From: Cenarchaeum sp.
Lineage (GTDB): Archaea > Thermoproteota > Nitrososphaeria > Nitrososphaerales > Nitrosopumilaceae
DNA: 64,000 bases
NCBI GenBank assembly: GCA_965242695.1
Contig: CBDESU010000002.1
Span: 544,001 to 608,000 of the forward strand
Direction: 5' to 3'
This document shows, piece by piece, positions 1 through 64,000 of the stretch (positions within the stretch are counted from its first letter, which is position 1; each line of letters opens with the position of its first letter). The position numbers and the translations under genes were made by a program. Under the pieces are notes generated by a model, which saw only the letters and a program-made list of their open reading frames with translations, was not told where the DNA came from and did not search any database.

Positions 1-1003
1 TGCGGACGGCGCGGCGCAACGGGGCGGCAAGGCGCTTTCTGGTGGCAACCCACGCGGACGGCGAACTTGAGGATGCGGCGGACGGCGACCTGCGGCGCGC
101 GGCCGAGGATGCCGGCGCGGACGGCCTTTTGCGGATAGACGCCCGGACGGCAGAGGGCGCCGGGGAGGTCGGGAACCTGCTCCGCGATGCGCGGCTGTGG
201 AGCGGCGCCTGCAGGTCGTCAAGTCGGGGCGCATCCGCGCGGTCGAGGCGGCCCTGGACCGCCTGAAAGGCGCGGGGGGCAGGCCCGTCCTGGGCCTCGG
301 CGAGATAAGATCCGCGAGCGAGGGGCCTGCACGAACGGCCATCCCGGAGGCGCATCTCGACTGCCTGCTCAGGGGCATGGACCGGAGGGGCCTGCTGACG
401 TACTATGGAGAGATCGGGCAGGTCGTCCTCGACGACGCGGACCACGACAGGGTGCGCAGCGGGATACGCATGCTTGCAGAGCGGTGCGATGGGATCGTCG
501 AGGAAAGCAGGGTCGAGCAAGAGTACGGAGGGTCGCGGTACGCCGAACCCGTCCTGTCGGCGCTCAGGGCAAGCGGCGCCTTTGTCAAGTGCCGGGACCG
601 CCTGGTGTTCCCCCGCCTGCTCAGGGACGGCCAGGCCGATGTGCCGGACTGGTTCAGGGAGCGGTTCCAAGGCCCGATGTTTGGCGAGACCCTTGCCTTT
701 GATGCCGAAAGCGTCGATGCGGCGGAGCTGATCAGGGCCGCCGCCAGCCTCAACCTTCCGTGCGTCGATGCCACCAGGACGGGGGCTCTCTTCGCCTCAA
801 GGGGAGGCGCCGGCCTGTACTACGACGTCTCGTCCGCGGGCGGCCCCATCGAAGGACCGCACACGCGTATCGCGTACAGGGTGGGCGGCACCAGAAGGGT
901 CTTTTGCAAGGCGCTCGCCGACGAGTTTGCGACCCTTGCGCGGCGGATCGCCGGCCCGGAGATGCCGCAGCTCACAGAGGCGCCGGCAGCGAGTGCGCAG
1001 TGA
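1..1003 (+). CDS. Hypothetical protein, 5'-partial, probably frameshifted near 190-200
   Basis: Protein-like frame runs from the window start (…FLVATHADGELEDAADGDLRR…LLRDAR), then continues in another frame as ORF 197..1003 (VERRLQVVKSG…). No family recognised. Confidence 0.5.
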
Positions 1004-1004
1004 C

Positions 1005-1433
1005 ATGGATGGCAAGGGGCGGATATGCAAAGTCTGCCCGCCGTTCGCGGGCGAGCGGCGGGAGTGCGTCGGGCAGGCAGCCGGGGCCATGGCCGACAGC
1101 CAGGCGCGGGTCTTTTACGACGGGTCTGCCGCAAACATGCGGGGCGGGGATCCCTCCGCCTGCTTTGAAGGGGTGTACTGCTCGCTGTCATGCTACTGCA
1201 TGATATTTTCTTCGCGCGGGTACGCGGCAAAAATGTGGCCGTCGCTTGAGCGGGCGCATGCGATCGCCAGGCGGATCAGGGACAGGGGAGACTGCGTGCT
1301 GCCGGCTGCGGCGGGCGGCGCCAGGGTGCCCGCCCGCCCGCGACGGTATTCGACGAGGATGCCCGCACAAAGTCTCCGCGGGAGATTGCGGGGGCGTTTG
1401 TGCGCCTGCTTCGATGGCAGGAATGCCTGCTAG
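1005..1433 (+). CDS. Small Cys-rich hypothetical protein
   Basis: ATG at 1005, 1 bp after the upstream stop. MDGKGRICKVC…CFEGVYCSLSCYC. Confidence 0.45.
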   Translation: MDGKGRICKVCPPFAGERRECVGQAAGAMADSQARVFYDGSAANMRGGDPSACFEGVYCSLSCYCMIFSSRGYAAKMWPSLERAHAIARRIRDRGDCVLPAAAGGARVPARPRRYSTRMPAQSLRGRLRGRLCACFDGRNAC

Positions 1434-1546
1434 TGCAGACGGTGCAGGGCGGCGGCCCCGGCGCGGGGCGTCAGTGGCCCAATGCGCACAGCCACGGAAA
1501 CAGGGTCGGCGAAATCTCATATACGGCCGGCCGCCGCGCCAAGCGC

Positions 1547-2284
1547 ATGTATGCGGCGGACGGAGCGCCCGCGGGGGCGGGGGGCACGGGGCAGGCGGGC
1601 GGCGATGCGCACGGCACGGGGCAGGCCACGACCGCCGGAGGGGGCGACGCCATCCTGATCGCTGCGAACCGCAGGGGCTACGAGGCGCCCAAGCCGGACA
1701 TGGCAGGCGCGGAGATCAAGGAAATGGCAGGCGCGGTGCGGCGCCACGCGCTCGTACTCGCGGCCGGAGATCCGGGCGGAAGCCCCGGCAGGGGCAGCGC
1801 GGCGCGCGGCGACGATCACGGCGAGTATGTCGAGACCGTCTGTGCGCGGGCAGTGCACGGCGGGGACGGCGCCGCGCGCGGCCCCGTAAGCAGGGCGGCC
1901 GCGCCGGCCGATCTGCCTCCAAAGCTGCGCGAGCACATGGCTGTCCTAGAGGGCAGGGGCTACAAGGTCGAGGCGATCGACAATGGCGAGATAGGCATCG
2001 TCATAAAGGACTACAAGATCCCCGGCCGCATCTGGAGCAGGGAGACTGCGGACCTCAGGCTCTCGACTGACTCGGCGTACCCAGAGACCAAGATCGGGGC
2101 GTTCTGGCTCTGTCCCCCCGTGTCGCGCAGGAACGGAGACACCATAAGGGGGGCGGGCAGCACCGTATGGCAGGGCAGGACATGGCAGACGTTCTGCTGG
2201 TACGTGGTGCACTGGGATCCCAGGCACGACAACCTGCTGACGCACCTGGATGTGGTCGACGACAGGATGTGGAGGGACGAGTAA
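1547..2284 (+). CDS. Degenerate multiubiquitin-like domain fused to prokaryotic E2 family E (UBC-like) domain
   Basis: N-terminal part aligns by eye to the Ubl at 12979-13374 and ends VHGG. C-terminal part is GIVIKDYKIP…YPETKIGAFWLCPPV…WQTFCWY…WDPRHDNLLTHL. TATA-like CATATA near 1518. Confidence 0.8.
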   Translation: MYAADGAPAGAGGTGQAGGDAHGTGQATTAGGGDAILIAANRRGYEAPKPDMAGAEIKEMAGAVRRHALVLAAGDPGGSPGRGSAARGDDHGEYVETVCARAVHGGDGAARGPVSRAAAPADLPPKLREHMAVLEGRGYKVEAIDNGEIGIVIKDYKIPGRIWSRETADLRLSTDSAYPETKIGAFWLCPPVSRRNGDTIRGAGSTVWQGRTWQTFCWYVVHWDPRHDNLLTHLDVVDDRMWRDE

Positions 2285-2365
2285 CACGAGCGCCGCCGGG
2301 ACTGCCGCCGAGCAACCGGGCGCCCAAAAGTCGGCCTGGCGGACGGCGGGGGGAGTCGCCAGCGT

Positions 2366-3782
2366 TCACGGCCGCGGGCCGCCTCGAGTGCGTGGCAAGC
2401 GAGCCAGACTGTGAGGGTGTGCGGAGGCGAGTTTTGGCTGCGGCTGGATGGGCGGCAATTTTGCCGGCAGCCGGGCAAAAGCCGCCCAAGTGCCGGCACG
2501 CGCGCCGCCGTCGCGGGACCGATCAGCCTGTGGACTGGGTCTTGCAAGGTATTCCGGGCATTCCAGCCCCGCCAGGTCCTCGTCTGGCGTGCTTCCTGAC
2601 GATATGGCGAACAGTATGTCCGGGCGGGGCGCGGGCATCCCGTCGACTTCCTTCGTCATGGAAAGCTCCTCTTCCGCAACGCAGCCTAGGTTTCCAAGCG
2701 AGGCGCCTACAATCCTGCAGTTCTCGTGCGTTTGAGCGGCCTCCTCGACGGCGTCCCCGAGCTGGTGCCCCCCATTGGCTCCCGTCAAACGGCGTAGGCG
2801 CGGTAGTCGTACACGACCTTGGTCGAGCAGTCCAGACTTGCGGGCGGAGCGCGCCTGGATCGGATGTGTCCTGTGCTCCCGTACGGAGCCTCTCCGCAAC
2901 GGGCGCGCCGCGCCCGCCGCCGTCGACGGGTGGCGCCGTCCCGCCCCCGATCGCGTCCCTTGGCAGCGGATGGCTGCTTGCCCCCTAGTCGACGGCGGGC
3001 ACTCGCTACATGCCGGGCCCGGGGGCCGCCGCCGGGGCGGCGCCGCCGCGGCCGCGGCCCGTCCGCGCCCTGATGCCCGTGCGGGGCGGCCGGTCGATGC
3101 GGGCGACCTCCCGCATCTTCGATATCTTTTCGAGCAGGGGCCGGTCGCACCGAACCCTGAGCGCGCAGTAGCCGTCCGTCGTCATCTGGTCCGTGATGCG
3201 GCCGCCGTCGCCGCTGACCACCGCCCGCATGCCGCCCATGAACCTGGACAGCCGCTCGTCATCCAGCCTCCATATTTCCACGTCTACGTACTCTTGCCCG
3301 CTCTCCGGCAGCGGCCTGCGCGACAGGCCCGCGCCGATTTTTTCTTCCGGCGGAATCTCCCGGATGGCGCGCACCTGGTCCATAAAGCTGCCCGTCTTTG
3401 CCGCAGCATGCCGCTCCAGCTTCCGCCGAAGCCTTGCAAAGCTGGGATCGTCCGTGAGCCCGACCCAGTATCCGCTCCCGGCGGGCGCCGACGACACCGT
3501 CTCGATCCCCACGCCCGCAAGGGATCTGCGGAACGTCTCTTCGCGGACCCTCGAGTAGAGCTCCACCTTGAAGACCAGGTTCGGGCTAGGGAGCGAGCCC
3601 GCCGACTCCTTGTCCCGCCGGTACGACTCGCCCATTTCGTCGAGCAGCCTGGCCTGGGCGCGGGCGAACGCCGCGGGATCCCTGCCGGCCCTCTTGGCGG
3701 GCGCCCGCCTGGATCTTGGCCTGCCGGGCTCGCCCGCCCCTTGCAGGCCGGGGCGCCGGCGCCGCATCATGCTAGCGGGCAT
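2366..3782 (-). pseudogene. IetS-like S8 (subtilisin) serine protease: open N-terminal domain (3006-3782) followed by a decayed catalytic domain
   Basis: Overlaps the AAA ATPase stop. Past the stop at 3006 the frame reads RVPAVD*GASSHPLPRDAIG (IDSG…HPLL motif), then DGGGRGAPVA (D..GHGT.VA motif), and after frameshifts CRIVGASLGN…DILFAISSG. Confidence 0.75.
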
Positions 3783-4668
3783 CCGGCCCGACCGCCTCGA
3801 TGCGCCGCCTCTGCCCCTCTATGGCGCGCCTCACGCCGGCCTCGTCGACCGAGTCGGCGCCGCCGACCACCGCCTCCCGCAGCGCATCCTCGCTCGCCTT
3901 TGCGACGTCGGCCGCGGAGAATCTGTCCGTCATTCCGGCCAGCTCCCCGTACGGCATGCGGCCCGACTTCTTGAGGGCGCCCAGGTACTTTTCAAGCAGC
4001 CTCTCCCTCCTGCCCCGGTCTGGGTTGTCGTAGTATACGACATCGTCGAACCTCCGCCAGAGCGCCCGGTCGAGCAGGTGCTGGTGGTTGGTCGCCGCCA
4101 GTATGATGCTCCGCCCCCTAAAGTCGTCCATCATCTGCATGAAGTTGTTGACGAGCCGCTTGATCTCGCCGTGCTCGTGGGGATCGTCCCGCTTTTTGCC
4201 GACAATGTCGAACTCGTCGAACATGACGACGAACCTCCCGCTCTCGGCGAACTCGAATATCCGCCTCAGGTTCGAGGCCGTCTCGCCCAGGTACGGCGAT
4301 ACGATCGAGTCGAACATGACATGGACCAGCCTGTACCCCATCGCGGTGGCCACCACCTTGGCCGTGAGGGTCTTGCCGGTGCCCGGGGGCCCGCACAAGA
4401 GCACCCTGCTTGTCGGCCGCAGTCCGTAGCGGAGCAGGTCGTCGAACGCCTTGTTCTCGTCGACGATCCTCTCGAGCCGCGCCCTGACGTCGCCGGCGAC
4501 GATCAGGTCGTCGAACGCGTGGTGCTCGTCGCGCACCTGGAGCAGCGGGATGCCCTTGTCGGCGTCGCGGGGAATGACGAGCGGGCGGCGGGCGGGAGGG
4601 GCGCGGCTCTCCTTGGCCCTGCGGGGGCGCGGCCGCCTGACCAGGGTGCCGGCCTCTGTGGCTGCCAT
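3772..4668 (-). CDS. AAA+ ATPase, IetA-like (AAA/S8 protease pair)
   Basis: Walker A GPPGTGKT, Walker B VMFDEFD, family motifs RDDPHEHGEIKRLVN and LDRALWRRFD. Confidence 0.92.
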   Translation of the reverse strand: MAATEAGTLVRRPRPRRAKESRAPPARRPLVIPRDADKGIPLLQVRDEHHAFDDLIVAGDVRARLERIVDENKAFDDLLRYGLRPTSRVLLCGPPGTGKTLTAKVVATAMGYRLVHVMFDSIVSPYLGETASNLRRIFEFAESGRFVVMFDEFDIVGKKRDDPHEHGEIKRLVNNFMQMMDDFRGRSIILAATNHQHLLDRALWRRFDDVVYYDNPDRGRRERLLEKYLGALKKSGRMPYGELAGMTDRFSAADVAKASEDALREAVVGGADSVDEAGVRRAIEGQRRRIEAVGPDAR

Positions 4669-4690
4669 GCGGTCGCGCCGCCTGGGGCCG

Positions 4691-4698
4691 ATTTAACC
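4691..4698 (-). promoter_or_regulatory. TATA-like box (GGTTAAAT) for the AAA ATPase
   Basis: AT island about 25 bp upstream of ATG 4668 in a very GC-rich background. Confidence 0.55.
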
Positions 4699-5548
4699 GC
4701 TTTGTGCCCGGGCCGGCGCCGGCCGCGTGCGGATGCCGCCGCGCGCCCGCGGCGGGCCGCGCTTCGGGGCGTGGGAGTGGGGGGGGGGACGGCGCCTGCA
4801 ATTGCCTGCATTCCGGCACGTCGCCCGGCGATGGGGGCGGGAATGCCGCGGTCCGGCGCGCGGTGCGCTCGGGGCGATTCGCAGGCGGCGCCTGCCGGCG
4901 GGCGCGCGGCTGGCAGCCCGCTGCCGCCCTCCTTTTCGGAGCCGGTCGCTCGCCTCCCGGGCGACACGATCGCCGTTGTCACAAAGCGTGATGGCCCGCA
5001 CATGGCGGCCGGCACGCACGGCGCCGTGATCAGGCTGCGCCGCACGTTGAAGCGGCCCAAAATGGGCAGCTTTGCGCGCTCGAACGGCCGGTACAAGTAC
5101 AGGCGTGCCGCCGTTGAAAGCCGCCTCGCGGCCGCCCGGGCCGGCGTTGTGGTTTCTGTAATGCCCGACCGGGAGGCGGCTGTGCCGGGGCATGCCAAAA
5201 AATATCGACCCCTGTCGGGAGGCTCAGGCCGCGGCCCGCCGGTGCGCCACCTGCCGCTCCTCTCCTTCCCCTCCCCCCGGCCGCGCATTTCCGCCTGCCG
5301 AGATCCCGCCGCCTCGCCGGGGCGCGCCCGGCGCCCCCTGCCGCACTGCATGCGCATCTCGAGCGGCGGGGCCTGCCTGCCGGCCGAGGCCGCACTCTGC
5401 GACGCCCGCCTTCACAGGTTGCAGTGTGCACGGCGCAGCGTCGACCGCACCCGGCTACCCGACGCGGCCGCCTCCTCGCGATCCCCTGCCAAGGAGTCGG
5501 GCCTACGGCTTGTGGCCGGCCGGTTCCGCCTCGAAGAGAAGGGGAGGT

Positions 5549-6028
5549 TCACCGCGGCAGCCTGCGCCTGAACTCTAGGATGGCCGACATGGCCGCGGCC
5601 GCCTCTTTGCGAGTAAACTGCGGCTTTTGGCTCAGCAGATCCTCCACTGCGGCATCGGCATCCTTGGCAGAAGCGCTGCGCCGCGGCAAGAGGTACCACA
5701 GCGATGCGTACAGCTCCAACGTCTTGGCAGAGTTGATCCCTCTTCCGAGCAGGCCCTTCATTCTTGCCACCACGCCCTCTTCATGCGGGGTCAGGCGCAG
5801 GTCTTCGCCCAGCCTGCCCATGGACTCGTGCCTGAACAGCTCCCTGGTCAGCGTAGGCGAGTACGGGCCGCGGTGGTACCACGAGAACATGAACCCGCCG
5901 GACGCCCCAAGCTCCCGCGCCAGGTAGCCTAGCTTCTGCAGCCGGAGGCGGTCCTCAAACCCGGCAAGCGACACGCCGCAGAACGAGTTTACTATCTTCA
6001 TGGTCTCGTTTTCATGCGCCGGCTCCAT
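5549..6028 (-). CDS. YwgA/SocA-like wHTH antitoxin-like protein (subfamily A)
   Basis: DRLRLQKLGYL…FSWYHRGPYSPTL…LELYASLWY…KPQF. TATA-like box at 6051-6058. Confidence 0.85.
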   Translation of the reverse strand: MEPAHENETMKIVNSFCGVSLAGFEDRLRLQKLGYLARELGASGGFMFSWYHRGPYSPTLTRELFRHESMGRLGEDLRLTPHEEGVVARMKGLLGRGINSAKTLELYASLWYLLPRRSASAKDADAAVEDLLSQKPQFTRKEAAAAMSAILEFRRRLPR

Positions 6029-6251
6029 GCGGGCGCGCGGCGAGGGCCATTTATTAAGATTCTTAGGTCGGGCGCTGGTCGATGGTAACCGGGCCGCGCC
6101 TGCCAACGGGTCGGAGGGATGGGAGGCAGGGCGGCGGCCAAGCCGCGTATGCGGCTACCCGCCTGGCCGCCCGCTCGGCCCTGAACGGAAGGACCGCGTT
6201 CCCTTTCGGCAAGGCAGAGACTTCAAGGGGATCTGGCGGGGGGGACTATAC

Positions 6252-7118
6252 GTGACGGATGCAGATACCCCGGGCGGCGGGAAAGGCCGCAGTGAAAAGG
6301 GTGCGGCGGCGGCCAGCCATTTCCTCATCGATGCGCTGCCAGAGTCCGACCGCTCGTCCGCCCGCGACACCTGCAACGCGATAAGGATCAACAGGGCGAT
6401 CGGCGCGCCGAGCCCGCCCGGGGACGACGCGGTTAGGACGCTGGAGCGCGTCGCCATGGCATACGAGCTGGCCGCAATAGACCAGTGGCCCGGCCACGCC
6501 GGAGGCAACGGCAACGGCGACGGGAGCGAAAACTTCCAGCGAACGTGCGCCGAGTGCTTTGCCCTGATGGAGGCGTGCCCCATCCCCGCCGACCCGGTCC
6601 AAATGATCGGCCACGTGCTGCGGGCCGTCTCGTACGCGTACATGGGGGAAAGGCGGGAGGATGCGAGGCGGTACGCAAGGGAGACGGCGCCGCCGCCCCC
6701 GGCCGGCGGCGTGGGCCCGCCAGGGGAGTGGGAGCGCCGCATCCTGTTCGGCATCTACGGCGCCGTCATGCTTGCGGTCGGGGAGGAGGGTCCGGAGGAT
6801 CTTGCAAGGGCATCGGAGGCCATCGCCGGCCTCAGGCGCGACCAGGCGGGGCACGAAAGGCCCTACTTCGAGTCGCTCGAGCCGGCGTACAGGGCCACGG
6901 CCGCGCACAGGCTCGTATCGCTGTACCACCTTGCAAAGTGCACCGACATGGTATGCGAGTACATGCGAAGCGGCTCGCCTGCGGACATAGGGGCGCTCCT
7001 AGACTGCCACTTTGACATTGCGTTGCGGCACAGCGACATCGGCGGCGCCGGATCGGCCGAACTGGACACACTTCTTCGAATCGTGCGGCCCATGTTCGCA
7101 AAGATGGTGGGCGGCTAG
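6252..7118 (+). CDS. Stand-alone alpha-helical domain resembling the N-terminus of Hachiman HamB-like DEAD/DEAH helicases
   Basis: LERVAMAYELAAI…HVLRAVSYAYMGER…WERRIL…IAGLRRDQ…RLVSLYHLAK…LDCHF. No helicase motifs. Paralog at 8801-9802. Confidence 0.7.
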   Translation: MTDADTPGGGKGRSEKGAAAASHFLIDALPESDRSSARDTCNAIRINRAIGAPSPPGDDAVRTLERVAMAYELAAIDQWPGHAGGNGNGDGSENFQRTCAECFALMEACPIPADPVQMIGHVLRAVSYAYMGERREDARRYARETAPPPPAGGVGPPGEWERRILFGIYGAVMLAVGEEGPEDLARASEAIAGLRRDQAGHERPYFESLEPAYRATAAHRLVSLYHLAKCTDMVCEYMRSGSPADIGALLDCHFDIALRHSDIGGAGSAELDTLLRIVRPMFAKMVGG

Positions 7119-7232
7119 GCCGCATCCGTGCGCCGGCAGGGGGGCGCGCCTGCAGGCATCCGGCGCGGGCCGGGTAGGGGCGGATCCGGCGCCGGGCAAA
7201 GCTTTTTCACGGGCCCCCTCGCGGGCGCGGCC

Positions 7233-7700
7233 GTGAGAAAGACCGACCTGCTCCTCCTGCTCCTGTACGTCTACGACCGCCGCCCCGTCGCCGGGCTGAC
7301 GCGGCTCGTCAAGCTCCTGTTTCTGGCGCAGGCGGAGGCGCTGCCCGACGATCCGCTGCGCGCGCGCGGGTGCGCCCCGTTCGACTTTGTGGCCCACCGC
7401 TTTGGCCCGTTCACGTTCGACATATACGACGAAGTCGAGTTCTTAAAGTCGGTCGGGATGATGGCCGGCGATGATAACGACGACGATGACGGGCAGTTTC
7501 GCATCACGGACAAGGGATGCAGGTTCGCCGAGCAGCGCCTGCTGCAGAGGATTCCCGCCGATCAGATCGAGGGCATCGAGGAGGTCAAGAAAAAGCACTG
7601 CGACGAAGATCTCGACGATCTCTTCTACTACGTCTATACAAAGTATCCCGCGTACACCGTCAGGACCGAGATCCTCGACAGGGTGCTGAGGCGCAGGTAA
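7233..7700 (+). CDS. YwgA/SocA-like protein (subfamily B)
   Basis: TDLLLLLLY…GLTRLVKLLFLAQ…FDFVAHRFGPF…YVYTKYP. Confidence 0.8.
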   Translation: MRKTDLLLLLLYVYDRRPVAGLTRLVKLLFLAQAEALPDDPLRARGCAPFDFVAHRFGPFTFDIYDEVEFLKSVGMMAGDDNDDDDGQFRITDKGCRFAEQRLLQRIPADQIEGIEEVKKKHCDEDLDDLFYYVYTKYPAYTVRTEILDRVLRRR

Positions 7701-7978
7701 GCCGGGCCGGCAACGCGCCGCCTGCGGGCCGGCAGGCCGGGCGATGGCGCCCGGCGCCACGCCGCCAAGTATGCGGGCGGCGGAGCCGATCCGTCGTACA
7801 GTGCGTGCGGTGGAGGCGGCGGAGGCGGAATGTCCACATGGCGGGGCCCCGCGGCGGTAGCGAACGCCACGGCCGAGATGGAAGTAGCGCGGGGGCCCGC
7901 GGCGACAGCGGGCGTGCACGGGCCGCAACGACAGGGGCCAGGCATTGCCGCCGCGCCGCGTCCGACAGGACGCAAGGC

Positions 7979-7986
7979 CTTTATAG
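7979..7986 (+). promoter_or_regulatory. TATA-like box (CTTTATAG)
   Basis: About 25 bp upstream of GTG 8008. Confidence 0.55.
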
Positions 7987-8007
7987 ATTTTCCCGCCGGC
8001 CGCCCCC

Positions 8008-8517
8008 GTGTCGGCAGTGACGGATCCGGACGGCGCAGCCCGGGTGCTGCGCGTGCTGCGCACCTTTGGCCCCCTCGACACGGACAGCTTTGACAGCCGC
8101 CTGAGGCTGCAAATGCTCGCATACCTGATACAGGAGATCGGCGGCGGGGGGCCATACGTGCACCACTGGGCCATGCGCGGCCCGTACTCGGCGGGGCTCA
8201 CGGAGGATCTGGACGACGACAAGGAAAGGGGAGGCGGGGATCCAGCTGCGGATATCTCGGACGGCGACAGGGAGCTGGCGCAGCGGGTGAGGTCCCTCGT
8301 GGGCGACGTAGACGACCCCCTAGAGTCCGAGCTCTACGCATCGGTGTGGTTCTTGGCCCCCGCCAGGAGGCTGTCCGACTCGGAAAGGGCGCACATTAGG
8401 GAGAGCATGCGGCGCGCAAAGCCCCACTTTGCAAAGGAGCGGGTCGGCGAGGCGCTCGGCGCCATAGAGGCGTTCCGCGCGGGGAGCGGCGCGGCGCCGC
8501 AGGGCAGCGCAGGCTAG
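8008..8517 (+). CDS. YwgA/SocA-like protein (subfamily A)
   Basis: FDSRLRLQMLAYLIQE…WAMRGPYS…ELYASVWF…KPHF. Confidence 0.85.
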   Translation: MSAVTDPDGAARVLRVLRTFGPLDTDSFDSRLRLQMLAYLIQEIGGGGPYVHHWAMRGPYSAGLTEDLDDDKERGGGDPAADISDGDRELAQRVRSLVGDVDDPLESELYASVWFLAPARRLSDSERAHIRESMRRAKPHFAKERVGEALGAIEAFRAGSGAAPQGSAG

Positions 8518-8800
8518 GCCGCGCCCGCCCCTGCCGCCCCGGCCGGCCAGGGCCGATGCCAAGGCGGGCGCAAGCCCGTCCCCGTCGTCCTGGACGGCGG
8601 CGCTGGCGCAGAGCGGGCGCGTCGATGCCTGCAAGTCCGCCTTTACGGGGACGAAGAGGGGGGGGCATTCCGCCGGGCCCGCCGGCATGCCGCATCCCGG
8701 CGCACAGATCCCGCACGCTTCCCGGCTCGGGCCACGCCGCCGCGGCGCGCGACGGGCTGCCGCCATCCACCCTTTTATGCAGCCGCCGCAGCGGCCGACG

Positions 8801-9802
8801 GTGCAGCAAGGCGACGCGGCGCGTTCCATAATCGACGAGCTGGACAAGGACAGGGTGCGCGCCGCGTTCGAGGCCGTGCGCAGGCTAGAGACGGAGCGAG
8901 CGAGGGCGAAGGAAGGCGGGCGCGGCGTGGCAGGGGCGGCTGCAAATGCGGGCAGCATGGACGACATCAAGTACGTGGCCACGGCGTACGAGATGTCCGC
9001 CATATTCATGTGGCGGTACGCGGCGCGCGGCGGAGGCGCGGCGGCGGATGCCAAGGGGGAGGAGGCGGGCGCGGCGCGGCGCGCCGGCGAGCTGGAAGGC
9101 CTGTGCCGCACGGCCTTTGCCTTGATGGGGGCGTGCCCCGTGCCGGACAAGCCGGTCCAAAAGATCTGCCATGTCCTGTCCTTGTTCTCGTACGCGTATG
9201 TGGGCGGGAGGGGGGAGGACATGGGGCACTACCTTGACGAGCGCGGCGAAGAGGCGTCCCTGCCCGAGGTCAAGGTGGAGGGATCCGGCATGGGCTGGGA
9301 GTACGACATGCTGGCCGGAATATACTCGGCCCTGCTGTGCGTCATCAGGGGGCGCGACGCGGCCGAGCTGCGGCGCGCACGCGGCACGATAGCGCGCCTG
9401 CGCCGCATGCAGGGGCTGCACGAGCGGGACCACATCGAGTCGTTTGCGCCCGAGCACAGGTTCTGGCCCGCGCGCCGCCTCGCCGCACTGTACCACCTGG
9501 CGAGGTGCGTCGAGCTGCTCGCCGAGTTCATGGAGACGGGCAGGCCCGGCGGCATCGAGCGGGAGCTCGACTTCCACTTTGACGAGGCGTTTAGCCACGG
9601 CTGCGATGCGGGATCGGCCGAGCTTGACGTGCTGCTCCGGACGGTGCGGCCCGCGTTCGTGAGGATGGCAAGGGGCGCTGCCGGGGCGCCGGCAGGGCCG
9701 GCGGGCAACGGCAACGGCGCGGCCTGCCTGGCCGGCCGGAGGGGCCCGGACGGGGGCGATACAGAATCGACCCGACAGCAGACGGAAAAAAGGCAGGGGT
9801 GA
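8801..9802 (+). CDS. Second stand-alone HamB-like N-terminal helical domain
   Basis: VATAYEMSAI…HVLSLFSYAYVGGR…IARLRRMQ…RLAALYHLAR…LDFHF…SAELDVLLR. Clear paralog of 6252-7118. Confidence 0.7.
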   Translation: MQQGDAARSIIDELDKDRVRAAFEAVRRLETERARAKEGGRGVAGAAANAGSMDDIKYVATAYEMSAIFMWRYAARGGGAAADAKGEEAGAARRAGELEGLCRTAFALMGACPVPDKPVQKICHVLSLFSYAYVGGRGEDMGHYLDERGEEASLPEVKVEGSGMGWEYDMLAGIYSALLCVIRGRDAAELRRARGTIARLRRMQGLHERDHIESFAPEHRFWPARRLAALYHLARCVELLAEFMETGRPGGIERELDFHFDEAFSHGCDAGSAELDVLLRTVRPAFVRMARGAAGAPAGPAGNGNGAACLAGRRGPDGGDTESTRQQTEKRQG

Positions 9803-9807
9803 CGCCC

Positions 9808-10281
9808 TCACACGTGGCCGCGGAACTTTTCGATCCGGGCCAGCGCGGCCTCTACGTCGCGGGTTCCAAAGTGGCGCTTTTCCTCCCCCATCCTGGCAAT
9901 GATCGACCGCCTGTCCTCCTCGGACAGGGCGCGGTCGGGGGCCAGGTAGCACACCGAGGCGTACAGCTCCAGCCGCAGCGGATCGTCCACGTCGTCGCCC
10001 ATGAGCGCCTGGACCTTGTACGCCGCCCCCCGCTCCGAGGGAGTGAGCTCGGGGTTGTCCTCGTACGCCCCAAGCTCGTCGCCCGAGCAGAGCATCTGGG
10101 TGAGCGACGGCGAGTAGGGCCCCCGTATGTACCAGTGGAAGAGAAAGGGGCCCCCGCCGCCCATCTCCTGTATGAGGAATGCGAGCTTTTGGAGCCGCAG
10201 GCGATCGCCAAGGCCGTCGATCCTGATGGGGCCCAGGTACCGCAGTATCCTCAGGGTCCTGTTCTCGTCGTATATGCTCAA
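9808..10281 (-). CDS. YwgA/SocA-like protein (subfamily A)
   Basis: DRLRLQKLAFLIQE…FHWYIRGPYSPSL…LELYASVCY. TTG start inferred. Confidence 0.85.
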   Translation of the reverse strand: MSIYDENRTLRILRYLGPIRIDGLGDRLRLQKLAFLIQEMGGGGPFLFHWYIRGPYSPSLTQMLCSGDELGAYEDNPELTPSERGAAYKVQALMGDDVDDPLRLELYASVCYLAPDRALSEEDRRSIIARMGEEKRHFGTRDVEAALARIEKFRGHV

Positions 10282-10532
10282 TGCCGGGGTGGATATGCCG
10301 CGGCGTTTATGCGTTCTTGTGCGGCTGCCCGGCGCCCGGCGCCGCCCCGCAGGGGCGCCCGTGCGGCAGGCGCGACGCTGGCGCAGTGCGCCGGCGGCCA
10401 CCAATATGCGGCGCCGGCAGAAGGGCGGATGGAAGGACGGCGCGCTCAAGGGCGGCCGCCGGCCGGGAGGCAGGGCGGCGGCGGCAAAAGACGAAAGGGG
10501 GCGAGGCGGACGGAGGCCATGGCGGCCGCCGG

Positions 10533-11009
10533 CTAGCGGCTGCTCCTGCGAAACTCCTCGATCTCGGCGAGCGCCGCGGCCACCTGCTCCTCTTTGAAGT
10601 GGGGCTTTGCGCACCGCATGGTCTCTATGATGGACTCCCTGTCCCCCTCGTCTAGGTTGGCCATGGGGGTGATGTACCACACCGCTGCGTACAGCTCCAG
10701 CGTCAGGGGATCGTCGATCCTGCCGTGCACGAGCGACCTGACCCTGCCGGCGATCCGCCGGTCCTCCTCTGTGATGGGGGCCCTGCCGGGCGGATCGTCG
10801 TAGTCGCACCAGAAGCGCAGCTCCCTGGCAAGCGCCGGCGAGTTCGGGCCGCGTATCTGCCAATAGTACCCAAAGCTGTGGTAGTCGCCCACCTCTTGGA
10901 TCAGAAACGCCAGCTTTTGCATGCGGAGGCGATCGTCAAACTTGTCGATGCGTATGGGGCCAAACGACTCTAGTATGTTCAGCGTCCGCATCATGTCCCG
11001 TCCGTACAC
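10533..11009 (-). CDS. YwgA/SocA-like protein (subfamily A)
   Basis: FDDRLRMQKLAFLIQE…WQIRGPNSPAL…LELYAAVWY…KPHF. TATA-like TTTTTAAG at 11031-11040. Confidence 0.85.
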   Translation of the reverse strand: MYGRDMMRTLNILESFGPIRIDKFDDRLRMQKLAFLIQEVGDYHSFGYYWQIRGPNSPALARELRFWCDYDDPPGRAPITEEDRRIAGRVRSLVHGRIDDPLTLELYAAVWYITPMANLDEGDRESIIETMRCAKPHFKEEQVAAALAEIEEFRRSSR

Positions 11010-11228
11010 TGCCGAGGGCGCATGCGGGCGGCTTAAAAACGGTTCGAGTCCGGGTCGGGCGCCGCGGCGCCCGTCCCGCCGTCGCATCTGCGCAGGGTGC
11101 GTGCCCTTATTTCTTCAGGCGGCACATGCGGCCAAGAGACTCACGGTTCCCGGGGCCGCACGTTCGGGATCGCGGCGCCGCTCCCGCCGGTCACAATTGC
11201 GGCAAGCCCGGCCGCCCCGCGCGCCCCC

Positions 11229-12602
11229 TCACGTGGCATCCCCCGCGTACGGCGCCGACAGCGGCATGCAGCCGCCCCTGCCCGTCCTCGCGGCGCACAC
11301 GCAGCCCGGCCTGGCCCTCGACGCGGGAAAGGTCGTCTCTAGCGTGCCGACATCGACGAGCAGCATGCTCCGCGCAGGATCCGTAATTCCGAACAGCATG
11401 TCCTTGAGCAGGAGCACCGCGTAGCTTGCAGCCATTGTGGTGAGCGACACGACCGACGGGGCCTCTTCGTCGCCTAGGCCTACGACGTACCCCTCGCGCT
11501 CGCGCGCCCTCCTGTCGGCGGGATCGAGCGACTCTGCCAGTATCCTGTCGGGGCTGATTATGCCCGAGCAGAACAGGCACGGGAGTGACGGCGCGACAAT
11601 GCTCGCCCTCACGGTGCCGCCGGCCATCCTGCCGTCCCTCGAGTCTATCCCCACCCCTACGTCGATGACGGGCACAAAGTACTGGTACGCGAGCTCGTTG
11701 AGCACGCTGCGCGGCGCCTGCCTGTCGGTGCAGCCGAACACCATGTCGCACTCACCGAGGCATGCGAGCGCCTCCTGCGACACAATGTCCATGGCCGCCG
11801 CGTCGACGGCGGCATCGGGCGCAATCCTCCCAATGTTCTCCTTTACGACCTCCACCTTTGGCCTGTCCCGCGTGGCGGCGTCCGTGCCGTACATGCGCGT
11901 CAGGTTGCTGGCCGAGAACGCATCGCGGTCGACCAGGGTGAAGCGCTTCACGCCCGCCCTGGCAAGCTGCTCGGCGACCGACGAGCCGGTGCCGCCGACG
12001 CCGGCTATGCCCACCCTGATGCCGGACAGTATCCTCTGCCCGGCGATCCCGAACGCGCGGATCTGCCGGTCGTACAGGGACGTGTCGACGGTGTCCTCGC
12101 CCGCATTATGGGCGAGCGGCCGCATGGCCATCCGGCGGCCCACCACCCTGAGCTCGTCGATCGGCTCTACGCCGCCGTCCTCGGTCCACACCCTGCCCGC
12201 CATCGACTCTGGCCCGAAGAGGAGGCTCCCCATCGGCCTGCCGTAGAGGCACTTTCTGACGGTGTCCGACGACTCGGACTCGCCGTAGTCGTCCGACGGG
12301 GAGTACTCCAGGGCCGCGCCTCCGAGCGGGTGCGTGTGCATCTGGATAACGGTGATGCCGTCCGCATCGGCCGCCCCGATCGCCCTGTTGAAGTACAGGG
12401 GGGATATCTCCAAGTGTCGGGCGGTGCGCACGTTGTAGTCGCGCTCGCCGGGGATCAGGACGTCCCTGACGGCAAGGTGGATTCCGCGCTCGGTCCTAAA
12501 GTATCCCGCGGTGGCAAGGGCGGCCGACTCGACGCTCCGGTCCTGGAGCAGGTACCGGCGCAGCGTGGCAAGATGCTCAGATGTGATTCTGACCGTGTTC
12601 AT
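11229..12602 (-). CDS. JAB/MPN peptidase fused to ThiF/E1-like adenylyltransferase
   Basis: JAB motif E…HTHP-x7-SPSDD. E1 motifs YDRQ, GVGGTGS, DRD…SNLTR, GCTD, PCLFC…GY and C-terminal CVC. Confidence 0.92.
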   Translation of the reverse strand: MNTVRITSEHLATLRRYLLQDRSVESAALATAGYFRTERGIHLAVRDVLIPGERDYNVRTARHLEISPLYFNRAIGAADADGITVIQMHTHPLGGAALEYSPSDDYGESESSDTVRKCLYGRPMGSLLFGPESMAGRVWTEDGGVEPIDELRVVGRRMAMRPLAHNAGEDTVDTSLYDRQIRAFGIAGQRILSGIRVGIAGVGGTGSSVAEQLARAGVKRFTLVDRDAFSASNLTRMYGTDAATRDRPKVEVVKENIGRIAPDAAVDAAAMDIVSQEALACLGECDMVFGCTDRQAPRSVLNELAYQYFVPVIDVGVGIDSRDGRMAGGTVRASIVAPSLPCLFCSGIISPDRILAESLDPADRRAREREGYVVGLGDEEAPSVVSLTTMAASYAVLLLKDMLFGITDPARSMLLVDVGTLETTFPASRARPGCVCAARTGRGGCMPLSAPYAGDAT

Positions 12603-12604
12603 GG

Positions 12605-12982
12605 TCACTCGTTCCTGCTCATCCGGTCGTCCACTACGGTCAGGTACGTCAGCAGGCTGTCGTGGACGGGATCCCAGGTCCCCACGTGCCAGCTGAAGCG
12701 CTGCCACTGCCTTCCGAACTGGTCCTCGATCGTCGCGGCGTTGACCGGGGCGCCGCGCCTTAGCGACACGGGCGGGTCGAGCCAGAACATGTCGATCGTC
12801 GCGTTCGGGTACGTCGGGTGCGTCTTGATCAGCAGGTCGGCCGACGGCCTGTCCCAGATCTCGGCCGGGATGGGATAGTCCTTGACGACGATGCCGATCT
12901 CGTCGCCCAGTATGGTCTCTACCGTGCGGCCCTCTTCGCGCAGCCTGTCAATGTCGGCCTGGAGGGCGGGCGGCAGCCTCAC
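12605..12982 (-). CDS. Prokaryotic E2 family E (UBC-like) protein
   Basis: GIVVKDYPIP…YPNATIDMFW…WQRFSWH…WDPVHDSLLTYL. Overlaps the Ubl gene (GTGA) and abuts JAB-E1. Confidence 0.88.
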   Translation of the reverse strand: MRLPPALQADIDRLREEGRTVETILGDEIGIVVKDYPIPAEIWDRPSADLLIKTHPTYPNATIDMFWLDPPVSLRRGAPVNAATIEDQFGRQWQRFSWHVGTWDPVHDSLLTYLTVVDDRMSRNE

Positions 12983-13374
12983 GGGACATCACCGGGCCCC
13001 CGCGGCGTTGGGCGGGGCTGCAAGTGCCTGGCGTCCGGCGTCTTGATATGGTTCAATGTCCCGCCGAACGCGCCCGCGTTTACGATGCGGAACCTCATTC
13101 CGCCTGCAAGGTTGACGGACTGGTCGTCCAGTACGGCCTCGCCGTCCCCGCCCGGCCCCGCGGCGGGGCCGCCCTCGATCCGGATGACCAGGCGGTTCAT
13201 CGGCTCCTTTGCCAGCCTCTTGAGGTCGGCGCCGGTCATCGAGGGCCCGTCGACCTGGTACGCTGTGTTGTTGATGGAGATTGTGATGCGATCGGCGCCG
13301 CCCGTGCGCGCAGCCGGGCCCGCGGCGCCGCCGCTGCCGCCGGGCGCGGGGCCAGGCTCCCCGTTGTCCGCCAT
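12979..13374 (-). CDS. Multiubiquitin-family ubiquitin-like protein with C-terminal extension
   Basis: ITISINNTAYQV…MTGADLKRLA…VLDDQSVNLAGGMRF…AGAFGG plus a tail. TATA-like TAAATATG at 13396-13403. Confidence 0.82.
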   Translation of the reverse strand: MADNGEPGPAPGGSGGAAGPAARTGGADRITISINNTAYQVDGPSMTGADLKRLAKEPMNRLVIRIEGGPAAGPGGDGEAVLDDQSVNLAGGMRFRIVNAGAFGGTLNHIKTPDARHLQPRPTPRGPGDVP

Positions 13375-13516
13375 TCCGACTTCACTTTGCATGTGCATAT
13401 TTAGACCATGCCCGCAGGCCGTGCGCGGGTCGAACGCATATCCAGATCTATGGGACGGTGCGCGCCGGGCAGGGATGCGCCTTCCCCTGTACCTTGCCGG
13501 GATTGCGCTTCCGGCC

Positions 13517-14746
13517 TCAAAGATAGTCCTCAAGCTTGTCTGCATGGCCCTTTGCCAGCGCCCTGAGGACCGCCCCTCCCCTGTACCTTGCCAGCATGTC
13601 CTTTTTCCGCATGGCCGGCAGGATCGAGCCGTTGCGCATGAATGTCTCGGCCTGGGCGGAAAACTCGGCATCCAGGAGCGCCGCGTTGCGCGCCGCGTTC
13701 TGCCGCTTGTCGGCGTACCGCGGATCCCGGGTCCAGACGTAGTAGTACGAGTCCCGATCTAGCAGGCGGGCCTTGCGGCCGGCGGCAGCCTGCGCCGAGC
13801 AGGCGGGGGGCGGGGGGCGCCTCGGCTCCCTGTTCGATCCTATGATGCTCGCTCCGGCCACGGATGCAAGCACGTCGGACGCGGGGCTCGGGCCGGCGGC
13901 GGCTCCCGGTGCGATCTCGCGCCCCATGTTGGCAAAGTATGCGACGGACCTGCCCGTGTTGCCCGACTCGAGTATGCGCCTGTGCGCGTACGCGATCCTG
14001 TCCATCGTCGCATTGCTGACGGCCTTGCCCTCAAAGTCGAACCAGAGGCAGAGGCGGTCCTCGGCAATGTATAGTCACGAGCACATGTCCTTGACCCTCT
14101 TTTTGCTGCATCGACGCCTAATCGATGCACATAAAAGGGTCAGGAACTTATGCTCGGGACTATAGTGGTCCATGAGCCTGGACATGTCGGCGTGCGACAG
14201 CCTCAGCGACACCGGCACGAATATGGGCTTGGCGTTTCGGGTGTCCAGTATGTCAAAGGCCGAGTCGACAAAGCCGATGTAGTCGTCAATGGTCGGCCCG
14301 GCGCCGACGTCCAGGCACGACGTCCTTGGCATGCGCATGTTGGGAACTGTCAGGAACAGGGTCGAGAACTGGCAGTACATGTCGAACAGGGCGCACCACC
14401 TGTCCTCGCCCTCGCTACTGTCCACGCACGGGTTGAATGCGAGGGTGAAGTTGACCACGGTGGGCAGGCCCAGCCAGCGCTTGCGGTTGAAGAACTGGCA
14501 TATCCTGCCGTCGTCGCGCTCGTCCATTAGGGCGGCGATCGTCGACTCGCTCCGTATCTCCCTGGACGTCTCGGCCACCGCAAGGCCGCGCGCGGAGCCC
14601 TTCCCGTATGCCGACTCGGTCAGGCCGCGCGCATCGAGAGTCTTGAGGGGCCTCTCGAAGCGGGTGTTTCCTATCCTGAACCGCTTTACGCTAAACCAGG
14701 TCTCTTTGTCCTGATGGGACTCTGCGATGTCGATGACGCCCGTCAT
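13517..14746 (-). pseudogene. Conserved-looking hypothetical protein (about 380 aa) interrupted by a MITE
   Basis: ORFs 14075-14746 and 13517-14005 share a frame. Removing 93 bp restores …RLMDHY-IAEDRLCLWFDFEGK…. Confidence 0.8.
14072..14162. mobile_element. 91-bp MITE-like inverted-repeat element with TA target duplication (IS630-like signature)
   Basis: Left end TAGTCACGAGCACATGTCCTTGACCCT. Reverse complement of right end TAGTCCCGAGCATAAGTTCCTGACCCT. TA at 14070-71 and 14163-64. AT-richer than flanks. Confidence 0.85.
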
Positions 14747-15066
14747 GCGCCCCGCGCCTCCCGCAGGGCCGCGCCGTCCAGGCGCCAGCGCCGCAGACTT
14801 CCCGCCCCTGCCGTCCTGCCCAACATCGATCGCCCCGCCGGGCGGTATTAGTTCTGTTCGGCGCGGGCGCGGGGGGGGGCACAATGCGCCCTGCGGCGCG
14901 GCCGGGGTCTGCGGGGCCCGCGGGTTGCGCTGCACGCCAGTCCCAGCAAATGCCGCCGCGGGCGGGCGGCCGGCGGCGCGCAGCTCGCAGCACAATCCGG
15001 GTGGGCCTTGTCGCCGCCGCAGGCGCAGGCAGGGGGACGGGGGGCTCGATCCGGAGGCGTATCGGC

Positions 15067-15324
15067 TCATTCAGGCGGAGAGGGGGAGGGGGAGGGGGGC
15101 CGTCCGCGGCCGATCTTGCGCAGGATTGCACGGCATGCGGCGGAGATGCGGCGGCGGATGCCGCCGCTAATGCCGCGCCGCGGCCGCCCCTTGCACATCC
15201 TGTCGATCTCGGACTTGGTCGTGTTCTCGACGCTGATCCCGAGGCGCACGATGTACGCGGTGATGTCGCCCTTGGTCCTGAACAGTGACCTGGCTATCTC
15301 CACGTCCCTTTCGCTGGGGGGCAT
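15067..15324 (-). CDS. Small hypothetical protein, paralog of 30617-30814
   Basis: MPPSERDVEIARSL…IVRLGISVENTTKSEIDRMC. TATA-like box at 15347-15356. Confidence 0.7.
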   Translation of the reverse strand: MPPSERDVEIARSLFRTKGDITAYIVRLGISVENTTKSEIDRMCKGRPRRGISGGIRRRISAACRAILRKIGRGRPPSPSPSPPE

Positions 15325-16006
15325 CCGCTCTGGGGGCGGATCCCATCCTTATAAAATGTGCCCGGGCTGGGCGGGGCCAATTCGACATTCCAGGCGGGGT
15401 CCTGGGCCGTGGGGCGGGTGCACGCTACGGGGGCGGCAAAGCCAAGGGCGGACATGCGGACTCCCGCCACCGCTCGTGCGGGGCGGGCTTTTGGGTGCGG
15501 CCGAAGCGCAGGCCGCTTCGAGCCCCGAAAGATACGCGCATGCGGCGGCAGGATGCCGGCGCGGCGCGCGGCATCGAGCAAGGGAGAGACGTGCCCGCCC
15601 ACCAGTGCCGGCGCGGGGAAAGTGGATGCAGGAACGCGAAGCACTTTGCGCACGCCGGGGCAGGGTGCGCATCTGTCCACGCCATACAGGCGGCGATGCG
15701 CAGAGAAACGGTGCGCGATGCCGTCGGGCGCATCCAGCGCGTCGCTTCGTCGCAGGCGGGCACGGCGGCCGGCGCCGGCTGCATGCTCCAGTGCGGCTTT
15801 GACGCGGCGCGAGGCGGGCACGGCGGCAGATAAGCATGCGAAGACGGCATCCGCGTGCATCGGGCGCGCAGATCCTGATGGCTGAAAATGTGCATCTGCG
15901 TGCCCCGGCGCGGCGCCGGCACGCGCCAAGGCTGCCGATGCGGCCCTCGGCTTTGGGCAAGACAGTGCTCCTGCAATCCGCGGCCCGCCGCCTCCGGGAG
16001 TGGTGC

Positions 16007-16492
16007 TTACCGCCTCATCTTGCGCTTGAACTTTAGTATGGCAGACGCCGCCCCGGCCGCCTCTTCGCGTGTGAACTGGGGCTTGCGGCTGAGCAGCTCG
16101 TCCACGGCCGAGTCCGCGTCCCCGGCCGTTGCGGCGCGGCGCCGCGGGAAAAAGTACCAGAGCGACGCGTAGAGCTCCAAGTCGTAGGAAGAGTCGATCC
16201 CGTCGCCGAGCAAATCCCTCATCCTTGCCACCACGCCCCTTTCGCGCCTAGTCAGGCGCTGCTCAGCTCCCAGCCTGCCCTGCGACTCGTACCTGTACAG
16301 CTCCTTCGTCAGTGTAGGCGAGTACGGGCCGCGGTGGTACCACGAGAACATGAACCCGCCGGATGCCCCGAGCGCCTGCGCCAAGTAACCGAGTTTTTGG
16401 AGCCGGATGCGATCCTCGAATCTTGCGAGCGTGACATGGCAGAACGAGTTGGCTATCCTCATCGTCTCGCTGTCGCTGTACGTCGGGGGCAA
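16007..16492 (-). CDS. YwgA/SocA-like protein (subfamily A), close paralog of 5549-6028
   Basis: FEDRIRLQKLGYLAQALGASGGFMFSWYHRGPYSPTLT…LELYASLWY…KPQFTR. Confidence 0.87.
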   Translation of the reverse strand: MPPTYSDSETMRIANSFCHVTLARFEDRIRLQKLGYLAQALGASGGFMFSWYHRGPYSPTLTKELYRYESQGRLGAEQRLTRRERGVVARMRDLLGDGIDSSYDLELYASLWYFFPRRRAATAGDADSAVDELLSRKPQFTREEAAGAASAILKFKRKMRR

Positions 16493-16596
16493 TAGGGGCG
16501 CGCCGGAGAGGCGGCTATTAATAATTTTTCCCGCGGCGGCCAACGGCCGCGGCCGCGCCCGCCAAGAGATAAAGCCGGCGCACGGGGCGGCGGCCC

Positions 16597-17415
16597 ATGG
16601 CAGATCCCGACACGGCCGCGGACGGCGCGCCGCGGATCGGCGACGGCTCGTCCGTGCGCGGCGACGTGAGCCTCGGCGACGGCGTCCGCATAGGCAGGGG
16701 CTGCGTCATAGAGGGGGCGGTATCGATAGGCGGCCATACGCGAATAGACGACTACTGCGTCGTGCGCGGCCGCATTACCATGGGCGAGGGCAACTGGATA
16801 TACCCGTTCTGCACCATAGGGACGGGGCCGCAGCATACCGGGCATCCGGAGGATCCCGCGGCCGACCCCGCCGAGGACCCCGGCAAGGGCGAGATCGTCA
16901 TGGGGTCGAACAATACAATGAGGGGGTACGCCTCGATAAACCTCCCGTCCGTGACGGCCCGCACCGAGGTCGGGTCGGGCTGCCACCTGCTTGCATACTC
17001 GCATGTGGCGCACGACTGCACGGTGCGCGACGGGGCCATCCTGTCGGCCGGCGTCATACTGGGCGGGCATACCGAGGTCGGCGCAGGCGCCCACCTTGGC
17101 CTCGGGACGATGGTGCACCCGCACACCAGAATAGGCAGGCTCGCCATGGTCGGCCTGCGCGGCGCCGTCACAAAGAACGTGCCGCCGTTTGCGCTGATCA
17201 ACGACGGCCGGTTCACGAGGGTCAACGCGGTGGGGATGGAGAGGGCCGGGATGGCCGAGTCCGAGATCGCCGAGGTCAAACGCGCGTACGAGGCGATGGC
17301 CGGCGGGGGAGGGGACATGCCCTACGGGGGAGGCGGGCAGGACGGGGCCTTGGCCGGGGAGATACGCGGGTTTGTGAAAGCCTCGGAGCGGGAGTGCTAC
17401 GCGCCGCAGTTCTAG
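16597..17415 (+). CDS. LpxA-like hexapeptide-repeat acyltransferase
   Basis: Hexapeptide repeats, IGTGPQH, YSHVAHDC, LGGHTEVG, KNVPPF…VNAVGMERAG. Confidence 0.85.
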   Translation: MADPDTAADGAPRIGDGSSVRGDVSLGDGVRIGRGCVIEGAVSIGGHTRIDDYCVVRGRITMGEGNWIYPFCTIGTGPQHTGHPEDPAADPAEDPGKGEIVMGSNNTMRGYASINLPSVTARTEVGSGCHLLAYSHVAHDCTVRDGAILSAGVILGGHTEVGAGAHLGLGTMVHPHTRIGRLAMVGLRGAVTKNVPPFALINDGRFTRVNAVGMERAGMAESEIAEVKRAYEAMAGGGGDMPYGGGGQDGALAGEIRGFVKASERECYAPQF

Positions 17416-17732
17416 CGCGCGGATGCGCCGCATCGTCCGGCCGGCGGCCACAAGGCGTCGATTGCCGTGGCCGTGCGCGGCACAGGGCCCATGATATGCC
17501 GCGGCCGGCGATCATGTCCGGTCCGTACTTTGTCATGGGCTGCGAGAGCAGCCGCCTTCCCCGCGTGTTTTCCATGTCGCCCCAAAGGCGTGCGCGTGCG
17601 GGCCTACGAGGCGCGGCCTTTTTGGCCGCGCCGGCATCGCCGCCATGCGGCGGGGGCATCCCCTACGGTGCGACCGACGCCGCCGCGCGGCCGCAGTCCC
17701 GCCGCTCGACGCCCTCGGGCCGCGTCGCCCCC

Positions 17733-18251
17733 CTAGGCAGGCTGGCCCGTACGAGCAACCGGGCCGCGCCAGGCGGCGCCCCCGCCCGCAACCCCCGCGC
17801 ACTGCGCCCTCACGTAGGCGTTGCGTTCGCTGTCGACCAGTCCGGACCTCTTTGCCGCAACAACCGTCCGGCACCTGTCCGCAACCTCCAGCACGCCTAT
17901 GCCAAGGTCGTCAAAATGGCCCAGATCCACGCGCGGAATCGTCTTGTGCCAGATCGCGGCGTACGAGTATTCGGCCACGTACTGGTTGAAGCGGGCCTGG
18001 CGCAGGACGGCCGGCCAGTCGCGAACCTTGACCTCGATGGCCACCAGGCTCGTGCCGGCCGTGGTCACCATGTCGATTCGCCTTCGCCCCAGTGACCAGT
18101 GGGCGGTGCCTACCTCGTACCAGAAGGCCTTGCGGGCGAACGGCCCGGACATCCTTATCGGCCCGTACAGGCTTGCCTCCCTCACGCGCGCATCCCTCCC
18201 GCAAGCCTGCGCAGATCCACCCCGGAGCCTGCGCCTGCCCCTCTGCGCCAT
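17733..18251 (-). CDS. PD-(D/E)XK nuclease-like protein (MmcB/sce7726-like)
   Basis: YEV…RRIDMV…AIEVKVRDW…QA…YSY…GIGVL. Confidence 0.72.
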   Translation of the reverse strand: MAQRGRRRLRGGSAQACGRDARVREASLYGPIRMSGPFARKAFWYEVGTAHWSLGRRRIDMVTTAGTSLVAIEVKVRDWPAVLRQARFNQYVAEYSYAAIWHKTIPRVDLGHFDDLGIGVLEVADRCRTVVAAKRSGLVDSERNAYVRAQCAGVAGGGAAWRGPVARTGQPA

Positions 18252-18302
18252 GCCGCCATGCGCAAGACGGTCGCCTTCCAGGCCGCGGCCGGTGCGGCGC
18301 CG

Positions 18303-18527
18303 CTAGCCGGCCTCGACAAAGATGAGCCTCTTCATCGCATCGCCGGCAAAGAACTGCCTCTTGGTCTCCGGAAACGCCTGCACAAACCCCGCAATGCATG
18401 TCCTGAGGTTCGCCCTGACCTCCGTCCGGTTACTGCCGGTCACAAGGATGGCCGGGTTGGCGATGCACTGCGCCAAGAGGTGCCCCCCGTCCCTGTCCAG
18501 CCTGATCTTTAGCTCAGACGCAGCCAT
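18303..18527 (-). CDS. HicB-like small antitoxin domain, no HicA adjacent
   Basis: IRLDRDGGHLLAQCIANPAILVTGSNRTEVRANL. TATA-like box near 18550. Confidence 0.6.
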   Translation of the reverse strand: MAASELKIRLDRDGGHLLAQCIANPAILVTGSNRTEVRANLRTCIAGFVQAFPETKRQFFAGDAMKRLIFVEAG

Positions 18528-18635
18528 GCGGGGCCGCCCCCGCGTGCGGATATAACCGTTTGCATGCCCGCTCCCGGGCGGACGGTCGCCTGCAAGTGGC
18601 CGCCGCCGGCAAAAAAAAAAGGCCGCGGCCGCCGG

Positions 18636-19982
18636 TCATCCCCTCGCCAGCCTTGCCCTCTGCCGCCGGCCCGCATCCGTCAGCTCGTACCTGCGCCTGT
18701 TCCCGCCGAGCTCGGCGGCGAGCCCGCTGTGCAGCAGGACGTCCATGCACGCCCTGGCCGGCTGCCGGCCGCCGCCTGGGCGCCCTCCTAGGAGCGCGGC
18801 GAGGTCCGCCAGTGCGAACGGCCCGTCGGGAAGTCCCAAAAGCGCGCCGTGCAGCATCGAGCCGTCCTCGCCGGGGCGCCCAAGTCTCAGCCGCGTCTGC
18901 CTGCCCGACGCGGCGAGTATGAAGCACATGTACGAGCCGGACTCGTCCCTGTAGTAGGCGCGCATGCCGCCGCTGCCACCGCGCACCTCCCCGTCCGAGC
19001 CCCTGCCGAACTCTAGCCGGTAGCCTGGCGGCACGTTGGCCGACATGTCGGCCGTTTCGGTCTCGAAGAAGCCGCTCTGCCCGCCGTCGTGCCACGCCTC
19101 CTTGTGGAATACGGGGATCAGGTGGTCGCTCAGCTGCAGGCGTCCGCGGAGACGCCTCTTGGCCAGGGCGACGTACGCGGGCTCGATGTCGAGCCCGATG
19201 TAGCGGCGCCCCAGGTTGCGGGCCACCTTTGTCGTCTGCCCGCTGCCGTTCATCGGGTCGAGCACCAGGTCGCCCTTCTTTGTGAGCAGCGTGACGAGCC
19301 TCCACGGTATCTGCTCGGGGAACGGGACGGGGTGGTCGACCATATTCGGGGGGACGGGGGCGATGTGCCAGATCGAGTTTGCGATCTCGCGCTTGACGAC
19401 GCGGTTGAGCGGTATCTGCTCGCCGCGGTCGGCGGCGGCCGCGCGCTGCGCCTGCCCCTCCTTTTGCAGGACCAGAATGCACTCGTGCATGATGTTGGCC
19501 CGAAAGTAGCCGGGGCGCCTGTGCTTTATGAACACGCCGCACCGGTTGCCCGCGCCGTTGCGGCCCGAGGTCGTCTTGTGCCATACGATGGTGTCGCGGA
19601 GGCGCCACTTTGCGGGGTCGTCGTCGTTTTCGGTGCTCGCCATGCGCGAGGCGATCAGCGAGGAGAGCGGTATTGTCTTGCCGTTGACCACCTCGTCGCC
19701 TATGACTATGGCGCAGAACCCGCCCGGGCGGGTCGCCTCGAGGACTTGGCCGAATATTGCCTCCATGTCGTCTAGGTACGCGGCCGTCGTCGACGTGCCC
19801 GTCCCCCTCATCCACTTCTTGTCCCGGCTCTTCTGGTTGGCGACGTGCTGCCTGTAGTCGATCGCGTTGCGGTAGGGAGGGGACGTTACGGTCAGGTCTA
19901 CCGAGCCGGGCCTTATGTGCCTGCAGAGATCGCGCGCGTCGGCGCGGATGATCCTGCCGTCGGGCGGCGCATCCCGCGTCAG
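18636..19982 (-). CDS. Site-specific N4/N6 DNA methyltransferase (beta order)
   Basis: The frame extends upstream of the listed ATG 19811 through IIRADARD…VDLTVTSPPY. Also IVWHK, HPVPFP, VLDPMNGSGQT, YIGLDI. Start uncertain (CTG 19982 or frameshift). Confidence 0.88.
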   Translation of the reverse strand: MTRDAPPDGRIIRADARDLCRHIRPGSVDLTVTSPPYRNAIDYRQHVANQKSRDKKWMRGTGTSTTAAYLDDMEAIFGQVLEATRPGGFCAIVIGDEVVNGKTIPLSSLIASRMASTENDDDPAKWRLRDTIVWHKTTSGRNGAGNRCGVFIKHRRPGYFRANIMHECILVLQKEGQAQRAAAADRGEQIPLNRVVKREIANSIWHIAPVPPNMVDHPVPFPEQIPWRLVTLLTKKGDLVLDPMNGSGQTTKVARNLGRRYIGLDIEPAYVALAKRRLRGRLQLSDHLIPVFHKEAWHDGGQSGFFETETADMSANVPPGYRLEFGRGSDGEVRGGSGGMRAYYRDESGSYMCFILAASGRQTRLRLGRPGEDGSMLHGALLGLPDGPFALADLAALLGGRPGGGRQPARACMDVLLHSGLAAELGGNRRRYELTDAGRRQRARLARG

Positions 19983-20250
19983 CGGAAACCGCCCCCTTCG
20001 GTTCGGTCCCGCGTGGCCCTGCCGGGCGGCGGGGGCGGCGCAGTGTACTGATTCACGGCAGGGCGGCGGGGGCGGCGGGCGCGTATTAACCCGCCGGGCA
20101 GGACGGGAGAGGCCGGCGGCGGGCGGAGGAGTGGCGCGCGGCGGAGCCGACTGCGTGCACGCAAAGGGTGCCGCATCGCGCGCGGCGGCGCTGCGGGAGC
20201 GGGGTTGCTTGAACCGGCGCGCGGCATGGCCCTCGAAGTCCCGTCCCCGT

Positions 20251-20907
20251 TCACGTGTACGCGCCCCTCCCTGCGATCCGGTTCCACATCTCCCTGTGCT
20301 CGCGCGTCACCGCCCCGTCCTCACCGAGCAGCCCCACGTAGTCTTCGACAAACCCGTCGGCGGACACTAGCAAGCGCAGGTAGTACTTTAGGCACGGCGC
20401 CATGCCGTTGGCGATGATCTGGCAGTCGTGCCTCCTGCTGGCCTTCAGTATTTCATCGGTGACCGCTACGGCATCGTACCTTTTGCTGGTGCTGAGTATG
20501 TAGTACCGCTCTAGGCGTTGCTCGGACCTAAATCTGTCAAAGGCGCTGCGCACCATCCTGGGCGTTATCGGCAGGTTGTGCCTGACCTTGACGGCCTCGC
20601 AGACGTGACCGTCCCTGCCGAAGACCTCCACGTCGCCCAGGTGCCGGGTTCGGCTGCCCGCCGCCGCGTGGGGCCTCAGCGGCCCCAGGCGGCAGCCCCT
20701 GTACCTCTTGACCTCCCGGACCAGCTGCCGGTACGCCGCGTGCACGGCCAGCACCGGCAGCCGCGCGGCCCCGCGCCCGGAGGAGTAGCCTGCGGCAAAG
20801 TGATCATCGAGCATGTCCGCCGCCGCCTCCGACGTCAGGCCGCGCGGCATCGCCAGCTGGGCCCCCGCGCCGGGCCGCCCTCTCCCGGTCGCGCGCTGCG
20901 CCCGCAT
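20251..20907 (-). CDS. C-terminal part of a type II (SacI-like) restriction endonuclease with degenerate catalytic motif
   Basis: GAARLPVLAVHAAY…GDVEV…EAVKVRH…RYYILST…CQIIANG. The expected E-x-K reads K-x-R. Confidence 0.6.
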   Translation of the reverse strand: MRAQRATGRGRPGAGAQLAMPRGLTSEAAADMLDDHFAAGYSSGRGAARLPVLAVHAAYRQLVREVKRYRGCRLGPLRPHAAAGSRTRHLGDVEVFGRDGHVCEAVKVRHNLPITPRMVRSAFDRFRSEQRLERYYILSTSKRYDAVAVTDEILKASRRHDCQIIANGMAPCLKYYLRLLVSADGFVEDYVGLLGEDGAVTREHREMWNRIAGRGAYT

Positions 20908-21254
20908 CGTTGTGCGATCAGCCAAGCGGCGGGGCCGCGGCCGCCATCGATTTAGGCCTTCTGGGCGGCAGGCCCTTCGCGCCAGCGGGCCGGCGAACGG
21001 CTGCACGCGGGGCCGCTTTGCCCGCGCCGCCGCCGCCCGGCTGCCAGATCGGCGGTCGCCACGCCCGACCGGGCGCCTTGCCCCCGGCTAGCGCAGCGGG
21101 AGTAGGCGGGGCACGTCGATGGCGAGGATGCCCCGTGCGATTCCCATTCCCCGCGGCGGGCGGAAGCCTTGGTCTGGCCCACGACCATATCGTCGATCTC
21201 GAGGAGGGGAGAGCAGGCCGCACAAGAGGCCGCCGGCTCCCCTGCTGCCGCTGT

Positions 21255-21806
21255 TCACGCCATCTCAATCTCCTTCGCCTCATAGGAGCCGTCGCCGCCG
21301 CGCAGCCGAAGCGTGCAGAACGTCCGTATGCCGTTGTACTTGAGGCAGACTACGAGCTCGGAGCGGGCCGCCCTGGACGAGAGGAGCGGCGGCCGCCAGC
21401 GCACCCTCTTGACGACGGCGGTGCGGTGCCTTGCGAGCAGGTCGCGCACCGACACGCCGTCCCCATAGTAGTGCCTGGCGCAGATCTCCGCGTTCCTGCG
21501 CACCCGCAGGCCGGGCAGGATCGCCGCCATGTCCGCGTCCGCCGGCACAAAGGACATCTCGCAGCCGTGGCAGCCGAGGTGCGCCCTTCCCCCACGGCCC
21601 GCCGAGAGTCGCAGGGTGGACGAGCGCACGCGGATGTACAGGACGGGGAGGTGGTCCCTCCACGGCCATCGGGGGAAGACGACTCCGCCGCAAAACGGGC
21701 AGGGTGCGGCGTCCCATCCGTGGGCCGGCGCGCCGTGGCACTTTTCGTCCGCAGGCGGCGCGCGGCGCGGGCCCGCAGTCATCCGCAGCCGTGCCCCCTC
21801 GCCCAC
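21255..21806 (-). CDS. Hypothetical protein with two CxxC motifs
   Basis: CPFC and CHGC. Overlaps the upstream gene end. Confidence 0.4.
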   Translation of the reverse strand: MGEGARLRMTAGPRRAPPADEKCHGAPAHGWDAAPCPFCGGVVFPRWPWRDHLPVLYIRVRSSTLRLSAGRGGRAHLGCHGCEMSFVPADADMAAILPGLRVRRNAEICARHYYGDGVSVRDLLARHRTAVVKRVRWRPPLLSSRAARSELVVCLKYNGIRTFCTLRLRGGDGSYEAKEIEMA

Positions 21807-22738
21807 GCCTCCGCCGCGTACTCGCTGTCCCCGCAGTCGTCAAGGTTTAGCGCCGCCAGCCCCAAGTCCAGAACCTGCTCGTTCACCGGCTCGCCTTCGC
21901 AGTACAGCTTGCCCGCCAGCCGATCTTCCCCGCCGCCCCCGAGCCCGGCGTCCTCGTCAAAGAGCGCGTACGATCCTACCGGGCAGAACGCCTCCAGCAC
22001 TCCCAGATAGTCGCGGTGCAGCCTTTCGCCGGCCCTTGGCGGCTCGACCAGCGACAGCAGAACCCCCTTCCGCACGTTCGCCTCCACATCCAGGACGGTG
22101 ATGTTGCCGCCCGCATTGCCCGCGACGAACCCCGCAAAGCACCCTCCGCCGCCGCTGCACAGCTCGGGCCGGTGCTTGACGGCCCTGTCCAGCGCTATCC
22201 TCGTCTCTTCCTCGCTCCAGTCCGCCTTGATCACCAGCACGTACTCGGAGGCGGGCGGGTCGACCAGGTACTGCAGCCGCACCGGCATGGTCTGGCCCTT
22301 GGGCAGCCCCCCGAGCCCTATGCTGAAGTCGAACGCGGCCGACGGGTCAAAGCCCGACGATGCCGCCCGCCGCCCGCCGCCGTCATCCTCCAGCTCGAAC
22401 CTGCCCTTCAGGTCGTAGTACTCCTCGGAGCTGAGGTTGGTGACCGATGCGTCCACCGTCACCACGTACTTGCCCGCCTCCCTGCTCTCGGCGCACGTGC
22501 CCAGAAAGCAGGTCTGCGGCGCCCGGGAGTCGAGCTGGATACTGGCGTCGGTCACCTTGACGGCTATGGCCGCGTCCGCCGTTGTCCGGTGCGTGACGAC
22601 ATCGCCCATGCCGTGCAGGCCGGCGGCGCCGCCGCCGCCGCCATCCTCCGCGCTGTTCGCCAGCAGCACCGCGGCCGCGATCGCGCCGATGACGGCCACC
22701 CATGCGCCGATTCCAGCGTAGACGTAGATTTTTTTCAT
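21779..22738 (-). CDS. Membrane-anchored protein with a DUF4352-like beta domain and a degenerate thermonuclease (SNase)-like domain
   Basis: N-terminal TM helix. CSGGGGCFAGFV…FCPVGSYALFDED…LYCEGEPVNEQVL…WARGHGC matches the thaumarchaeal SNase pattern, but DGDT is absent. Confidence 0.72.
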   Translation of the reverse strand: MKKIYVYAGIGAWVAVIGAIAAAVLLANSAEDGGGGGAAGLHGMGDVVTHRTTADAAIAVKVTDASIQLDSRAPQTCFLGTCAESREAGKYVVTVDASVTNLSSEEYYDLKGRFELEDDGGGRRAASSGFDPSAAFDFSIGLGGLPKGQTMPVRLQYLVDPPASEYVLVIKADWSEEETRIALDRAVKHRPELCSGGGGCFAGFVAGNAGGNITVLDVEANVRKGVLLSLVEPPRAGERLHRDYLGVLEAFCPVGSYALFDEDAGLGGGGEDRLAGKLYCEGEPVNEQVLDLGLAALNLDDCGDSEYAAEAWARGHGCG

Positions 22739-22750
22739 GCCAATCCAAAC

Positions 22751-23281
22751 CTAGAAGCCGACCTTCGACATGCGCGCGCTCTCGAGCGCCGCAAAGAGCC
22801 TGTCCATTTCCTTTGTGCGTATTTCCAGCTTGATGTCGTACCTCTGCCCCGCCACGTCCTTTTCAAAGTTTACGAGCACGGACTTGTTCAGGGTGCCGAT
22901 CTTTGCAAGGCTCAGTATCTTGTCGAACTGGTACTCGTTTCCCGCGCAGTAGACCGCCTTGTGCGTCACGACCAGCCTGCCCTTGGCCTTTGCCTTCTGC
23001 GTCTTGTCGCGCCCGAACACCGCGTAGCCCACGGGGCCGCCCGCAAGCCAGCTGGCGATTTTTCGCCCCGCCCCCCGGTGCTCGATCTTCTTGATTATCA
23101 GCTCGCCGTCGCTGTCAAAGTAGATTTTCTCCTTGACCTCTGGCCTTTCCGCGGTCATGGGACTTCCCGTGCTGTCCTCGATCGCATGGGGCGGCGCGGG
23201 CGGCGTCGTCGTCGGGGACCCGCACGAGGGGCAGAACTTGTGCGCCTCGTCAACCTTGCTGCCGCAGTTCACGCAGTACAT
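22751..23281 (-). CDS. Zinc-ribbon domain protein with PH/GRAM-like C-terminus
   Basis: MYCVNCG…KFCPSCG, WLAGGPVGY, KGRLVVT. TATA-like box at 23309-23316. Confidence 0.85.
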   Translation of the reverse strand: MYCVNCGSKVDEAHKFCPSCGSPTTTPPAPPHAIEDSTGSPMTAERPEVKEKIYFDSDGELIIKKIEHRGAGRKIASWLAGGPVGYAVFGRDKTQKAKAKGRLVVTHKAVYCAGNEYQFDKILSLAKIGTLNKSVLVNFEKDVAGQRYDIKLEIRTKEMDRLFAALESARMSKVGF

Positions 23282-23537
23282 GCCGCAGCCGGGCGTGCCG
23301 CCCGCTTGTATATAAGCAACAGGGTCGCCAAGGGCGCGTCCCAAATCAGATTTGTGGCCATGGCGACGCATGGACAAATTGAGCGCCTGTGGGGAGGCCA
23401 CGCATCTCTGTCCGTCCTGCCAGGAAGCCGGCCGCTGGCGGCGCTGGCCGTCGCCCGGCCGCTCACGGACTCGGAGGGGCCCGCGGCCCCCGCCAAACCA
23501 TACTTATGCCGCCCCGCGGCCCTGGCGCCGAGAAGCC

Positions 23538-24041
23538 ATGGCAGGCCCGCTGTTCCCGATGATGGTCGCCGACTACTTCATAGCCCGCACGGGCGGCGGG
23601 CTGACCCCGCTGCAGGTGATCAAGCTGACGTACATAGCGCACGGCTACTCCCTTGCGCTCCTTGACGAGGCCCTGATCAAAGAGGACGTGGAGTCGTGGA
23701 AGTACGGCCCCGTGGTCCCCTCGGTGCACCACGCCGTGAAAAAGTACGGCGGAAGAAGGATTACCGAGCTGCTGTACTCTGGAATCCCGACGAGCGACGA
23801 AGGGGGCGTAAGGGACGCAGTCGCCTTCATCTCGGGGAACATGTCGGGCGAGCAGAAGGAGGTGCTCGACGGGGTGCTCGGCGCGTACGGAAAGCTCTCG
23901 GGCTTTGAGCTGACGGACAGGACGCACATCCGGGAGTCGCGATGGAGGCGGCTCTGCCGGCGGCACTCGTACGGGGAAAGGATCCCAAACAGCCTCATAA
24001 AGTCGATCTACAAAAAGGCAGTCGACGGCGGCGGCGCGTGA
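23538..24041 (+). CDS. Canonical SocA/Panacea (DUF4065) antitoxin-like protein, no toxin adjacent
   Basis: VADYFI…LTPLQVIKLTYIAHG…ESWKYGPVV…YGKLSGFEL…TH…W…I. Confidence 0.88.
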   Translation: MAGPLFPMMVADYFIARTGGGLTPLQVIKLTYIAHGYSLALLDEALIKEDVESWKYGPVVPSVHHAVKKYGGRRITELLYSGIPTSDEGGVRDAVAFISGNMSGEQKEVLDGVLGAYGKLSGFELTDRTHIRESRWRRLCRRHSYGERIPNSLIKSIYKKAVDGGGA

Positions 24042-24147
24042 CTGCGGAGGCGCAAAAGGGGCGCGGGGCTACGCACTCTTCGCGGCCCAGGCGAGCCGCA
24101 GGCCGGGCGCCCCTCTCTCCCCCCCCCCTCGCACCGCCGCGCGCATC

Positions 24148-25905
24148 TCATGGCCATGTCCCAAGCGGGCCCTCGCCGTCCGCGATCCTGGCGACGACCC
24201 GGGAGTCAAAGTCAAAGCCGCCGTCAAACTCGCCGTAGGGCACCGCATCCGAGCCGATCGCGCAGATGTACTGCACGCCGAGCCTCCCCGACTCCTCGGC
24301 GGCGGCCTGCAGCGCCCGCGCAGCCTGCCGCCCGCCGGCGCCGTCGAACATCTCGCTGTCGTGCGCCAAGAGGCCGGGCGACTCGGGCCTGCCGGCCCAC
24401 AGCGAGGCGAGCGCGAGGTCGTAGCAGAGCACCTTCATCTTGGCGGCCCCCCTGGCGCCGCCGGCGTTCCCGCCCCCTATCTTGGCGCCGAGCTTGTATC
24501 CGCCCTCCGCTACCCCTATCGACAGCCTGCCCGGGGCGCCAAATACCATCCTTGAGCACCTGTCGAACGCGAGCATCGCCTTGCGCCTCTGGCTCTCGGA
24601 GGCCTCGTAGCCGGACTCGGCCCGCTCCCGCAGGCGCGCCATCCTTTCGCCCAGGGCGGCGCCCTTCCTGCCGATCTCCCCGAGCGCCTCGAGCCGCGCC
24701 GATGCATCCGCCTTTTTCTCCGCCGTCTGCTGGTGCCTCGCCTGCATCTCGACGAGCTCCTCGACGGCGCCGTGCGCCTCGAGGACCCCCATGATCTCCG
24801 CCCTCTTCCTGCCCAGCTCGCCTATCCGCAGGCCCTTTTCGCGCACCTCCGCCTCGAGCCTGCCCATCTCCGGCCCGAGAAGCTCGCGCCGCCCCTCCAC
24901 TATCGACTCGTGGAACCGCCTTGCCTCGTCGAGCCTGCGCCGGACCGACCCGGGGAACAGCACGCCGGCCTCCTCGTAGATCGCAAGGACGCTGCCGGCC
25001 GGCGGCTTGGGCTCCCGCTCCGTGCTCCGCCTGTACCCCTCCAGCATCCTGGCCTTCACCGACCTTGCGTTGACCAGCTCGTGCATCGCGCCGGTGAGGC
25101 CGTCGGCCTCTTCCTCGAGCTTGGCGTACCTCTCGTGCACGCTGAACGACCTGATCGCATCTTCCTCCCCCTTTGACGCTTCCTCGAGCGCGGCCAGGGC
25201 CGCCTCCAGCTCGCCGGCGCTGCCGATCACGCCGGCCAGGATTCCGCCCGTCGCCTCCCTCTTGAGCGCCGCCAGGCGCGTTCCGTAGTCGATCGCATCG
25301 GCGCGCTCCGCGGCCAGCTCCCAGTCCAGCCCGAGCAGGTACGCATTGTTGACCTGGACGTCCGATGCGGGCTGCATCCGGCGGCTCGAAAAGGGCGAGG
25401 CGTACGCGCCGCGCCCGCCTCCCCGCCTCATTACATACGGGGCGAGGCTCCTGAACGTCGGGCGGCGCCCATTCCCCTTTGGATCCGCCCCCGGATCAAG
25501 CCCGAACATGATCCGCCCCAGCGTGCGCCTGTACTTGTCGACCCCGATCGGGGCCGCCCCCGAGAGCGGCTCGGCCGCCGGCGCGCCGCCTTTTGGCCAC
25601 AGCCCCGCGGCGGGCTTTACCCATACCATGCCCGGCGAGTCGACTGACCTGCCGACGGTGAACGGCCTTCCCCCGTGCTCGGCGTCGAGCAGGAACGTCC
25701 GGCCGCCGAGCCGCGGGTCCCTGAGCGGCCCCGTCCTCTGGCCTCCCAGGCAGTAGTCGAGTATTGCAAGCAGCGGCGACCCGCCGCGGCCCCCTCCGGC
25801 GCCCCCCTCTGCGGCCCGCCTCTCGCAGAGTATGACGTTGGCTCCGGGCTTGAAGCGCACGGGCCTGGACGACTCCAGGTCGGACCCTAGTCCGCGTATG
25901 ATCAC
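24148..25905 (-). CDS. DUF2326-type SMC-like ABC ATPase (ABC three-component/Lamassu LmuB-like) with degenerate Walker A
   Basis: VRFKPGANVIL, GRGGS in place of GxGKS, PTFRSL..Y..R, YLLGLDW, coiled coil, KMKVLCYDL, LAHDSEMFDG. Confidence 0.85.
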   Translation of the reverse strand: MIIRGLGSDLESSRPVRFKPGANVILCERRAAEGGAGGGRGGSPLLAILDYCLGGQRTGPLRDPRLGGRTFLLDAEHGGRPFTVGRSVDSPGMVWVKPAAGLWPKGGAPAAEPLSGAAPIGVDKYRRTLGRIMFGLDPGADPKGNGRRPTFRSLAPYVMRRGGGRGAYASPFSSRRMQPASDVQVNNAYLLGLDWELAAERADAIDYGTRLAALKREATGGILAGVIGSAGELEAALAALEEASKGEEDAIRSFSVHERYAKLEEEADGLTGAMHELVNARSVKARMLEGYRRSTEREPKPPAGSVLAIYEEAGVLFPGSVRRRLDEARRFHESIVEGRRELLGPEMGRLEAEVREKGLRIGELGRKRAEIMGVLEAHGAVEELVEMQARHQQTAEKKADASARLEALGEIGRKGAALGERMARLRERAESGYEASESQRRKAMLAFDRCSRMVFGAPGRLSIGVAEGGYKLGAKIGGGNAGGARGAAKMKVLCYDLALASLWAGRPESPGLLAHDSEMFDGAGGRQAARALQAAAEESGRLGVQYICAIGSDAVPYGEFDGGFDFDSRVVARIADGEGPLGTWP

Positions 25906-26156
25906 CGCGCCTGCGCCCCCGTCCCGCCGCGCCTGCGCTCCCTCACTATGCGGCCCCCGCTGAGCCGCACCGCCCCGAGTATGAACAGCAGGTCCAGCCC
26001 GTCGACGAACCGGCCAAACGTCCTGATCTCGCGCCTGTCCTTGGCCCTGTCCCAGAGCTCGGACACCGTATAGTCCGAGTCCATCGTCTCGAGCAGCGCG
26101 GCGCCTACGCCGAGCAGCGACTCTGACAGGCGCACGTGCATGTCCGGGAGTATCAT
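25902..26156 (-). CDS. ABC three-component middle component (LmuC-like)
   Basis: MILP…SLLGVGA.LL…TVSELW…TF.RFV.GLDLLF.LG. GTGA overlap with the ATPase. Confidence 0.85.
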   Translation of the reverse strand: MILPDMHVRLSESLLGVGAALLETMDSDYTVSELWDRAKDRREIRTFGRFVDGLDLLFILGAVRLSGGRIVRERRRGGTGAQAR

Positions 26157-26681
26157 TGCGGCTCGAGCACCCCGCAGGCCCCGAAAAGGCGCGCCGGGAC
26201 GGCCGGCGCCGCCGCGGATCTCCCCGTGCCGGCGCCCGCAATCCCCCGCATGGTGGGCAGATGGTCCCCGCCCGGCATTGCCGCATCGCGCCCGGCCGTT
26301 CCCGGGTCGTGGCCCGCACTGCGGGGCATCTCGCCTGCCAGCGCAGCCGGATCGCCGCCCGATCCACCCGGCGCCGGGGGCGCGCGGCTGGCCGGCGTTG
26401 CGCGGCGGTCCCCGCGCCTGTCAAGCGCCGCATTGGGCGCGCGGATGGCCGGCCTCCTGCCCATGCGCCGCCCCGCGATCTGCGGGTTATAACTCGTGAC
26501 GCGCCCCCGCCGCCGCCTGAATTGCTCCATTATAGCCGCAGGCGCAGGCTCTCGGCCTCCTTTTTGACGCATCGGCGCCCAATCGACGCATGCGGAATGG
26601 CCGGGAGCCTGTGCCCGGGACAATGCGCCGGCGGGGCGCGGCGCCGATGCATGCGGGGGTCGGCGGCGCGGGCGCCCGGGA

Positions 26682-27962
26682 CTAGGCCTTCCTCATCTCG
26701 AGGACGACCTCGCGCCTCATGCGGCCGCCGAGCCTCGCCTCGGCGCGCGCCGACGGGGGCGGCAGGTACCTGCTGGACTGCGGCAGGCTGCGCGAGCGCC
26801 TGGACACCACCTCGAGGCCCGCATCCGCGGCGAGCAGCCCGATCATCCTCGAGTTGCGTATGAACGCGCCGCGCACCGTGTTCTCGCCTACCACGTACGC
26901 GGCCGTTCCGCCCCTGTCGAGCACCCTGGCCGTCTCTTCCACGACAAGCCTCATGTCATGCACGTACCGCGCCAGGATCGCCCTCGTCCTGCCTTGAAGC
27001 GCGCGCCGCGCAAGCCCGAGGGCCGAGATGATCCTGTCCTCAGGGGAAGGGCATGCGCCCCCGTCGCATCCGCCGCCGCCGCCGTACATGCCGACCTCGG
27101 TGCCGATCGCCTCTGACCGTATCCCGCGCAGCCGCCCTATCGTGTAGCCCATCCAGACGAGCGAGAACTTGCTGCACCGCATGTAGTCGATCGCGTTGAG
27201 GTACGGAGGCGAGGTGATCACCATGTCGGCCGAGCCGGCGCGCACGTCCATGCGCCGCGCATCGCCGAGGCGCACGTCGGCCGCCGCGGCGGCGCCGCGC
27301 CCCGCTTCCTCCGCGCCGATGCAGCCGGCTGCCACCCTCGCGGCGGCCGACTCGAACCTCGCGAACGGCAGGGCCGGGGCCTTTTCAAACCTCTTGTGCG
27401 GCCTGCTGTGGGCAAGGTCCATCGCAAGCGAGGCGCCCGCCTGCTTTGCTATTATGAGGCGCGAAAAGGCGCACCACAGCGCGTCCCTGGCCGCGCCGCC
27501 CCGCACGGGGCGTATCGCCGCAGCAAGCGAGGCCAGCTGCCTCCTTGCGGCCGGGTCGAACCAGTACCGCGCAAACCGCCGCGTCTCCTCGTCCGATCCC
27601 CGCGGGTACGAGTCGGCGGCCCTCATGTCCCTGCACCTGCCACGGGCCGCATCGAGCACGGCCGAGGCGCGCCGGAGCAGGGCCCTTTTGTCGATCGGCG
27701 CTGTCCACACCCTGGCCATCAGCACGGCCAGCGGGTCGGTGTCCATGCCGACGGCGTCGTGGCCGCTGTCGCGCGCGACGGCAAGGACGGTCCCCGAGCC
27801 GGCCATCGGGTCGACCACGCGCAGCCGCCTGCCCCCGCCGGCCCTGTTCATCAGGGACAGGACCAGATCCGGCGTCATCCGGGCCGGAAACGGGTGGACG
27901 GGCGGGCGGGGGCCAGGGCGGGGGGCCGCCGGCGCCGCGGCGCCCTTACGCGCCGGCGCCAT
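26682..27962 (-). CDS. N4/N6 DNA methyltransferase (alpha order)
   Basis: VHPFPARM, DPMAGSGT, GDARR…VITSPPYLNAIDY. Confidence 0.9.
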   Translation of the reverse strand: MAPARKGAAAPAAPRPGPRPPVHPFPARMTPDLVLSLMNRAGGGRRLRVVDPMAGSGTVLAVARDSGHDAVGMDTDPLAVLMARVWTAPIDKRALLRRASAVLDAARGRCRDMRAADSYPRGSDEETRRFARYWFDPAARRQLASLAAAIRPVRGGAARDALWCAFSRLIIAKQAGASLAMDLAHSRPHKRFEKAPALPFARFESAAARVAAGCIGAEEAGRGAAAAADVRLGDARRMDVRAGSADMVITSPPYLNAIDYMRCSKFSLVWMGYTIGRLRGIRSEAIGTEVGMYGGGGGCDGGACPSPEDRIISALGLARRALQGRTRAILARYVHDMRLVVEETARVLDRGGTAAYVVGENTVRGAFIRNSRMIGLLAADAGLEVVSRRSRSLPQSSRYLPPPSARAEARLGGRMRREVVLEMRKA

Positions 27963-30525
27963 CGCTGCTCGCCCCGTCCTCTCCTCCTCCCCCGATCGAC
28001 TTGCGCTCGCACTCTTGCAGGGCCGCCTCGATCGCATCGACGGCGTTTTCCTCGCTCTGGTCCAGCTCGACCCTGTCGCCGTATGCTCGGATCGCGCCGC
28101 CGGACATCTGGGCCATTGTCCTGCACAGTTCGGCGACCTCCTTTGCCTTGCCGAACTTTACAGGCGGTTCCATCTTCATCAGCCATATGAGGAGCGCCTC
28201 GTACTTGACCGGCGTAGTCGGAACTTCCCTCTGGTACCCTGCAATGGCGCTAATAATCCTGCGGTACGGCGGGCGCCTGACATCCCTCTTGGCGATCCGG
28301 TCGACCCACGCCGCGCTCTCCTCCGGCATCTTGCACTCGCGGAACAGCCCGCGCATGTCGGCCAGCCCGACCAGCTTTACAGGGCGGAGGCGGACGAGGC
28401 GGGCCAGATCGGCGGTGCGGATCAAGGTGATCGTGGCGGGGCCGCTGTCGCCGCCGGCAGTGATGTCGACGGACTTGCTGATCGACGACTCTGCGCTGCC
28501 CCCCTGGAACGCCGGCCCGACCACGATCGCGTGATCGCACTCGTGATCCCTGCAGTGGCTTGCCACCGCGCTGACGTCGACGGCCTTTGCGGACACCGCC
28601 TTGGCGCTGCCGCCGTCCGCCTTGCTCTTGGCCTCTATGCTCACCGCGTACCTGCGCACCGCGTCCTTCTCGTCCGCGGCCAGCCTCGCCGTGGCGATTC
28701 CGTCGGGCTGGCCCTTGCCGCCGATCGGACTCACGTCGAATCCCAAGCTTCGGAACGCATCGCAGACGCACTTTTCAAACTCCTTTGGCGTCTGTGCCCC
28801 TTCCAGCGCGCTGGCCACTTGCGGCGGGCTCTGCCGTCCCGACTCGTAGGCCAGGGATCTCAGGTGCCTGTCCCTTGCCGTGACCATATCCTCGATCATT
28901 CCCGGGTCGAGCCCGTCTTGGTACATCCGCGCCTCGGCCGCTACATCGCTCATGACGAGCAGCTCTAGGGGCAGACTGTGCTTTTTGTTGGTAAACTCGT
29001 CGTCAAACGCCACGACAAACGGGTGCTGGGCATTGATGCGCAGGCGCCTCGACACGCAGTCGAACTTTGCGATCACATCCTCTGGATCCCCGTCGCGGTC
29101 CATCTCCCGCCCCGTGATGAACGCCTCCGGCTTCATCACGCTGTGATCTAGGCGCGCAAGAGCTTCTTCGCGCCGGTCGTGCCCGCTGCTAGGAACCGCC
29201 AGGTGGCGCGACATGGCCTTGCCGGCCGAGACAGCCCTGGCCAGAGCCGCGATTGGACGGCGCGACAGGCTGGCCGGCCCCGCCGACACCCTGTTGGCCA
29301 GCTTTTCGTCGGGTGCGTTGCCGCGGTCGTACTCGTCCATCGCCTTGCGAACCGTGTTGAAGATGCCGCGGAGTACGTCTCGGGCCGCGCTGGCCGCCTC
29401 GCTGTCGCCGACGGCTTCCCTGCTTGAGCGGAGGACGTCGTCGAGTTTGTCGATGTGTACTACTGCCCGAAAGCGCGAAAATGTGCCGTGCCTAAGCTCG
29501 TTGGGCTGTATTCCAAAGTGTCCGTCGGCCTCGTTGAGGAGGCGGCCGCGCGTATAGACAAAGAATCCGCTGCTTCGGCCCCAGTCGTCGGACTTGCCGG
29601 TCAGGGCGCTCTCGTACATTTCGGCATGCCCCGTGACGCGGCCTAGGCCGTCCACATCTAGTCCGAACCTGTGCCCGCTCGAGGGAGGCAGGCGCGCGTC
29701 TTCCGATGCGCTTGCATCCGGGGCCGGCCGCGGCAGGCTCTCAATGTCCCTGCCGAGGACCCACCTCTTGATCGGATCCCTGTCCTCCTTGCTGGGCCTG
29801 ATCCTCTCGCCGTTGAGCCACACGGCAAAGTCCGCCTGCAGGGGAAGCGCCGTGCGTAGCACCCAAGCGAGCCTGCCCTCCCTGATCTGGTCGGACATGG
29901 GCTTGAGGTCGGACATGACGCTGACCGTCCATGACTGGGGGCTGTCCCTGCCGAAGAGTCGCACCTTGGACCTCTTGAACAAGGGCGTGTCAACCCACTC
30001 AGAGACGGACCGCCTTGCCTCCGCCTCTGTCATGCGGAACAGCGGTATCGTGACGGGGTCTTCGGATCCGACCTCGCCGTTGGTGCGGTTGTTGATCGCG
30101 CTGTATTCCATCGATGCGGAATAGTAGGCCTTTCCGCACTTGCTGACGTGGGTGAGGCGGTTGGCCAGGACGTAGGTTGCAAGCTTGCCTATTCCGAACT
30201 TGCCGATCTGCTTTCGGTCCATGGGGGTATTTTGAAGAAGGCGCTTGTCGGTGCGCCCTATGAACCAGTGCCTTTTGAGGCCCTCGGCGTCCATGCCCTC
30301 GCCGTCGTCGATTACCGCTATTGTCCCCTCCCCGGCGGCGGGCCTCGCAAGGACATGGACGTTCGTGGCGCCGGCGTCGAACGAGTTTGCCACCAGCTCT
30401 TCGATGGCCTTGTTGGGGCTGGTGTACAGGCCCTCAGAGAACAACTTGACTATCTTGTGGCTCAGCCTGACATCGATGCTGCCGGCCTTCTGCCCCAGCG
30501 AGGCAAAAGCATGCTTGCTGTCCAT
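27946..30525 (-). CDS. GHKL/MORC-like ATPase fused to a C-terminal PD-(D/E)XK (Mrr-like) nuclease domain
   Basis: ELVANSFDA, DDGEGM, GKFGIGKL, INAQHP, FEKCV…LGF…GQPDG…IEAKS. Overlaps the MTase start. Confidence 0.9.
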   Translation of the reverse strand: MDSKHAFASLGQKAGSIDVRLSHKIVKLFSEGLYTSPNKAIEELVANSFDAGATNVHVLARPAAGEGTIAVIDDGEGMDAEGLKRHWFIGRTDKRLLQNTPMDRKQIGKFGIGKLATYVLANRLTHVSKCGKAYYSASMEYSAINNRTNGEVGSEDPVTIPLFRMTEAEARRSVSEWVDTPLFKRSKVRLFGRDSPQSWTVSVMSDLKPMSDQIREGRLAWVLRTALPLQADFAVWLNGERIRPSKEDRDPIKRWVLGRDIESLPRPAPDASASEDARLPPSSGHRFGLDVDGLGRVTGHAEMYESALTGKSDDWGRSSGFFVYTRGRLLNEADGHFGIQPNELRHGTFSRFRAVVHIDKLDDVLRSSREAVGDSEAASAARDVLRGIFNTVRKAMDEYDRGNAPDEKLANRVSAGPASLSRRPIAALARAVSAGKAMSRHLAVPSSGHDRREEALARLDHSVMKPEAFITGREMDRDGDPEDVIAKFDCVSRRLRINAQHPFVVAFDDEFTNKKHSLPLELLVMSDVAAEARMYQDGLDPGMIEDMVTARDRHLRSLAYESGRQSPPQVASALEGAQTPKEFEKCVCDAFRSLGFDVSPIGGKGQPDGIATARLAADEKDAVRRYAVSIEAKSKADGGSAKAVSAKAVDVSAVASHCRDHECDHAIVVGPAFQGGSAESSISKSVDITAGGDSGPATITLIRTADLARLVRLRPVKLVGLADMRGLFRECKMPEESAAWVDRIAKRDVRRPPYRRIISAIAGYQREVPTTPVKYEALLIWLMKMEPPVKFGKAKEVAELCRTMAQMSGGAIRAYGDRVELDQSEENAVDAIEAALQECERKSIGGGGEDGASSDGAGA

Positions 30526-30616
30526 GGAGTCCGTGTCGCGGCGGGTGTTATATGGCTTAGGCAGGGGCGCGGCGCGGGCGCCTCCGGACGGGCGGGCGGC
30601 CCTAGGCGCGGGCGCC

Positions 30617-30814
30617 CTACCTTTTCCGCAGCAGGGCTCTGCAGGCGGCCCGCAGGCGGCCGCCGGCGGTCGGCCGCCCCCCGCACATGGCGTTGATCTC
30701 GGACTTGGTAGTGTTCTCGACGCTGAAGTTGAGGCGTATGATATGCGAGGTAATGTTGCCCTCGGAGCCTAACAGTGACCTGGCTATCTCCACATCCCTT
30801 TTGCTGGCGGGCAT
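30617..30814 (-). CDS. Small hypothetical protein, paralog of 15067-15324
   Basis: MPASKRDVEIARSL…IIRLNFSVENTTKSEINAMC. TATA-like box near 30840. Confidence 0.68.
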   Translation of the reverse strand: MPASKRDVEIARSLLGSEGNITSHIIRLNFSVENTTKSEINAMCGGRPTAGGRLRAACRALLRKR

Positions 30815-30999
30815 TGCCGCAGGGCCGGACCGCCCCACTATAAGGCATGCTAGGCCGCAGCGGGACGATCCAAGGGGTGCCAGGGGGCGGGGCACCCGCG
30901 CCGCCGCAGATGCACAGGCCCCGCTCGATCACTCACCGCCCCGCTCTCCGCGGCATCGAGGCATGTGCGGGGCCGCCCGCGGCCCGCCTCCCGCCGATG

Positions 31000-32127
31000 C
31001 TAGGCCCCAATGTCCATTTCGGCCACGCTCCTGAACGCCCCGCTGTCGTCGACGCCGGTTATGACAAGCGGTATTTCGGCGTCGAGCGCGGCGGGGCTTC
31101 TTCGCTGATCGTCGATCTCGTAGTCCCAGCAGAGCGGATCGTACTGGTTACCCGCAAGGTCCTCGTAGTGCAGCCTCAGCTCGACCCGCGTTGCCGGCAG
31201 CCTGATCCCTGCCGCGCCCTGCGGCTCCATCTTCAGGCTCTCGCCTACGTTGCGGCGCAGTATGTCGGACAGTGCCAGGGCAACGCACGCCTCCACGGCC
31301 CTGTGCATGCCCGCCGCGGGCCGCCCGCCCGGCCCGCCTCCGGGACCCGGCAGGGCGGCGGCCGGCTCCCCTCCCTGACCGAGCCGATCCGGCATGCCGT
31401 CCATGCCCTCGCCGGCGCAAGGGGCCGCCCTCGGCTCGGACGCAGTCTGCTCCACGTGCTCGGGGCGGACTTGGACGGCGCTGGCGCGGGATTCGTCTTC
31501 CCCGTTCGACCCCCCGCGTACGGCCATCCCTAGTGCCTCGTCTAGAATCGACTGGCCGCCCGACGCCACTCCGCCGTGCACGGTGCATTCGGCGCGCAGC
31601 TTGACATCCCCAAAGCCAGAGTACCGCAGGGTCACGGGGAGCCGCAGCGTCTGGCCGTCCCCGTCGCCGATCACCAGCCTTCTCGGCATGTCGCCCCCGA
31701 ACTGCAGCAAGGGCCTGAATATCCTCACGTTCGCCGCAACCGTGCCTGCCGTGCCGTCGGTGTACTCGAGCTCTACCGTCACGGGCACCTCCGCTCCCAG
31801 CGCCTCAAACGGCGCCGAGGTGGCCACGGCCACCCCAAAGTAGTCGTAGTCGGACATGCTGTCCCTGTTTAGCGGCCCGGCCTGCAGCGTCCGGCCCTGC
31901 AGCGCGCAGCCGGGCATGTTTATGACGTCGCGAACCTCTAGCGAGTCGTCTAGGCGGATGCGCGCGGACCTTATCGTGGGCGTGACGGCCTTTGGTATGC
32001 GGACATGCAGGGGCACCTCCTCGCCCGGCAGGGCCCAGGGCGGGCACGCGGCCGTGATCCCTCGAGCATTCACGGGAAGCCGATCGAGGGCTTCCGTATA
32101 AACCGTCAGAGGCGGGACAGGGCGCAT
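31000..32127 (-). CDS. Hypothetical beta-rich protein
   Basis: Long protein-like ORF (WALPGEEVPLHVR…YDYFGV…RIFRP). No family recognised. Confidence 0.65.
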   Translation of the reverse strand: MRPVPPLTVYTEALDRLPVNARGITAACPPWALPGEEVPLHVRIPKAVTPTIRSARIRLDDSLEVRDVINMPGCALQGRTLQAGPLNRDSMSDYDYFGVAVATSAPFEALGAEVPVTVELEYTDGTAGTVAANVRIFRPLLQFGGDMPRRLVIGDGDGQTLRLPVTLRYSGFGDVKLRAECTVHGGVASGGQSILDEALGMAVRGGSNGEDESRASAVQVRPEHVEQTASEPRAAPCAGEGMDGMPDRLGQGGEPAAALPGPGGGPGGRPAAGMHRAVEACVALALSDILRRNVGESLKMEPQGAAGIRLPATRVELRLHYEDLAGNQYDPLCWDYEIDDQRRSPAALDAEIPLVITGVDDSGAFRSVAEMDIGA

Positions 32128-32221
32128 GGTTCGGGGGCTTACAGCGGCGCAGGCTCCTGCCGGCGGGCGGGCTGCCCGCGTGGCGCGGCGCCGGCACGGA
32201 TATATCAGGAGATGCGGCACG

Positions 32222-33352
32222 ATGCCCATGGCCGGCAGGACAGGCGGGGCGCGGCGGGGCAAAGGCCGCGGAGGCGGCGGGCGGGACGCCCTTGGCGCGC
32301 ACCGCGATGCGCTGTACGAAAGGAGGCAGGGCTATGGCGGGGTGGTGCGGACCGCAGAGGCCATGGCCCGCGAGGCGGGGGCCAGGATCAGCGCGATCGT
32401 CCTAAAGTCGGACGACCTGCCGGGCGCGCTGAAGGTCTGGACTCCCAGGCGGTACGAGATGGAGATGAAAAGGCGGGGCGGCAAGACGGTGCTCGGCATC
32501 GGGAGGAGCGGCGCGCGGCGGGGGCCCCGCGCCGGCCGCCTCCGGGTCGCCATTGCCGAGATGCCGGACAGGCCGGGCTACCATTGCGCCGTAAGCGACT
32601 GCGGGCCGGCCGAGTTCGGGGGCGTGTTCGGGGCGTTCATATCCAGGTACACCCCCGAGATATCCAAGCTGTTCCTCACCAACGGGGACATGGCCGGCGT
32701 GCTCGCAGGCATAGAGTCGCGGGGGTACGACGTAAGGGTCGAGTACGGCTCGGCGAGGGGGCGGGGGCGGGGCGCCCGCCGCGCCGCCGCGCCGCCCGGC
32801 GCCTTCTTTGCGGGGCTCGACGGCGAGGCGAGGGCGGCCCTCACGGTGGGGTTCGCCGCCGTTCCAAGCGGCTCCGGCGAGGGCGGCCACCGAGCCGGGT
32901 GGCGCGGCACCATCTCTCGCGACTGCCGCTTTTCGGCATCGTCGGACGCGGAGATCATGTTCAGGACGGCAGTGCCGAGGGCTCTCAGCCTGCCGCTCGG
33001 CCGCGACCGCCTCATGGAGGCGAGCGCCGAGAGCGCTGGAAGCGGCAGGTCCGAGCCGACGGTCCTTAGGTTCGGCAGGAGGGTCTTCGGGTGCGGGGAC
33101 AGGAACCGGCGCTGCGCGGAGATGATTGCAAAGATGGCGGACAGCTCCGTCAGCCTGTACAATGTGGACTCGCACATGCACCTGTCGCTTGTCGACTACA
33201 TGGACGGATCGTCGTACGACCTGTGGGCGGTGACCAGCGACAGGCTCGTGATAATACCGCAGATCAGGGCGAGCGGCGCGTCCATGAGGAGGCTCGTCAA
33301 CCACGTGTTTGAGGGCATGGGCGAGGGGAGCATCGAGAGGTACGAGCCCTGA
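32222..33352 (+). CDS. Conserved-looking hypothetical protein
   Basis: C-terminal HLSLVDYMDGSSYDLW…IIPQIRAS…RLVNHVFE. TATA-like GATATATC near 32200. Confidence 0.7.
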   Translation: MPMAGRTGGARRGKGRGGGGRDALGAHRDALYERRQGYGGVVRTAEAMAREAGARISAIVLKSDDLPGALKVWTPRRYEMEMKRRGGKTVLGIGRSGARRGPRAGRLRVAIAEMPDRPGYHCAVSDCGPAEFGGVFGAFISRYTPEISKLFLTNGDMAGVLAGIESRGYDVRVEYGSARGRGRGARRAAAPPGAFFAGLDGEARAALTVGFAAVPSGSGEGGHRAGWRGTISRDCRFSASSDAEIMFRTAVPRALSLPLGRDRLMEASAESAGSGRSEPTVLRFGRRVFGCGDRNRRCAEMIAKMADSSVSLYNVDSHMHLSLVDYMDGSSYDLWAVTSDRLVIIPQIRASGASMRRLVNHVFEGMGEGSIERYEP

Positions 33353-33380
33353 CCGGGGGCGGCGGACCGCGGCGCGCATG

Positions 33381-34000
33381 CTAGCCGCCGGCGACCATCT
33401 CGCTCCAGCGTTCCGGCACGATCAGGTCCTTCTTCAGGAGCGAGTCGGCCAGGCGGCGGCGGACCGCGGCGTCCTCGAAGGCTCCGCCCGCGCCGGAGCG
33501 ATCCGCCTCCTCCGGGTAGGTGTCGTAGATGAGAAACGCCACCTCGTCCGCGGTCATCTTGTCGTAGAGCATGCGTATCACGTCGACGGCGGTGAGCAGG
33601 CTGGCAAGCTTGCCGTCCGGCCCTGCCTCGGCCGCCCTTTCGTCGAACATCCTCCTGCCGCCTCGGTCAGGCGCAGCCTGCCGGCGGGGTCGAGCTCGTA
33701 CGCGCCTGCTCGGCCGGCCGGCTTGGACGATGCCTCCCGGAGGCGGTCAGAGTAGGGGCCGTCTCGGCTGCGCTCAAAGCGGATCAGGGGGCGGAACTTT
33801 GGGTTGACCTGGGCTAGCATGAACATCTCGGCCTGGAGGTGCGAGGGTGACGGCATCGGGTTCGCCGACGGCCCGAGCAGCAGTATGATCAGGTCCTCGA
33901 GAGACTTTGGGATGCGCTCCCGGTGCGCGGCCGGCGGGGACCCTGCCGCCCGTTCCCGTCCCGGCCGCCAGGGAATGCCCTGCCCCGCATCTTCGCCCAA
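33381..34000 (-). pseudogene. YwgA/SocA-like protein (subfamily B) with 1-bp frameshift near 33660
   Basis: LEDLIILLL…HLQAEMFML…RDGPYS…LRLTEA, then MFDER…FLIYDTYPE in another frame. One added G gives LTEAGRRMF. Confidence 0.72.
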
Positions 34001-34095
34001 CGCCTCCCGCCCCGCCGGCCGTATAATTTCGTTATGGGCGGCGGCAGGCTGCTCGGCCATCTGTAATATACGGGCGCGCATGCCGCCGCAGGAGT

Positions 34096-34695
34096 ATGGC
34101 GCGGCGCGAGGACGGGGAGTGGGGGGTGCGAGACCTCGGGAACGGCGCCTTTGGCCTCCCGGACGGGTCCGTCGCGTACACTTGGAAGCGGGCCGTCGAA
34201 GAGTCCAAGAGGATCAGGGCGTCCGAGTACACGGCAACCGACGTGATCCTGCTCGTGCTGTCGTCGCCGCAGGACGGCCCGATCGTCGGCCGCGCGAGGC
34301 TCTTCAAGGAGCTGTTCCTCTTCGAGAGGGAGGCGCTCGCCGGCGAGAACGTCGAGGACTGCCATTTCGTGCCGTACTATCGCAGGCCGCACAGTTTTTA
34401 CCTGGCGCTCAAGATCCGCGAGATGGCAAGGGTGGGGATCGTCGAGATTTCGGGAAGCGGGGCGTCCGCGGCGTACTCGCTGACCCAAAAGGGCCTCAGG
34501 CAGGCAAGGAAGAGGCGCCGGACAGTGCCCGCCGGCGTGGACGCCAAGATAAGGCGGTTCAGGGAGGGCATCGACGGGCGCGGGGCGGCAAAGTCGCTGA
34601 GGGCCGCGTTCCGCAGGCCCGAGTACGCAGAGTACGCGCCAAGGACCAGGGTGGCGCACCGCTACAGGGCCATCACATGGGGGCGCGGGGTGTAG
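34096..34695 (+). CDS. YwgA/SocA-like protein (subfamily B, divergent)
   Basis: TDVILLVL…PIVGRARLFKELFLFE…HFVPYYRRPHS…YSLTQKG…PEY. Confidence 0.75.
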   Translation: MARREDGEWGVRDLGNGAFGLPDGSVAYTWKRAVEESKRIRASEYTATDVILLVLSSPQDGPIVGRARLFKELFLFEREALAGENVEDCHFVPYYRRPHSFYLALKIREMARVGIVEISGSGASAAYSLTQKGLRQARKRRRTVPAGVDAKIRRFREGIDGRGAAKSLRAAFRRPEYAEYAPRTRVAHRYRAITWGRGV

Positions 34696-34820
34696 CCCCC
34701 GGGCGGGTCGGCGTTCTGGGCATGGGCCGGCGCCGGCAGGCATGTCATGTCGGGCAGCATGCCCCTACTACAGATACCACGCCGTCCAGAATATGGTCTC
34801 CCCCAGCGGCACCTTGGGGA

Positions 34821-35317
34821 TCACCTTTCGAGTCCTTCCCGCCCAAGCAAGGCGGCCAGGTCGATGCAGGGGATGTCGTAGTGCCGTGCGGCGAACGGGA
34901 TCTTTGTAGGCCTGTCGGGGCTGTTTGCCTCTTCCGTGACGACGACCGGCGCATGTTCGGACAGCCCGCGCCTTCGTAGCACCACGGCAAGCGCGATCGC
35001 GTGCGGATCGGCGTCGACCTGCTCTTGTTTTTGTTCAGTAGTGGAAATTTGCCGCTGATTTGGGCCACGAGGCCGAGCATTTCCCTGTCCGGCTCGAAAA
35101 AAATCTGCGGGCGGTCGTTGATCCACGACAAGAGATCGTCCTGCCTTGCCGATATCTCGTCGTAGACTATGCTGGGCGATGTCACCAGACCTCGGTCAAT
35201 GAGTCCATTCATCCCAGCCCAAGTTCCTTCGCTGTGTCTCCTAGGGTAGTTTCTGAACAGCGCTATCCACGAGCTGGTATCGACTACATACAGTTCGCCG
35301 CATGGCTCGTCATTCAC
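34821..35317 (-). pseudogene. DUF4411 PIN-domain protein, frameshifted near 35030
   Basis: YVVDTSSWI…YP…W…VYDEI…DDL..W in one frame. ADPHAIALA…VVTEE…KIP…C in the next. Confidence 0.8.
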
Positions 35318-36524
35318 CCACCCCCACCTTTTTGCAGAGGCCGTCGAGGTGCTTGAGGTCTATGTCGAGGTAGTCGCCAAGATCAAGGGCCGTAATGGCC
35401 CCCCTTTCATGCGACGAGACGGCGAGCCTGATGAACTTTCGGCCCATTCGCGATATAAGAATGACCGGGTACTGCGGCCCGCCTTTTTCCTCTTCCTCTT
35501 CCTCTTCCTCTTCCTCGCCTTCGTCCTTGGGCTTTTGCCTGCGGCTGTGGTGCCCCGCCACGCCGTTGAGGACGCCGCCGTACGCGGTACGGTGCCTGCC
35601 GCCCGGCATGTCGGCGGCTCTGACCGCCGCAGCGTACCTGCTCACCTTGAACCTTCTAGCAAGATCCTTGACGATCTCGAACGGGTCGTCCGACTCCCCC
35701 TCAAGCCTCTTGCGCTCGGCGGCGAACTCGGCCCCCGGCATCAAGAAGGAGGCGGCAAAGCGGTTGCACCACATCTCCGCCCGCTTCCTGTCCGAGTCCA
35801 AGCGCGCCGTTCCGTGCTCGTCGCAGACGCCGCCCATGCCAAGCAGGATGTGGCCGTACTCGTGCAGCAGGGTAAAGGCCTTGGCCTGGTCAATGTCCTT
35901 TGAGTTGACCAGTATTGCGCGCGGGTCGGTGTCCGCCAGGGACAGCCCGCACACGCCTTCCGTGGCCAGCGGGTACTGGAACACGAATATGTTCAGCCCC
36001 TCGATCGCCCTGCGAAGCATCCCGTACATGTCACGAGACGATCCCCCGACAGGCCCGTCGAGGCTCCCCGCCACCGCAAGCCTGGCCCGCTCCGCGCGCG
36101 CCGTCTCCTCGGCGGAATCGTCCACGGTGACCCCCGCGGGGATGTCCGGCCCGGCGGCAATGCCGCGGGCGTCCATCATCTCCCCTGCGGCGGACTGCAT
36201 GTAGCGCACGCGCCTGACTGTGGGCAGGTCTCCGGCATCCAGCCTTTCCGGGGCGTTGCGCATCATCCTAAAGTCTGGCAGGTGCTCGCGTTCGGGCGGA
36301 ACCGTGCTGAGGAGCAGGTTCTCGGACATTTTTACGCACTTGGCCAAGGCCCTCACCATCGTGTACTCAATTTTGCCGGTGCTGGCCCAGTCGTCGACTC
36401 GCATCCTGTCGACCCCCAGCTTCCGCGCTATGGTGTCGTGATCCATGCCGCTGCTCTCGATGATCGACCTTACGACGAGCGGCTTGAGCTGCAGCCCAAT
36501 GCGGGGCGTGCGGGGAGCCATCAA
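35310..36524 (-). CDS. XRE-HTH plus ImmA/IrrE zinc metallopeptidase (RosmerTA RmrA-like)
   Basis: HTH, LPDFR, IFVFQ, AFTLLHEYGH, EMWCNRFAASFLMP, RFKVS. Confidence 0.9.
   Translation of the reverse strand: MMAPRTPRIGLQLKPLVVRSIIESSGMDHDTIARKLGVDRMRVDDWASTGKIEYTMVRALAKCVKMSENLLLSTVPPEREHLPDFRMMRNAPERLDAGDLPTVRRVRYMQSAAGEMMDARGIAAGPDIPAGVTVDDSAEETARAERARLAVAGSLDGPVGGSSRDMYGMLRRAIEGLNIFVFQYPLATEGVCGLSLADTDPRAILVNSKDIDQAKAFTLLHEYGHILLGMGGVCDEHGTARLDSDRKRAEMWCNRFAASFLMPGAEFAAERKRLEGESDDPFEIVKDLARRFKVSRYAAAVRAADMPGGRHRTAYGGVLNGVAGHHSRRQKPKDEGEEEEEEEEEEKGGPQYPVILISRMGRKFIRLAVSSHERGAITALDLGDYLDIDLKHLDGLCKKVGVGE
35487..35516. repeat. (TTCCTC)x5 microsatellite encoding a poly-Glu tract
   Basis: Read directly. 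Absent from the paralog at 58675-59862. Confidence 0.9.
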
Positions 36525-36798
36525 GGGCGTGCCGTTTCGCGCCTTTATGTCTCAAACGGATCACAGAATCGGGGGCGTCCCTGGCCTTTGGCGTCGACGG
36601 CGGGCCGATAGGGTGTGGGCGGCCCCCGTATGCGCTAGTGCGGCTCGGCTGGCAGGGCGCTTTTCAGGACAACGTGGCCGCCCCTGCCATTCTCGCGCAC
36701 ACCGCGCTCTCCCCCGCCCGCCCGCTGCGCGCGCCGGCGGGTCGCTCATTCCGGCGGCGTATGGATATTGCCCGCAGTCCGGCGCGCACTCAGGGCCG

Positions 36799-37602
36799 TC
36801 ATGAACCGCCACCCGGCACGGGAGGCATCCCGAGCGCGGCCCGCATCCTCCTCCTGTCGCGCGAGCCAAGGCTGCGCGCGGCCGGGTACCTCCCGATCGT
36901 CCTCCCGCCCACGAGCCGCCCGCCTGCCTTTGGCGTCCGCCCGCCCCACTGCTTGAAGAAGACGGGGACGCCGTCCCGCCTGCACTGGGCCATCAGGCCG
37001 TCGACCCACTCGCGGGCCATGGGCCGGTGCCGCGGGCCGCTCTCGCCGCCGATGATGGCCCAGTCGATCCCCCTCAGCGACCTCGGGCGGATGTTCTCGA
37101 GCAGCGGCTCGAAGCTTACGAACCGCATCCGGCAGCGCACCCCGAGCAGCTCGCCTATGCGGTGCGCCGCCGCGTTGTCCTCTACGCTCGTGCCCATCCA
37201 TATGTGCGGCGGCACGGGCAGGCCGTAGTGCGCCTCGAACATGCGCGAGAACTCGGCCATGCGGGCGGGGCGCTTTGTGAGGACCTGGTAGGTGTGCCAG
37301 TCTGCCCGCAGCATGGTGTGGAAGCACCTCCCGACGAACGCATAGTCCGCATTCTCGTGGAACAGGTCGGACATGCTGTTGACGAATATGCGGCGAGGCT
37401 TCTTCCAGCGCAGCGGGACGTCGACGTCGGCCTCGTGCTCGGCGTACTCGAAGTTCTTCGCGTACTTTTTCTGGCCCATGGCCCTTAGGCGGTTCGAGAG
37501 GCGCTCGGCGTAGCAGTTCTTGCAGCCGGCCGAGACCTTTGAGCAGCCGGTCGTCGGGTTCCATGTCGCCTCGGTCCACTCGATGGAGGATGTGGTGGCC
37601 AA
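36799..37602 (-). CDS. Phage Gp37/Gp68 (DUF5131) family three-Cys protein
   Basis: SSIEWTEATWNPTTGCSKVSAGCKNCYA, FVNSMSDLFH, LTKR, SFEPLL, GGESG, FFKQWGG. Confidence 0.93.
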   Translation of the reverse strand: MATTSSIEWTEATWNPTTGCSKVSAGCKNCYAERLSNRLRAMGQKKYAKNFEYAEHEADVDVPLRWKKPRRIFVNSMSDLFHENADYAFVGRCFHTMLRADWHTYQVLTKRPARMAEFSRMFEAHYGLPVPPHIWMGTSVEDNAAAHRIGELLGVRCRMRFVSFEPLLENIRPRSLRGIDWAIIGGESGPRHRPMAREWVDGLMAQCRRDGVPVFFKQWGGRTPKAGGRLVGGRTIGRYPAARSLGSRDRRRMRAALGMPPVPGGGS

Positions 37603-37783
37603 GGCTAGCGCCGGCCTCCCTGCGGCGGGGCGCAGCCGGGCGGCGCCGGCCGGGGGCCCGCCCCGGAGCCGCGGCGCCCTGCCGGGTGCGCCGCCGCCGT
37701 CCTCGGCGCTGCCGCCTTGCTCTGCGCACGGCGCCCGGCCGGGCCCGCACATACCCGCGATGCCTGCTGCGGTTTACGCTCGA

Positions 37784-46832: not shown

Positions 46833-47960
46833 TCATGCAGTGTAGGCGCCGCACGCATAGGCGCCGCAGCGGCCGCCCCGCACATGGCTGCCCGCGGACC
46901 GCGCGGCCCCGAGCCTGCCGGGGTCGACCCTGCCGGCAGACGCGGCTGCCTCGGCCGCCGATTCGGCGGCCTCGGCGGTGTTCGCGTACATTGCGCCCCT
47001 TGCCCCCGCGTACCGGCAGTTGATCGCCGACAGCGACTGCCCGAACCGGAGGGCCCGCTCCAGCGGCGCCCGGGACATCCCCGCGGGGCCCCGCAACCGG
47101 GCGGCGCCGGACGCGGGCAGCGCATGCAAAAACCCCGCCGTAAGCATGTCGCCGGCGCCGGCCGCATCGACGACGCCGCCTGCCGGCACGGCGGGCATCG
47201 ATCCCGCGACTGCTCGCCCGCCGGCATGCCGGGCCTCGTACTCTAGGCCCTCTTCCGACCTGGTCGCTATGCGCAGCTGCCCGGCGGCCGGCGCGTCGGC
47301 CCACGGGCCAAAGGAGGCGGCGCCGCCCGGGCCGGCACTCGTCTTGACCACGTCCGCGAGCCGCGCGCCGCGGCGAAAGGCCGCGCCCCCCGGCCGCCCG
47401 GGCGGCTCGAACACGACCAGCGCGCCTGCACGTCGGCAGCGGCCCGCCATGTCAAGCGCGCCCGGCGTGGCCCTGTCAAAGTAGAACACGTCGGGGGCCG
47501 GCACGGCGCCGAGCGCGGCAGACCTGGCCGCCGCGCCGGGCGGGCGCCACCGCGGCAGCCTCCTGCCGTGCCTGCACCTAAAGTAGAACTCGTGGCGCGG
47601 CTCGGGCCCCGAGAGCAGGCGCTCGATTATGCGCGGGGTGGCGGCCGCAGGGTCCCGGTGCACGTGCGAGGTATCGACGCCAAACCTCGACATGTCCTGC
47701 ACGATGTGCCCCCCGTCCGGATCGTCGCCCAGCCGCGCGACGGGGATCGACCGCCAGCCGAGCCACGCCAGCGCGGCCAGCACGTTGCAGCACGATCCGC
47801 CGGCGAGGCAGCGCGGGCTGGTGGAGGCGGCAGGGTAGATCACGTCGAGCACGACCAGGCCGGTTCCCAGGCACGTGCGGCCCGCCGCGGGCGGGGGGCC
47901 CGGACGGCGCTGCGCCGGCGAGTCGCCCCCGCGTGCCCGCACGGCGTGCCGCTCCCGCAA
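46833..47960 (-). CDS. PfkB/ribokinase-family kinase
   Basis: GGSCCNV, ARLGDD..G, FYFDR, VVDAAGAGD. Start uncertain. Confidence 0.85.
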   Translation of the reverse strand: MRERHAVRARGGDSPAQRRPGPPPAAGRTCLGTGLVVLDVIYPAASTSPRCLAGGSCCNVLAALAWLGWRSIPVARLGDDPDGGHIVQDMSRFGVDTSHVHRDPAAATPRIIERLLSGPEPRHEFYFRCRHGRRLPRWRPPGAAARSAALGAVPAPDVFYFDRATPGALDMAGRCRRAGALVVFEPPGRPGGAAFRRGARLADVVKTSAGPGGAASFGPWADAPAAGQLRIATRSEEGLEYEARHAGGRAVAGSMPAVPAGGVVDAAGAGDMLTAGFLHALPASGAARLRGPAGMSRAPLERALRFGQSLSAINCRYAGARGAMYANTAEAAESAAEAAASAGRVDPGRLGAARSAGSHVRGGRCGAYACGAYTA

Positions 47961-48268
47961 CGCTGCGCCGGGCGGGCTGCGCGCTATTAACATTGGCCGG
48001 ATGCAAGCCGCGCCAGGGCGACCATGCCGACGCGCCCGGGCGGTCGAGATCGCGCACCGGCTAGGCGGGCGTGCCCGGAAGCCTGCACCCGGGGAGCAGG
48101 GACCGCGAGTCCCAGCCATCCTCCAGGTGCGACAGGTGGCCGTGGTGCTCGCGCCGGGCGCTGAATCACGGCCGCGCACGGTCGCCGCCGCCGCAACCCA
48201 GCGCAGCGCGCGCCCTCAAGCGGCAGGGGCAGGACGCACCGGCCTGGAGGCCAGCGCTGGGCCAAGTA

Positions 48269-49084
48269 TCACCGAATAAGGGCGGCCGAGGCTGGAGATA
48301 CACGATCCCTGATCTGCGCAAGCACATCGCCTATGCCGTCCTGGTAGACCACCTCGACCTCCCACTTCTCAAGCCTTTCGGCGATGCCGCGTGACACCGA
48401 CCCTGCCAGCCCGGCGCCGTCCCTTGCCTCGGCGGCCCACATCATAAAGGATACCTCCTTCGTGTGCCATCTTTCAATCGATGCTATGTCGCCGATCCTT
48501 TTCTTGATTGTGTCTGTGGCAGACGCCGACCTGGCAGAGACCGCAAACAGCGCCACGAGCGGCACCTCGTTCCCTAGGAACACGTGCGGGAACCTGACCG
48601 CGGGCGGGCGGACGCTGAACTCGTACCGGCGCTTGTACGAGCCGTGGGCGAAGCCCATGGCCTTGATCCGCTCCCCCAGCAGCGCATCCGCGCGCCGGCT
48701 ACGGGCGTCTCCGTCGTCCGGCCGGGCCGGCAGGCCCACGTGAATCCCAAAGGTCCATTCCAAGGCATCGTGAGGCGTGTCGAACGGCATGAGGTTGTTG
48801 GGCCTCGTCACGAGCAGCGTATCCGGAAACTGGCCCTCCGATAGGGCGGCCAGGTAGCCGTCGCCGACCTTGACGGGCCCCTCTTCGGCCATGGACCGGA
48901 TGTCGGGCAGTGACGGCAGGCCGGTTCTGCGCCGCACTTCGTCCCAGTTGTCGGTAAACCGTCTGTATGCCTCCCCCCTTTTGGGGTCGTAGAGAATCAC
49001 GCCGACGGCAACCGGCTCCCGGTGTGCGCTCTGGGGGACGACCTTGATGGTCGAAAACTGGTAGTCGGGCATCGCAACCATCAC
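48269..49084 (-). CDS. DUF3037-domain protein, partner of the HipA-like kinase
   Basis: YQFSTIKVVP…REPVAVGVILYDP. GTGA overlap with the kinase. Confidence 0.85.
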   Translation of the reverse strand: MMVAMPDYQFSTIKVVPQSAHREPVAVGVILYDPKRGEAYRRFTDNWDEVRRRTGLPSLPDIRSMAEEGPVKVGDGYLAALSEGQFPDTLLVTRPNNLMPFDTPHDALEWTFGIHVGLPARPDDGDARSRRADALLGERIKAMGFAHGSYKRRYEFSVRPPAVRFPHVFLGNEVPLVALFAVSARSASATDTIKKRIGDIASIERWHTKEVSFMMWAAEARDGAGLAGSVSRGIAERLEKWEVEVVYQDGIGDVLAQIRDRVSPASAALIR

Positions 49085-49875
49085 CGCAAGGCGGGCGCCC
49101 CCAGTATGGCTTTCTCCAAGGAGCGTCTCCTGAGCGCAAGCAGGACGGACTTGAGCAGCTCTGCATCTGCCCGCGCACCGGGGCCCAGCCCCGGCGGCAG
49201 GACGGCGAGAAACTCGTCCAGCCACTCCTCGAGGTGCGACTCGAATGCCCGCAAAAAGCGTTCAAAGTCGTCGGGCGCGACTATTCGATCCGTAATCAGG
49301 CAGAACTCATCGATGGGGGCCAAGGCCTCGTACGTCTCTTTCAGCGTGTCTGCCGTCCACTCCGCATCGCCAAAGGCGTGCCCAAAATCAAAGACGCGGT
49401 ACAAATAGCCGCTCCCAAATGCGCTGGGCACGACGGCCACGTTCTCGTCATGTCGGTCATTGTTTTGGATCATTGTGTCGAACCCCAAGATGTCCGGCAC
49501 GATGTCAAGGTTGTCCACCATCTCGGCGGTCAGACGTATGCCAATGTCGGCAAGGGACTTGACGGTGAAGAATGGCTCTATGAATTTTACGCCAAAGTGC
49601 GCCCCCGGTTCGGCCAGGTCGAGCCCTGCCTCTATCCTTACCGAGTTGAGCTGCGCTATCGGGCCCGCATCAACCGTGACTAAGACCGGCTCAAGGGAGG
49701 GCAGTCCAAACCGCTCTGCTAGGTGACCGCACAGCATCTCGTTGAGGACTGTATGGTTGTCCGCGGTACGGAACTTGACGAGGTAGTGCCTGCCGTCGTC
49801 GCCCATGATCTTCCAAGCGTCCGATACGCCCGTGCCGATGGGCGAGACGAGATGGGCGCACTTTATGGTGTTCAC
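49081..49875 (-). CDS. HipA-like kinase
   Basis: YLVKF…LNEML…LA…GLP, FDTMIQNNDRH..N, VFDFGHAF. Confidence 0.88.
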   Translation of the reverse strand: MNTIKCAHLVSPIGTGVSDAWKIMGDDGRHYLVKFRTADNHTVLNEMLCGHLAERFGLPSLEPVLVTVDAGPIAQLNSVRIEAGLDLAEPGAHFGVKFIEPFFTVKSLADIGIRLTAEMVDNLDIVPDILGFDTMIQNNDRHDENVAVVPSAFGSGYLYRVFDFGHAFGDAEWTADTLKETYEALAPIDEFCLITDRIVAPDDFERFLRAFESHLEEWLDEFLAVLPPGLGPGARADAELLKSVLLALRRRSLEKAILGAPALR

Positions 49876-50205
49876 GCCAAAGCCCCTGTGCCGCAGTATA
49901 AGTGCGTTTGGTGCGCCGAGGCGCGTCCCAGTCCGGCTTTCCGGGCGGAGCTGACGGCCCGACCCGCAGGCCGCAGCAGCCGGCGGCAAGTGGCACCGGA
50001 TCGGGGCCAGCAAATTAGGATCTGGGAGAGGCGGCCGGCACAGCGCACCGCCTCTTGTCTGCGCACGGCTACGCGGACCGGAGTCCGACATGCCGCGCGG
50101 CCAGGCGGAGGGGAGCGACGGGAACGCACTTTCGGCCACGAGCCCCGGCCGCAGGCCGCGCAGGCCGCCCGCAACGATTATTATCCAAGCCTTTCGCGGC
50201 CCTCC

Positions 50206-51441
50206 GTGGCCACGGTAGAGCAGAGCAGCCGCGTGGCCGCAGGCGCCGACCACGTGTCGGTCAGCGACGACCAGGTGGCGATCAGCGGCTTTACGACCGA
50301 GGTCCGCGAGATCGTAGAGTACTTTGGCAGCCTTAGCGAGTCGTCGTCGCTGGACCGCAAGCTCGAGGACGTCCTCCGGATGGGAGTCATGGCCATTACG
50401 GCCACGGGCACGGCGCAGAACGTCGGCCGCGTCGAAAAGGAGTTCGAGCTGCTAAAGATGGGCTTTGACCAAAAGATCGACTCGATCTTCGGGGAAAAGG
50501 GGCAGGTCGCCGAGATCATAGCCAAGCACTTTGGCGAGGACGGGCAGGTCGCCGAGATCATAGCCAAGCACTTTGGCGAGGACGGGCAGGTCGCCGAGAT
50601 CATAGCCAAGCACTTTGGCGAGGACGGAAAGCTGCTCGAAGAGCTGCTCAACCCCAACAAGGAGGACAGCCCGCTCGGCCTGCTCAAGGGCGACCTGCAC
50701 AGGACGCTCGGCGAGATCAGGGACAAGCTCGGCGAGCAGGAGGCGGCCAGGCAGATCGCCGGCAGGGGGACGCAGAAGGGCCGCGACTTCGAGGATCGCT
50801 GCGCCGGCGGCCTCGTGCTGGCAGCAAAGGCGAGCGGCGATGCCCTCGAGAGGACGGGCGACGAGGCGGGCCTGGCGGGCGCTAGCAAAAAGGGCGACTT
50901 TGTCGCCACGCTGGGCGGCAGCGGCGCAAGGGTCGTCTTCGAGATGAAGGACAAGGACAGCATCGGCATGACCGAGATCAGGAAAGAGCTAAAGGCGGCC
51001 ATGGACAACAGGGACGCCACGTACGGGGTGCTCGTAGCAAAGAAGAGGTCGTCGCTGCCCGACGGAGTGGGGTGGTTCAACGAGGACGCGGACGGGGCAA
51101 CGCTCGCATGCGCCGTAGAGGACGACGAGGGCAACGCCGTAATGAACGGCGAGATGGTGGTGATGGCGTACCGGTGGGCAAGGGCAAGGGCAGGAGCCAT
51201 CGCGGCGGAGGCTGCGGGCTCGGCGCCGGCCGAGGGCGCCGTCGACGTCCAGGCCATAGCACAGAAGGCCAGGGACATTGGCGAGCGCGTAGCGGGGCTG
51301 TCTAGGGCCAGGCGCGAGTGCACTACGATCGAAAAGTCGACCGGAAAGATCAGGGACATGGTCAAGGAGGCCGAGGACGACGCCGCGGCCGGCGTGGCCG
51401 CGATCATCGAGTCGCTCAATGGTGAGCGCAGCCCGCAGTAG
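50206..51441 (+). CDS. DUF2130/RmuC-like coiled-coil protein with PD-(D/E)XK-type domain
   Basis: TQKGRDFE…TG…KKGDFV…VVFEMKDK…AMDNR.A.YG. TATA-like box near 50180. Confidence 0.78.
   Translation: MATVEQSSRVAAGADHVSVSDDQVAISGFTTEVREIVEYFGSLSESSSLDRKLEDVLRMGVMAITATGTAQNVGRVEKEFELLKMGFDQKIDSIFGEKGQVAEIIAKHFGEDGQVAEIIAKHFGEDGQVAEIIAKHFGEDGKLLEELLNPNKEDSPLGLLKGDLHRTLGEIRDKLGEQEAARQIAGRGTQKGRDFEDRCAGGLVLAAKASGDALERTGDEAGLAGASKKGDFVATLGGSGARVVFEMKDKDSIGMTEIRKELKAAMDNRDATYGVLVAKKRSSLPDGVGWFNEDADGATLACAVEDDEGNAVMNGEMVVMAYRWARARAGAIAAEAAGSAPAEGAVDVQAIAQKARDIGERVAGLSRARRECTTIEKSTGKIRDMVKEAEDDAAAGVAAIIESLNGERSPQ
50500..50625 (+). repeat. Three perfect 42-bp tandem repeats encoding GQVAEIIAKHFGED x3
   Basis: Units at 50500-50541, 50542-50583 and 50584-50625. 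Confidence 0.97.
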
Positions 51442-51487
51442 CAAGGCAGGCAGCCGGCCTTATATTGAGCAGAGCGAACGGGCTGGC

Positions 51488-51766
51488 ATGCTACAGCACG
51501 TTGCGGCGGGAGCGACCGCCGTCGTGATCGGGGCCGTCGTGTGGACGGCGTACTCGGTGATCGACGGGGTGTACGACAACTATACGTGCGAGGCCTTGAA
51601 CGGATACAATCCGTCTGGGACGACCACCGCCGAGAGGTACCCGCCCGACACGTGGGCCGGCCTGTGCGAAAAGAACGAGTCGGGCGCGGTCATGCTGTAC
51701 AGCGTCCTTGCCGGGATCGGCACGGTTGCGCTCAGCGGGGTGCTTGTGGCAATAGTGAGGGCATGA
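51488..51766 (+). CDS. Small two-TM hairpin protein with Cys-bounded loop (possibly spindle-virus capsid-like)
   Basis: Two hydrophobic helices flank C…YPPDTWAGLC. TATA-like CTTATATT near 51460. Confidence 0.7.
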   Translation: MLQHVAAGATAVVIGAVVWTAYSVIDGVYDNYTCEALNGYNPSGTTTAERYPPDTWAGLCEKNESGAVMLYSVLAGIGTVALSGVLVAIVRA

Positions 51767-51862
51767 CGCGCCGGGGCGGCGCCGGCGCGGCTGCGCATCG
51801 CCCGCCTCTTCCCTGCCGGCCCGCGGCGCCCCTTCGGCGCGAGCCGGCCGCCCCGCCGCCCG

Positions 51863-53296
51863 TCACAACATCGGCCCCATCGCGTCGTGCAGCAGGTCAA
51901 AGTCCGAGTTGGAGAGGCCGACAATGTCGGCATGGATCCCAACGGCCAACGCGACGGTGCGGCGCCATTCGGGCACCTCCACCCGCACCGCCTGCGCGGC
52001 GCCGCGCCAGTCGAGGGCGGGATCGCCCTCCAGTCGGTATGCCATGTAGTCGGCAAGCGAGTCGGCCCGCGCGCCCTCCTCCAGGGCCGTTTCGGTGGCG
52101 GCCCGCGCGAGCATCTCGGGGGACAGCGCGCCCCCGTCCCGCGTGCACCTGTCCATGCAGGCCCTGAACATGGCGTCCGCACGGGGGCCGACGAGCACCG
52201 CGTGCGCAAACTCGTCGGCCTCCGGCCCCTCGTCGCCGGGGCCGCGCCCGTCAAAGACTATGCCGTCCCGTCCCGCGCCGGCGCAGTACATGCAGCGGGC
52301 CAGGTCCAGCATGAGCCCAGACTCCGAGGACCCGCGCCGCGCGAGCACGATCGACCCCAATCCCTCGCCTGCAAAGTGCGCCACGGGGAACGCCAGCGGG
52401 GGCAGGCACCCGACGGCAATCCCCGCGCCCCACGCGCATTCGACGAGCAGGGGAAGCGTGATCGCCCCGCTCCCTCCCTCCAGAGCGTCCTCGCGCAGCC
52501 TGCGAGGATCGAGCTGCACTGCGCCGGGGCGGCGGCGCAGCCCGCCGGCCGCCCGGTCCAGGATCCCTGCCACATATCTCGCGTACGCGGCGTGGGCGCG
52601 GACCTCGGCGGGATCGGCGCCGGCCGGAATCCCGGCCGCGGCCCGAACCGGCGCCGCGCGGAGGGGGGCGTTCCCGAGGACCAGATCGGGCGCCCACCCG
52701 TATATTTGGCGCAGGCGCGAGAGGAGCCTCAGCTCGTACGATGCGTCCCCAGCCGCCGACTCGCCCCTGCCGCAGAACCGCTCCGCGATGCATTCGTCGA
52801 CAAACCGGCCCCCCAGGCCCGCGGCCTTGATCCTGGACAGAGCGCGATCCAAAACAGGAGTGTCCCCGCGCGCGACTTCCCGCGCCGCCCCCGGCAGAAG
52901 CGCGCCGCGCACCGCCACTAGCTGCGCATAGCCGGCCGACTCGTAGTCCGTCCGCTCGTACTCTTGCACCCGGCGCTCGGGCATGCCCGCCCTTTCCGCA
53001 AGCTCGCGCTGCGTCATGCCTAGGGCGATCCTCGCCTTGATCAGCTGCTCGGGCAGGTGCACTGGGTCGTCGGCATCCACTGCGGGCATCCGGCCCGACC
53101 TGAGGGCCTTGTACTCGGCAATCTCGCGCCTCATCTTGTCTGCCTTGCTCCGCAGCCCGGCGCGCTCTGCCATCAGTATCCTGTCCCCCCCGCCGCCGGC
53201 CAGCTCTATGTCCATGCCGGCCACGGCCGCCTCGAACTTTTCCACCCACGACGCTGTCACGGCCAGCTGATGCTCGTTCTTGATCATCGGAACCAC
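51863..53296 (-). CDS. XRE-HTH protein with degenerate ImmA-like domain
   Basis: MIKNEHQ…LIKARIALGMTQRELAER…YE..DY. The HExxH position reads LDLARCMYC. E.EADEFA is retained. Confidence 0.75.
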   Translation of the reverse strand: MVPMIKNEHQLAVTASWVEKFEAAVAGMDIELAGGGGDRILMAERAGLRSKADKMRREIAEYKALRSGRMPAVDADDPVHLPEQLIKARIALGMTQRELAERAGMPERRVQEYERTDYESAGYAQLVAVRGALLPGAAREVARGDTPVLDRALSRIKAAGLGGRFVDECIAERFCGRGESAAGDASYELRLLSRLRQIYGWAPDLVLGNAPLRAAPVRAAAGIPAGADPAEVRAHAAYARYVAGILDRAAGGLRRRPGAVQLDPRRLREDALEGGSGAITLPLLVECAWGAGIAVGCLPPLAFPVAHFAGEGLGSIVLARRGSSESGLMLDLARCMYCAGAGRDGIVFDGRGPGDEGPEADEFAHAVLVGPRADAMFRACMDRCTRDGGALSPEMLARAATETALEEGARADSLADYMAYRLEGDPALDWRGAAQAVRVEVPEWRRTVALAVGIHADIVGLSNSDFDLLHDAMGPML

Positions 53297-53728
53297 CCTA
53301 GTTCGCCGCTGCGATGCCTCCTGCCCGGCGCGGGAAGAGGGACAAGGCTGGCAGGGCGATCGCCGGGCGCCGGGCGCCGCTTGGAGGCCGGGCGCCCAGG
53401 CAGGCGCGCGCCCGGCGGCAGGCGCCCCCCTCCGTCAAATCTTGGCAGCATACCTTCCGCCAGAGCCCCGCGTTGCTGATATGCCTTGCCCCAGTGGGAT
53501 GCGCGGCCGCGCGCTGCGCAGCGCCAGGGGCCGTCGGCGAGGCCCCGTCGTCGAGAGGCGGCCCGCCCATGGCCGTGCTGCGGCGCAGGCCGCGCCGGCG
53601 CCTTTTTCCTCTTATAAGATGGGGCAGAACCGCGGATTTTTTGCTTATATACGATGGAGAATCTGCGGGCGCAAAATCCGCGCCTGCAACCCCCAAATAT
53701 GCGCCTAGTGCGCCGGCCGTGACGACAG

Positions 53729-54235
53729 ATGGTTCAACCGGTGGTTCATCCGACAGGGGGCCTTGACCTAGAGATGATCAGGGCCATTCCGCCCGGCGAT
53801 CGCGCGCAGTACTACGAGGCGGGCATACTCGCGCTGCTGTCGGCCAACGGCGAGCGCGGGCTCACCACGTCCGAGATTTGGCGGGCCACGGGCTTTCCAA
53901 AGAACGCGATGCTAAAGGCGCTCGACGTCCTCTTCCACCAGAGGAAGCTGCACAGGGTCAGCCATGGGCAGTTCCGGCTGTACTATGCCCAGCGCGAGGC
54001 GCCTGCTCCCTTTCGAGACATACGCTGGGGCGGGTCGACGGAGCGGAGGTACAACGCAAGGCGGGTCTCGAACGAAGGGGGCGACTATATCCGCATCGAG
54101 GAGAGGGAGACGGACGAGAACGGATTCGGGCGCGACGTGGGCGGCGTCCTCGTGCCGCTCTGCAAGGTCGGCGAGGTCGTCGACGCGGTGAGGGCCGCAT
54201 CCTCGCAGGAATACCCGGGGGATGCGGGCAGGTAG
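53729..54235 (+). CDS. Winged-helix DNA-binding protein with small C-terminal beta domain
   Basis: ILALL…GLTTSEI..ATG…LDVL, YIRIEERE…GGVLVP. Confidence 0.75.
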   Translation: MVQPVVHPTGGLDLEMIRAIPPGDRAQYYEAGILALLSANGERGLTTSEIWRATGFPKNAMLKALDVLFHQRKLHRVSHGQFRLYYAQREAPAPFRDIRWGGSTERRYNARRVSNEGGDYIRIEERETDENGFGRDVGGVLVPLCKVGEVVDAVRAASSQEYPGDAGR

Positions 54236-55237
54236 CGGCGGTAGCCGCCGGGCGCATCCGGGACGGGCCAGGGGCGGAAGGCCGGACAGTCGCCCCAGCC
54301 GCAGGACGCCGGCGAAGAGGTGGCGCATGCCGGGTTCGCGGCGGCGCTGGCGGGCGGCGCCCCAATCCAATATATCCCGGAACGCGCCGCCCCCCGCCAT
54401 GGCAATGCCGCCCGAGGTCGACCTCCGCCTTCCCGTCCTAGACCTGCTCGGCGACGGCGCGACCCGCACGATAGTGTGGGTCACCGACCGCATGGCAGAC
54501 CGCTTCGGCCTCGACGACGGGGAGCGCGGCGAGGTGCACGCCGTGTCCGGCCGCCCCAAGTTCGGCATGCGGGTGCGGCAGGCCGTCTCGCACCTGCGCA
54601 TCGCCGACTACCTTGCCAACTCGGAGACGGGGTCGTTTGCCATCACGCAGTCCGGCCGCACCGCCCTGGCTGCAAGGCCCGGGCGCATGACCAACGAGTT
54701 CCTCATGTCCCACTCCACGGCGTACCGCCAGCACAGGGACGCGCAGGCTGCCAGGAAGAGAAAGCTCGGCGGTGGGCCCGGAATGCCGGCCGAGACGGAG
54801 GGCATGGTCGCCATCCTCGACGTGCTCGGCGTCAAGGGGCAGGGAGGCCCCGAGGACCACGCGCGGCTGCACGAGGGGTGGCGCGACCTGCTCTCCGCAT
54901 CGCGGTACCTGCTCGAGGACAGCAAGGAGCTGCGCGGGCGCTACACCCTGTCGGCGTTCTCGGATACGATGTTCGTCACGGCCTCGGCGTCGGGGGCCGA
55001 CGGAACGGCCGCCGGGGCCGAGGACCTGCTGCTTGCGTTCAGCGACATTGCGTGGCGCCTCGTGGTCAGGAGCATCGAGAGCGACGTGCCCGTGCGCGGC
55101 TGCGTCTCGTACGGCAGGTACTACGAGGGCGCGCAAAACCTGTTCACGGGGCGCGCCGTGGACGAGGCTGCCCGCTACCACGCCCTGCCGCAGTGGATCG
55201 GCGTGTCGGCCGCGCCTAGCGCCAACCGCGCCCTGAG

Positions 55238-56772
55238 CAGTCAACCCAACTCTGGGCCTTACGGGGGCGGTTTAGGCTCGCGAATTTCCAGCATTCTGAC
55301 GCTCATGGAGAGCACGGCCGCTAGCGATATCCGCGGAACGTAGTCCGACGGGTGCCGCCAGAACACGGCATTGATCATGACCCACACGTTGCTGGCGAAC
55401 AGGGAGTAGATGAAGCAGAGAAACCGAGCGTTCGGCAGGGTGCTCGACGTCTTGTTCCGCCTGATCGACACCATCTTGAACCGCGTCTCGATCCCCCACC
55501 TCTTCTTGTAGTGGCGGGGCTTTTCCGATCGGTGGCTGACGGCGAACCCGATGAACCTCTCGTGCGGCTCGAGCTTCCTGCCCTTCCTCGAGCCGGCTGC
55601 GCCGTCCTCATCCCCGTCGTCCTCCTCGCCCTTCTTGCGCGGCTCGATGCGCATCCAGTACTTGGTCTCCCTGCCGTCCTCGCCCGTGATGGTCATGCGC
55701 ACGACGCCCGTCTTTTTCCCGGTCTCGGCAAACTTGGCGAGCGCCTTCTTGACCGCCGGGGTGTTGCGGCAGGGGGTGATCCAGCGGAACCTAGTCCGTA
55801 TCAACTCCTCTACGCCGGCCTGGTTGAAGAACTCCCTGTCGAGGAGCAGCCTGGCGCGGCTTATCCCCAGCGCCTTGATCTTGTCGGCCAGTATGGGGAT
55901 GAACCGCGCAAGGTTGGACAGGTCGTCGACGAGCAGGCATGCCACCGCGATCTGCACCCCCTTGTCGACGCACTGCAGCACGATGTACGCCTCAAACTGG
56001 GTCGTTCCGCGACTAGATTTCGACTTGACAAGCCTCCTCTCCTTTCTAAGGCGCCTGCGCGCCTCCCTGTTGATCTTGACCTGCGCCTCGGACACGCCAC
56101 GCGTGACCAGGCGCCCGCCGTCCCAGCGCTCCTCAACGTGTATGTCGACGGCAAAGGTGGGGGTGTCCGACAGCCGGCCGTTGCGCCGCAGCTCCTCGAT
56201 CGCTTCGCGCGCCTCGTCCTCGAGCACGCGCGCGCTGCGCTCGTCGTTGGCCGAGTTGATCTTGAGGCGCTGCCACTCGCAGCCGCTGGACCTGCCCCCC
56301 TCCTCCTTTGCCTTTATCTTGGACAGCTCGGCGCAGGTGGTACTCGATGCGTTGAAGAGGGACCCGTTGAGCATGTTCTTGTGGAACTCGGCGGCGCCGT
56401 ACTTTGCCCGCGAGTCGCCGGAAAAGTCCACGAACTGCTCCCCCTGGGTCATTTTGTCGGTCATCTTCTTGATGGCGAAGCCGGCCTTCCTGATCTGTCC
56501 AAACTTTTGCGATATCTTCTTGGTCGACTTTTTCGTCATGAACTTCTGCTGAGACTTTGTAAGATCCTTCTTTTTCCCGCTGCCGCCCTTGCTTGGCCCT
56601 TTTTTCTGCCCCATTCCGGGGGGCCGCCCGCGTGAGTAGTTATACGTCTTTCGTTTTCAGGTTATATTTTTATGAAGTATCGTTGATCAAGACGGTTTGG
56701 CGCGGGCACATATCTGACCAAAAAAGATCGATGGTCCTAGCCCACCGTCAACGCCCAGAGTTGGGTTGACTG
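55238..56772 (-). mobile_element. 1535-bp insertion sequence, ISH3-like (IS4 superfamily)
   Basis: Perfect 20-bp TIR CAGTCAACCCAACTCTGGGC (55238-55257 and 56753-56772). 5-bp TSD CTGAG (55233-37 and 56773-77). Confidence 0.95.
55259..56614 (-). CDS. DDE transposase (ISH3/IS4-like)
   Basis: FAVDIH, LLLDREFF, YKKRWGIETRFK. Confidence 0.93.
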   Translation of the reverse strand: MGQKKGPSKGGSGKKKDLTKSQQKFMTKKSTKKISQKFGQIRKAGFAIKKMTDKMTQGEQFVDFSGDSRAKYGAAEFHKNMLNGSLFNASSTTCAELSKIKAKEEGGRSSGCEWQRLKINSANDERSARVLEDEAREAIEELRRNGRLSDTPTFAVDIHVEERWDGGRLVTRGVSEAQVKINREARRRLRKERRLVKSKSSRGTTQFEAYIVLQCVDKGVQIAVACLLVDDLSNLARFIPILADKIKALGISRARLLLDREFFNQAGVEELIRTRFRWITPCRNTPAVKKALAKFAETGKKTGVVRMTITGEDGRETKYWMRIEPRKKGEEDDGDEDGAAGSRKGRKLEPHERFIGFAVSHRSEKPRHYKKRWGIETRFKMVSIRRNKTSSTLPNARFLCFIYSLFASNVWVMINAVFWRHPSDYVPRISLAAVLSMSVRMLEIREPKPPP

Positions 56773-57064
56773 CTGAGCAGGTCAATCCGGCGCAGGTCCG
56801 ACCCGCGAAACCGCTTCTACACCAGGTACGACATTCCGCTGGGGAATTCGGTCGAGCGGGACGCGTGGGTCGTCAACTGGCCGCGGCAGTACGACGACGA
56901 GGAGCCGGGCGAGGCCATGGAGAGCGTCCTGGCCCGGATCGACGGCAAGCTCGACGGAATCACCGACGTCGATGCGGCCCTCAAGTGGCGCAACACGCGC
57001 AAGTTCTGCACCGACATGCTCGCCGAGTAGGGGGCGGGGGGCGGTGCTGAATCGGGCCCGCGCG

Positions 57065-64000: not shown

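Follow-up and report, generated by a model that had tools for sequence, protein, structure and literature searches.

Orphan BubB-type E2 genes without the Asp-Ser-His site: candidate UEV-like regulators of archaeal Bub operons

The closest described relatives of the genes reported here are found in the Bub pathways. According to the available text of a 2024 preprint, these pathways rely on oxyester chemistry, with BubE as the enzyme that has the Ser-His dyad (10.1101/2024.11.21.623953), which agrees with the background given in an earlier, sequence-only reading of this DNA. In the same text, Bub is said to operate 'entirely through oxyester intermediates', the BubB fold lacks the two C-terminal helices, bubE is present in every Bub operon, and the E2 serine is invariant in alignments of 107 BubAB and 400 BubBD proteins (10.1101/2024.11.21.623953). 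The defining trait of these pathways is conjugation in which no catalytic cysteine takes part. Searched by term, the main text of the first 2024 preprint showed neither 'UEV' nor an inactive, Cys-type or archaeal BubB; its supplementary operon table may list archaeal or Cys-type operons. In a full-text literature search, the gene names of the family were used only in two preprints of 2024.

The stretch of 64,000 nucleotides analysed here (the window) holds three Prok-E2_E (BubB-type) genes, one of them operonic and two of them orphans. Orphan copy a (1547-2284, + strand) is BubAB-derived; counted from the ATG at 1547 it has 245 aa, and its reading frame extends back to a GTG at 1400. An eroded ubiquitin-like (Ubl) domain is followed by a linker and then by the BubB-like E2 domain (1904-2281). 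Copy b (57570-58085, + strand) comprises an E2 domain (57714-58082) and a short 5' remnant of the Ubl tail. As had been claimed from the sequence, both orphans carry the motif WQTFCWY (2183-2203 and 57984-58004, + strand), while the operonic E2 beside a Ubl and a JAB-E1 has WQRFSWH (12706-12686, - strand). All three genes exceed the gathering cut-off of Pfam Prok-E2_E (PF14462, 25 bits), with 55.4 bits for copy a, 56.6 for copy b and 85.0 for the operonic E2, and a Pfam scan of the two orphans returned no other family at E<=0.1. Copies a and b are paralogues (85% identity over 300 nt, 89% over the E2 domain), and the operonic E2 is 51% identical to each of them.

In a HMMER alignment to Citrobacter BubB (PDB 9eae_C), all three catalytic residues of BubB are replaced in the orphans. 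In copy a, Gly184 (codon 2096-2098) takes the position of the catalytic Asp (D299), Cys217 (TGC, 2195-2197) that of the catalytic Ser (S333) and Tyr219 (TAC, 2201-2203) that of the catalytic His (H335); the corresponding codons of copy b, likewise on the + strand, are 57897-57899 (Gly), 57996-57998 (Cys) and 58002-58004 (Tyr). The exchanges of Ser to Cys and of His to Tyr are single-base changes (AGC to TGC, CAC to TAC or TAT). The AF2 model of the E2 domain of copy a has a pLDDT of 91-98 over residues 121-240, and its best Foldseek match is BubB 9eae_C (E 1.5e-7, TM 0.82, rmsd 1.7 A over 121 columns). Alignment and fold identity together bear out the earlier claim that these are Ser-to-Cys and His-to-Tyr variants, the Cys falling exactly where BubB has its catalytic Ser. 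Canonical UBC E2s (Pfam UQ_con) likewise carry a Cys at the equivalent site of their structure, but the orphans match Prok-E2_E only, no HPN motif was seen, and Foldseek matches to Ube2N/Ubc13 and Ubc9 chains were weak (E 0.2-1.4, target TM 0.38-0.47).

With BubB of the Type I Bub systems (formerly 6E.1 or DUF6527; PDB 9eae and 9eav), the orphans share the Pfam family, the fold and the ancestry in a Ubl-E2 fusion. They differ from it in being solitary, with no adjacent JAB-E1 (BubCD), in the replaced triad and in the eroded Ubl; moreover, no BubE was detected in the genome, and the host is an archaeon, whereas the family has been described in bacteria.

The fused Ubl of copy a had been read as a Ubl-like domain whose terminal VHGG mirrors the AFGG of the operon Ubl. 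The first part of this description holds. Residues 34-106 (1646-1864, + strand) form a BubA-like beta-grasp remnant ending in RAVHGG; BLASTP aligns residues 34-61 with the operon Ubl (E 6e-5), the AF2 model has strands and a helix at residues 36-104, and Foldseek matches the N-terminal part to BubA 9ea8_B with a probability of 0.98. Although the letters VHGG are there, their equivalence to the processing glycine, the conserved Ubl terminus at which the JAB domain cuts in Type I Bub fusions, is uncertain, because copy a has 'YVETVCARAVHGG' in place of the conserved C-terminal 'GMRFRxVN..FG' strand, with a deficit of four residues, because the pLDDT across this diverged strand is only 56-67, and because no Pfam Multi_ubiq match was found in copy a at E<=0.1. 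Residues 1-73 are the only part of copy a that can be aligned to the intact Ubl of its closest fused relative. A simple frameshift was considered as the source of the odd C-terminal half and rejected, since the 'MRFRxVN' strand is found in neither of the alternative reading frames of 1641-1960. The degree of loss differs across the clade: P0004-6 and P0179 have an intact Ubl, that of copy a is half-decayed and retains the first half of the beta-grasp, P0007 has lost most of it, and the remaining members have none or carry it out of frame; copy b keeps a short remnant. The decay of the fused Ubl and the Gly at the third catalytic position (D299) were both left out of the sequence-only reading.

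The resident operon lies on the - strand. Its Ubl (BubA-like, Multi_ubiq; 12979-13671, with a likely start near 13398-13372) has a domain ending in AFGG, the last Gly codon being 13060-13062, followed by a tail of 26 aa. The GTG start of the BubB-like E2 (12605-12982) overlaps the Ubl stop codon as GTGA, and its triad of Asp64, Ser97 and His99 is intact (codons 12791-12793, 12692-12694 and 12686-12688). The third gene encodes a BubCD-like JAB-E1 (JAB-ThiF, 457 aa; 11229-12602), which keeps the JAB residues E25, H89, H91 and D104 as well as Arg179 and has a Tyr in the crossover loop (Tyr372, codon 11487-11489) and no Cys inside that loop. The host genome contains two complete operons of Ubl, E2 and JAB-E1, each with an Asp-Ser-His E2 and a Tyr-type E1. 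BubE (DUF6527, PF20137) gave no match in the genome among 22 candidates scored.

From the Cys at the catalytic position it had been concluded that the orphans have an altered, thioester chemistry and could use the JAB-E1 in trans. In its full form, this alternative says that the Cys members are active E2s which are charged by the resident Tyr-type JAB-E1 with the operon Ubl and serve a different target range as a second E2, the Phe and His forms being inactivated derivatives. The exact placement of the Cys and the intact E1 of the window speak for it, but we regard it as doubtful, mainly in view of how the residue behaves in related copies. The clade of the orphan genes forms a single cluster at 50% identity and was seen in one archaeal genus and some metagenomes. 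In the comparison set of 117 other family rows (50%-identity representatives and close Ser-type relatives, after removal of 6 rows that were fragmentary, duplicate or misframed), the triad shows almost no variation, with Ser in 113 rows and Cys in 4, Asp in 112 and His in 111. The 19 rows of the orphan clade have Gly at the Asp position without exception, Cys (15), Phe (3) or His (1) at the Ser position, and a His column that is the most variable of the domain (2.5 bits). When P0143, P0144 and the copy of the sister species are added to these rows, the nucleophile site of the 22 members reads 16 Cys, 5 Phe and 1 His. Since it is found in both window copies and in 16 of the 22 members, Cys is the majority state of the clade and probably its ancestral one. 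The survey of CWY variants that had been suggested earlier thus recovered the Cys in most members, but with Phe in five, His in one and seven residue types in the Tyr column.

The tree supports the orphan clade as monophyletic (100/100), places it at the end of a long stem (0.74) and makes Ser-type fused BubAB proteins its sister group; the Cys has been replaced four independent times within the clade. Two of these losses are single sequences, namely P0020 (a cluster of one) and P0006, the sole His form among the six full-length members of its cluster. The Phe form makes up stable populations: two large sublineages are all Phe and one is Cys-free, and they retain the same conserved domain. The P0014 cluster has FFWK in 15 of 15 members; FFWD is found in all 15 members listed for the P0019 cluster (16 in all), and none of these 15 has a Cys in its last 122 residues. 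The sister species G071 has a Phe form (L020 9923-10342) at a location syntenic with copy b, in addition to three canonical operons. When the columns are ordered by their IQ-TREE site rate (21 rows and 122 columns; mean rate 1.02), the Cys column is 13th of 122, with a rate of 2.35 or 2.3 times the mean; the Tyr column is 4th (2.63, seven residue types) and the Gly column 83rd (0.42). A catalytic Cys is therefore not conserved across the relatives, as a Cys-dependent E2 would have it, and the notion that the Cys defines the function of the orphans is not supported. The altered chemistry proposed earlier has partial support, from the Cys at the catalytic position, against which stand four losses, a fast site and related copies with Phe or His. 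The orphans also lack an E1 of their own, and their Ubl is decayed or missing.

A different picture is given by a separate, operonic Prok-E2_E clade (P0099, P0141, P0101, P0094 and P0145-148), which shares with the orphans the family, an archaeal setting, the Cys at the Ser position and the lost His. It differs from them in its independent origin, in its operonic location with Ubl and JAB-ThiF E1, and in an invariant Cys, which all 8 sequences share, even at an identity of 32%. In contig L031, titled as an uncultured Candidatus Bathyarchaeia MAG, the Cys E2 lies between a Ubl and a JAB-ThiF E1 whose crossover loop retains the Tyr and contains no Cys. Cys-type Bub E2s thus probably exist, and the existence of this clade makes it plausible that a Cys E2 is served by a Tyr-type JAB-E1. 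Its members have also lost the catalytic Asp and His (Q, N or S at the His position), so the loss of these two residues is not in itself evidence of inactivity, and the Gly-Cys-Tyr site of the orphans need not be dead. To this extent the clade supports a thioester function of the orphans; on the other hand, the invariance that is expected of a catalytic Cys is seen here and is absent from the orphan clade. Because the Cys is freely replaced in related copies, a non-catalytic helper or brake is likelier for the orphans than enzymes with a new chemistry.

The ratio dN/dS is 0.25 for copy a against copy b (dS 0.26) and 0.33 and 0.35 against the G071 copy, values that are rough, as they stem from three sequences and a genome of 69% GC. 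A comparison of 15 members of the orphan clade leaves 61 of 126 columns without variation. A set of twelve residues is fixed in this clade and uncommon outside it, and the majority lie around the old active site (R171, D175, G184, S205, T206, W208, T215, V220 and V221). Intact frames occur in about 20 clusters, several of them with 5-16 distinct members. Judged by these sequence comparisons, the orphan genes are not drifting neutrally.

These data also bear on the possibility that the orphans are relics, that is, functionless leftovers of a duplicated BubAB gene which are still open reading frames but are heading to loss. Their orphan status, the stepwise erosion of the Ubl and the missing catalytic triad would fit this, as would their surroundings, which are rich in IS elements and paralogues, and their narrow distribution (one cluster at 50% identity, carried only by G000 and G071 among 201 family genomes). 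Against it stand the dN/dS values, the invariant columns, the clade-specific set of invariant residues, the intact frames in about 20 clusters and the retention of two copies in one genome at a dS of 0.26. We consider decay without function to be quite improbable.

The genomic context was searched for a partner of the orphans. Neither orphan has a ThiF gene beside it, all five ThiF genes of the genome lying elsewhere, and the nearest BubCD is the one at 11229-12602 on the opposite strand. The neighbours are those of defence islands (IetA/IetS-like, CapP-like and Mrr_N), a setting that could also suit a thioester E2. In a comparison of the ORFs that lie up to about 10 kb from copy a, copy b or the G071 copy, the E2 itself is common to all three; a weak transposase-like match is shared by copy a and G071, a paralogue of an IetA-like AAA ATPase by copies a and b, and Mrr_N by copy b and G071, and an operon partner specific to the orphans was not found in this range. 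The ORF upstream of copy a (197-1003) has no Pfam or PADLOC match, and its Atlas leads are below threshold (best 0.82). Pattern searches of contigs yielded no relatives among 13 viral, 284 metagenome and 127 genome matches. Some of the roughly 20 metagenomic clade members, notably those with an intact Ubl, might nevertheless be located in operons. Complex predictions that paired the orphan E2 domain (14-row alignment) with residues 165-456 of the E1 (9-row alignment) scored 0.00 in two runs without controls and were counted neither way.

A third alternative assigns a new role to the Cys: together with a residue of the 'FWLxPP' motif, the residue at the old nucleophile position would form a signal-sensing redox or metal pair, and no Ubl would be carried. 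Cys or His is indeed found in 19 of 21 rows at the FWLxPP site and in 17 of 21 at the nucleophile site. Both copies in the window have C/C at this pair, and H/C, C/H, Y/C, C/F, H/F or Q/F is found elsewhere; however, the combinations Y/C, C/F, H/F and Q/F occur in stable lineages, and two ligands are too few for a metal site. This proposal is highly improbable.

In eukaryotic ubiquitin systems, the UEV proteins (Mms2/Uev1a and the UEV domain of Tsg101) have an E2 fold that is under selection and a nucleophile that is dispensable, and they coexist with active E2s of the pathway. The orphans resemble them in the combination found above, a nucleophile position that is not conserved in a fold under purifying selection, next to active E2s in the same genome. 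The comparison is one of possible working mode, as there is no sequence relationship to UEVs beyond the E2 superfamily and most members of the orphan clade still have the Cys. We hold with about even confidence that the orphans are neofunctionalised, nucleophile-independent E2 variants which act in a UEV-like manner or as a regulatory decoy.

Under this neofunctionalisation model, a duplication in this archaeal lineage would have produced an extra gene for the Ubl-E2 fusion BubAB of Type I Bub. The catalytic site would then have been dismantled (Asp to Gly, Ser to Cys, His free to vary), the surface around it rebuilt and fixed, and the fused Ubl would have begun to decay, so that selection may now retain the E2 fold and the new surface, but no nucleophile. 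The orphan could dock on some element of the resident Bub system, with the E1 crossover loop, the Ubl and the active E2 as candidates, and thereby modulate conjugation. As to the direction of the effect, we favour a competitive brake, because the genome has no detectable BubE, the negative regulator of the family; a UEV-like cofactor would be the alternative.

In any case, a BubB paralogue has been freed in this lineage from the invariant-serine constraint of the recently characterised Bub pathways. We propose, tentatively and with somewhat less than even confidence, that it is the first prokaryotic pseudo-E2, a UEV-like BubB paralogue with a lost Asp-Ser-His site and a rebuilt surface that regulates BubE-less archaeal Bub operons by acting as an E1 decoy or by assisting the active E2 as its cofactor, and that, in addition, the operonic archaeal Cys-E2 and Tyr-E1 form a mixed oxyester-to-thioester relay, Bub then not being uniformly oxyester-based. 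If so, prokaryotic ubiquitin-like systems would have evolved pseudo-enzyme regulators in parallel with the eukaryotic UEVs, and the orphans would offer a handle on the control of Bub activity where BubE is missing. An operonic E2 with an invariant Cys beside a Tyr-type E1 would likewise restrict the claim that oxyesters are the only intermediates of Bub, and this clade is a natural system in which Ser and Cys chemistry can be compared on one scaffold. The orphans and the operonic Cys clade both extend Bub-type operons to archaea.

A few further observations concern the window itself. A paralogue family of about 170-185 aa around the operon was considered as a substitute for BubE and rejected, because the window contains five copies of it and the other Bub loci searched contain none. 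The JAB-E1 also contains a CxxC (342/345) and a CxC (434/436) motif. Among the rows listed for the contigs of four runs over 1300-2400, there was no difference in the Cys codon 2195-2197; these contigs contain copy a almost unchanged and, over 1914-2283, a form that resembles copy b.

A six-frame scan of the window located three E2 active-site motifs: WQTFCWY at 2183-2203 and 57984-58004 (both + strand), in the orphan proteins copy a (1547-2284) and copy b (57570-58085), and WQRFSWH at 12706-12686 (- strand), in the operonic E2. The three proteins matched Pfam Prok-E2_E with 55.4, 56.6 and 85.0 bits, respectively, all above the cut-off of 25 bits, and the motifs named in the sequence-only reading are present. 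The host genome (G000; 3.89 Mb in 2 contigs, 67-68% GC; window at C2:544001-608000, 69% GC) carries a 16S/23S rRNA operon that is archaeal by score (SSU_rRNA_archaea, 1450 bits). Its fourth Prok-E2_E gene, at ~103 kb of contig C2, encodes a fused Ubl-E2 (…ATFG followed by S…, and WQSFSWH) and precedes a second JAB-E1. This second canonical Type I Bub operon (G000:C2:~101400-104800, loci L002/L016) lies outside the window, and its JAB-E1 shares 58% identity with that of the window.

The window's operon, on the minus strand, has the architecture of Type I Bub (formerly 6E.1), as given in excerpts of Ye et al. (bioRxiv 10.1101/2024.11.21.623953). According to these excerpts, BubAB unites Ubl and E2 in one protein, which BubCD cuts with its JAB domain behind a conserved Gly; the E1 works with a Tyr in its crossover loop (Y370), and the E2 with an invariant Ser, S333, that has H335 and D299 alongside. 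The Ser-His protease BubE (DUF6527) is reported in all Bub operons. Here, in contrast, the host is an archaeon and none of 22 candidates scored in six frames of the whole genome matched DUF6527/BubE. Unlike in fused BubAB, the Multi_ubiq Ubl (12979-13671, its domain ending AFGG before a 26-residue tail) and the Ser-type E2 (12605-12982) are separate genes, the GTG start of the latter overlapping the Ubl stop as GTGA. The operonic E2 matched Citrobacter BubB (9eae_C, E 2.8e-6, HMMER on PDB sequences), with Ser97, His99 and Asp64 aligned to S333, H335 and D299. In the BubCD-like JAB-ThiF E1 (11229-12602; E 7.7e-32 to BubCD), the residues of the JAB site and the Arg for adenylation are intact, as is the Tyr ('REGYVVG'), and the crossover loop is without Cys. 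Archaeal BubCD-like E1s also share an invariant CxxC just before this loop (window 11568-11579), where Citrobacter BubCD has non-Cys residues, and a CxC close to the C-terminus (residues 434/436); the two presumably resemble a ThiF/MoeB-type zinc site.

The orphans had been described as Ser-to-Cys and His-to-Tyr variants at catalytic positions, and this proved correct. In a search of PDB sequences with HMMER, 'TFCWY' of copy a aligned with 'RWSRH' of BubB, placing Cys217 at S333 and Tyr219 at H335; each exchange is a single-base codon change (AGC to TGC, CAC to TAC). Beyond what the sequence-only reading noted, the third catalytic residue, the Asp of 'IDMFW', is replaced by Gly in both orphans ('IGAFW'). 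Copy a was modelled with AF2 on an alignment of 52 rows; residues 121-240, in the E2 domain, reached pLDDT 91-98, and the best Foldseek match was BubB 9eae_C (E 1.5e-7, TM 0.82 on target, rmsd 1.7 A, 121 columns).

The Ubl-like fusion claimed for copy a stood in part: its N-terminal part is BubA-like, with Foldseek matches to BubA/multi-ubiquitin chains (9ea8_B, probability 0.98; 9cd2, 9d5a, 8u38), but only half of the Ubl is left. BLASTP similarity extended over residues 34-61 against the operon Ubl (6e-5) and was limited to residues 1-73 against the intact Ubl of the cluster representative P0004. The family's C-terminal strand 'GMRFRxVN..FG' is replaced by 'YVETVCARAVHGG', 4 residues shorter, where pLDDT falls to 56-67, and the missing strand is encoded in neither of the two other frames. 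In copy b a vestige of the last Ubl strand alone remains upstream of the E2 domain. The orphan of the sister species G071 (locus L020, 9923-10342; FFWD) lost its Ubl through frame disruption, an out-of-frame remnant lying upstream at L020:9561-9965 ('…IAVNRQA…EEIRRMAGAP…').

When 1.84 billion representatives were searched exhaustively with HMMER, 120 matched at E<=0.001, among which the orphan type is a single 50%-identity representative, P0010; word-indexed searches gave 19 orphan-type clusters at 90% identity, all from ENA or Logan assemblies. Eight of 201 genomes of the same family had a Prok-E2_E match, the orphan type occurring in G000 and G071 only; the latter has three canonical E2-E1 operons besides its orphan. 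In a maximum-likelihood tree the orphans form a clade with 100/100 support and a long stem (0.74), sister to Ser-type fused BubAB. The catalytic triad was compared between 19 orphan-clade rows and 117 other family rows (six rows dropped). At S333 the other rows have Ser (113) or Cys (4), whereas the orphans have Cys (15), Phe (3) or His (1); at D299, Asp in 112/117 stands against Gly in 19/19; and at H335, His in 111/117 stands against seven residue types, the most variable column of the domain. With P0143, P0144 and the G071 copy added, the 22 orphan members have 16 Cys, 5 Phe and 1 His at the nucleophile site and Y5, N6, E4, S2, K2, D2 and F1 at the His site. Site rates over 21 rows and 122 columns (mean 1.02, median 0.71) were 2.35 for the Cys column (rank 13), 2.63 for the Tyr column (rank 4) and 0.42 for the Gly column (rank 83), and the tree places the replacement of Cys at four separate points within the clade. 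The Phe forms are not errors, since FFWD, with an E2 domain devoid of Cys, was found in 15/15 listed members of the P0019 cluster (16 members) and FFWK in 15/15 members of the P0014 cluster. The His form occurs in just one of the 6 full-length sequences in its cluster and was therefore given little weight.

Cys also occupies the Ser position in four other representatives (P0099, P0141, P0101, P0094). Adding four relatives of P0099 brings the set to 8 sequences, some as little as 32% identical. Only 16 of its columns are invariant, this Cys among them; Q, N or S stands at the His position, and Asp and His have likewise been shed. One member lies on L031, a contig labelled uncultured Candidatus Bathyarchaeia MAG, in a tight operon (5757-8548) of a Ubl (5757-6023; Multi_ubiq E 0.009, below the Pfam cut-off), the E2 (5998-6387; 'RFCWN', Cys at the catalytic Ser position), a JAB-ThiF E1 (6384-7814) with the Tyr kept ('RSYISG') and a loop without Cys, and a downstream Csa3/HFX_2341-like protein. 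It is thus very probable that Bub E2s of the Cys type, working with a Tyr E1, exist, and the operon points to a naturally occurring Bub-type relay with mixed oxyester/thioester chemistry. This renders the chemistry proposed in the sequence-only reading, in which the orphans would be thioester E2s charged in trans, plausible in principle, and because the independent clade has also lost Asp and His, their loss in the orphans alone is no proof of inactivity. However, a catalytically needed residue stays invariant; the Cys does so in the L031-type clade but not among the orphans. The sequence-only interpretation is partly supported: it has position and plausibility right, but the function it proposed is probably wrong and a trans-charged thioester E2 unlikely. 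For the chemistry of the family, the operonic Cys clade arguably matters more as a lead, although it lies outside the window.

That the orphans are decaying relics we consider improbable, the erosion of their Ubl notwithstanding. In the E2 domain, dN/dS (Nei-Gojobori) was 0.25 between copies a and b (dS 0.26) and 0.33 and 0.35 between these and the G071 copy, and 61/126 columns are invariant among 15 orphan members. The clade has twelve fixed residues that are rare in the remaining family, most of them in segments flanking the former active site (R171, D175, G184, S205, T206, W208, T215, V220, V221). A long stem was followed by slow evolution, with a rebuilt and fixed surface round two freed catalytic positions. 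Such a pattern fits neofunctionalisation to a non-catalytic role and does not fit a catalytic Cys. That the residue at the old nucleophile position belongs to a Cys/His sensor site is very improbable. The evidence on the orphans is evolutionary and structural in kind, and with moderate confidence we take them to be a nucleophile-independent E2 variant derived from BubAB that may dock on the resident Bub machinery and act as a brake or cofactor.

No E1 adjoins copy a or copy b, the genome's five ThiF genes all lying elsewhere. Paralogous modules abound in this region, which is a defence island. Copy a is followed on the opposite strand (-) by an IetS-like/IetA-like pair (3006-3782 and 3772-4668; 254 bits for the PADLOC IetA model). 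A paralogous pair lies at 45121-46775 (-), both pairs resembling the IetAS defence system; the two IetA-like AAA ATPases are 57% identical, and the gene upstream of each encodes a partner of ~258 aa that matches IetS weakly. Copy b is flanked by a DUF488 gene (56972-57520) and a convergent CapP-like peptidase of 395 aa (58675-59862, -; HTH-like N-terminal segment and Peptidase_M78; PADLOC capP 1.5e-15), which is tail-to-tail with copy b and has paralogous DNA at 35554-35853. CapH+CapP regulators adjoin 31% of Bub operons according to excerpts of 10.1101/2024.11.21.623953. Further upstream lies a gene of Mrr_N / type IV restriction-like kind (54222-55343). It has a syntenic counterpart at the G071 locus, where the orphan lies downstream of it with other genes between; the DDE (IS) transposase (55259-56614, -) and the DUF488 gene between it and copy b look inserted.

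Round the Bub operon lie five paralogues of ~170-185 aa with a 'RLQKL' motif (5549-6106(-), 8008-8517(+), 9808-10863(-), 10533-11087(-), 16007-16543(-)), which have no Pfam match; a search of other Bub loci turned up none of this family. Two of the five are paired with a ~370 aa family (6000-7118(+), 8687-9802(+)) that has further copies elsewhere in the genome. Near the operon, an N6/N4 DNA methylase (18636-19811, -) and a hexapeptide-repeat acyltransferase (16597-17415, +) are found at a distance of a few kb from it, and at 63494-63973 five tandem 102-nt units within an ORF (63192 to the window end) encode 34-residue TPR-like repeats.

Follow-up and report, generated by a model that had tools for sequence, protein, structure and literature searches.

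A predicted three-gene Bub-type ubiquitin-like conjugation operon in an ammonia-oxidising archaeon

Introduction

Does a set of three adjoining genes in an archaeal genome encode a working ubiquitin-like (Ubl) conjugation pathway, and with which of the known systems does it belong? The question is raised by a locus within a 64,000-nucleotide stretch of DNA from Cenarchaeum sp. (the window, to which all coordinates below refer), where a preliminary description had placed a complete, bacterial-type operon for a Ubl, an E2 and a JAB-E1, likened to the Bub and Bil antiviral systems. The host is an ammonia-oxidising archaeon, as the best-scoring rRNA models within their Rfam clans are archaeal for both SSU (1450 bits) and LSU, and an archaeal AmoA was found in the genome (E 2e-118), in line with the archaeal origin proposed in that description. 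To our knowledge, Bub pathways are the sole ubiquitin-like cascades proposed to run wholly via oxyester (Tyr, Ser) intermediates.

The closest known system is the Type I Bub system (6E.1) of Citrobacter, composed of BubAB, BubCD and BubE (PDB 9ea4, 9ea8, 9eae, 9eav) and described by Ye, Gong, Chambers and Corbett in 2024 (PMC11601596). Ubl-E1 and E1-E2 are classic pairings, for which Bub structures have been solved. The published definition of Type I comprises a Ubl fused to an E2 (BubAB), a JAB-E1 fusion (BubCD) and a DUF6527 protease (BubE), and every Bub operon is said to carry DUF6527.(PMC11601596) Cleavage of Citrobacter BubAB by the JAB domain after a conserved Gly has been demonstrated, and mutation of BubCD Y370 or of BubB S333, H335 or D299 abolished conjugation; the Tyr and Ser oxyester intermediates were inferred from these mutants rather than trapped, and Y370F still yielded a BubA-BubCD adduct.(PMC11601596) The analysis of the archaeal locus favours, with reasonable but not high confidence, a functional, minimal three-gene Bub (6E)-type Ubl conjugation module.

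Organisation of the operon

Reading of the ORFs of the window revealed three co-directional, tightly coupled genes on the minus strand in the order Ubl-E2-(JAB-E1), totalling about 710 residues, namely a Ubl precursor gene (12979-13374, 131 aa), a standalone BubB-like E2 of the Prok-E2_E family (12605-12982, 125 aa) and a JAB-E1 fusion gene (11229-12602, 457 aa). The three coupled genes thus lie where they had first been noticed, the Ubl stop and the E2 GTG start overlapping as GTGA, with the two ORFs in different frames, and the E1 ATG following 2 nt past the E2 stop. The Ubl start was set at 13374 because M1-A2-D3 is invariant across 10 aligned sequences while the 8 upstream codons are variable or missing.

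A TATA-like box, TAAATAT (13397..13403, minus strand), was read from the sequence as an AT-rich heptamer within ~68% GC DNA, its centre ~26 nt upstream of the Ubl ATG, and this putative promoter would suit a leaderless or short-leader archaeal transcript. The Shine-Dalgarno-like GGTGAT (12988..12993, minus strand), 5 nt ahead of the E2 GTG and within the codons that close the Ubl tail, may contribute to coupled translation. A scan for sigma-70 promoters and intrinsic terminators, using models that are uninformative for an archaeal host, returned none on the operon strand.

The Ubl precursor and its predicted processing site

The Ubl matches Pfam Multi_ubiq (E 3e-6, 27.8 bits vs a cut-off of 24.5) and is laid out as a Gly/Ala/Pro-rich N-terminus (residues 1-28), one β-grasp domain (~29-104) and a C-terminal tail (105-131). 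In the AlphaFold model (mean pLDDT 69), blocks of the core at residues 30-99 reached a pLDDT of ~75-91, but ~59 at 71-80, and the N-terminus and residues 104-121 fell below 50. The best nine matches of this model in a Foldseek search against the PDB were bacterial multi-ubiquitin/BubA structures (prob 1.0, E 3e-3 to 8e-3). The E-values of these fold matches are modest (3e-3). A phmmer search of the Ubl against the PDB gave nothing meaningful, the best match being RifT at E 0.51, and the BubA structures surfaced by fold search only.

The AFGG motif occupies residues 102-105 and is followed by 26 more residues, and the tail that had been pointed out after this motif is therefore present in the gene; it is also kept in relatives. 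F103 and G104 are invariant in all 10 aligned Ubl sequences and identity collapses past G104, and the mature Ubl is predicted from this conservation to span residues 1-104 (13063..13374, minus strand) and to end in Phe103-Gly104. The remaining 27 codons (residues 105-131; 12982..13062, minus strand) form the tail that the JAB domain is predicted to cut off, and cleavage after Gly104 would parallel the processing of Citrobacter BubAB. Among nine database Ubl proteins, a set that includes the window's own gene call, eight have a variable tail some 25-30 residues long (that call and seven independent relatives) and the remaining one stops at FG; the tail ends in ...PG[DGE]VP in 6/10 aligned sequences. 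In three of four Nitrososphaerota loci (L010-L012) the Ubl gene stops right after the equivalent ...TFG, and in the fourth (L009) the protein is one residue longer (...TFGW). Relatives and independent metagenome contigs retain the tail, which is therefore no assembly error.

A serine-type E2

The E2 matches Pfam Prok-E2_E (E 4.6e-24, 85 bits vs a cut-off of 25), and its best PDB match is Citrobacter BubB (9eae_C, E 2.8e-6), the alignment placing idmfw and fswh of the one protein opposite ldmfy and wsrh of the other. The active site predicted from this alignment comprises Asp64 (12791-12793), Ser97 (12692-12694) and His99 (12686-12688), all on the minus strand, and corresponds to D299, S333 and H335 of Bub. 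The S-x-H motif reported earlier is S97-W98-H99. Across the E2 domains of the fetched loci, Ser is found in 157/159, His in 156/159 and Asp in 154/159. The E2 has 14 close standalone clusters (69-94% identity), 10 of which are exactly 125 aa long, and a standalone E2 is found in 99 of the 150 E2 cluster representatives. Two further Prok-E2_E copies in the window are orphans without an E1, and their active-site residues are altered.

A JAB-E1 with a crossover-loop tyrosine

The E1 matches Pfam ThiF (E 2.6e-34, 118.9 bits vs a cut-off of 28.1), with a single ThiF domain at residues 212-469 of a 492-aa ORF. A longer E1 ORF reaching up to 12707 was considered and is unsupported, as 24 of the 28 aligned homologs begin MN[TS][IV]R. 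The protein is divided into a JAB domain (~1-165; 12108-12602) and an adenylation domain (~170-457), and its best PDB match by phmmer is Citrobacter BubCD (9ea4_A, E 7.7e-32, residues 5-396). The Prok-JAB profile of Pfam left the JAB domain unmatched at E<=0.01, likewise in the genome scan, and the domain is evidenced by the BubCD alignment and by the conserved E...HxH...S..D motif, the JAMM residues being E25, H89, H91 and D104. Adenylation-domain matches to the CBASS 'E1-E2' models of PADLOC were partial, with none for the E2 or the Ubl, a result that is uninformative because PADLOC 2.0 is without Bub models.

The preliminary description had also remarked on an E1 without an obvious Cys after its CxxC but with a GY motif, and this holds: the CxxC is C342/C345, the crossover segment beyond it contains no Cys, and GY is G371-Y372. 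Tyr372, whose codon lies at 11487-11489, aligns with the Tyr in BubCD ...ergyitgv..., that is, Y370. Residues E25, H89, H91, S101, D104, R179, GxGGTGS and D293 are invariant in 28 E1 homologs, as are C342, C345, Y372, C434 and C436. In a broader set of 164 E1 rows, E25, H89, H91, D104, R179 and D293 are near-universal, the crossover-loop Tyr is present in 157/157 non-gap rows and a crossover-segment Cys occurs in just four. Another ThiF-like E1 is encoded elsewhere in the genome.

Proposed mechanism

Together, the gene anatomy, the homology, the conservation of every catalytic residue and of the processing site, and the persistence of the genes in several strains are established, and the operon is read as a real oxyester-type Ubl conjugation module, situated in a defence island and probably functional, the function and targets of which are suggested by homology and setting. 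It is proposed that the trio would be transcribed as a single unit with coupled translation and that the JAMM domain of the JAB-E1 would cut the 131-aa precursor after Gly104, freeing the 27-residue tail. The E1 domain would then adenylate Gly104, the Ubl would be moved to the crossover-loop Tyr372 as an oxyester and on to Ser97 of the E2, helped by His99 and Asp64, and a target-protein lysine would finally receive it. The putative role in defence, like the putative targets, is read from genomic context only: the defence-island setting and the effector genes linked to the closest relatives suggest an antiviral or stress-response role.

Comparison with Bub systems

The likeness to Bub put forward in the preliminary description is upheld by the best PDB matches, BubCD and BubB, whereas the likeness to Bil is contradicted by the fusion of JAB to only one adenylation domain and by the E2 Ser. 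As in Type I Bub, the JAB domain is fused N-terminally to a single adenylation domain with the JAMM and the adenylation Arg and Asp residues kept, the crossover loop has an invariant Tyr but lacks a catalytic Cys, a Ser/His/Asp triad takes the place of a catalytic Cys in the E2, the Ubl is a multi-ubiquitin-type β-grasp protein whose processing site has a conserved Gly, and the gene order is Ubl-E2-(JAB-E1).

The locus differs from Type I Bub in its archaeal host, in an E1 belonging to a separate clade and in the absence of CapW or of an adjacent CapH/CapP regulator pair; its Ubl has one β-grasp domain and the C-terminal motif ...TFG, whereas that of Type I Bub has three and the motif ...NPG. 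The operon and the genome are also without DUF6527/BubE: PF20137 had 0 matches genome-wide in a genome that is 96% complete, with a Caulobacter positive control being matched, and a custom HMM found no DUF6527 in the 14 kb around the locus, compared with 64 of 80 GTDB loci. Unlike in the text definition of Type I, the Ubl and E2 of the window are separate, as they are in the relatives and in independent contigs. The consulted portion of Table S1 of PMC11601596 contains at least 31 Type I rows with separate Ubl and E2 genes; since split forms are listed there and 99/150 E2 representatives are standalone, the fusion is not a genuinely defining trait.

Type II Bub (6E.2), made up of BubA, a BubBD E2-E1 fusion and BubE, has the Tyr/Ser chemistry and the Ubl family in common with the window, which differs from it by an E2 unfused to the E1, by the presence of JAB, by the absence of DUF6527 and by the E2 partner residues His and Asp, a Type I pattern. 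Two archaeal entries of Type II appear in Table S1, 'Candidatus Nitrosopumilus adriaticus' and 'Uncultured Crenarchaeota C2' (PMC11601596), so that this archaeal phylum already has Bub-type systems on record, albeit in supplementary material only. In the literature searched (subscription papers aside), neither a TIR-coupled Bub variant nor an archaeal one of Type I-like make-up is described; two Bub preprints leave TIR unmentioned, and their main texts contain no discussion of archaeal operons.

Bub has so far been described for bacteria and defined by DUF6527, and the window presents a fully conserved catalytic core that is archaeal and without DUF6527. If the assignment is confirmed, archaea would come within the reach of non-thioester ubiquitin-like chemistry, the core reaction would be shown not to require BubE, and a compact three-protein system would be at hand for probing Ubl conjugation in prokaryotic immunity.

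Genomic neighbourhood, clade and effector-linked relatives

Intact defence genes are numerous in the window according to PADLOC and Pfam, and the earlier view of the operon as one of few intact modules there is thus not supported. Among the defence genes are IetA/IetS and PDC-M23B, each found twice, along with PDC-M68B/ABC-3C, methyltransferases, capP-like peptidases and restriction-like genes. The operon has neither a TIR gene nor any other partner next to it, and the ORF downstream of it (10533-11087) has no family match. Five paralogous ORFs of ~155-185 aa flank the operon. The label 'Panacea-like' for these ORFs was dropped, hhalign against the SocA_Panacea of the window giving a probability of 0.1 and Pfam giving nothing.

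A paralogous operon lies ~450 kb away on the same contig and carries a TIR gene, the reading frame of which is broken at an A8 run; its E1 is 58% identical to that of the window and its Ubl about 40%. In the E1 tree the paralog is the sister of the window E1. The window E1 belongs to a well-supported BubE-less clade (15 rows, SH-aLRT 100) of mostly archaea and a few bacteria, and lies outside a 64-row bacterial branch in which 60/64 loci have DUF6527. The term 'bacterial-type' therefore calls for qualification, as the E1 sits within an archaea-dominated clade. 'Complete' overstates the case, since BubE, part of the published definition, is absent genome-wide and the effector-like fourth gene of close family members is missing.

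The relatives reveal a separate clade that couples the Bub core to TIR, kinase-like or CBASS genes. An X-TIR gene directly follows the E1 in 5/8 archaeal loci of the clade, and in the metagenome set a TIR gene was found in 14 of the 44 scorable loci among L093-L146 (those with enough downstream DNA or a TIR match already seen). A TCAD9/APH-like protein is encoded in eight Pfam-scanned relative loci (~344 aa in L132 and ~515-557 aa in the other seven), and two loci (L144 and L083) carry HNH-SAVED plus CD-NTase. No DUF6527 was found in any of these effector-linked loci. The same clade repeatedly shows three-gene loci without a partner (for example L010, L097/L098 and L120/L122/L129), which suggests that the trio is able to stand alone.

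A wider interpretation, offered tentatively and at rather less than even confidence, is that the operon represents an undescribed BubE-less Bub branch centred on Nitrososphaerota, a portable cassette of free Ubl, Ser-type E2 and Tyr-type JAB-E1 plugged into interchangeable immune effectors, with a regulatory role like that of Cap2/Cap3 in type II CBASS. The effectors would be X-TIR proteins, TCAD9 kinase-like proteins and a CBASS CD-NTase with HNH-SAVED; unlike Cap2/Cap3, such a cassette would use a true ubiquitin-like modifier and oxyester chemistry, and the effector-less window copy would either tag viral proteins autonomously, in the manner of Bil, or act in trans as a regulator.

The module might also be no self-sufficient system but serve an immune effector, controlling the neighbouring TIR, kinase-like or CBASS gene in relatives or being controlled by it, with the window copy having lost its own effector or working in trans with another, for example the TIR of the paralog. 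The X-TIR genes of the archaeal clade loci, including that of the sister paralog, and the TIR, TCAD9/APH-like and HNH-SAVED plus CD-NTase genes of the metagenome relatives speak for such an accessory or regulatory role, which is nevertheless regarded as unlikely for this copy: partner-less loci recur in the clade, the paralog TIR frame is interrupted, and cross-talk with the paralog is not obvious because its E1 and Ubl have diverged to the identities given above.

Integrity and strain variation

The missing fourth gene (DUF6527, TIR or another), together with the two orphan Prok-E2_E copies, could be taken to mean that the trio is an inactive, decaying remnant of a four-gene system in a region full of degraded paralogs. 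This is quite improbable, as the three ORFs are intact, the catalytic and zinc-binding residues are all kept, translational coupling is preserved, and relatives at 61-98% identity retain full-length genes and the split architecture. Strain variants likewise consist of substitutions and an in-frame indel, with no frame-breaking change. Contigs from runs of three other studies span the Ubl/E2 junction without frame-changing gaps, and the split junction is therefore no artefact. One contig (X5) shows 0 differences across 12366-13187, a second (X6) spans 11229-13319 as one contig with 25 substitutions and 0 gaps, and a third (X10) has 7 differences and 0 gaps over 12820-13420; one divergent strain contig has a net +6 nt in-frame insertion within the Ubl tail. 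The sequence is present in sponge-associated communities. E1 relatives form 18 clusters at 78-98% identity, of which 15 are full-length and three cover 77-90% of the query. These E1 identities and those of the standalone E2 clusters (69-94%) point to purifying selection.

Comparison with other ubiquitin-like systems

Bil (BilA-D) has Ubl, E2, JAB and E1 genes and a defence context in common with the window, and conjugates its Ubl directly to the target with no E3 (summarised in PMC11601596). The Bil E1 has an inactive and an active adenylation domain in tandem and a Cys domain, with a separate JAB and an E2 with a catalytic Cys, whereas in the window JAB is fused to the one adenylation domain, Tyr replaces Cys and the E2 carries Ser. 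The operon also resembles Cap2/Cap3 of Type II CBASS, an E1/E2/JAB module tied to an immune effector operon, and Cap2 is among the weaker PDB and PADLOC matches of the window E1, via the adenylation domain only. Cap2 joins E2 and E1 in one protein, has catalytic Cys residues, is not accompanied by a free Ubl and conjugates the CD-NTase itself; the window, unlike it, has a free Ubl, a separate Ser-type E2 and a JAB-E1 fusion.

A β-grasp modifier, a ThiF-type E1, a JAMM protease and an archaeal host are common to the window, to SAMP/UbaA/HvJAMM1 and to the Caldiarchaeum and Asgard systems. SAMP systems have no E2, whereas that of the window is translationally coupled to the Ubl gene, and the eukaryote-like archaeal systems (Caldiarchaeum, Asgard) use Cys E1 and E2 enzymes and a RING E3, whereas the window has Ser at the E2 catalytic position and no Cys in the E1 crossover loop. 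The distinction from both groups drawn in the preliminary description is borne out by these Tyr/Ser-type enzymes and by the NCBIfam matches, all far under their cut-offs (SAMP E1 NF047750, 51.8 bits vs 450; MoeB, 80.3 vs 266), the UbaA-type E1 model thus being left unmatched. In the portion consulted of their 2010 survey, Makarova and Koonin had as yet no E2-like proteins on record from archaea and, as the sole archaeal Jab-E1 fusion, one in methanogen RC1 (PMC2948915). The operon has no bearing on the origin of eukaryotic ubiquitin of the sort that Asgard systems have.

That the Ubl is instead a sulfur carrier of the ThiS/MoaD/SAMP type, thiocarboxylated for cofactor or tRNA thiolation with no E2 conjugation, is very improbable: the E1 domain belongs to the ThiF/MoeB-type adenylating enzymes and archaeal SAMPs do serve as sulfur carriers, but all ThiF, MoeB and UbaA NCBIfam models scored far under cut-off, the E1 has neither a rhodanese domain nor a crossover Cys, it is fused or coupled to a processing JAB and to an E2 of its own, the genome has its separate ThiF-like E1, and the surrounding genes are defence rather than cofactor genes.

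Operon organization and similarity to Bub enzymes

The operon consists of three head-to-tail open reading frames (ORFs) on the minus strand (11229-13374), in a window with a G+C content of about 68%. They encode a 131-aa ubiquitin-like modifier, Ubl (12979-13374; Pfam Multi_ubiq, E 3e-6, 27.8 bits, above the cut-off of 24.5), a 125-aa E2 (12605-12982; Pfam Prok-E2_E, E 4.6e-24), and a 457-aa JAB-E1 fusion (11229-12602; Pfam ThiF over its C-terminal two thirds, E 2.6e-34). The E2 gene starts with a GTG that overlaps the Ubl TGA as GTGA, with a Shine-Dalgarno-like hexamer, GGTGAT, 5 nt upstream of it, and the E1 start codon lies 2 nt past the E2 stop. A longer E1 ORF, extending to 12707, is disfavoured, as 24 of 28 aligned homologs start with MN[TS][IV]R, corresponding to the ATG at 12602. 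A TAAATAT heptamer centred 26 nt 5' of the Ubl ATG is a plausible archaeal TATA box. The motifs named in a preliminary description of this DNA, i.e. AFGG, GY, S-x-H, and a CxxC with no Cys after it, were all recovered in the operon ORFs.

Among all PDB sequences, the E1 best matched Citrobacter BubCD (9ea4_A, E 7.7e-32) over residues 5-396, so that both the JAMM and adenylation domains are covered, and the top match of the E2 was Citrobacter BubB (9eae_C, E 2.8e-6). The next PDB matches of the E1 were MoeB (E 4e-19) and ThiF (E 4e-13); a reading of the operon as a sulfur-carrier pathway is considered unlikely. According to Ye et al. 2024 (PMC11601596), BubCD cleaves the Ubl C-terminal to a conserved Gly and carries in its crossover loop an invariant Tyr (Y370) without a Cys, BubB employs Ser333, His335, and Asp299, and conjugation is abolished by Y370F or S333A/H335A. 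Residues Y372, S97, H99, and D64 of the window proteins aligned with Bub Y370, Ser333, His335, and Asp299, respectively, and E25/H89/H91/D104 of the E1 with the JAMM residues of BubCD. E25, H89, H91, S101, D104, R179, D293, the four zinc Cys, and Y372 were invariant in 28 E1 homologs. In the full set of E1 rows from the retrieved loci, the crossover Tyr was present in 157 of 157 non-gap rows and 4 of 164 rows had a Cys in the crossover segment, while the E2 active-site Ser, His, and Asp were found in 157, 156, and 154 of 159 E2 domains, respectively. This conservation across homologs supports the same catalytic assignment as in Bub.

The Ubl showed no sequence match in the PDB. Its AlphaFold model (28 sequences, mean pLDDT 69) adopts a beta-grasp fold with disordered N- and C-terminal ends and a core (residues 30-99) with block pLDDT values mostly of ~75-91, dipping to ~59 over residues 71-80. 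The nine best Foldseek matches of the model were all bacterial multi-ubiquitin/BubA proteins (probability 1.0, E 3e-3 to 8e-3), including BubA(155-229) bound to BubCD.

Ubl processing site and separate Ubl and E2 genes

A ten-row alignment of the Ubl with nine related proteins (61-100% identity, one being the window's own gene call) was invariant up to F103-G104 and divergent beyond; a tail of about 25-30 residues follows in eight of the nine proteins, and the remaining one terminates at FG. At the loci of four Nitrososphaerota genomes (L009-L012, around positions 5608-5625), the Ubl stops right at ...TFG (...TFGW in L009) and a same-frame E2 restarts 1-3 codons past the stop; these modifiers would thus be made pre-matured, though the E1 keeps an intact JAB domain. 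Together, the alignment and the genes ending at ...TFG place the predicted processing site at Gly104, the first Gly of the AFGG motif that the preliminary description had placed before a tail to be trimmed. To judge from these sequences, the tail appears dispensable, yet it is kept in the window's lineage.

The 14 E2 relatives (69-94% identity) were all standalone, 10 of them of exactly 125 aa, and the Ubl-E2 junction was confirmed by contigs from sequencing runs of three other studies. A contig from run X5 was identical to the window over 12366-13187, a single X6 contig spanned 11229-13319 with 25 substitutions and no gaps, and an X10 contig covered 12820-13420, gap-free and differing at 7 positions; a second, more divergent X10 contig carried a net 6-nt in-frame insertion in the Ubl tail. 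Run X1 was identical across the whole operon but may be the assembly's own source. An assembly error and a recent frameshift are therefore both excluded as the source of the split. A reading of the operon as a pseudogene is considered unlikely.

The Ubl/E2 split is already known and is not new. Among the best 150 E2 cluster representatives, 99 were ≤160 aa and 50 were ≥185 aa and had a C-terminal E2. The text of the Bub paper states that every Type I operon encodes a Ubl-E2 fusion, yet in its Table S1 Ubl and E2 are separate genes in at least 31 Type I operons (PMC11601596). Many bacterial DUF6527-type loci (L016, L035, L044, L045, L061, L064, L065, L068, L069, L073, L076, L077, and L079) encode Ubl and E2 as same-frame ORFs with only a stop codon between them. 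In these split loci, the Ubl ends in ...NPG plus 0-5 residues; a few bacterial Ubls, at L055 and L075, have tails of more than 20 residues.

A BubE-less branch with alternative partner genes

Bub operons are defined by the DUF6527 protease BubE in PMC11601596. No DUF6527 (PF20137) match was found in the host genome (96% complete), while a control genome was positive. Species-representative loci were retrieved with the E1 alignment (best 80 of 366 relatives), and DUF6527 was called with an HMM built from 13 Pfam-verified ORFs. The E2_E gene was directly upstream of E1 in 77 of these 80 loci and a DUF6527 gene lay beside E1 in 64, but in none of the six archaeal loci, nor at the window locus or at that of a paralog in the same genome. 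Two branches (SH-aLRT 100 each) were resolved in a rapid maximum-likelihood tree of 79 E1 proteins, midpoint-rooted for drawing only: one of 64 rows, all bacterial, 60 of them with DUF6527, and one of 15 rows comprising all eight archaeal loci and seven bacterial loci. The window and paralog E1s were sisters (SH-aLRT 99, 58% identity) within a six-row Nitrososphaerota clade (SH-aLRT 100).

Within the 15-row branch, which also includes L083, an X-TIR gene (~270 aa, Pfam TIR_2) follows E1 at L009, L011, L012, L036, the paralog, and the bacterial L033. Metagenome loci (best 80 of 389 relatives) were divided by listing order, not by tree, into the 54 best-ranked (L093-L146) and the lower 26 (L147-L172); DUF6527 was found in none of the former and in 19 of the latter. 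A TIR gene was present at 14 of L093-L146, to be read as 14 of 44 since ten TIR-less loci have less than 900 nt of downstream DNA. A Pfam scan of 25 downstream ORFs from L093-L146 identified a TCAD9/APH kinase-like domain in eight (L108, L110, L111, L114, L116, L125, L132, and L143), seven of ~515-557 aa and that of L132 of ~344 aa, as well as HNH-SAVED followed by a CD-NTase at L144 and a HATPase_c_3 protein at L131; L115 and L126, outside the scan, resemble near-duplicates of L114 and L125. At L083 (5600-9745) and L144 (3300-7745), a Ubl-E2-(JAB-E1) module of the same clade sits immediately 5' of genes for HNH-SAVED and a DncV-like CD-NTase, an arrangement that resembles a CBASS operon in which a free Ubl and a Bub-type module take the place of Cap2/Cap3. 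A recognisable partner was absent at several BubE-less loci, e.g. L010, L097/L098, and L120/L122/L129; the ORF after the window E1 (10533-11087) had no family match, and no TIR gene was found in the host genome besides that of the paralog.

Bub-type systems in archaea are already on record, as two archaeal Type II operons are listed in Table S1 of PMC11601596. Otherwise, archaea enter the two Bub preprints solely through a JAMM structure of archaeal origin, and neither preprint mentions TIR. The operon sets of both were drawn from DUF6527-containing operons, so that a DUF6527-less Type I-like branch could not appear in them. Makarova and Koonin 2010 (PMC2948915) report one methanogen Jab-E1 fusion and no archaeal E2 at that date. 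No description of the BubE-less branch was found in the literature searched, which includes few subscription journals. If confirmed, this BubE-less, effector-coupled clade would represent a distinct class.

Proposed function

The best-supported reading is that the operon is a working Bub-type cascade, in which the JAB domain would trim the Ubl at Gly104, the E1 would adenylate the trimmed Ubl, and the Ubl would move to Tyr372, next to Ser97, and finally to target lysines. What the sequences show is homology, conservation of the residues and of the processing site, and persistence of the operon across strains; the chemistry would carry over by analogy from work in Citrobacter and E. coli. Ubl-conjugation systems are described in general terms by Kaur et al. 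2020 as components of prokaryotic conflict systems, and a putative defence role for the window operon rests on genomic context. Given the missing fourth gene, the trio may suffice on its own, in the manner of Bil-type tagging, or may belong with an effector that has been lost or is encoded elsewhere.

Host genome, defence island, and related copies

The host genome (3.89 Mb, two contigs, 96% complete) has SSU and LSU rRNAs for which archaeal models scored best within their Rfam clans, and an archaeal AmoA (E 2e-118); the host is accordingly placed among the ammonia-oxidising Nitrososphaerota. Runs from five studies, several labelled sponge metagenomes, contain near-identical DNA. Prok-E2_E is rare in the phylum, being above cut-off in 3 of 401 sampled genomes, the host included, and in 2 of 56 of the host family; it was not found in the one other same-genus genome sampled, which is 1.8 Mb. 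The host genome, at 3.9 Mb, has roughly double the length of most same-family genomes sampled (1.1-1.9 Mb; one of 4.3 Mb).

By PADLOC or Pfam gene content, the window is a defence island, with two copies each of IetA/IetS and PDC-M23B, PDC-M68B with an ABC-3C middle component, two DNA methyltransferases, a MORC-like ATPase-Mrr protein, an Mrr_N protein, a PtuB-like HNH protein, PDC-M41B/DUF5131, and two capP-like M78 peptidases. The M78 peptidase genes (35318-36562 and 58683-59894; ~400 aa each, 73% DNA identity) and the related IetA-like AAA genes (3772-4668 and 45810-46775) point to duplicated defence modules inside the island. The operon is flanked by five paralogous ORFs without a Pfam family (5549-6106, 9808-10332, 10533-11087 directly after E1, and 16007-16543 on the minus strand; 8008-8517 on the plus strand), of ~155-185 aa, with 35-47% mutual identity and a shared core, R.R.Q.L...W..RGP.S. 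Two of these weakly match part of DarG in PADLOC (E ~1e-6), and two adjoin PDC-M23B-like genes (6000-7118 and 8687-9802); a comparison with the Panacea domain did not support homology.

The paralogous operon, ~450 kb away on the same contig (G000:C2, about 100.7-103.7 kb; L089:6764-9700, also L002), forms an island of 55-58% GC in ~70% GC DNA and encodes a Ubl-E2 fusion (...ATFGSQAAIRVPP...), X-TIR, and a JAB-E1 that shares 58% identity with that of the window. An A8 run (L089, about 7262-7269) interrupts the X-TIR reading frame; a sequencing error in the homopolymer, pseudogenization, or slippage could account for the break. Two extra Prok-E2_E ORFs on the plus strand of the window, at 1400-2284 (Pfam E 9.5e-15; N-terminal part degenerate Ubl-like) and 57570-58085 (E 2.9e-15), have no E1 nearby and share 90% identity over 387 nt (1897-2283 and 57698-58084). 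Both carry Gly/Cys/Tyr in place of the family Asp/Ser/His, being the only two of 159 domains with a Cys at the E2 Ser position; they may have decayed or may represent a Cys-type variant.
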